Assembly (NCBI GenBank): GCA_043825875.1
Contig: JBDRRF010000044.1
Location: 1 to 34,946 of the forward strand
Reading direction: 5' to 3'
DNA: 34,946 bases
From: Pseudomonadota bacterium
GTDB taxonomy: Bacteria; Desulfobacterota; Desulfobacteria; Desulfobacterales; RPRI01
Position numbers and translations under genes: made by a program. Positions within the stretch are counted from its first letter, which is position 1. Each line of letters opens with the position of its first letter. Positions 1 to 34,946 of the stretch are shown in pieces. The notes below the pieces were generated by a model. That model worked only from the letters and a program-made list of their open reading frames with translations, was not told where the DNA came from and made no database searches.

Positions 1-730
1 AAATGAAAATTCATTATTTTTTGGATTTTCATTAGTCCGCAGTATTTTTTCGGTTTGCAATCTACTTTTTATGGAGAAAAAATACTACTAAACGTAGTTT
101 ATGATATTAACAACATATATAATTCTTATTTTCTATGCTGACAAATACTTATTATTATTAAACATTATACCTCTGCATCAAAAATTGTAGATTCTTCTAC
201 AACTTCTTCTGCTCTTCAGTAAAGCTGAGCGCAAAAAATAATCGCCTCTAAAACATTCAAACACCATGATTCTCCAAAATACCTTATCAAAGAATCATAG
301 ATTCAACCCATATCTCGGGCTCTGTTAAATGTTCTCTCTCCAAACAACTTGAAAAACTCAACCCGTTTTTGCTAAGAGAAAACATGGATAAAAAACTGAA
401 ATAATCTTTTCCGTTAACAACGGGCTTGAGTAACATCTTTTATAAGCCAACATTATCTATATATTACTCAGCATTTTGTAACATTTATTTATGATGTAAC
501 TGGGAACTAAGAGTGATAGATTTTATGCTATCGGAAATAGCGTAAGCTGACGAAAGGCTTGAGAATTGCCTGATAGCTAAGCTTCAGTTATAAAGAAGTA
601 TACTGAGGGCTTATTTAATTGCTGCTTTCAGGAAGCTATACTGGTAGTATCAAAAATACAGCCTAAGAACCTTACACGACTAAACAGAACAGATTTATGG
701 CAATCAACATTACATTGGTGTTTTATAATA

Positions 731-771
731 AAAAAAGCGCTTCTGTTTTTAATAATCAGAAGCGCTTTTTT
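731..771. terminator. Bidirectional intrinsic terminator downstream of the NuoF-like gene
   Basis: Perfect inverted repeat aaaaaagcgcttctg (731-745) / cagaagcgctttttt (757-771) with A/T tracts on both sides, 26 nt after the stop of 798..2423(-). Confidence 0.85.
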
Positions 772-797
772 GTTAACAGTATTATATCATAATCAAA

Positions 798-2423
798 TCA
801 TGATTCAGGCATATGACAAACACCGGCAGGACATTTTTTTTCATTGATATGCGCTTCGTATTCATGTCTGAAAAAACGAAGTGTTGTAATAACCGGGTTC
901 GGAGCGGTTTTTCCTAAAGCGCAAAGAGATGTCTTTGCAACCGCTTCACCGATTTCAAGCAGCATATCTATGTCTTCCGGCTGGCCTTTGCCCTTCGATA
1001 TATCATTTAATATATCAAACATCTGCTTAGTTCCAAGCCTGCATGGTATGCACTGCCCGCAAGATTCTCTTTGTGTGAAATCAAGAAAATATCTTGCCAC
1101 ATCAACCATACAGGTTTCTTCATCCATAACTACGATACCACCGGAACCCATTATTGATCCTGCATCATTTAGCGAATCGAAATCAACGGGAAGATCGAGC
1201 AGATGTTCGGGAAGGCAGCCACCTGAAGGGCCACCGGTCTGAACCGCCTTAAATTTTTTGCCATCGGGTATTCCCCCACCGATTCCGAATATAATTTCCC
1301 TAAGCGTAATTCCCATAGGAACTTCAATCAAGCCGTTGTTTACTACTTTACCGGTAAGAGCAAGTATTACTGTACCCTTGCTTTTTTCGGTGCCCATGCT
1401 TGAAAACCAATCGGGTCCGTTATGAATTATCTGGGGAATATAAGCCAGTGTTTTAACGTTGTTCAGTAAAGTCGGTTTGTCCCAGAGGCCAACTTCAGTA
1501 GTACGGGGACGGGGAGATGCCTTGGGCATTCCGCGTTTTCCTTCTATGGAAAGAACCAGAGCAGTTGACTCTCCGCAAACAAAAGCACCAGCTCCCTGAA
1601 AAACTTCAATGGTGAAATTAAAATCGGTTCCCAATATTTTTTTGCCGAGAAATTTCTTTCTCTTTGCCTTTGAAATAGCAGTTCTTAAACGCTTAACGGC
1701 AAGAGGATATTCAGCCCTTACATATATATAGCCTACTTTAGCGCCAATAGCATATCCGGCGATCACCATTCCTTCAAGAAGTGAATGCGGTGTTCCTTCA
1801 ATAACCGAACGATCCTGAAAAGCTCCTGGATCACCTTCATCGGCATTGCATATAACGTATTTAACATCCCCTTCTGCTTTATAGCAGGCTTCCCATTTGC
1901 GTCCTGCAGGAAAACCGGCGCCGCCAAGACCGCGAAGCCCTGAACGTTTGACCTCATCTATAACCTGTTCAGGTGTCATGGTGGTTAGAACTTTTTCCAG
2001 CGCCTTATAACCGTCTGCGGCTAAATAATCATCGATATTTTCAGGATCTATATGCCCGCAGTTTTTCAGTAGTGTACGCTGTTGTTTGTTGTAAAATGGG
2101 ATATCATTGTAATGGGGCAAAACTTTATCGGTAACAGGGTCGCGGTAAAAAAGGCGTTCAACAGGTTTGCCACCGTCTGTAAGTGATTGAGCAATTTCAG
2201 CAGTATCTTCAGTGGTCACATGAGAGTAAAAAGTCCCCTCAGGTTCAATAACTACAAGAGGGCCTCTCTGGCAAAAACCATGGCATCCGGTTTGTTTAAC
2301 TAAAACGGTATCTCCTAAATTATGTTTTTCAACTTCTTCCTGCAATGAAGAAAGAATTACTTCAGATCCTCCAGATATACAACCTGTACCCTGGCAAACA
2401 ATTATATTATGCTTATGGGACAT
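798..2423 (-). CDS. NuoF/HydB/HoxF-like NAD(P)H-binding FMN/Fe-S flavoprotein, stand-alone
   Basis: N-terminal thioredoxin-like [2Fe-2S] domain (CQGTGC...GCHGFC), GLRGLGGAGFP, CNADEGDPG, GAGAFVCGE, SLBB GGPSGG, [4Fe-4S] CGQCIPC...C and a C-terminal H...CPAGVC. RBS GGAGG upstream. Confidence 0.9.
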   Translation of the reverse strand: MSHKHNIIVCQGTGCISGGSEVILSSLQEEVEKHNLGDTVLVKQTGCHGFCQRGPLVVIEPEGTFYSHVTTEDTAEIAQSLTDGGKPVERLFYRDPVTDKVLPHYNDIPFYNKQQRTLLKNCGHIDPENIDDYLAADGYKALEKVLTTMTPEQVIDEVKRSGLRGLGGAGFPAGRKWEACYKAEGDVKYVICNADEGDPGAFQDRSVIEGTPHSLLEGMVIAGYAIGAKVGYIYVRAEYPLAVKRLRTAISKAKRKKFLGKKILGTDFNFTIEVFQGAGAFVCGESTALVLSIEGKRGMPKASPRPRTTEVGLWDKPTLLNNVKTLAYIPQIIHNGPDWFSSMGTEKSKGTVILALTGKVVNNGLIEVPMGITLREIIFGIGGGIPDGKKFKAVQTGGPSGGCLPEHLLDLPVDFDSLNDAGSIMGSGGIVVMDEETCMVDVARYFLDFTQRESCGQCIPCRLGTKQMFDILNDISKGKGQPEDIDMLLEIGEAVAKTSLCALGKTAPNPVITTLRFFRHEYEAHINEKKCPAGVCHMPES

Positions 2424-2678
2424 ATTAACATTACCTCCTCAATAAAAATCTCTTTGAGACCTTTTGACCGATTAGGGCTAATATTGCAATACAACATGTA
2501 TTTTTGCGGATAAAAATTGCCCTTAATTGAGACTGAGCAAAATTTAACGCTTCTTATGGTCTCACTTTAAAATCAAAAAGAAAAATCTGTTATGCAATCT
2601 TGCTCAAAGCAGGACTTTTGATAAAAATCAAGTAATACTTTATTTTGAAATATTTTTTTTTGTATTTCCGGAATAGAA

Positions 2679-2715
2679 TTGAAGCGCCTTGCTGCAAACA
2701 GCAAGAAATCTTCAA
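2679..2715. repeat. Imperfect palindromic element (REP-like or IS200/IS605-end-like remnant)
   Basis: ttgaag-cgc-cttgctg-caaa-cagcaag-aaat-cttcaa: nested stem with a 4-nt loop. The family assignment is by resemblance only. Confidence 0.35.
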
Positions 2716-2865
2716 CTATAACAACTTGAGACCTTTACATAATATGTGATTTTGCACGATTAGTATTATTTGTTAGAAAGAATATGAAGTTCTTTAATAC
2801 CTTTGTTAAACTTATGCAAAATCAGCCATTATATATAAGATCCGGCTTATGAGTGGTTTTAGATT

Positions 2866-2895
2866 GCTAACCCTGCATACAAATGCAGGGTTAGC
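2866..2895 (-). terminator. Strong hairpin after the OYE pair (terminator or 3' stabiliser)
   Basis: Perfect 13-bp stem gctaaccctgcat-acaa-atgcagggttagc, 45 nt after the stop at 2941. There is no clear U-tract on the minus strand. Confidence 0.55.
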
Positions 2896-2940
2896 TCTTG
2901 CTTTTGCGGTTTATGTGTTACAACTGCTTATAAATATAGG

Positions 2941-4899
2941 CTATATCTTTAAGGCTGTCATATAGCCGTCCATTATGGCATCTTTTACTCTTCCGGGTTT
3001 ATTGGAATCGCCGATTCTATGTACTGAAACTTTTCCTTCAAGCTCTTTTGCAAGGGCATGTTCCGATTTATAACCGGCAGCAACTACTATTGTATCGCCT
3101 TCAAAAAATGCTTCATTTGGTCCGTATTGAAAAGTTGTCCGTTCTCCCCACACTCCATATTCCGTGATTCGGGTAACCATAAGATCGGTTTCCATCTGAA
3201 GTTTTGCTTTTTTCAATCGCATCATCAAATCAAATCTCAATGCGCGGGGCACATCACTGGCAACACGCGGAAGCATTTCCAGCATAACCATTTTCTTACC
3301 CTTTTGAAGCAGAAATTCTGCAACTTCGCATCCAACCATACCACCGCCGATAATAACCGTCATATCTCCGACTTCTTTTTTACCCATGAGCACGTCAGTA
3401 CCTAATATTACGTTAGATTTTGCCATGCCCGGAACTTTTGGTATAAAAGGTTTTGTCCCGGTTGAGATAATGACTTCATCCGGATTCATTTCAAATACAT
3501 CGCTTAAAGTCGCTGCCTTGCCTGTTTTAAGTTCTATGCCGCTTTTTGCGATTTGTGTACGATAATAATCGACAAGATATTGAGTGTCTTCTTTATGCGG
3601 TGCAACAGCTGCCACTGCGAGCATACCGCCGACCTTATCCTGTTTTTCCATCAAAGTTACATCATGGCCTCTTTGTTTGGCAACAAGGGCAGCTTCCATA
3701 CCGCCAGGTCCGCCACCTACTATAAGAATCTTTTTAGCCTTTTTTGCTTTAGGCGGTTCTTCACTGTACTGATATTCAATGCCTAATCTGGGATTTACGC
3801 TGCAAATGCACGGAGTATCAACAGTTTCAAGACACCATGCACAGCACATACACGGACGGATATCTTCAAAACGGCCTTCTTTTGCTTTATTGCATGTTGC
3901 AGGATCGGAAAGCAACTGACGGCCAAGAGTCATAATATCTATCTTGCCTTCGCTTATTGCTTTTTCCGCATCTCTTAAATCATTGGTTCTGTCTCCGCAG
4001 ATTATAGGAATCTTAACATTTTTCTTTACAGTTTCACCAAGATATAAATACTGTCCTGGTCTTACCGAATTGCTGAGCATTCCGACAGGAGCTTCATGCC
4101 AGCCTACAACAACATCTACTGCGCAAATTCCCATGTCTACGAGTCTGGGAACGATTTCTGTTGCGCATTCTTCCAGGGTATATCCGTGTTTAGTAAACTG
4201 GGCTCCTGAAATTTTTGCTAAGATCGGAAAATCACTGCCTGCGTGATTTTTTATGCTTTCAATGATTTCACGAATAATTCTCATTCTGCCGTCAAGATCT
4301 CCGCCGTACTCATCGGTTCTCTTGTTTGTTTCGGTAGAAATAAAGCGGGCAAGCGTATAACCTGCGCCAAGCATCAGCTCAACACCGTCAAAACCGGCCG
4401 TTCTCAGTCTCTTTGCGCATTGACCATAAGTTTCGACAATTATCTGGATTTCCTGGATGGTTAAAGGTCTTTCAAGAAGTCTTTTCGCATTTGTTGGAGT
4501 ACCAACCCTAAACGGTGTGCTGGGTCTGCCAAGAAGATTTACTCCTGAAGGACCTATTATTTCTACAGGACCATCACCAAAAGCCCAACCATAACCTGTT
4601 CCGAACTGCCCGACAATTTTGGTACCGTGTTTATGAACGGCATCAACTGTCATTGCAAGGCCGGGGATAAACTTATCATCATGGGTCCATGGGAAATAAC
4701 CATGTTCAGTTCTGTATGGCCATAATGCCCAATCTATAATACCGACACCGCCTTTGGCTCTTTCTTCAAAAAACCGCGCGAAACGCTCAGTTGAACGTCC
4801 GTCTTCAGCATAACCGAGTGCCATCGGAGACATCCGCACCCTGTTTTGTATCTCGATGCCGTTTATATTTATTGGACTGAATACATTTTTAAGAGTCAT
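2941..4899 (-). CDS. Old Yellow Enzyme, FadH (2,4-dienoyl-CoA reductase)-type FMN/FAD/[4Fe-4S] oxidoreductase with intact NADH-binding motif
   Basis: TIM barrel start FSPININGIEIQNRVRMSPM, GAGYTLARF, NKRTDEYGG, GWHE, Cys cluster CMCCAWC...CSVNP, FAD motif GGGPGG and second Rossmann motif IGGGMVG. Confidence 0.9.
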   Translation of the reverse strand: MTLKNVFSPININGIEIQNRVRMSPMALGYAEDGRSTERFARFFEERAKGGVGIIDWALWPYRTEHGYFPWTHDDKFIPGLAMTVDAVHKHGTKIVGQFGTGYGWAFGDGPVEIIGPSGVNLLGRPSTPFRVGTPTNAKRLLERPLTIQEIQIIVETYGQCAKRLRTAGFDGVELMLGAGYTLARFISTETNKRTDEYGGDLDGRMRIIREIIESIKNHAGSDFPILAKISGAQFTKHGYTLEECATEIVPRLVDMGICAVDVVVGWHEAPVGMLSNSVRPGQYLYLGETVKKNVKIPIICGDRTNDLRDAEKAISEGKIDIMTLGRQLLSDPATCNKAKEGRFEDIRPCMCCAWCLETVDTPCICSVNPRLGIEYQYSEEPPKAKKAKKILIVGGGPGGMEAALVAKQRGHDVTLMEKQDKVGGMLAVAAVAPHKEDTQYLVDYYRTQIAKSGIELKTGKAATLSDVFEMNPDEVIISTGTKPFIPKVPGMAKSNVILGTDVLMGKKEVGDMTVIIGGGMVGCEVAEFLLQKGKKMVMLEMLPRVASDVPRALRFDLMMRLKKAKLQMETDLMVTRITEYGVWGERTTFQYGPNEAFFEGDTIVVAAGYKSEHALAKELEGKVSVHRIGDSNKPGRVKDAIMDGYMTALKI

Positions 4900-5067
4900 T
4901 TCAATCCTCCTTTTAAAATAGAATTCTCCTTCCCGGTCTTATACGTATATGCTGCCGGAAAGGAGATAATATATATCATAATTGACTATAAGAAGCTGTT
5001 TAAATGACCTGATATTAATATGTTGGCCATGTATCATAAAGGCAGCTTCAATACACATGGCTTGTAA

Positions 5068-7044
5068 TTAAATCTTTACACCCATTTTATAGCCGTCATG
5101 AATTGCTTCATAAAGTTTTCTTACTCCTGCACAATCGCCAATGGAGTATACTTCCGGAGCTATTGTGGTACCAACGGCTTTTGCAAGTGCATCTTCTGAA
5201 TCCATGCCTTCGGCTACAACTACAGTGTCAGCTTCAATACTTACATCTTTTCCGCCTGCAGTAGAAATTTCAACACCGTCGTCAGTAATTTCATTAACTG
5301 TAACATTGGTCATACTCTTCATATTTAGTTTGGCCATAAGTCTTCTATGTTGAAGAATATTGAAGATGTTAACGTCAAAGCAAATGTGCTTGCCTTTTTC
5401 CAGAATAGTAACTTCTTTACCCTGCTCAGCAACATACTCTGCCGTTTGAATAGATATTTCATTGCCGCCTATAAATACGACTTTGTCACCTAATTTAACT
5501 TTTCCTTCAAGAACGTCAAATACGTTTGTAACTATTTTACTGTCGATTCCGTCTATTTTAGGTCTGGAAGGTTTGCCGCCTGTAGCAATTACAAGAACTT
5601 CCGGAGCTTCTGCCTTAATGGAATCTGCGGTAGCTTCGGTATTAAGTTTTAACTTGATTCCAAGTTTCTCAATCTGTGCTTTGTAATAACGAATTGTTTC
5701 AGCCCAATCATAAAGCAGGGGCGATTTTACACCCAATTTTACTTCTCCACCAATAGAATCGCTTTTTTCTACTATTGTTACATCATGTCCTCTGATTGCT
5801 GCAAGCCTGGCGCATTCCATACCGGAAGGACCGGCGCCGATAATAAGTACTTTCTTTTTCTTCGCAGCAGGATTGATAGCATATGCTGGATCCCATTCAT
5901 TTCCTACTCTTGGATTTATCATACAACCCATGACAGCATCAATGAATACGTAGTAAAAGCAGCCCTGGTTACATGCGGTACAGGTATTAATATCTTCAGG
6001 ACGTCCTTCGGTAACTTTTTGGGGAAGATAAGGATCGGCAATACCGGGACGGCACATTTCCCAAATATCTATTCTTCCATCTGCAACTGCTTTTTCAGCT
6101 ACATCGGGTTGATTCATACGATAAGCCATACAAATAGGAGCTTTGATTTTGGCTTTTTTCCATTCATCTGCAAGATGCAGCCAGTCACCGGGTCTTTTCT
6201 CAGCAGTAATTGCAGCACCCGGAGATTCATGCCAGCCTACAGTAATACTGAAAAGGTCAATCCTAACAGCAGCTTCGCACATTTTGGCAATTTCAATATA
6301 TTCTTCGTTGGTATTTCCGCCTTCGATAAGGTCTGTGGCGTTGAGCCTCATAACAAGAGGATAATCATCTCCAACTTCCTTTCTGATTCCTTTTAAAATT
6401 TCAATAAGGAATCTTGCCCTGTTTTCAAGTGAGCCGCCCCACTTATCTGTTCTTTTATTTGTCCATCTGCTCAAGAAATCAGCAATAAGATATCCAACTA
6501 TTGCGCATACCTCAACACCGTGCCATCCGGTTTGTTTAAACATTCTGGCAGCAACTATATGAGCTTGAATCTGCTCTTCTATTTCTTCATTAGTCATCTC
6601 ACGGCAGGGTGAATAACGTTTTATCGGGCTTGACATTGCTGTTGGTCCGACAGGCTCGGGACCGACTGTCTTGCCTCCGGCGATTGCTTCATGGATGCCA
6701 TATTCATGGGCATGACCATATCTACCGGTATGCATAATCTGTCCTATTGACATAGCACCTTCAGCATTAATTGCATCGGCCAACACCTTAAGGCCGGCAA
6801 GATGGCTTTCTTCTACCAGGCCCATCTGGCCTACATAGCCTTTACCCAGAATATGGGTATATCCACCCTGAGAAACCACGATACCAAAACCGCCTTTTGC
6901 TCTTTCTCTAAGGTATTCTATCTCACGATCAATAACATTACCATTTTTCGTATCACAGAAATTATCAACAGTTGCGGCATATTTCATTCTGTTTTTTACT
7001 TCATGATTTCCAATTTTAATGGGCTTACACAAATTTTCAAACAT
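5068..7044 (-). CDS. Old Yellow Enzyme, FadH-type FMN/FAD/[4Fe-4S] oxidoreductase with degenerate NAD(P)H site (candidate aryl-CoA reductase)
   Basis: KPIKIGNHEVKNR, VGYLIADFLS, NKRTDKWGGSLENRARF, GWHE, CTACNQGC...CMINP and FAD motif GAGPSG. The second Rossmann motif reads IGGNEIS. RBS AGGAGG upstream. Confidence 0.9.
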   Translation of the reverse strand: MFENLCKPIKIGNHEVKNRMKYAATVDNFCDTKNGNVIDREIEYLRERAKGGFGIVVSQGGYTHILGKGYVGQMGLVEESHLAGLKVLADAINAEGAMSIGQIMHTGRYGHAHEYGIHEAIAGGKTVGPEPVGPTAMSSPIKRYSPCREMTNEEIEEQIQAHIVAARMFKQTGWHGVEVCAIVGYLIADFLSRWTNKRTDKWGGSLENRARFLIEILKGIRKEVGDDYPLVMRLNATDLIEGGNTNEEYIEIAKMCEAAVRIDLFSITVGWHESPGAAITAEKRPGDWLHLADEWKKAKIKAPICMAYRMNQPDVAEKAVADGRIDIWEMCRPGIADPYLPQKVTEGRPEDINTCTACNQGCFYYVFIDAVMGCMINPRVGNEWDPAYAINPAAKKKKVLIIGAGPSGMECARLAAIRGHDVTIVEKSDSIGGEVKLGVKSPLLYDWAETIRYYKAQIEKLGIKLKLNTEATADSIKAEAPEVLVIATGGKPSRPKIDGIDSKIVTNVFDVLEGKVKLGDKVVFIGGNEISIQTAEYVAEQGKEVTILEKGKHICFDVNIFNILQHRRLMAKLNMKSMTNVTVNEITDDGVEISTAGGKDVSIEADTVVVAEGMDSEDALAKAVGTTIAPEVYSIGDCAGVRKLYEAIHDGYKMGVKI

Positions 7045-7235
7045 AATAATTACTCCTCCTTTTGTTAATATTAATTCAATGTTGTATTAGAAAACAGAAA
7101 AAATGGTCACCTTTATAAAAACACAATTAGGATGACTAACTATCTTAAAAAACCCTAAATACCATGATTTGCCAAAGGAACCGGTTAAAGGTGGCCATAT
7201 CTACAGAAGATCCGGGTTTTGCAGCATATAAAAAG

Positions 7236-7281
7236 CGAACAAGCGTTCGTTCTTAATACCTCAGGTATTAATTTACGTCAA
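7236..7281 (-). promoter_or_regulatory. Putative promoter of the OYE pair overlapped by two palindromic operators
   Basis: Minus strand TTGACG (7281-7276), 17 nt, TATTAA (7258-7253). Palindromes ttaatacct-c-aggtattaa (7253-7271) and cgaac-aagc-gttcg (7236-7249). Confidence 0.5.
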
Positions 7282-7400
7282 GGAAAAAAAAGTATCAAGA
7301 GCTATTTGAATATTTGACGGAATAAATTTGATAATATCATAAAAAACCCATTAATTTTCATTTATTTCAATATGATATATAAACAGATCCAAAATTATTT

Positions 7401-9068
7401 TTAAGCATTGGTGGATGCCTGCTCTCCGGCAACATATCCGGATGTATAAGCCAGATGACAATCGGCAAGTACCGATCCTCCCATCATATTTTCGCCTATA
7501 GCCCCTCCTGCCGTATGAAAGGCTGCATAAAGACCGGGTATCACAGAGCAATTTGTATCCAAAACCTGAAAGTTTTCATTAACCCGCAGACCGCACTGAC
7601 TGGCTCCTATATTTGAACCTACCTTTATGCCATAAAACGGGGGATTCTTAATCGGAATAAGAAATTCGGTTTTTTTCCCGAATTCATGATCAACACCTGC
7701 TTCACATGTCTTATTGTAGCTAACGACTCTTTCTTCAAACCTGGCCGGGTCAAGCTCCAGCTTTTGTGCAAGCCCTTCTATGGTCGGGTCTGTTTTTATC
7801 ATTTCCAGATCAATAGCTTTTTTTACTGCTATTCGCCAGTCTTTCGGGCATATGCTTTCATTCCATTTATCCATTCCTGGAAGATCCGGCGTAAGGGCAT
7901 GTTCACAGAATTCTCCTTTAAAAATACCAATATTATTTTCATAATCATTATCGAATATCACATAGGCTCGGCCTCCGGGCTGGGACATAATGGCCGACCC
8001 TTTACTTATGAATCCCATTTGCAAAGCGGATGGGTCTTCATTTATAAATCTTTCGCAGCTTTTATTTATGAAAAGCCAGGGTTGCCTTGATAACTGCACA
8101 TCTCCTGAGTAAAGATAGCGGTAAAAAGAGCCGGTTTTTTCAAAGTAAGGTATTCCTCCATCAAAAATTGAAATGGAGTTTACCCCGGCAATATCCGCAC
8201 CTGCACCAAGCCCCATACGGAATACACCACCCATTGCAGACGGCATATCCATGGATGCCCCACAGCCTATGTAAGCTTGAGGAATATAGATTTTAAGCAA
8301 TTCACGGTTGTTGGACAAACCGCCTGCGGCAAGAATAACGCCTTTTTTGGCTTTCAGATACATATATTCTTTGCCTCTTCTTACTTTAAGTCCTACAATC
8401 CGGTTATCTTTTTTCACCAGAGCGGAAGCATGCGTTTTAAACAGGTATTTTACACCTTTTTCCCTGCCCAGCTTTTCAAGCAAGTCGGTTACGTCTTTTT
8501 GCGCCATTAGCCAATGTTTATCCAACGTTCCTTTAGGTACATGACAATTGGGCATATTCCAAAGAGTCATTACTTCCCATTCTATACCAAGATCCTCTAT
8601 CCAATCCATAGTTTCAGCGCCTTTATATAGGATGGTACGGAGCAGATGGGGATTTATCGAATAATTGGAACCGGCCAGAGCCATATTGTAAATTACTTCC
8701 ATCGGCGGAAGATTGATATCATTCATGCGCTTTTGGGCTTTACTTCCAAAACATATTGCTCCTGTGGCATGCTGGGTGGCACCGCCGGTCTCAGCTCCCA
8801 TTTCAATCAGAATTACAGAAGCACCTTTTTGTGCTGCACGAAGAGCAGCGGCCAGGCCGGCCCCACCGCCGCCAACAACTATCAGATCAGCTTCATCATC
8901 CCACTTATCGGGTTCTTTGACAGGCAAGATCGGATCAGTCTTGGCTGAAACCGGTTTTTTAGATTTTTCACCTGTTTTAACAGAATATATCATTCCCGTT
9001 AGTCCGGGCGGGGGTGAACTAACAGAAACACAATCTTTTTCTTCTTTACCAATACTATTTTTACTCAT
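7401..9068 (-). CDS. FAD-dependent oxidoreductase, FAD_binding_2 family (flavocytochrome c flavin subunit / KstD / TcuA-like)
   Basis: WDDEADLIVVGGGGAGLAAA, GVILAAGG, PPFYG, GLRVNENFQVLD and IPGLYAA. No Tat motif. The fumarate-reductase catalytic motifs are not conserved. Confidence 0.85.
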   Translation of the reverse strand: MSKNSIGKEEKDCVSVSSPPPGLTGMIYSVKTGEKSKKPVSAKTDPILPVKEPDKWDDEADLIVVGGGGAGLAAALRAAQKGASVILIEMGAETGGATQHATGAICFGSKAQKRMNDINLPPMEVIYNMALAGSNYSINPHLLRTILYKGAETMDWIEDLGIEWEVMTLWNMPNCHVPKGTLDKHWLMAQKDVTDLLEKLGREKGVKYLFKTHASALVKKDNRIVGLKVRRGKEYMYLKAKKGVILAAGGLSNNRELLKIYIPQAYIGCGASMDMPSAMGGVFRMGLGAGADIAGVNSISIFDGGIPYFEKTGSFYRYLYSGDVQLSRQPWLFINKSCERFINEDPSALQMGFISKGSAIMSQPGGRAYVIFDNDYENNIGIFKGEFCEHALTPDLPGMDKWNESICPKDWRIAVKKAIDLEMIKTDPTIEGLAQKLELDPARFEERVVSYNKTCEAGVDHEFGKKTEFLIPIKNPPFYGIKVGSNIGASQCGLRVNENFQVLDTNCSVIPGLYAAFHTAGGAIGENMMGGSVLADCHLAYTSGYVAGEQASTNA

Positions 9069-9139
9069 TCCTGATTCCTCCTGTTTTTTACAAAATAATG
9101 GCTTTTTTAGAAGCCATCATACATATAATTTTGCGGCAT

Positions 9140-11221
9140 TTATTCTTTTTTGGGGCTGATTTTACAAAGCAGTGCTTTAAGAGCCGGGTAACCTGTTACC
9201 GGATCTACGGATTTTTCATCCGTAAGTGCATTCACATTATGTTTGGCCCAGCCATGAGGAATACTTAAAGTGTTCGGAAGAATATCTTCCGTAGTTTTCG
9301 CCTTGATCTCAATTTTACCCCTTTTAGTTTCTACTATCATCAGCTCACCATCGTTGATACCATAAAGCTTAGCAGTTTCCGGGTGAATTTCTCCATTAGG
9401 TTCGGGCATTTTTTTCTTAAATTTTTCAATCTCCCTGAAAGATGAGTGCGTATATTGGAGTGTTCTTGATCCTGTAGTAAGAATTACCGGGTATTCTTTT
9501 GCAAGCCCGGGAGAACCGAAAGGAGATTCTGTCGGTTCATTGTAAACCGGCAAAGATTCCAACCCGAGTTGCTTCATAACGGAAGAAAATATTTCAATCT
9601 TACCCGAAGGTGTTTTAAACCCTTCTTTCTCATACTGTTTATACTTTATTTCTCCAAAGGGTATGCAATTGGTTTTGCCAAATAATGTTTTAAGATCCAG
9701 CCCCGTCGGTCCGTAGCTGTATTCAAGCAATTCATTCATATCTTTCCATGGGAAGTACTTTTCATATCCCATACGTTTAGCCAGTTTGATCCAGATTTCC
9801 GGATTAGGCATACTCTCATAAAAACCAATAGCTTTATTGCGCAAATTTATAAACGGTTTGGCAAAAGAGATTGAGAGAATTTCCCAGATTTCAGTTCTTT
9901 CCAAAAAGCTTGCTTCAGGCAGAATAAGATCTGCCAGCTGAGCTGTTTCATTCATTGTTGTCAGTATAACAGCTAAAAAATCCAGTTTTTCTAAAGCGCT
10001 TCTCATCTTGTTGGTATTTGGCCAGGTTAAAAGCGGGTTTGACCCAACTACTGCAAGGCCTTTAATGGGATAAGGTTTACCGGTTAATATCATATCTGGT
10101 AACAACATTCCCTGTGCCGTCCAGCCGCCCTGAACCAGAATCGGAAATTGTTCCTGTCCCATAGGTGGCTCCTTGGGAGTGTCTGCTAATCTAAGCGGTG
10201 AACAATTTGCAACAGAAGGAATCTCAGGTCCGCCAAGATCAACAGCAAGCAGGCCTCCGGCAATATCGATATTTGCAGTAATTGATTGCAGAATCAGTAT
10301 TGCTCTCTGGCTTTGAAATCCTGTTGGAACCTGCTGCAGCGTATTAATTCCTTCTAAAATACAAGCCGGTTTATTGGCTGCATATAGATGAGCCATGCTT
10401 CTTATGATCTTTTCGGGAACCAAAGTTATTTTTTCGATTTTTTCCGGAGGATAAGCTTTTATATGCTCAGCAAATTCATCAAAACCGGTTGTCCATTTTT
10501 CAACAAACTGCGTATCATATAAATGATCTGAAATGATTACATTTAACATAGAAAGTGCTAAAGCACAATCTGTACCGGGTCTTATTTGAGCATGGATGTC
10601 AGCTTTTTTTGCGAAAGAAGTCTTGCGGGGATCAATCACAATTAGTTTTGCGCCCTTCTTCTTAGCATTCATAATCTGCTCGGCGGTTATAAAATTGGAT
10701 TCGGAAGGATTATGTCCCCATAAAATAATGCATTTGCTGTTTTCAGGATCAGCTGCCGGAAATTTACCAAGAGTCAGCATATTGGCTGTAATACGTGACA
10801 GGTAGCACATGCTTTCCGGAGTTATGAAATTCGGGCTCCCGTAAGCATCACAAAATCTTTGGAGCAAGGTCATGGAAGTAAATCCCTGGCATACAAATGA
10901 CATACCTTCCAAAACGGCCCAGGATTTTGCGCCGTAATTCTCCTTTATTTTGTTCAACTCAGTAGCCATAATATCTAATGCTTCATCCCATGAAATTCTT
11001 TGAAATTCTCCGTTAACTTTCTTCATTGGATATTTGATGCGATCGGGAGAATATACATAATCTATAATACCTGCTGCTTTGGGACAAAGTTTTCCATGAT
11101 TCCAGGGATGATCGGGATCTCCTTCTATCTTGACAGCCTTTTCATTTTCAACCGAAACAATTATTCCGCAAGCCCAGGGACACATTCCGCATAATGTTTT
11201 AATTTCTTTTCGGTTAGTCAT
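9140..11221 (-). CDS. Mo/W-bisPGD oxidoreductase (DMSO reductase superfamily), cytoplasmic single subunit
   Basis: N-terminal [4Fe-4S] CGMCPWAC...LCPK, RISWDEALD, putative Cys metal ligand (ESMCY), WGHNP, IRPGTD, ADLILP and C-terminal HSS...IHPETA domain. No signal peptide. Confidence 0.9.
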   Translation of the reverse strand: MTNRKEIKTLCGMCPWACGIIVSVENEKAVKIEGDPDHPWNHGKLCPKAAGIIDYVYSPDRIKYPMKKVNGEFQRISWDEALDIMATELNKIKENYGAKSWAVLEGMSFVCQGFTSMTLLQRFCDAYGSPNFITPESMCYLSRITANMLTLGKFPAADPENSKCIILWGHNPSESNFITAEQIMNAKKKGAKLIVIDPRKTSFAKKADIHAQIRPGTDCALALSMLNVIISDHLYDTQFVEKWTTGFDEFAEHIKAYPPEKIEKITLVPEKIIRSMAHLYAANKPACILEGINTLQQVPTGFQSQRAILILQSITANIDIAGGLLAVDLGGPEIPSVANCSPLRLADTPKEPPMGQEQFPILVQGGWTAQGMLLPDMILTGKPYPIKGLAVVGSNPLLTWPNTNKMRSALEKLDFLAVILTTMNETAQLADLILPEASFLERTEIWEILSISFAKPFINLRNKAIGFYESMPNPEIWIKLAKRMGYEKYFPWKDMNELLEYSYGPTGLDLKTLFGKTNCIPFGEIKYKQYEKEGFKTPSGKIEIFSSVMKQLGLESLPVYNEPTESPFGSPGLAKEYPVILTTGSRTLQYTHSSFREIEKFKKKMPEPNGEIHPETAKLYGINDGELMIVETKRGKIEIKAKTTEDILPNTLSIPHGWAKHNVNALTDEKSVDPVTGYPALKALLCKISPKKE

Positions 11222-11316
11222 AATACTTCTCCTTCCATGGCACTATATATTTATCATTTTTTATTAATTATAGCTGACAACTTTAAACAGAATAGTATAA
11301 TAACCCTCCTCTTAAT

Positions 11317-11591
11317 CCCATAAGCGCTATGTTGACTGATTAAGTTTATCTATAAAAACGAATATCGAATATAGAACAAGGAATTTCGAATTATGAATAT
11401 TTTTTATTCTTACTCATTGCGATTTTAATACTTTTAACAAATATTGATTATTCTCACAGCAAAATCTATCAAACGATCATAGATATCATACCGTTTATCT
11501 TCCTTCGATATTCATTATTCCTTGTTCTATATTCGAAATTCAAATTACTTTCATATATTTGTTATAGATTAATTAACTTAGCGCTTATGGG
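11317..11591. repeat. 275-bp nested inverted-repeat (MITE-like) element
   Basis: Outer 13-bp IR cccataagcgcta (11317-11329) / tagcgcttatggg (11579-11591). Inner perfect 20-bp IR tcgaatatagaacaaggaat (11365-11384) / attccttgttctatattcga (11517-11536). Confidence 0.75.
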
Positions 11592-11601
11592 GTATTACAA
11601 C

Positions 11602-12354
11602 TCACGGCATACTGACACCACCATCAACAGAAATAGTCTGGCCTGTAATAAATGAAGCTTCATCCGAAGCCAGAAGTATAGCAATTGCTGTGTAATCATC
11701 AACTGTGCCGGTTCTGCGCATCGGTGTCATGTTAATCATAAAATTAATGTCTTCCTGAGGAAAATTGGTCGTTCGGAAGGTGCTGGTTTCAGGAGTTAAG
11801 CCGCATGCGATAGCATTCACATTTATCCCGAGAGGACTGAGTTCAGCCGCCATAGCCCGTGTCATAGCAAGCATAGCGCCTTTGGTTCCTACATAATCCG
11901 AATACATCGGCACTCCTATTCTTGCTGTGGATGAGCATATTCCTATGATTTTACCATATTTTCTTTTAAGCATTTCTCTTGCTACAAGCTGGGTGCAGAA
12001 AAAAACTCCCTTTTGATTTACTGCTACCACCCGATCAAAAGCGGCCTCGTCTTTTTCAAGAAATAGACCCGGTGTATAGACACCCGCATTGTTAATAAGA
12101 ATATCTATCTTAGAAAATCTTTCTATGGTTTTATTAACCATATTTTTTATATCTGCTATAACGGATACATCCGATTTTAAGGCAAGTACATCCCGCCCGT
12201 ATGCTTTAATATCTCGCTCTGTTGCCGTAAGCCTTTCTTCAACAAGGTCTGTAATAACGATATTTGCGCCTTCTTTTGCCATCGCAAGCGCAATAGCTTT
12301 TCCTATGCCTGAGCCCCCGCCGGTGATGATCGCAACTTTGTCTTTTAATTTCAT
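11602..12354 (-). CDS. Short-chain dehydrogenase/reductase (FabG-like)
   Basis: TGGGSGIG, NNAG, YVGTK and ITGQTISVDGG. Start moved to ATG 12354 (MKLKDK) because GAGGAG lies just upstream and the longer ORF overlaps the next gene. Confidence 0.9.
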   Translation of the reverse strand: MKLKDKVAIITGGGSGIGKAIALAMAKEGANIVITDLVEERLTATERDIKAYGRDVLALKSDVSVIADIKNMVNKTIERFSKIDILINNAGVYTPGLFLEKDEAAFDRVVAVNQKGVFFCTQLVAREMLKRKYGKIIGICSSTARIGVPMYSDYVGTKGAMLAMTRAMAAELSPLGINVNAIACGLTPETSTFRTTNFPQEDINFMINMTPMRRTGTVDDYTAIAILLASDEASFITGQTISVDGGVSMP

Positions 12355-12394
12355 TTTGTGCTCCTCGCCTTCACCCATAACCTTCTGAAAGAAT

Positions 12395-12417
12395 GGGGCG
12401 TTGCTATACGACCCTAC
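12395..12417 (-). repeat. Degenerate GTAG-type REP between the SDR genes
   Basis: Minus strand reads GTAG-GGTCG-TATAGCAA-CGCCCC, an imperfect hairpin preceded by GTAG. Confidence 0.4.
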
Positions 12418-12433
12418 GAACCCCAAACAAAAA

Positions 12434-13171
12434 TCAACCCGCGCTTCTTCCTCCATCTATAATATATGTAGCTCCTGTTATGTGAGATGCTTCATCCGAT
12501 GCAAGAAAGAGTGCCAGAGATGCTACTTCGTCCGGTTCGCATAATCTTCCCATGGGTATTTGTGATACGAGAGTTTCTAAAAATCCCGGTGGGGCATCAT
12601 CGAATATGGGCGTTTTGACAGCACCCGGACAGACGGCATTTACACGGATGCCGTCATTTACATATTCGAGAGCCGTTGCACGTGTAAGCATATTAATTGC
12701 TCCTTTTGTGGCAAGATATGCCGATACCATAGGGCTTGCCCGAAAAGCACCGATTGAACTTGTATTAACGATGGAACCGCCGCCGCACTCAAGCATAAGC
12801 TCAATTGAATTTTTCATAACAAAGAATGCACCACGTAAATTAACGTTCATTACTTTATCCCACTCTTCAATACTGTATTCATGCAGGCGTTTTGGAGCGA
12901 TGTTTATTCCGGCATTATTGCATAAAATATCAAGTTTACCAAAATTTTTACGGCATTCATTTATCATATTGGAAACCTGATCGGGTCTGCTTACATCACA
13001 TTCAAAAGGAAATACTTCTCCCTGTGCTTCTACGGAAACTTTTTTTTCGCTGCCGTCAATATCAACCGCCATTACCTTTGAACCTTCGGAGGCAAATCTT
13101 AACGTAATTGCCCTGCCGATGCCCGAACCGGCACCGGTAACAATAGAAATTTTATTGTCCAATCGTCTCAT
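12434..13171 (-). CDS. Short-chain dehydrogenase/reductase (probably NAD-preferring)
   Basis: TGAGSGIG, Asp at the end of beta-2 (AVDID), NNAG, YLATK, GIRVNAVCPG and IIDGG. Confidence 0.92.
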   Translation of the reverse strand: MRRLDNKISIVTGAGSGIGRAITLRFASEGSKVMAVDIDGSEKKVSVEAQGEVFPFECDVSRPDQVSNMINECRKNFGKLDILCNNAGINIAPKRLHEYSIEEWDKVMNVNLRGAFFVMKNSIELMLECGGGSIVNTSSIGAFRASPMVSAYLATKGAINMLTRATALEYVNDGIRVNAVCPGAVKTPIFDDAPPGFLETLVSQIPMGRLCEPDEVASLALFLASDEASHITGATYIIDGGRSAG

Positions 13172-13186
13172 TTTAATAGCCTTTAT

Positions 13187-13301
13187 TTATCTGGTTGAAA
13201 GAAGTCCACCATCTATCGGATGCCCCATTAAGCACTATACCATCCAAGCCCGCTTCCCTGGCAAACGCAGCTGAACGGGTAAAAGCTTTAACAGTTGCCT
13301 T
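13187..13301 (-). pseudogene. Remnant of a third SDR gene
   Basis: Manual translation: 13301-13227 gives KATVKAFTRSAAFAREAGLDGIVLN. A different frame at 13219-13187 gives PIDGGLLSTR-stop. Both resemble SDR motifs. Confidence 0.6.
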
Positions 13302-13564
13302 GTTTAATATTTGATCTAAATATTGGAATATGGCCGATAGCAAGATCAACCATTATCTCCAAGATAACAACTCCAGAAGAAGTATGGCTATAAAAAGCTT
13401 CGATTACAGTCAAGTATTGACTAAAACGAATAACATACTATTTTCATAATATTATCTTTGGTTCTCTTGTAAAAAGCAATTATAATTGACAACCATAATT
13501 AACCAAATATAAATTTTAAGCTGACTATTCACTTAATTGTATTGATATAAAGAATATATCCTCA

Positions 13565-13798
13565 ATGACTGTCTTGCTACGAAAAACAATTACGTCGGAT
13601 AATATCACGTTTTATAAGTTACTTGGGCAACTTATTAAGTATTATCGGAAATGGCGTGGGTTGAGCCAGGAAAAATTCTCCGAGCTTGTAGGAATCAGCC
13701 TTAGAGAATTGCAAAATTGGGAAATGGGACGTTGCCGGGCACGTATCAAAAATCTTCACGACCTTTCGGAAGCATCCGGAATTCCCAGGCAGGTTTAG
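13565..13798 (+). CDS. XRE-family HTH protein, short and possibly truncated
   Basis: LGQLIKYYRKWRGLSQEKFSELVGISLRELQNWEMG is an HTH_3 pattern. The ORF stops immediately after the last helix (GIPRQV). Confidence 0.7.
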   Translation: MTVLLRKTITSDNITFYKLLGQLIKYYRKWRGLSQEKFSELVGISLRELQNWEMGRCRARIKNLHDLSEASGIPRQV

Positions 13799-13989
13799 AC
13801 GCTTTTTGGACTTTTGCCAAAAAAAATGCCCTTCGAAAAAGAGCAGCTATCTGGCTTGAAATAAAAAAAGATCGGCATGGAGAATGAAAGTATTGATTTC
13901 AACCACATAATAAATATATTATAGATAAATGCATTTAAACTGTAGCAGCGGGAAGCTTCAACAAATAAACACTTTTTTAGGGTTAATCT

Positions 13990-14409
13990 ATGATAGTTTA
14001 TGATTTGCAATGTGAACAAGGGCACGTTTTTGAAGGCTGGTTTGAAGACATCAGGACATTTAACAACCAGAACAAAAAGAAACTGATATCATGCCCGGTC
14101 TGTAATAATACTTCTATAATGAAAATTCCAACTACGTTTGGCATACAATCATCAGGAAATGGACAGAATTTACCTGACAAACAGGCAGCACTTGAAAAAA
14201 TGACTGAAAAGCTTTCCGAATTTATAGAAAATAATTTTGACAATGTTGGGACAAATTTTGCCACGGAAGCTTTAAAAATTCATTATGGTGTATCAGAGCC
14301 ACGAAATATACGAGGTGTCAGCACCAATCAGGAAGAAAAAACGTTAAAAGAAGAAGGAAGTCAGTTTTTCAAAGTTCCTGTCCCGGTACCACCGGAAACA
14401 GACTCGTAA
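13990..14409 (+). CDS. DUF1178 family protein
   Basis: MIVYDLQCEQGHVFEGWF, CPVC and NVGTNFATEALKIHYG...RNIRG family pattern. Confidence 0.85.
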   Translation: MIVYDLQCEQGHVFEGWFEDIRTFNNQNKKKLISCPVCNNTSIMKIPTTFGIQSSGNGQNLPDKQAALEKMTEKLSEFIENNFDNVGTNFATEALKIHYGVSEPRNIRGVSTNQEEKTLKEEGSQFFKVPVPVPPETDS

Positions 14410-14427
14410 ACGTATTAAAGCGATTAT

Positions 14428-15165
14428 TTATTCTTTTATACTGTTTATGATTTTTCCTTTTGTGCTTATCACGATTTGTTCCATAGGCACTTTAACACCC
14501 GATTGATCCATTCCTTTTTTCACTATCATTGGCAAACCGGAACAGCACGGAACTTCCATTATTACTGTTGTTACACTTTTTATTCCGGCTTCTTTGAAAA
14601 CCTGTGCAAATTTGTTGATGTATTCATCGGCATCATCAAACTTGGGACATCCCATCATTACGGCTTTTCCTTTAAGAAAATCCCTGTGAAGGCTTGGGAA
14701 AGATACGGGCACGCAATCTGCCAGAACAAGTAAATCCGCTCCTTTCAAAAAAGGTGCTTTTGCCGGAACCAGTTTAATTTGTACAGGCCAGTGGCCAAGA
14801 GTAGATTCTTCATTTTGTGCTTGCGAAGAAGAACTGCCGGTATCAGGACAGGACAGGATTTGAACTGTAGAAGATGGGCAACCACACGCTAAAGCAGGTT
14901 CTGCCGCTATTTTTTTCTTATTTTCATGAAGTTGCTTTTCAACAGCCTCTTCATCAAACTCTTCCGCATCTCGCTCTATAACCTTTAAAGCACCGGTCGG
15001 ACATTCTCCGAGACAGGCTCCGAGTCCGTCACATAGTTTGTCTGATATTACTTTTACTTTTCCGTCAACTATCTGAAGCGCTCCTTCCGCGCAGGATGGA
15101 ACGCACTGCCCGCAGCCGTCACAAAGCTCGTCATCTATTTCTATTATTTTTCGGGTAACTTTCAT
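14428..15165 (-). CDS. 2x[4Fe-4S] ferredoxin-domain protein of the hcp operon
   Basis: CDGCGQCVPSC and CDGLGACLGEC, then CGCPS, WPVQIKLV, GCPKFDD and MEVPCC. Confidence 0.85.
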   Translation of the reverse strand: MKVTRKIIEIDDELCDGCGQCVPSCAEGALQIVDGKVKVISDKLCDGLGACLGECPTGALKVIERDAEEFDEEAVEKQLHENKKKIAAEPALACGCPSSTVQILSCPDTGSSSSQAQNEESTLGHWPVQIKLVPAKAPFLKGADLLVLADCVPVSFPSLHRDFLKGKAVMMGCPKFDDADEYINKFAQVFKEAGIKSVTTVIMEVPCCSGLPMIVKKGMDQSGVKVPMEQIVISTKGKIINSIKE

Positions 15166-15184
15166 AACTGATCCTCATTTATGC

Positions 15185-15913
15185 CTATTTTAATAAGACC
15201 TCACGCGCGATAATTTTGCCGTTTTCGGTCAAAAAAGATTTTTCGATTATTTTAGTTATATAATCCTTATCAGCAGGTTTTTCCTTATGATTGTCCTCTA
15301 TATTGACAATTACATCAGCATCGTAAACAACCTTATAATTAATATTGTCATCAGGCCGGGGGTGATGATGATGACCTACTATATCGCATACCTCATCGAT
15401 TAATTTCTCATTTGCACCAAGCTTTATAAGAATTTCCCTTGCAATAGGCGGCCCAAGCTCTTCCTGATATTTTGGGGCCGTGCTGTTATATTTACGTTCA
15501 GCCTCGGTTATTCCTATATCGTGAAGATAAGCAGCTGCCAAAATTACTGCAAGATTTCCTTTCTCAAGTTTGCCGATTCTTTCGGCATACCGGGCAACCT
15601 TTGAAGCATGACCGATTCTTTTAAAATCGGTCTTAAAATATCGCTTCATTTCTATAGCAACCCTGTCTTTTAATAAATCTTCTTTTTTGGCAAGAAGCTC
15701 ATCGGGCAGTGTTCCAAGGCATTGCTCTGCGTATTCACAGTAAGACGCACATCCAAAATCCATTTTAGGGTTAATAAATCTGTGGCCGCAGTTACCACAT
15801 TTTCTTGCTGTATCATCTTTGAAAAATTCAACTTTACTACCGCATTTGGGACAGGTTTCATCAAATATGGCTCCCTGCTTCCAATACCGGCTGTCCTGCC
15901 CTGGACATTTCAT
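15185..15913 (-). CDS. HD-domain protein with Cys-rich N-terminal domain
   Basis: MKCPGQD, CPKC, CGNC, CASYC...C, followed by H...LHD...HHH...D. Start set at ATG 15913 behind GGAGG. Confidence 0.85.
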   Translation of the reverse strand: MKCPGQDSRYWKQGAIFDETCPKCGSKVEFFKDDTARKCGNCGHRFINPKMDFGCASYCEYAEQCLGTLPDELLAKKEDLLKDRVAIEMKRYFKTDFKRIGHASKVARYAERIGKLEKGNLAVILAAAYLHDIGITEAERKYNSTAPKYQEELGPPIAREILIKLGANEKLIDEVCDIVGHHHHPRPDDNINYKVVYDADVIVNIEDNHKEKPADKDYITKIIEKSFLTENGKIIAREVLLK

Positions 15914-15952
15914 ATATTCCTCCAACAAAAATTAATTTTAAATTGTATCTAT

Positions 15953-16013
15953 GGCGGCATATAAAATGCCGCCCTACGCATGACAATAGTAGGGCGGGGT
16001 TTTACACCCCGCC
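15953..16013. repeat. Inverted pair of 25-nt GTAG-type REPs
   Basis: Minus 15977-15953 GTAG-GGCGGCAT-TTTAT-ATGCCGCC and plus 15989-16013 GTAG-GGCGGGGT-TTTAC-ACCCCGCC. Confidence 0.8.
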
Positions 16014-16036
16014 GCAATTCTTATTCTCTAATAGCG

Positions 16037-17665
16037 TTATCCCAATATTGCCTTTAAATCCTCATCAGGAGTTTTTATAGGCATGATATTAAATTTCTCC
16101 ACCAGCACATTTAAAATATTAGGTGTTATAAAAGCCGGAAGACTTGGCCCAAGCCTGATATCTTTTATTCCAAGATAAAGCAGGGTCAACAGAATCGCAA
16201 CTGCTTTCTGCTCATACCAGGACAGTACCATAGAAAGCGGAAGATCGTTTACACCACAATCGAAGGCTTTCGATAAAGCAACTGCAATCTGAACGGCAGA
16301 ATATGCATCATTGCACTGACCAACATCAAGAAGCCTTGGTATGCCGCCAATATCTCCAAGATCCTTGTCAAAAAAGCGGAACTTGCCACAGGCAAGAGTT
16401 AAGACCACACAATCCTTAGGGACTTTTTCGACAAACTCGGTATAGTAATTACGTCCCGGCTTTGCTCCGTCGCAGCCTGCAACTAGAAAGAAATGTCTTA
16501 TTGCCTTTGACTTAACAGCGTCAATAACCTGCCCTGCGACTCCCATAACGGCGTTTCTTGCAAATCCTACCATAACACTTTTGCCGTTGGTATCATTTTC
16601 AAATCCTTGCATACCCAGTGCTTTGTTTATAACCGAAGTAAAATTTTTATCAGCTATATGTGTTACACCGGGCCAGCCGACAAGACCGGTAGTAAAGATA
16701 TTGTCTTTGTAAGCATCTTTCGGCTTTTGAATACAGTTTGTTGTCATAAGTATTGTACCGGGAAACTCGGCAAATTCTTTTGCCTGGTTTTGCCATCCCG
16801 TTCCGTAGTGTCCATACAAATGTGAATACTTTTTAAGCCCCGGATAACCGTGGGCAGGAAGCATTTCCCCATGGGTATAAACATTTATTCCCTTGCCTTC
16901 GGTTTGTTTCAGTATTTCTTCCAGATCCTTTAAATCATGACCTGAAACAAGTAATGCTTTTCCTTTTTTTGCACCTAAAGGCACTTTTGTAGGAACAGGG
17001 TGTCCGTAAGCACCGGTATTAGCGGTATCCAAAAGCTCCATTGCAAGAAGATTCGCCTCGCCGCATCTTAAAACAAGGCCTACTAGTTCATCAGCGCCCA
17101 GATTTTTATTTAATCCGGCAGCAAGAGCTTCATAAATAAATTGATATACTTTATCATCACTTTTTCCTAATATTCTTGCATGGTCAGCATAGGCTGCAAC
17201 ACCCTTTATTCCGTACGTTAAAATCTGTTGCAGAGACAAAATATCAGGGTTGATATCAGGATCGCTTTTTGCCCCAACTTTTTCTCCCTGTTTTATAAGG
17301 CCTTCGATTGTTTTTTCAGGAACAAAAACTGCCGGGCCTTCTGAATAAACGGGTTTAATTCCGGCTGCTGCAAGCTTTGCTTTAAGTGAATCACGAATAA
17401 TGACACATTGATCAATAAGTTTTTGAAATCTTGCAGGGTCAAAATCCACATTTGTTAATGTTGAAAAAACTGCCTCACAGGTAAATATATTTATTTCATC
17501 ATCTTTAATATTCGCTTTATATCCTTCGATAGCATACAAAGATAATCCTCTTACCACATAAATCAGAAGATCCTGCAAAGCTGCTACTTCAGAGCTTTTA
17601 CCGCATACGCCCCCTATTGTACATCCCTCTCCTTTTGATGTCTGCTCACATTGGTTACAAAACAT
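16037..17665 (-). CDS. hcp: Hybrid cluster protein (hydroxylamine/NO reductase)
   Basis: MFCNQCEQT...C...VCGK, SGHDL, YTHGEMLPAH, TTNC, GCDG, LACGK, GQCND and SWYEQKA. Confidence 0.97.
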   Translation of the reverse strand: MFCNQCEQTSKGEGCTIGGVCGKSSEVAALQDLLIYVVRGLSLYAIEGYKANIKDDEINIFTCEAVFSTLTNVDFDPARFQKLIDQCVIIRDSLKAKLAAAGIKPVYSEGPAVFVPEKTIEGLIKQGEKVGAKSDPDINPDILSLQQILTYGIKGVAAYADHARILGKSDDKVYQFIYEALAAGLNKNLGADELVGLVLRCGEANLLAMELLDTANTGAYGHPVPTKVPLGAKKGKALLVSGHDLKDLEEILKQTEGKGINVYTHGEMLPAHGYPGLKKYSHLYGHYGTGWQNQAKEFAEFPGTILMTTNCIQKPKDAYKDNIFTTGLVGWPGVTHIADKNFTSVINKALGMQGFENDTNGKSVMVGFARNAVMGVAGQVIDAVKSKAIRHFFLVAGCDGAKPGRNYYTEFVEKVPKDCVVLTLACGKFRFFDKDLGDIGGIPRLLDVGQCNDAYSAVQIAVALSKAFDCGVNDLPLSMVLSWYEQKAVAILLTLLYLGIKDIRLGPSLPAFITPNILNVLVEKFNIMPIKTPDEDLKAILG

Positions 17666-17743
17666 GACTTATTCCTCCTTCTTTATATTTGTTATGGTTT
17701 ATTAACTTTTGAGCTTATAATACATATTTTGAAATGGCTTTAC

Positions 17744-17759
17744 CTTGACTTATGTCAAG
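17744..17759. promoter_or_regulatory. HcpR (Crp/Fnr) binding site
   Basis: Perfect palindrome CTTGAC-TTAT-GTCAAG between divergent hcp and hcpR. It matches the TTGAC-N4-GTCAA type of HcpR box. Confidence 0.85.
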
Positions 17760-17791
17760 AAAAAGACAATATTTTTGAAAAAGGAGAATAC

Positions 17792-18481
17792 ATGAAAAAT
17801 ATTTTTGAAATAATATCTGCTGTTCCGCTTTTTAACGGCCTTTTAGATGAGCAGCTTAATGATATAAAAAATATTGCAGTTAGTAAATATTTTAATAAAG
17901 GTGAAACTATTTTTTTAGAAGGTGATCCTGGGAACGGTTTTTATGTTGTTGCAGATGGTCTTGTTAAAATCTATAAAGTATCTTCCGAAGGAAAAGAGCA
18001 AATCCTTCACATACTGGGTCCCGGAGAACCTTTTGGAGAAGTTCCGGTATTTGCCGGCCAGGCTTTTCCTGCTAACGCACAAGCGATTGCCAAAAGTCAT
18101 TGCCTGTTTTTCCCAAGAAAAGATTTTGTGAACCTGATAACAAAAAATCCTTCTCTTTCTTTAAGTATGCTTGCTGTTCTTTCCATGAGACTGAGGCAAT
18201 TTACAGTCCAGATCGAAAATCTTTCTCTTAAAGAGGTTCCGGGCCGGCTTGCATCATATTTATTGCATCTTGCCACAGATCAGGGGGAAAATAACTCTGT
18301 TAAATTAAATATTTCAAAGACTCAGCTTGCCAGCCTTCTTGGAACTATTCCCGAAACACTGTCACGAATTTTTGCAAAAATGGCTGATATGAAATTAATT
18401 GAGGTTGAAGGCCGGAACATTAAACTGCTTGACCGTTCCGGACTTGCAACCCTTGGAGAATATGAAAAAAATATGGAGTAA
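17792..18481 (+). CDS. hcpR: Crp/Fnr family regulator HcpR
   Basis: cNMP-binding fold (GLVKIYKVSSEGKEQIL...GEPFGE) and HTH GTIPETLSR, divergent from hcp. Start set at ATG 17792 behind AAGGAG. Confidence 0.88.
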   Translation: MKNIFEIISAVPLFNGLLDEQLNDIKNIAVSKYFNKGETIFLEGDPGNGFYVVADGLVKIYKVSSEGKEQILHILGPGEPFGEVPVFAGQAFPANAQAIAKSHCLFFPRKDFVNLITKNPSLSLSMLAVLSMRLRQFTVQIENLSLKEVPGRLASYLLHLATDQGENNSVKLNISKTQLASLLGTIPETLSRIFAKMADMKLIEVEGRNIKLLDRSGLATLGEYEKNME

Positions 18482-18574
18482 AAATTATTATACCATACAT
18501 GATATAAGAACGTTATCATAAAACTGATGTTTGGTGCAGGAAAACAAATTAATATTTAAGAATTTAAAAAAATC

Positions 18575-19048
18575 CTACTTGAGACTTATCAGCTCAGCAC
18601 TTAGCATTCTGATATGCTTCATTTCTTCTTTAATTATAGCTTCAATTTTATCTTTTCCGAATTTTGCGGGAACAGCATCTTTAATGCCCAAATAAAATAC
18701 AATTGAGTCTTTCTCGGCTTCAATTGCTGATTTGTAAATTTCTTTAAGAGAGGTGTTATCAATCTTTTTTTCAAAAAACACTCGTGTATCAGCTATCGCA
18801 CGAAGATAAAGAACAGCTTCATCATTAGGATCAAAAATTAAAGAGGCTTTTTCTTTCTTACCAAGACCTGCTCTTAATTCCTTGAAGCTTTTTTCATGAT
18901 CATCTTCCATATCGGCAAGCTTAAGCAAAAGTGTTTTACCGGCAGAATCAGGGGTGCTTTCTGCTGCTTTTCTGTAAAAATTCGCACCGTTTTTTTCTAA
19001 TTGTTCAGCTATTTCAAATACATCGTCTGCATTAAAATCATAACTCAT
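18575..19048 (-). CDS. Ferritin-like / rubrerythrin-family diiron protein without rubredoxin domain
   Basis: E...FY...EDDH and E...FY...EEMKH diiron pattern. Confidence 0.88.
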   Translation of the reverse strand: MSYDFNADDVFEIAEQLEKNGANFYRKAAESTPDSAGKTLLLKLADMEDDHEKSFKELRAGLGKKEKASLIFDPNDEAVLYLRAIADTRVFFEKKIDNTSLKEIYKSAIEAEKDSIVFYLGIKDAVPAKFGKDKIEAIIKEEMKHIRMLSAELISLK

Positions 19049-19122
19049 TGTCTATATATTCCTTTCTTTTGTAGCAAAATACAACCGGAAGTTTTTTGCA
19101 AACCCATTTTAGTAATATAAAA

Positions 19123-19151
19123 ATTTTGTACTATTGTACCGGCCTTGTCAA
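19123..19151 (-). promoter_or_regulatory. Putative sigma70 promoter of the ferritin-like gene
   Basis: Minus strand TTGACA (19151-19146), 17 nt, CAAAAT (19128-19123). Confidence 0.45.
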
Positions 19152-19218
19152 TACTTAATTATTAATTCCATAACCCAATAAAAGATATATGGTTACCATG
19201 ATTAAACTTCAAAAACTA

Positions 19219-19249
19219 TTGACATTAGTAAAAAACTGTCATAAATAAT
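19219..19249 (+). promoter_or_regulatory. Putative sigma70 promoter of the tRNA-Gly/rimP operon
   Basis: TTGACA at 19219-19224 and an AT-rich -10 region (TAAATAAT, 19242-19249) just upstream of the tRNA. Confidence 0.5.
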
Positions 19250-19261
19250 GGCATTTCGTGG

Positions 19262-19337
19262 GCGGGCATAACTCAGCTGGTAGAGTGCAAGCTTCCCAAG
19301 CTTGGAGTCGCGAGTTCGAATCTCGTTGCCCGCTCCA
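19262..19337 (+). tRNA. tRNA-Gly (CCC)
   Basis: 76-nt cloverleaf: acceptor GCGGGCA/TGCCCGC, anticodon arm CAAGC-TTCCCAA-GCTTG, T-loop GTTCGAA, discriminator T and encoded CCA. Confidence 0.97.
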
Positions 19338-19479
19338 GGTAAAATTCGCCTTATCAAAAGGTTTTTAGGCAGGGTCGATGACTATGCAGTTTGGAGATAC
19401 TTTTTGAATATGTTTGCTTTCAGAACCATGTAGTTCTTCACGATCAATTTTTTATAAGAAGTATCATATTCATAAGGAG

Positions 19480-19500
19480 ACGGGCGATAGCCCGTTTTTT
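19480..19500 (+). terminator. Terminator/attenuator hairpin in the rimP leader
   Basis: acgggc-gata-gcccgt followed by a T-run, about 65 nt upstream of rimP. Confidence 0.7.
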
Positions 19501-19564
19501 ATTTTATTATTTTGGCGAACTATTGTTATTTCAAAAGGATATTTGTTAATAATTATTTAATTGT

Positions 19565-20080
19565 ATGAAAAAGCGCAAAACGGAAACAGAACTTGTCAGC
19601 CCAATGACGCGGGAAGAAATAATTGATAAAGTTAAAAATTTTGCTTATCCGATATGCGAATCAAAAGGTTTGGAGCTAATTTATGTTGAATATCAGAGGG
19701 AAGCAGGAGGGAGAGTAATTCGTCTTTATATTGAAAAACAAGGTGGGATTACACTAAACGACTGCACTTGGGTAAGTCGCCAGTTAATTGATATTCTTGA
19801 TGTTAATCTGAATACCGGCTGGCCGTACAGCCTTGAAGTTTCATCGCCCGGCGCGAATCGCCCATTGGCAAAGCCGGAGGATTTTGAGAAGTTTAAAGGA
19901 AATATGGCAACAATCAGAACTTTTCTTCCTCTTGAAGGACAAAAAAATTTCAAAGGGGTTCTGCTTGGCTATATTGATGGTTTTGTTAATATTATCGTTA
20001 ACGACAAAACTGTTGCAATCCCTTATAAGGAAATCACAAAGGCACAGCTTTTCAACTATAACGGAGCAAACAAATGCTAA
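19565..20080 (+). CDS. rimP: Ribosome maturation factor RimP
   Basis: GGITLNDC and YSLEVSSPGANRPL motifs, directly before nusA. Confidence 0.95.
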   Translation: MKKRKTETELVSPMTREEIIDKVKNFAYPICESKGLELIYVEYQREAGGRVIRLYIEKQGGITLNDCTWVSRQLIDILDVNLNTGWPYSLEVSSPGANRPLAKPEDFEKFKGNMATIRTFLPLEGQKNFKGVLLGYIDGFVNIIVNDKTVAIPYKEITKAQLFNYNGANKC

Positions 20081-21498
20081 TATCAGAAATAAAACGTGTT
20101 GTTGATCAAGTCAGCCGGGACAGGGGTATAGATAAAAATGTTCTCATTACGGCAATTGAAGAAGCGCTAAAATCCGCTGCAAGAAAAAAATATGGGAATA
20201 AAATCGATATAGAAATTAATTATAATGAAGAAAGCGGTGATATCGAAGCTTTTCAGTTTAAGAAAGTAGTTGAAACCGTTACTGATGAAATGACGCAGAT
20301 CAGTCTTAAAGAAGGGCAAAAACTGGATCCGGAATGTGAAATTGGTGATAGCCTTGGAACAAAAATGGATACCACAGCTTTTGGAAGAATAGCAGCCCAA
20401 TCTGCAAAACAGGTAATTATACAGAAAATGAAAGATGCTGAAAGAAACGCTGTTTATTCAAGTTTCATTGACCGCAAAGGTGAAATAATAAACGGCATAG
20501 TTCAGCGGATTGAACATTCCGGAGATATTATCGTGAACCTCGGACAGACGGAAGGCATTCTGCCGATGCATGAACAAATCCCAAAAGAGACCTATAAGCG
20601 TGGTGAACGCATAAGAGCACTTCTTATGGAAGTACTTCAGGATTCACGAGGCCCTCAAATTGTTCTTTCCAGAACGCATGCGAGTTTTCTGGCAAACCTT
20701 TTTAAGACGGAAGTTCCTGAAATAAGCGAAGGAATTGTAAAGATAATGGGCGCTGTCCGTGAACCGGGTGTTCGAGCCAAAATAGCTGTATCTTCAAATG
20801 ATTCTGATATACATCCTGTCGGCGCCTGTGTTGGTATGAAGGGAAGCCGGGTTCAAAATGTTGTTCAGGAATTAAGAGGTGAAAAAATTGATATAATACC
20901 ATGGCATGTAGATTCGGCAAAATATGTATGCAATGCCCTGGCTCCGGCTGAAATAATAAGAGTTATCATTGATGAAGATAGTCATGCGATGGAAGTGATA
21001 GTCCCTGATGATTCCCTTTCCATCGCTATAGGCAAACGCGGCCAGAACGTTCGCCTTGCTTCAAAATTGACTTGCTGGAATCTGGATGTTCAAAGTGAAT
21101 CACATTATAATGAGGTATTGAAAAACGGTTATGATTCTCTTGTATCTCTACCCGGAGTTGGAATAAATCTTGCCAATTCATTGATTGAAAAAGGCTTTAC
21201 ATCCGTAGATGAAATCAGTAACGCCTCCGCAAGTGATCTGATGGGAATAAAAGGTATAGCCAAAGAAAAAGCCGAGAAATTGATAGATTCTGCAACAGAA
21301 GCAATTTCCAAAGGCGATGATAACAATGACAATCAAAGTACCGAGGAAGAAAATCCTGACATCGATGACAGTAAAAGTACCGAGGAAGAAAATCCTGACA
21401 TCGACGACACTCAAAGTACCGAAGAAGAAAATCCTAACATCGATGACAATAAAAGTGCCGAAGAAGAAAATTCTAACATCGACAATAAGATTTTATAA
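20074..21498 (+). CDS. nusA: Transcription factor NusA with acidic repeat tail
   Basis: FGRIAAQSAKQVI, S1 and KH domains (VGACVGMKGSRV, AIGKRGQNVRLA) and C-terminal HhH. Confidence 0.97.
   Translation: MLISEIKRVVDQVSRDRGIDKNVLITAIEEALKSAARKKYGNKIDIEINYNEESGDIEAFQFKKVVETVTDEMTQISLKEGQKLDPECEIGDSLGTKMDTTAFGRIAAQSAKQVIIQKMKDAERNAVYSSFIDRKGEIINGIVQRIEHSGDIIVNLGQTEGILPMHEQIPKETYKRGERIRALLMEVLQDSRGPQIVLSRTHASFLANLFKTEVPEISEGIVKIMGAVREPGVRAKIAVSSNDSDIHPVGACVGMKGSRVQNVVQELRGEKIDIIPWHVDSAKYVCNALAPAEIIRVIIDEDSHAMEVIVPDDSLSIAIGKRGQNVRLASKLTCWNLDVQSESHYNEVLKNGYDSLVSLPGVGINLANSLIEKGFTSVDEISNASASDLMGIKGIAKEKAEKLIDSATEAISKGDDNNDNQSTEEENPDIDDSKSTEEENPDIDDTQSTEEENPNIDDNKSAEEENSNIDNKIL
21325..21480 (+). repeat. 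4 x 39-bp in-frame tandem repeat in nusA
   Basis: Units at 21325, 21364, 21403 and 21442 encode NDNQSTEEENPDI, DDSKSTEEENPDI, DDTQSTEEENPNI and DDNKSAEEENSNI. Confidence 0.93.
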
Positions 21499-21609
21499 CT
21501 ACCATATAAATTTTGTAAATATAGTTTATGTGCAATAAAATACTGGATTGCTGTAAATATAATAAGCATTCTGCGAAAGACCGGTTAATAATAATATTTG
21601 GGGGGCTGC

Positions 21610-24333
21610 ATGGCAAAGATCAGAGTATATGAACTTGCCAGAGATCTTAATATGACGAACCAGGCTCTTCTTGACAAGATAAGAAATATGGATATCTACG
21701 TTAAGAGCCACGTTAGTTCTTTGGATGAAGAAACAGTTATAAAAATTAAAGCCGGCTTAAATAGTAACGTAAAGTCGGAAGAAGTGGCTGAAGTCCGCAT
21801 TAAGCCTACGATTATCAGAAGGCGAAAAGTTGTTGTTCAGGAGCAGACAGAAACGAAACCTGAAGCAACACCTGAGATAGAGCCTGAAATACAACCTGAA
21901 AAGCAAAAAGAGAAGGCTGTTAAAAAAGTTGATTCGGAAGAACAGGCGCCCGAACCCATAACCCAAAAAGCTGTCGAAGAAGTCAAAAAGCCGTCTACGG
22001 AAGAAAAGCCGGAGGTTAAGCCCCCTGCCGAGACCCAAAAACAGCCGATTAAAAAGACTGCCACCCCCGCAAAAGTAATTAAAAAAGCCAAAAAAGAGCA
22101 ACCGGCAAAAATACTTAAATTACCAGATGTTAAAAAGAAAGAGGAAGTAATAAAAGAACATCCCCCTTCACACGAATTTGCTCAGACTAAAACGGAACCG
22201 CCCAAGGACCAAGTTTCTAAAATAAAGGATGCTTCAAAACAGGCCAAGCCCTTGGAACATGCGAGAAAAACCGGTGGGCACATCAAAAAGACGGTTGAAA
22301 TAACTCCTGATTTTCAGGGGAAAACAGATTCTGCAGATGCGGTTACAAAAAAAGAAGAGGCTGTTTCTGATAAAAAGAAAGTTAAAGGCAGGGAAAAGCG
22401 CGAAGAAGAACCCGATTTCAGGGATAAAAAATTACACAAAAAGAAACCTTTTAAGAAAAAAGAAATAGTCGAAGCAGAAGATCTTTTTTCGCCGGAACCC
22501 AAACTTCGTAGAGAAAAAAAAGGAGCTAAGGTTAAGGCTACTCATGGGCAAAAGACACTGTTAACTACACCAAAAGCTATAAAACGCCGGATAAAAGTTG
22601 ATGACGCAATTGTATTATCCGATCTAGCAAAAAGAATGGGTATAAAGTCGAGTGAAATGATAAAAACGCTTATGGGCTTAGGTGTGCTTGCGACAGTAAA
22701 CCAAACAATAGATTTTGATACTGCTTCACTGGTTGCAGCTGAATTTAATTATGAAGTTGAGCGTGCATCTTTTGAAGAAAGCAATTATTTAAAAGAAGAG
22801 AAGTATGACCCCAGCGCTCTTGTAAGCAAACCCCCGGTAGTTACTATAATGGGCCATGTTGATCATGGAAAGACTTCTCTTTTGGATGTAATACGCAAAA
22901 CCAAAATAACGGAAGCAGAGGCTGGAGGCATAACTCAGCATATAGGGGCTTACCATGTTTCAACCGATAACGGTCAGATAATATTTTTGGATACTCCCGG
23001 CCATGAAGCTTTTACAGCTATGCGCGCAAGAGGAGCAAAAATAACGGATATTGTTGTGCTTGTTGTAGCAGCCGATGATGGAGTAAAACCACAAACCGTA
23101 GAAGCTATTAATCATGCAAAAGCAGCAGCTGTTCCGATAATTGTTGCTATAAACAAAATGGACAAACCTGAAGCAGATCCGGATCGTGTGAAGCGTGAAT
23201 TGGCTGAACATGATCTTGCTCCGGAAGAATGGGGAGGTACCACTCCTTTTATTAAAGTATCTGCAAAACAGAATAGCGGAATAGACGATTTGCTTGAAAT
23301 GATTCTTCTTCAGGCAGAGGTGCTTGAATTAAAAGCTAACCCAAATAAGCTTGCTGTAGGCCATGTGGTTGAAGCCAATCTGGATTCCGGAAGAGGACCT
23401 GTCGCAACAGTACTGATAAAAGAAGGAACGCTTCATTTAGGCGAATCCGTTGTTTGCGGGATACATTATGGTAAAGTGCGGGCACTCTTAAATGACAGGG
23501 GTATGAAAATAGACGAGGCCGGCCCGTCTATTCCGGTTGAGGTTGTAGGTTTTTCGGGCGTGCCTATGGCAGGGGATGAACTTGTAGCTCTTGCCGATGA
23601 GAAGGATGCCAAACAGGTCAGCACTTACAGGATTCAGAAACAGCGTTCCAAAGAGTTGGCTAAAACAAGCAGACTTAACCTTGAAAATCTATTTGACCGG
23701 ATTCAGGAAGGCAAAATCAAAAGCCTGACCTTAATAGTAAAAGCAGATGTTAACGGATCTATAGAAGCAATAAGAGATTCGCTGAACAAATTGTCAAACG
23801 ATGAAGTTAAAATTGATATAATTCATTCCGGAACCGGAACCATTACAGAATCGGATGTATCTCTTGCGGCTGTTTCAAATGCCATTATCATTGGTTTTAA
23901 CGTCCGTCCCAATTCCAAAGTGCAGATTATGGCAAACGAAGAAAACGTTGATATTCGCTACTACAATATAATATATAATGTAATTAAGGACATAAAGAAT
24001 GCGATAGTCGGGTTGATGGCTTCGACATTTGAAGAAAAATTCTTAGGCAGAGCCCAGGTCAGGGAAGTCTTTCATGTTCCTAAATTTGGTACTATTGCAG
24101 GCTGTTATGTCTTAGATGGTAAAGTAGAACGCGGCCGTCAAACACGCCTGATCAGAGACGGTATAGTATGCTTCGAAGGAAAGAATTCCTCTTTAAAGCG
24201 ATTTAAAGATGATGCTAAAGAGGTCTTAACCGGATTTGAATGCGGAATCGGCATAGAAAATTATAATGATATTAAAGTTGATGATATAATTGAATTTTAT
24301 TATATAGAAGAAGTAAAACCGGAATTCGAATAA
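21610..24333 (+). CDS. infB: Translation initiation factor IF-2
   Basis: [11 protein letters not shown]-terminus, [20 protein letters not shown] and SLKRFKDD. Start set at ATG 21610. Confidence 0.98.
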
Positions 24334-24338
24334 TAAAT

Positions 24339-24626
24339 ATGGTCGTCGGTCTTGGAATAATTACTTTCAGGCTTCATGACTGCCGCTCTCTGAAAAGCAA
24401 AAGAAAAATTGTAAAATCACTTATCGGCAGACTACAGAACAATTTCAACGCATCGGTTGCAGAAGTAGACTCAAATGATATTTATGAGGAAGCAATAATA
24501 GGCATAGCCTTTGTAGGAAATGACAAGGCTATGATTAATTCCAAAATAGATAAGGCTTTTAGCTTTGCTGATGAATTGGGTCTTGCCGAAATTGTAAATA
24601 CTGAAATGGAGTTAATCAATATATGA
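24339..24626 (+). CDS. DUF503 (YlxP-like) protein
   Basis: SLKSKR...FNASVAEV pattern and the conserved infB-DUF503-rbfA position. Confidence 0.88.
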   Translation: MVVGLGIITFRLHDCRSLKSKRKIVKSLIGRLQNNFNASVAEVDSNDIYEEAIIGIAFVGNDKAMINSKIDKAFSFADELGLAEIVNTEMELINI

Positions 24627-24973
24627 CAGGTTTTTCAAGGGCAGAAAGAGTCGGCGGGCAGATACAAAAAATTATATCTGCACTACTGTTAAAAGATATA
24701 AAAGACCCTCGTCTTGAAATGACAACAATTACTGATGTCAAAATGTCTAAAGATCTCAAAATTGCGCGCATTTATTTTACCACAACCGGCGGCAAAACTA
24801 ATGCTGACGAAGCATTAAAAGGTTTTAAAAGCGCCGCCGGATTTTTAAAACGCTCTTTGTCAAGCGAACTTGCTTTGCGATATATGCCTGAGATTTCTTT
24901 TTTTTATGATGAATCATATGATTATGGAGAACGGATTGAAAACGTTCTAAAGTCAATAAAAATGGACTCATAA
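24623..24973 (+). CDS. rbfA: Ribosome-binding factor A
   Basis: RAERV, IKDPRL, LRYMPEISFFYD and synteny. Confidence 0.95.
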   Translation: MTGFSRAERVGGQIQKIISALLLKDIKDPRLEMTTITDVKMSKDLKIARIYFTTTGGKTNADEALKGFKSAAGFLKRSLSSELALRYMPEISFFYDESYDYGERIENVLKSIKMDS

Positions 24974-24985
24974 ACACAAAGGATA

Positions 24986-25957
24986 ATGGACCGCATAATA
25001 GAACATCTGATAAATAGCTCTAATGTGCTGATCACTTCTCATATAAACCAGGATGGTGATGCAATAGGGTCTTTGCTTGCCGTTGGTTTTGCTCTTAATT
25101 TTCTTAATAAGAAAACATTTTTGTTTAACGAAAGCTCCATTCCTTCGGTTTATCGATTTCTCCCTGGGACTGAACTCATAAAATATAAAATTAATGAACT
25201 TTATGAGTTTGATACAGCCGTTATTCTCGATTGCGGAAATTTAGAGCGCATAGGAAAATCTGCAAAGACAGTATCGACGATTCCGGTCATTATTAATATA
25301 GACCACCATGTAACAAACACAGGTTATGGAACCTGTCGGCTTGTCGATACATCAGCTTGTTCAACGGCAGAATTAGTTTATCGTATAATAAAAAAGATGA
25401 ATATTCCCATTAATAAAGAAATTGCTACTTCAATATATACGGCCATTTTAACTGACACCGGGTCTTTCAGGGCTTCAAATACAAATGGACCGGCTTTCGC
25501 AATTTGTGAAGAAATGATAGCTTATGGAGCAGATCCATATGAAATCGCACAAAATGTTTATGGAAAATATTCTTTAGGACGCATCCGTCTTTTAAACCTT
25601 GCTCTTGATTCCATTGCAATATCAGATAACGGCAAACTTTCGATGATGACCATAACCTCTGATATGATTAATGAAACCGAAACTAAATCTGAAGACGTTG
25701 ATGGCCTTATCAGCTATGCTAAACGTATTAAAGGTATAAAAGTTGCTGTTCTTATTCAGGAAGAAAGAAACAGTAAAAGCAAAACAAAAGGCATTAAGAA
25801 TTTTCATGTAAGCCTGCGTTCGGATGGAACCATTGATGTTACGGATATAGCCTTATCCTTTGGGGGGGGCGGACACTTCAGTGCGGCAGGTTTTAATCTT
25901 GAAACCGGTTTGGATGAATTAAAAACAATTATTATGAGATTTGCTGAAAAGCTATAA
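24986..25957 (+). CDS. nrnA: DHH/DHHA1 oligoribonuclease / pAp phosphatase
   Basis: DGDAIGS, IDHH, TDTGSF, SLRS and GGGGH motifs. Confidence 0.88.
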   Translation: MDRIIEHLINSSNVLITSHINQDGDAIGSLLAVGFALNFLNKKTFLFNESSIPSVYRFLPGTELIKYKINELYEFDTAVILDCGNLERIGKSAKTVSTIPVIINIDHHVTNTGYGTCRLVDTSACSTAELVYRIIKKMNIPINKEIATSIYTAILTDTGSFRASNTNGPAFAICEEMIAYGADPYEIAQNVYGKYSLGRIRLLNLALDSIAISDNGKLSMMTITSDMINETETKSEDVDGLISYAKRIKGIKVAVLIQEERNSKSKTKGIKNFHVSLRSDGTIDVTDIALSFGGGGHFSAAGFNLETGLDELKTIIMRFAEKL

Positions 25958-25972
25958 CTATATCACAACGGT

Positions 25973-25997
25973 GGCGGCATATAAAATGTCGCCCTAC
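25973..25997 (-). repeat. Single GTAG-type REP
   Basis: Matches the copy at 15953-15977 at 24 of 25 positions. Confidence 0.8.
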
Positions 25998-25998
25998 T

Positions 25999-26922
25999 TT
26001 GCTTAAAGGGTGTATAAAAATTAACAGCGGATTATTAATTATTGATAAACCTGCTGATATAAGTTCAGCAAGGGCAGTTTCTATTGTAAAAAAACTGACG
26101 GGCGCAAAAAAAGTGGGGCACACAGGCACTCTCGATCCTTTTGCCACGGGAGTATTGCCATGCTGCATAAATGAGGCAACAAAAATCTCAAGATTTTTTC
26201 TTGAAGGAAACAAAAAATATATCGCCAAGCTCAGTTTGGGGATTGAAACAGATACACAGGATTTTACAGGAAAAGTTATATCAACAAGCAAGGATTTAAA
26301 TTTTTCGGAAGAAGATATAATAGCGGTTTTTAAAAAATATGAAGGAAGCATCGATCAGGTTCCTCCGGCTTATTCAGCTTTAAAACATAAGGGAATTCCT
26401 CTTTATAAGTATGCAAGAAAAGGCAAGACAATTCTTAAGCCGGCCAGGAAAATTGACATACATTATATAAAACCTATTAATATTAATCTTCCTGAAGTTC
26501 TTTTTGAAGTGTCTTGCTCGGCTGGCACATATATAAGAACATTATGCGCAGATATCGGAAAAGCTCTTGGATGCGGTGGGCATCTTAGCCAATTAAAAAG
26601 AATTGAAAGCTGCGGATTAAACATAAGCCAGGCTCTATCTATTAATATCCTTGAGGAAATTATATCAAAAGAGGGTAATATTTCGAAACATTTGTTAAAC
26701 ATGTCTGATGCACTTAAACAGATACCCGGATATATAGCCGATGATATATTGATCGAAAAGTTATCCCATGGTAAATTAATTACTGAACGTGATATTAATT
26801 TAGTACAAACAAACAAAACGGCTAGCTTTATTAAAATTGTAAACAACAATAACGATCTTTTGGCCATTTTAAATAAGATTGGAAATAAGTTTGTCTATTG
26901 TTGTGTAATTAACAATAATTGA
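25999..26922 (+). CDS. truB: tRNA pseudouridine(55) synthase (start uncertain)
   Basis: IIDKP, GHTGTLDPFATGVL, PPAYSALK and CSAGTYIRTL. Confidence 0.95.
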   Translation: MLKGCIKINSGLLIIDKPADISSARAVSIVKKLTGAKKVGHTGTLDPFATGVLPCCINEATKISRFFLEGNKKYIAKLSLGIETDTQDFTGKVISTSKDLNFSEEDIIAVFKKYEGSIDQVPPAYSALKHKGIPLYKYARKGKTILKPARKIDIHYIKPININLPEVLFEVSCSAGTYIRTLCADIGKALGCGGHLSQLKRIESCGLNISQALSINILEEIISKEGNISKHLLNMSDALKQIPGYIADDILIEKLSHGKLITERDINLVQTNKTASFIKIVNNNNDLLAILNKIGNKFVYCCVINNN

Positions 26923-27107
26923 ACCAGGATAAAAAAACAGGCTTTTTACTGAATAAATTTTGTTGTTTGTTTGTATTTATAAATGTATATAAAGAAAAAG
27001 AATGTTATTTTTGTCAATTTTAATCTGTAATAAGGTTTATAAAATAATAGTTAACAATGTATAATCAAATAGTTATTTCCAGATAGAAAACAGGAGGCAA
27101 AAAGAAA

Positions 27108-27377
27108 TTGGTTTTTAAAACAGATGATAAAAAGGAATTGATCGAAAAATACAAATTACATGAAAGCGATACCGGCTCTCCGGAGGTACAGGTGGGTCTA
27201 TTAACTTTCAGAATAAGCTATCTTACCGAACACCTTAAGGTTCATGCCAAGGATCATCATTCAAGAAGAGGCTTGCTCATGCTTGTAGGTAAAAGACGCA
27301 GACTCTTAAATTATGTTAAAAACAAAGATGTACAACGTTATAGAACAATCATTACTACTCTTGGTTTGAGAAGATAA
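27108..27377 (+). CDS. rpsO: 30S ribosomal protein S15
   Basis: DTGSPEVQV and [13 protein letters not shown] start behind AGGAGG. Confidence 0.97.
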
Positions 27378-27497
27378 TTTTTTTGATCAGTTCAAAGTGC
27401 AGATCCTTACGAGCCGAAAAAATATGCCTGCCGGTAATGAGCGTAGCATCGTTCCACTCTCTTAAATATCCGGAAAGATAAAAATGGGTATCGAAAG

Positions 27498-27545
27498 TAC
27501 ATAGAGGTTTATATGACCATATGGTTCTTAAACCTCTATTTTGTA
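27498..27545 (+). promoter_or_regulatory. Long hairpin between rpsO and pnp (terminator or RNase III-type leader)
   Basis: atagaggttta (27501-27511) / taaacctctat (27529-27539), with extra pairing inside and outside and a T-rich tail. Confidence 0.6.
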
Positions 27546-27594
27546 TTTAGGAACGTTACAATGACAAATGTTAATTATTATTTAGGAGAATTTT

Positions 27595-29688
27595 ATGATA
27601 AACACATATAGCACCGATATAGGGGGAAAAACTCTTACCATACAGGCCGGCAAACTGGCCAAACAGGCGTCAGGATCGGTGACTGTGCAATACGGTGATA
27701 CTGTTGTGCTTGTTACCGCTGTTTCTTCATACGATGAACGTCCCAGGGATTTTTTGCCGCTTTCCGTCGAATATCAGGAAAAAATATATGCAGCAGGGCG
27801 CATACCCGGAAATTATTTCAGACGGGAGATTGGAAGGCCTTCGGAAAAAGAAACACTGACTTCGCGTCTTATTGACAGGCCGATCAGGCCCTTGTTTCCC
27901 AAAGGTTACGGTTGCGAAATTCAGATAATTGCAACAGTTTTATCAATGGATCAAGAAAATGATCCTGATGTACTTGCTATGATAGGCACGTCGGCCGCTC
28001 TTGAAATATCCGATATACCTTTTGCCGGACCGATTGCCAGTGTAAGGGTTATCAGGAAAGACGGGCAATTTATTGTAAACCCGACAATCAATGATTGCGA
28101 GGGCAGTGATATAAATATAATCGTTGCGGGCTCAAAAACCGGTGTAGTCATGGTTGAAGGCGGAAGCAATATAGTCAGCGAAAAAGATATGCTTGAAGCA
28201 ATCTTTTTCGGCCATGAAGCTATGCAGCCGATCATTGACATTCAACATAAGCTAAGAGAAACCAACGGACTTCCAAAAAGGAATTATACCGAAAAAGAAA
28301 AAGACCATGCATTTGAAGAAACAGTTGAATCCATTGCTGCCTCCCGTATACGCGAAGCTCTTCTTATACCGGGAAAAATCGACAGACAATCTGCCATGCG
28401 CACCCTCAAGGCCGAATTGTTTGAGCAACTTGGCGCTGATTATACCGAACGCAAGGATGAGTTTTCTGAGATATTTTATAGCTTACAGAAAAAAATAACC
28501 AGGGCCCTTATAGTTAACGAAGGGCAGCGCTTAGACGGCAGAAAATATGATGAAATAAGGCCCATTACATGCGAAGTAGGTGTGCTTCCAAGACCACACG
28601 GCAGCGCTCTTTTTACTCGAGGCGAAACACAGGTTCTGGCAGTACTGACACTTGGGTCAGGTCCGGATGAACAAAGAGTTGAAACCTTAAGCGGTGAAGA
28701 ATTAAGGCCGTTTATGCTGCACTATAATTTTCCGCCTTATTCAGTTGGCGAAACCAAACGCATTGGCGGACCAAGCAGAAGAGATATCGGCCATGGCGGC
28801 CTTTCTACTCGTGCTTTAGAAAAAATACTTCCGGCCAAAGAAGACTTTGATTATACAATACGCCTTGTTTCCGAAGTTCTTGAATCAAACGGTTCATCAT
28901 CAATGGGCACTGTTTGTTCCGGGTCTATGGCTTTAATGGATGGAGGAGTCCCGATTAAGGCGCCGGTTTCAGGAATTGCAATGGGGCTTGTTAAAGAAGG
29001 AGATCAAGTTGTAATTCTTTCCGATATACTTGGAGATGAAGATCATTCCGGAGATATGGATTTTAAGGTTACAGGAACCCGGGAAGGAATAACCGCTCTT
29101 CAGATGGACATAAAAATTCATGAGCTTTCCAAATCCATCCTGGAAAGTGCCTTGGAGCAGGCACGTACAGGAAGAATTCATATCCTTGAAAAGATGCTGG
29201 AAGCTATTAACCAGCCCAGGGAAGCAATATCCCCGCATGCTCCGGCCATATTCACCGTAAAGGTTCATCCTGACAAGATCAGGGAAATTATTGGCCCTGG
29301 TGGGAAAACAATCAGATCCATACAGAGCGAAACAAACACCCGCGTTGAAATCGACGACTACGGTCTTGTGAAAATTGCAGCTGTATCGAAAGAAGACGGA
29401 GCCGCTGCTCTGAATCTTATAAACAATATAACACAAGAACCGGAGGTTGGCGCTGTATATGACGGAACCGTGGTTAAGATCATGGATTTTGGCGCTTTTG
29501 TGCAGATAATGCCCGGCACGGACGGCCTTGTGCATATATCTCAGCTTGCAACCAGAAGAGTAACCAAGGTTTCGGATATAGTAAAAGAAGGGGACACAAT
29601 TAAAGTTAAGGTTCTTGAGATATCCAAAGACGGCAAAATCCGCTTAAGCCATAAGGCCGTTTTAGAAGATGAAAATGAACCGGCCTGA
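27595..29688 (+). CDS. pnp: Polyribonucleotide nucleotidyltransferase
   Basis: [34 protein letters not shown] and S1 domains. Confidence 0.98.
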
Positions 29689-30940
29689 AAATAAAACCGT
29701 CCTTTCAAACGGCATCAGAGTAATTACCGCCAACATGCCCCAATCGTGTTCAGTTTCAATGGGTATATGGGTAAACTCAGGGGCTCGCGATGAATCGGAA
29801 GAAGAAAGCGGTCTTTCCCATTTTATCGAACATATGCTTTTTAAGGGTACAACTAAAAGGTCGGCATTTCAAATTTCCAAAGAATTTGACTCCATGGGGG
29901 GAAACACAAACGCATTCACCTCCATGGAGACAACCTGTTATCATTCAAAAGTAATAACACCCCATATTAAAACTGCAAGTGATCTTCTCTTTGATATTTT
30001 TTTAAATTCCGAATTCGATATAAACGAAATTGAAAAAGAACGCCCTGTTATCATCCAGGAAATAGGAATGGTTGAAGATTCTCCGGAAGATTATATACAT
30101 CTTCTTTCCGGCCAATGCTTTTTCAAAAACAATCCTCTCGGGTCTTCAGTACTTGGGACACGCTCAAATATTATTAATTTTAAGCCGGAAAAAATAAAAG
30201 AGTTTTTAACCTTACGTTACCAGCCATCCCGGATTATTATTTCTGTTGCCGGAAACATAGAACATGAAAATATTTTAGATATTGTATGCCCGGTTTTTGA
30301 ATCTTATCAAAATAATTCATCTTTTCCTGAACGTATAAATCCTGATGTACAAAAAGGTGCTAATATATTTGACAAGGATCTTGAACAGGCTCATATATGC
30401 GTTTTATTTAAAGGCTTGCCGCTTACAGATGAAAGAAGATATGCTTTTTCACTTATAAATACAATACTCGGCGGCAATATGAGTTCAAGGCTTTTTCAAG
30501 AAATACGTGAAAAAAGAGGTCTTGCCTATTCAGTATATTCTTTTATCTCCTCCTATATAGATACAGGTATGCTTGGTGCCTATGCTGCAGTTGATCCGGA
30601 TAATGCACTTGATGCAGCAGCTTTAATTATAAAGGAAATTAAAAAGATTAAAGAAAATACTATAAGTGTTAGCGAACTTAAAGAAGCAGTTGAGTATACA
30701 AAAGGCTGTTTGCTTCTTGCTTCCGAAAGTACTGATAATCAGATGTTCAGACAGGCGCAAAACGAAATAATATTTAATCGCCATATTCCGCTTCATGAAG
30801 TAATCGACAAAATTGAATCGGTAAAAAAAGATGAAGTATCTGATTTGGCAAATTTGCTTTTTGATCCTGCTAATCTTTCACTAACCGTTCTTGGACCTGT
30901 TGCAGATAAAAAACAATTTATGGATGTTTTAAATTCTTAA
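29669..30940 (+). CDS. M16 family zinc peptidase
   Basis: HFIEH (HxxEH), NAFTS and [18 protein letters not shown]. Usual position after pnp. Confidence 0.92.
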
Positions 30941-30942
30941 TA

Positions 30943-31401
30943 ATGGAAAAGACACCTACAATCCGTTTTTTACGGTTAAACCCTGATAAAGATGGTGATA
31001 TCCCTTTACCGTGCTATATGACACCCAATAGCGCAGGTATGGATGTATATGCCTGTCTTGCAAAAGATGTTGTCGTTAAGCCGGGAGACATCGCCCTGAT
31101 ACCTACCGGTTTTGCAGTATCTATTCCCGAAGGATTTGAAATTGAAATACGCCCGAGAAGCGGGCTTGCCGTTAAGCACAGGATAGGCCTGATAAATTCT
31201 CCAGGCACCATAGATTCGGATTATCGTGGTGAAATAAAAATAGCAGTAATTAACCATGGGAATAAAGATTATACTTTCAAACGCAAAGACAGAATTGCCC
31301 AGATGCTATTAAAGCGGGTTTACCAGGCAAAAATAGAGCTTGTTGAAAGTCTTGAGGAGACAAAGCGCGGTACAGGAGGTTTCGGGCATACCGGAGTATA
31401 A
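30943..31401 (+). CDS. dut: dUTP diphosphatase
   Basis: AGMD, RPRSGLA, GTIDSDYRGEI, RIAQ and RGTGGFGHTG. Confidence 0.97.
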   Translation: MEKTPTIRFLRLNPDKDGDIPLPCYMTPNSAGMDVYACLAKDVVVKPGDIALIPTGFAVSIPEGFEIEIRPRSGLAVKHRIGLINSPGTIDSDYRGEIKIAVINHGNKDYTFKRKDRIAQMLLKRVYQAKIELVESLEETKRGTGGFGHTGV

Positions 31402-31402
31402 T

Positions 31403-32224
31403 GTGAAGGAAATTACTTCTTTACAAAAACCCGACAAATCATCAGAGCTTAAGCTTTGCATGCTTGCAAGCGGCAGCAAGGGAAATTCAATATATATTTC
31501 AGATGGCCACACATCAGTTCTTATTGATGCCGGGTTGTCCGGTATTGAGATTGAACGAAGGATGAAAGCAAACAATCTTGCTCCCGATAATCTTGACGCA
31601 ATTGTTGTAAGCCATGAACATTCCGATCATATAAGCGGTGTAGGAGTACTTTCCCGCAGGTTTTCCATCCCTGTTTATATAAGCCATAAAACACAAAAAG
31701 CCGCATCTTCATTTCTTGGCAGAATTACTGAATTTATAAATTTTGAATGCGGTACGGGCTTTAATATAAATGGTCTTTGTTTCTATCCTTTTTCATTATC
31801 CCATGATGCAAAAGATACGTCAGGTTTTACGGTATCTAAAAACAAAACAAAAATCGGAATTGCAACGGATCTTGGGATTGCAACCACAATGGTAAAAGAG
31901 AATCTGAAAAAGTGTTCAATATTAATTCTGGAAGCAAACCATGATCCTGATATGCTTGCAAACGGCCCCTACCCCTGGCCGTTAAAACAGCGAATAAAAA
32001 GCCGCTCAGGCCATTTATCAAATCAAGATTCAAAAATACTACTACAGGAAATCCAGCACAATAACCTCGAACATGTGATCTTGTCCCATATAAGCGAAAC
32101 AAACAATACCCCGGAAAAAGTTCTAAGCGTGGTAGGTTGTGCCCTAACATGCTGCAAAGCCAAAATCGATGTAGCACGCCAGGACAGATGCGGTGCTATT
32201 ATTAATTCCTCGTACGGCAAATAA
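31403..32224 (+). CDS. MBL-fold hydrolase (YycJ/WalJ-like)
   Basis: LASGSKGN, IDAG, SHEHSDH, SHDA, EANHD, GHLSN and HISETNN. Start set at in-frame GTG 31403 just after the dut stop. Confidence 0.88.
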   Translation: MKEITSLQKPDKSSELKLCMLASGSKGNSIYISDGHTSVLIDAGLSGIEIERRMKANNLAPDNLDAIVVSHEHSDHISGVGVLSRRFSIPVYISHKTQKAASSFLGRITEFINFECGTGFNINGLCFYPFSLSHDAKDTSGFTVSKNKTKIGIATDLGIATTMVKENLKKCSILILEANHDPDMLANGPYPWPLKQRIKSRSGHLSNQDSKILLQEIQHNNLEHVILSHISETNNTPEKVLSVVGCALTCCKAKIDVARQDRCGAIINSSYGK

Positions 32225-32333
32225 AGATAAATTGGTTGGGGCACAGCCCTGCGAGATATTGGTAAAACTTATAGAGGCAAATGGAGCCAAAAAAAGGTAA
32301 AGATTGATTTTTTACAATTTGCGCTTGGGCCTC

Positions 32334-32362
32334 TTGATTTCACAAGTTAGATAGGATAAAAT
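32334..32362 (+). promoter_or_regulatory. Putative sigma70 promoter of the GGDEF gene
   Basis: TTGATT, 17 nt, TAAAAT. Confidence 0.55.
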
Positions 32363-32397
32363 TCTCTATAAGTTTTTATTCAGTTGCTTAAAACGGA

Positions 32398-33612
32398 GTG
32401 TTTGTGAGAAGAATCCTTTCTTTTTTTATACCGGAAGGGCTTATTTTGCTGGCAGCAGTTATTTGTATTCGCAGCAATATCCTTCTGGCATGGCTGCCTG
32501 CGATTGCAAGCATTTACCCTTATGCTGTTTTCGTTATAGCGGTTTTTCTTGGCTGGCGTTTTAATCGAAGCAGACTTATTTATGGAGCCTTAGTACTTTT
32601 TCTTGCAGATCGATTATTAGCTCACCTCCCATCTGCCAATCCTTTTCTTACATCATCTTTTGCACCAATTGCTTTTAGCTCCATAGCCTTATTATTGCCT
32701 CTTAATCTTATATACTTTTCATTAATGAAAGAGCGGGGCCTGATAAGCGTGAGAGGGGGTTTTTATCTGATTTTGATCTTAGCGCAACTGCCTCTCATCA
32801 TTCTTGGCAATATTTATCAACCGGTACTTCTTGCAAAATGTTTTGATTTTGTCTTTTATCCTGTTTCTTTTGTAATACTGTCTATGCCTCAGCCGGCAAT
32901 AGCAGTATTTTTCATTGCCTCTGTTTTGATAGCTTTCTTTTTTATGAGAGATTGGGATGTGATGAAGCAGGGATTTTTCTGGGCTTTGGTTTCTGCTTTT
33001 ATTGCATTAACATCTGCCAAGCCTGAAATAATTTCAACAATATACTTTTCTACTGCAGGGCTAATCCTTGCCATATCGGCTATTGAAGCAACATACAGCA
33101 TGGCCTATCGTGATGAGCTGACAAAATTGCCTGCCCGCAGAGCCTTAAACGAGGCTCTTTTAAAATTAGGAGGAAACTATACGGTTGCAATGATCGATAT
33201 TGATCATTTTAAAAAATTTAATGACAAATACGGACATGATATCGGGGACCAGGTATTGCGCATGGTTGCCACGAAACTAGAAAAAGTCACGGGTTGCGGC
33301 AAAGCATTCCGCTATGGTGGTGAAGAATTTACTATTGTTTTTCCCGGAAAATCAAAAGAGAAAGTGCTTCCTCATCTGGAAAAATTAAGAAAAACTATAG
33401 CATCTTCCGGCTTTAACCTCAGGAGCAACAAGCGGCCGAAGAAAAAACCGGAAATAAGCAAAAAGCTTTTAGGATCAGCTCAAAAGGTTTCAGTAACAGT
33501 AAGTATAGGTGTTGCCGAGAGGCCTGAGGCCAAGCCGACAGAAGTTGTCAAAGCCGCAGATAAGGCTTTGTATAAAGCAAAAAATGGGGGACGTAATCGG
33601 GTTGCATCATAA
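32398..33612 (+). CDS. Membrane-bound diguanylate cyclase
   Basis: Multiple hydrophobic segments, then DELT, DIDHFKKFNDKYGHDIGD, RYGGEEF and ADKALYKAK. Confidence 0.93.
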   Translation: MFVRRILSFFIPEGLILLAAVICIRSNILLAWLPAIASIYPYAVFVIAVFLGWRFNRSRLIYGALVLFLADRLLAHLPSANPFLTSSFAPIAFSSIALLLPLNLIYFSLMKERGLISVRGGFYLILILAQLPLIILGNIYQPVLLAKCFDFVFYPVSFVILSMPQPAIAVFFIASVLIAFFFMRDWDVMKQGFFWALVSAFIALTSAKPEIISTIYFSTAGLILAISAIEATYSMAYRDELTKLPARRALNEALLKLGGNYTVAMIDIDHFKKFNDKYGHDIGDQVLRMVATKLEKVTGCGKAFRYGGEEFTIVFPGKSKEKVLPHLEKLRKTIASSGFNLRSNKRPKKKPEISKKLLGSAQKVSVTVSIGVAERPEAKPTEVVKAADKALYKAKNGGRNRVAS

Positions 33613-33659
33613 GCGGCCTTGACGCCAGCTATTTCTTAAACACATAATACAATATTGCT

Positions 33660-34187
33660 TTATTTCACCTTCTCAACATCATATCCCGCACCTTTCCAGG
33701 CAAAAATACCTCCCGGAAACCGGTAAACGTTTTTGTATCCTATCTTTTTGGCCCATAAAGCCCCGTTGTGGCTTCTGGTACACTTGACAAATCCACAGTA
33801 AATCACGATAATTTTTTCTTTATCCGGACCCAGCAAGGCAGCAAAATCTTGTTCTGTTTTGCCGTTTGTTTCCGCATTATCCCATTTTTCCATTAAGGGT
33901 ATTGGGAAAAGAAATTGTTTTGCGCCGGGGATGTGAGCTTTTTTGTAGCTATCCTTGTATGGCATGGTATCAACGATCACCATGTCTTTTCCCGCATCTT
34001 TCATTTGTTTAAGTTCACTTACTGTAACGATATCATATCCACCCTGTTGTACTTCTCTTACCAGTTTCACCGCTCCGGTTTCTACATCGACCTCTTTTTC
34101 AAATTTATTTTTTGCCACAGAGGATAAGGGCACCAGTAAAATTGCGGCAATAATTATAACCACAGTATTAATCCATCGCTTATTCAT
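33660..34187 (-). CDS. Exported rhodanese-like protein
   Basis: Sec-type signal peptide, HIPGA, active loop YCGFVKCTRS and GGIFAW. Confidence 0.88.
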   Translation of the reverse strand: MNKRWINTVVIIIAAILLVPLSSVAKNKFEKEVDVETGAVKLVREVQQGGYDIVTVSELKQMKDAGKDMVIVDTMPYKDSYKKAHIPGAKQFLFPIPLMEKWDNAETNGKTEQDFAALLGPDKEKIIVIYCGFVKCTRSHNGALWAKKIGYKNVYRFPGGIFAWKGAGYDVEKVK

Positions 34188-34675
34188 GGTTTATCTCCTT
34201 GTAACATTTTGTAAAAAGTTGTTCCAAAAATATTTATTGGTGAATGCGAAGTCTTTATTCGCCATATATACAAATAGGCAGCGCAACCCACTAATACACC
34301 ATCTTTTAAAATCGCTGCTCTCAACCCGTGAAATGCCTTTGCTTCGGGATCACCCGGCGAAAAGCATCCACAATCTATGTTAAATCCCAAGTAGTCAGCA
34401 TATCCCAACACCCCGATAAAAAGCAGCAACAAAGCGGTAATAACAAAAAGGCTGCCGCGCAAATCAAAAACAAGTCCGATACCGGCCAAAATTTCCAAAA
34501 TGGGAAGCAGGATGGCAACTATTGGAACCATACTTTCGGGTACAAGTCCGTAAGCACCGATCAATTCGGAAAATGCCTCGGTATCCGGTAGCTTTGAAGC
34601 CCCGGCATACACAAACGTTATAGCAATAGCCCAGCGAATGACAGGATACGACCATTTTAAAACTTTGTTATTCAT
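34184..34675 (-). CDS. MauE/DoxX-family redox membrane protein
   Basis: About four TM segments, LPILEILAG and IDCGCF. Overlaps the rhodanese start by 4 nt (ATGA). Confidence 0.85.
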   Translation of the reverse strand: MNNKVLKWSYPVIRWAIAITFVYAGASKLPDTEAFSELIGAYGLVPESMVPIVAILLPILEILAGIGLVFDLRGSLFVITALLLLFIGVLGYADYLGFNIDCGCFSPGDPEAKAFHGLRAAILKDGVLVGCAAYLYIWRIKTSHSPINIFGTTFYKMLQGDKP

Positions 34676-34806
34676 TTGGTTCTCTTTTGTTTTTGATGTT
34701 TAATGCTTTTATAATAACAAGGCAAAATTCTAAAAGTCCAATCGATAATTTAAATGCAATATACCCTGTGAAAGAGATTATATAAATATCTCTTGGAAGT
34801 AATAGA

Positions 34807-34946
34807 TAGAGCCAGTTTCAAAACGCCCCATTTTGGCCGATCTCTGCGTTGGGCTCAAATTTCAATCCTCGAAATACTAAATGTATTCCTGTGGTTGAAA
34901 TTTTCTCCCGCCTTGAGCTTGACCAAACTGAAACGTTTTGAAAGTG
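34807..34946. mobile_element. MITE-like palindromic repeat cut by the window end
   Basis: Left end tagagccagtttcaaaacg. Right end cgttttgaaagtg is the reverse complement of cagtttcaaaacg with one mismatch. Internal stem aaatttcaa / ttgaaattt. No ORF. Confidence 0.65.

Follow-up and report, generated by a model that had tools for sequence, protein, structure and literature searches.

Probable orthologues of the N47 2-naphthoyl-CoA and dihydro-2-naphthoyl-CoA reductases in a genome where N47-type entry genes were not found

The window, by which we mean the whole 34,946-nucleotide stretch analysed here, carries two co-directional minus-strand ORFs at 5068-7044 (658 aa) and 2941-4899 (652 aa), separated by 168 nt, exactly where the first-pass annotation had placed two tandem, divergent OYEs. 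The encoded proteins share 35.4% identity (227/641), and both are three-domain OYEs in which PF00724 and PF07992 are accompanied by a [4Fe-4S] cysteine motif. They are followed by a gene for a NuoF/HydB-like NADH:flavin Fe-S protein (798-2423, minus strand, 541 aa), orthologous to N47_G38200, and the order ncr, dhncr, NuoF-like third gene is the same as in N47. Upstream of ncr, also on the minus strand, are genes for a 555-aa FAD_binding_2 flavoprotein of the flavocytochrome c/KstD superfamily (7401-9068), a 693-aa Mo/W-bisPGD enzyme (9140-11221) and, at the head of this cassette, two SDR dehydrogenases (11602-13171; individually 12434-13171 and 11602-12456, the latter with a probable start near 12354). 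Scans of positions 600-13900 for promoters (52 versus 36.2 +/- 7.9 expected) and terminators (13 versus 11.8 +/- 4.1 expected) were uninformative.

N47 (Desulfobacterium sp. N47) is a sulfate reducer that uses this enzyme pair to attack the naphthalene ring anaerobically. The 658-aa protein is an orthologue of the 2-naphthoyl-CoA reductase of N47, a type III aryl-CoA reductase (NCR; N47_G38220, CBX28498.1, PDB 6QKG/6QKR/6QKX; PMC6502838), with which it shares 625/658 residues (95.0%) and a common 90% cluster; the match to 6QKG scores 1447.5 bits across residues 1-658. In a quick tree search with SH-aLRT support, from which the Apr sequences were left out, the two proteins are sister tips (SH-aLRT 100). 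Among the residues named in PMC6502838, 33/35 are identical, comprising all 33 checkable catalytic, substrate-pocket, FAD-site and donor-site positions, and none of the 33 substitutions in the protein falls on a named residue; at the remaining two, H84 and Y166, the N47 sequence itself has other residues and the window agrees with it. The residues of the low-potential FMN environment and the proton relay (V38, R245, E341, F375/F379/F573, Y197, H284, Y82 and Y320 in N47 numbering) are all conserved. NCBI starts the gene at an in-frame ATT at 7080, giving a 670-aa call (P0006); the Shine-Dalgarno-like AGGAGGAG at 7060-7053 (minus strand), 8 nt ahead of the ATG at 7044, favours the latter as the putative start.

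Dithionite or Ti(III), but not NAD(P)H, supports 2-naphthoyl-CoA reduction by the N47 enzyme (PMC6502838), and the features that block its NAD(P)H site are all found here. Trp447 (5704-5706, minus strand) corresponds by sequence comparison to W459, which obstructs the NADPH site that FadH has, and the degenerate pyridine-nucleotide motif GGNEIS (residues 526-531; 5452-5469, minus strand) supplies N528, E529 and I530, the counterparts of N540, E541 and I542, which belong to the FAD re-side and the proposed docking hollow for the donor (PMC6502838). The blocking Trp is present, and the second Gly lost, in 38/38 homologues at least 51% identical.

The 652-aa protein is likewise an orthologue of the N47 dihydro-2-naphthoyl-CoA reductase (DHNCR; N47_G38210, CBX28497.1; 598/652 identical, 91.7%; common 90% cluster), its sister tip in the quick tree at SH-aLRT 100. 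In line with the DHNCR type (~33-35% identity to NCR, gene adjacent to ncr), it is 35.4% identical to the NCR here and encoded directly downstream of ncr, and MSPM, MLGAGY, GWHE (residue 266), GGGMVG and MLEM (residue 539) are unchanged amid 54 substitutions. The intact GxGxxG motif, GGGMVG (residues 518-523; 3331-3348, minus strand), is kept as GGG[M/L]VG in 26/26 homologues at least 60% identical. We found no solved structure highly identical to this protein; its predicted model (pLDDT 92.4) has NCR as its best fold match (TM 0.92). The NaphS2 proteins EFK07533.1 and EFK09283.1 (65-66%) fall inside the DHNCR clade. NaphS2's type III aryl-CoA reductases (NPH_5475/1753, NPH_5476) and the phenanthroyl-CoA reductases AprB-E of TRIP_1 belong to the same ATP-independent OYE ring-reductase class, with AprD and AprE showing a similarity of just 34-37% to the N47 and NaphS2 enzymes (PMC13365417).

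The first-pass annotation, which had likened the pair to an aryl-CoA reductase plus a dihydro-aryl-CoA reductase, was therefore borne out beyond mere resemblance, and the degraded GGNEIS of the upstream protein, its KYAAT (residue 21) and the intact GGGMVG of the downstream one all recur unchanged in the N47 enzymes. Its reasoning from motifs was sound overall, with some exceptions. Both proteins indeed lack HxxH/N-x-Y while keeping the catalytic Tyr (Y185 and Y181, respectively) and GWHE (residue 270 in the larger protein), yet this is not special, as E. coli FadH also lacks HxxH/N (MGSEGY); and FadH has LMGSMH, not the VMAPM against which KYAAT had been set. The acidic residue of MLEM, taken as a sign of NADH use, was rejected both as a diagnostic and as a separator of the two enzymes, because the 658-aa NCR has an acid at the same place (ILEK) and this E549 is invariant in 28 NCR-clade sequences.

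E. coli FadH (PDB 1PS9) has the same three-domain FMN/[4Fe-4S]/FAD fold, the Tyr and the GWHE His, and ranks second among the solved relatives of both, which is what could be said for reading the pair as ordinary FadH-type 2,4-dienoyl-CoA or enoate reductases. However, its identity to the two proteins is 34.6% and 31.4%, against 95.0% and 91.7% for the N47 enzymes, its NADPH site is open where the blocking Trp stands in NCR, and all long-OYE NCBIfam models score under their cut-offs. FadH also lies in a separate clade outside both NCR and DHNCR, the opposite of the grouping that had been named as fatal to the proposed assignment. Identities and tree together rule out the FadH or enoate reductase identity, whose likelihood we regard as negligible. 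Being near-copies of characterised enzymes (95% and 92%), the two proteins are thus likely to do the same job, and comparison at the level of sequence makes it highly probable that they are orthologues of N47 NCR and DHNCR that would reduce the 2-naphthoyl-CoA ring sequentially, as in N47. The enzyme system itself is already known, NCR through a structure and a mechanism and DHNCR through assays, and the pair brings no new mechanism.

By analogy with the N47 enzyme, single low-potential electrons would enter NCR at the FAD, since the NAD(P)H site is shut off by Trp447 and GGNEIS, and would pass through the [4Fe-4S] cluster to the FMN. A hydride from FMNH- would then be transferred to C6, with C5 protonated by Tyr185, activated by His272 and Tyr70, yielding 5,6-dihydro-2-naphthoyl-CoA (E0' -493 mV). 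DHNCR would convert this product to 5,6,7,8-tetrahydro-2-naphthoyl-CoA (E0' -375 mV), a reaction demonstrated for the N47 and NaphS2 enzymes (PMC12016498) and here probably proceeding at the level of NADH, and the tetrahydro compound would then be processed by enzymes encoded in the thn operon on another contig, an ATP-dependent class I reductase and those of beta-oxidation.

The in vivo electron donor of NCR has only been assumed (PMC6502838), and the NuoF/HydB-like protein encoded downstream is a candidate electron-supply partner, possibly acting with ferredoxin. It is 93.0% identical to N47_G38200 (503/541; common 90% cluster), and the C-terminal 2[4Fe-4S] ferredoxin-like domain is missing from 7/7 ncr-linked copies, while a paralogue elsewhere in the same genome (contig C28) has it. 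The residue markers of electron-bifurcating BfuB/HydB are A/E232, M234, F367 and GGPSG (PMC7311640); judged by GAFQD, FVCGES and GGPSG, whose positions were mapped by motif and are thus approximate equivalents, the 541-aa protein appears to have 3/4, with Q replacing M. This conserved and consistently truncated neighbour gives the search for the NCR donor a concrete candidate.

The protein might serve DHNCR as well, such that DHNCR takes no NADH directly in vivo and the neighbour feeds both reductases, with or without ferredoxin. A NuoF-like gene follows ncr in 5/6 metagenome loci with an NCR at least 60% identical and at least 5 kb available downstream, as it does in L013, L014 and G012, and in NaphS2 the two ncr copies are each flanked by NuoF-like genes (PMC6849830 Table 4b). 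A review names NADH as the donor for the DHNCR step, yet purified DHNCRs prefer dithionite (PMC12016498), and the related AprC reaches 40% of its activity with NADH, which its authors doubt is the primary donor (PMC13101529). Set against this are the intact GxGxxG in 26/26 close DHNCR homologues, the truncation itself (non-bifurcating homologues are stated to be devoid of clusters B2-B5 and not to interact with ferredoxin; PMC9304861) and the 517-nt gap, containing a 13-bp hairpin, that separates dhncr from the NuoF-like gene in the window. We consider such a shared supply a possibility, but hold it less likely than not.

The host genome (99.8% complete by marker genes only, 118 contigs) contains dsrA above cut-off and 22/22 of the N47 thn-operon ORFs (class I THNCoA reductase plus beta-oxidation), collinear and 82-99% identical, at C111:13256-36519; thn names were assigned by order and type after Table 1 of PMC12016498, with three of the queries verified as bzd-type subunits and BzdV of N47. 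The organism is likely a Desulfobacterium-type sulfate reducer, and ncr and thnC co-occur in the same 5/17 genomes of the genus. The substrate, which the first-pass annotation had held to be illegible from sequence, can therefore be read, from N47 orthology, gene order, conserved residues, dsrA and the 22 thn genes, as 2-naphthoyl-CoA, followed by its 5,6-dihydro and tetrahydro derivatives.

Unlike N47, this genome yielded no N47-type entry genes, and the search for a UbiD carboxylase and a CoA ligase that had been proposed was negative for N47-type orthologues. The UbiD naphthalene carboxylase cluster was not found (N47 subunits match the sole UbiD, which adjoins a UbiA-like gene, at 24-31%), and neither were orthologues of NmsA (two glycyl-radical enzymes, 30-33% at best), the bns-cluster thiolase (best match 35%) or the 2-naphthoate:CoA ligase of the N47_I06840 type (best 27-30%; 12 AMP-binding matches in the genome). 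Assembly or binning could still have dropped the carboxylase and nms islands of what is in fact an ordinary degrader of naphthalene or methylnaphthalene: the assembly comprises 118 contigs with its completeness tallied on marker genes, transposase-like ORFs beside the N47 carboxylase cluster have copies here, and such islands often drop from bins. However, the loss would need to have struck the targets of every one of these queries (carboxylase, NmsA, bns thiolase and ligase), which stem from three separate N47 contigs. In addition, 4/5 ncr- and thn-bearing genomes of the genus yielded neither the carboxylase nor NmsA; besides this one they are G012 (99% complete), G015 (98%) and G020 (87%). 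We therefore find such a loss rather doubtful. We think it fairly probable that the organism enters the pathway below naphthalene; the best guess for the supply of 2-naphthoyl-CoA would be uptake of 2-naphthoate, which a ligase or transferase different from the one in N47 would then activate.

Coverage by the contigs of three groundwater runs (X1, which may be the source, X2 and X3) fits a true absence of the carboxylase, with depth on 3, 9 and 3 of 30 bins of the N47 carboxylase cluster and on 30/30 bins of the N47 ncr-dhncr-nuoF stretch, and with only scraps of 35-114 bases among the contig matches listed at 80% likeness; contigs show presence and not absence, and sequences less than 80% alike are missed, so we did not count this as evidence. 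We found no published report of ncr/thn genomes without the carboxylase among the papers listed in a search that had most subscription journals outside its coverage, and PMC12137691 has no passage on the ncr locus.

A further conceivable reading keeps the chemistry but assumes that the pair acts physiologically, in this organism, on a bicyclic aryl-CoA bearing substituents, or on 2-naphthoyl-CoA reached by a different route, for example dehydroxylation of a hydroxynaphthoate by the upstream cassette. Besides the missing entry genes here and, for carboxylase and NmsA, in three other ncr- and thn-bearing genomes, it is in its favour that the Mo enzyme is intact in these four and broken in N47, where it is split and truncated and the flavoprotein survives as a C-terminal remnant only. 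The closest solved relative of the Mo enzyme is acetylene hydratase (PDB 2E7Z, 310.7 bits), the nearest characterised kin of the catechol dehydroxylases (PMC7028382), and an ncr locus of another lineage (L079) also has a Mo enzyme, 48% identical. Yet in G020 the gene after the cassette is not ncr, and the cassette is absent upstream of ncr in L078 (4.4 kb) and in L080, L081, L087 and L090 (9 kb), which leaves a constant linkage of the two unsupported. Moreover, Mo paralogues ~60% identical occur in other clusters of G012, G015 and G020, two with their own OYE, and the NCR pocket is identical to that of N47, which offers little spare room (PMC6502838). We consider this reading improbable.

Joining these threads, the majority of Desulfobacterium-like organisms that carry ncr, dhncr and thn (4/5 genus genomes) might lack naphthalene activation, with the SDR-SDR-Mo-bisPGD-flavoprotein cassette converting an oxygenated naphthoate, by dehydroxylation or otherwise, to 2-naphthoyl-CoA and the truncated NuoF/HydB-like protein serving as the donor of NCR, which would dock at the site of the missing ferredoxin domain; as a whole this combination, whose entry route would be a previously undescribed one, is unlikely. 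The entry-gene gap and the truncated neighbour nevertheless outweigh the pair itself in importance. PCR detection of anaerobic naphthalene degradation uses ncr as a marker (PMC5099901), which would report naphthoate-level metabolism and not hydrocarbon attack if most ncr-bearing members of the genus are without activating enzymes.

An Atlas search with the Mo enzyme returned only generic molybdopterin or acetylene-hydratase-family clusters. Longer forms of the enzyme, sought among 2894 candidates, comprised two unrelated fusions and a single fusion to the flavoprotein, in G020 (1249 aa), a lone case too weak to establish a conserved fusion of the two.

Both open reading frames (ORFs) that the first-pass annotation had read as a tandem old yellow enzyme (OYE) pair are present on the minus strand, with ncr at 5068-7044 (658 aa) and dhncr at 2941-4899 (652 aa), co-directional and separated by a gap of 168 nt. 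The two proteins share 35.4% identity, and a domain search classified both as long-form OYEs, each falling under the cut-off for all long-OYE NCBIfam models (BaiCD, mycofactocin OYE, bilirubin reductase). Among solved structures, the 658-aa protein matched 2-naphthoyl-CoA reductase (NCR; PDB 6QKG) over residues 1-658 with 1447.5 bits, followed by FadH with 334 bits. Global alignment with Desulfobacterium sp. N47 gave 625/658 identical residues (95.0%) to its NCR, N47_G38220, and 598/652 (91.7%) between the 652-aa protein and N47_G38210, the dihydro-2-naphthoyl-CoA reductase (DHNCR); the 541-aa NuoF-like protein encoded downstream was identical to N47_G38200 at 503/541 positions (93.0%). An exact look-up placed each of the three in one 90% cluster with its N47 counterpart, and the N47 record has the ncr, dhncr and NuoF-like genes in the same order as the window.

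To place the pair phylogenetically, we aligned 148 sequences, consisting of homologues of at least 600 aa (shorter matches were left out), both N47 enzymes and a further four OYEs encoded in this genome, and built a 44-row tree from 43 of these plus E. coli FadH by a quick IQ-TREE search. Each window OYE grouped with its own N47 counterpart (SH-aLRT 100), and the DHNCR clade took in two NaphS2 proteins. FadH, rejected as an identity for either protein, fell outside both clades and is 34.6% and 31.4% identical to the 658-aa and 652-aa proteins, respectively. A structure model of the 652-aa protein (pLDDT 92.4) had NCR as its top fold match (TM 0.92). The proposed reading as an NCR plus a DHNCR is supported: the window OYEs are the known, N47-type ncr-dhncr pair, a system already described. 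In the four further long OYEs of the genome (contigs C41, C31 and C3), the NAD motif is replaced by a DGGE- or DET-type sequence, and these proteins form their own clade.

The motifs named in the first-pass annotation all occur in the two proteins, but two of them discriminate less than it implied: HxxH/N is indeed missing from both OYEs, as it is from E. coli FadH, and the acidic residue past the second Rossmann strand is present in the 652-aa protein but common to both OYEs. Of the residues named in PMC6502838 that we compared in NCR, 33 of 35 were identical; at the other two, H84 and Y166, the N47 sequence itself has other residues, and the window protein agrees with N47 at both. Conserved positions include Y197, H284 and Y82; E341, V38 and a Phe cluster, described there as lowering the FMN potential; W459, described as blocking the NADPH site; and N540/E541/I542, which correspond to the degraded GGNEIS motif noted earlier. 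The Trp was present and the second Gly of GxGxxG absent in all 38 alignment rows at least 51% identical to the 658-aa protein, and GGG[M/L]VG was retained in all 26 rows at least 60% identical to the 652-aa protein.

According to PMC6502838, N47 NCR takes up single electrons at FAD, relays them through a [4Fe-4S] cluster and loads FMN cooperatively with two electrons; C6 of the substrate then receives a hydride and C5 a proton from Y197 (E0' -493 mV). Dithionite and Ti(III) serve as donors in this reaction, whereas NAD(P)H does not. According to the review PMC12016498, N47 DHNCR converts 5,6-dihydro- to tetrahydro-2-naphthoyl-CoA (-375 mV) with NADH as donor; the review also gives dithionite as the preferred donor of purified DHNCRs. 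Because the window proteins are orthologous to these enzymes and their active-site residues are unchanged, they almost certainly have the same activities.

A candidate electron donor for NCR is the NuoF/HydB-like protein encoded at 798-2423 (minus strand), which lacks the C-terminal 2[4Fe-4S] domain. This neighbourhood is already published, N47_G38200 and its NaphS2 counterparts being tabulated in PMC6849830. We examined 19 of 80 metagenome ncr loci, six of which had an NCR at least 60% identical and at least 5 kb of downstream sequence; a NuoF-like gene (70-98%) occurred in five of these, three from other lineages (L079, L081 and L085), and none was found downstream of ncr in L083. All seven ncr-linked NuoF-like copies examined lacked the C-terminal 2[4Fe-4S] motifs and ended at or just past CPxGVC; a paralogue on contig C28 has these motifs. 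Of the four residues that PMC7311640 gives as markers for bifurcating beta subunits, the window protein has three, at positions that we infer from motifs, and the clusters it lacks are described as invariant in true bifurcating enzymes (PMC9304861). In L079 and L085 the flanking genes are NuoE-like and NuoG-N-terminal-like, whereas in the window the NuoF-like gene stands alone. A perfect 13-bp hairpin lies just past dhncr (2866-2895), within the 517-nt gap before the NuoF-like gene; the corresponding gap in locus L014 is only 23 nt. A single contig covers ncr, dhncr and the NuoF-like gene in each of the groundwater runs X1 (a possible source) and X2.

The genome (G000; 4.77 Mb, 118 contigs, 99.81% complete) encodes a DsrA exceeding the profile cut-off, and its contig C111 (13256-36519) carries the downstream thn operon, with all 22 N47 ORFs collinear and 82-99% identical; thn names follow order and type after Table 1 of PMC12016498, and three queries were verified as N47 bzd-type subunits and BzdV. 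Both ncr and thnC (each at least 95%) occur in the same five of 17 genus genomes (G000, G012, G015, N47 itself as G017, and G020), which are kin rather than independent samples. Genome-wide we counted 20 HGD-D/BcrBC-type matches, many paired, versus 11, partly fragmentary, in N47, pointing to several clusters for class I aryl-CoA reductases or dehydratases. Contig C111 also carries, downstream of thn, tandem large ORFs (L077:10695-15990) whose translations contain CxxxCxxC radical-SAM-like motifs; these are possibly a RiPP maturation cluster.

The entry steps were searched with N47 queries, of which N47_K27540, K27500, NmsA and N47_I06840 were verified by accession or cluster. The UbiD carboxylase and CoA ligase genes that the first-pass annotation proposed to look for were not found in N47-type form: four N47 carboxylase subunits matched the sole UbiD, encoded beside a UbiA-like gene, at 24-31% (N47 has six UbiDs), and the best matches to the N47_I06840 ligase reached 27-30%, although the genome does encode 12 proteins with AMP-binding matches, any of which might activate naphthoate. 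NmsA was likewise not found, the two glycyl-radical enzymes of the genome being at most 33% identical (C103:99072-101018 and C83:134294-136159, both with activases), and the thiolase of the N47 nms/bns region had a best match of 35%. Among the five ncr- and thn-bearing genomes, the carboxylase subunit and NmsA were confined to N47; a UbiD at 49% occurs in G020 in a different setting, and G012 has a ligase orthologue (76%). G018 (83% complete, ncr not found) gave partial matches to the carboxylase (72%) and NmsA (42%). The simplest reading, which we consider reasonably probable, is entry at 2-naphthoate or a related acid; that accessory islands bearing front-end genes were dropped from the assembly appears rather unlikely.

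The region upstream of ncr (7401-13171, minus strand) holds an SDR-SDR-Mo-bisPGD-flavoprotein cassette, listed also at L013:6711-9532 and L066:1585-5334. All four carboxylase-less genomes have an intact Mo enzyme (84-100%), which in G020 is fused with the FAD part as one 1249-aa protein; the cassette as a whole is intact in G000, G012 and G015, and in N47 it is partly deleted, with the Mo enzyme split and truncated. The closest solved relative of the Mo enzyme is acetylene hydratase, which PMC7028382 names as the characterised protein most closely related to catechol dehydroxylases. A role in the naphthoyl-CoA pathway would be consistent with a 48% identical Mo homologue inside ncr locus L079, but no such cassette precedes ncr in L078, L080, L081, L087 and L090, and in G020 it is not followed by ncr. 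Mo paralogues of about 60% identity also sit in other clusters (in G012, G015 and G020), next to SDR, flavoprotein, OYE or corrinoid/methyltransferase genes, two with an OYE of their own. Upstream of ncr homologues (67-71%), L080:44-6265 and L087:562-6962 carry xanthine-oxidase-family molybdoenzyme genes, possibly hydroxyaryl-CoA reductase-like judging from the family.

Elsewhere in the window, a gene cluster encoding a hybrid-cluster protein (Hcp), a regulator of the Crp/Fnr family and a rubrerythrin-like protein occupies 14428-19048, followed at 19565-31401 by the housekeeping run rimP-nusA-infB-rbfA-truB-pnp-dut, whose NusA has a short acidic repeat at its end.
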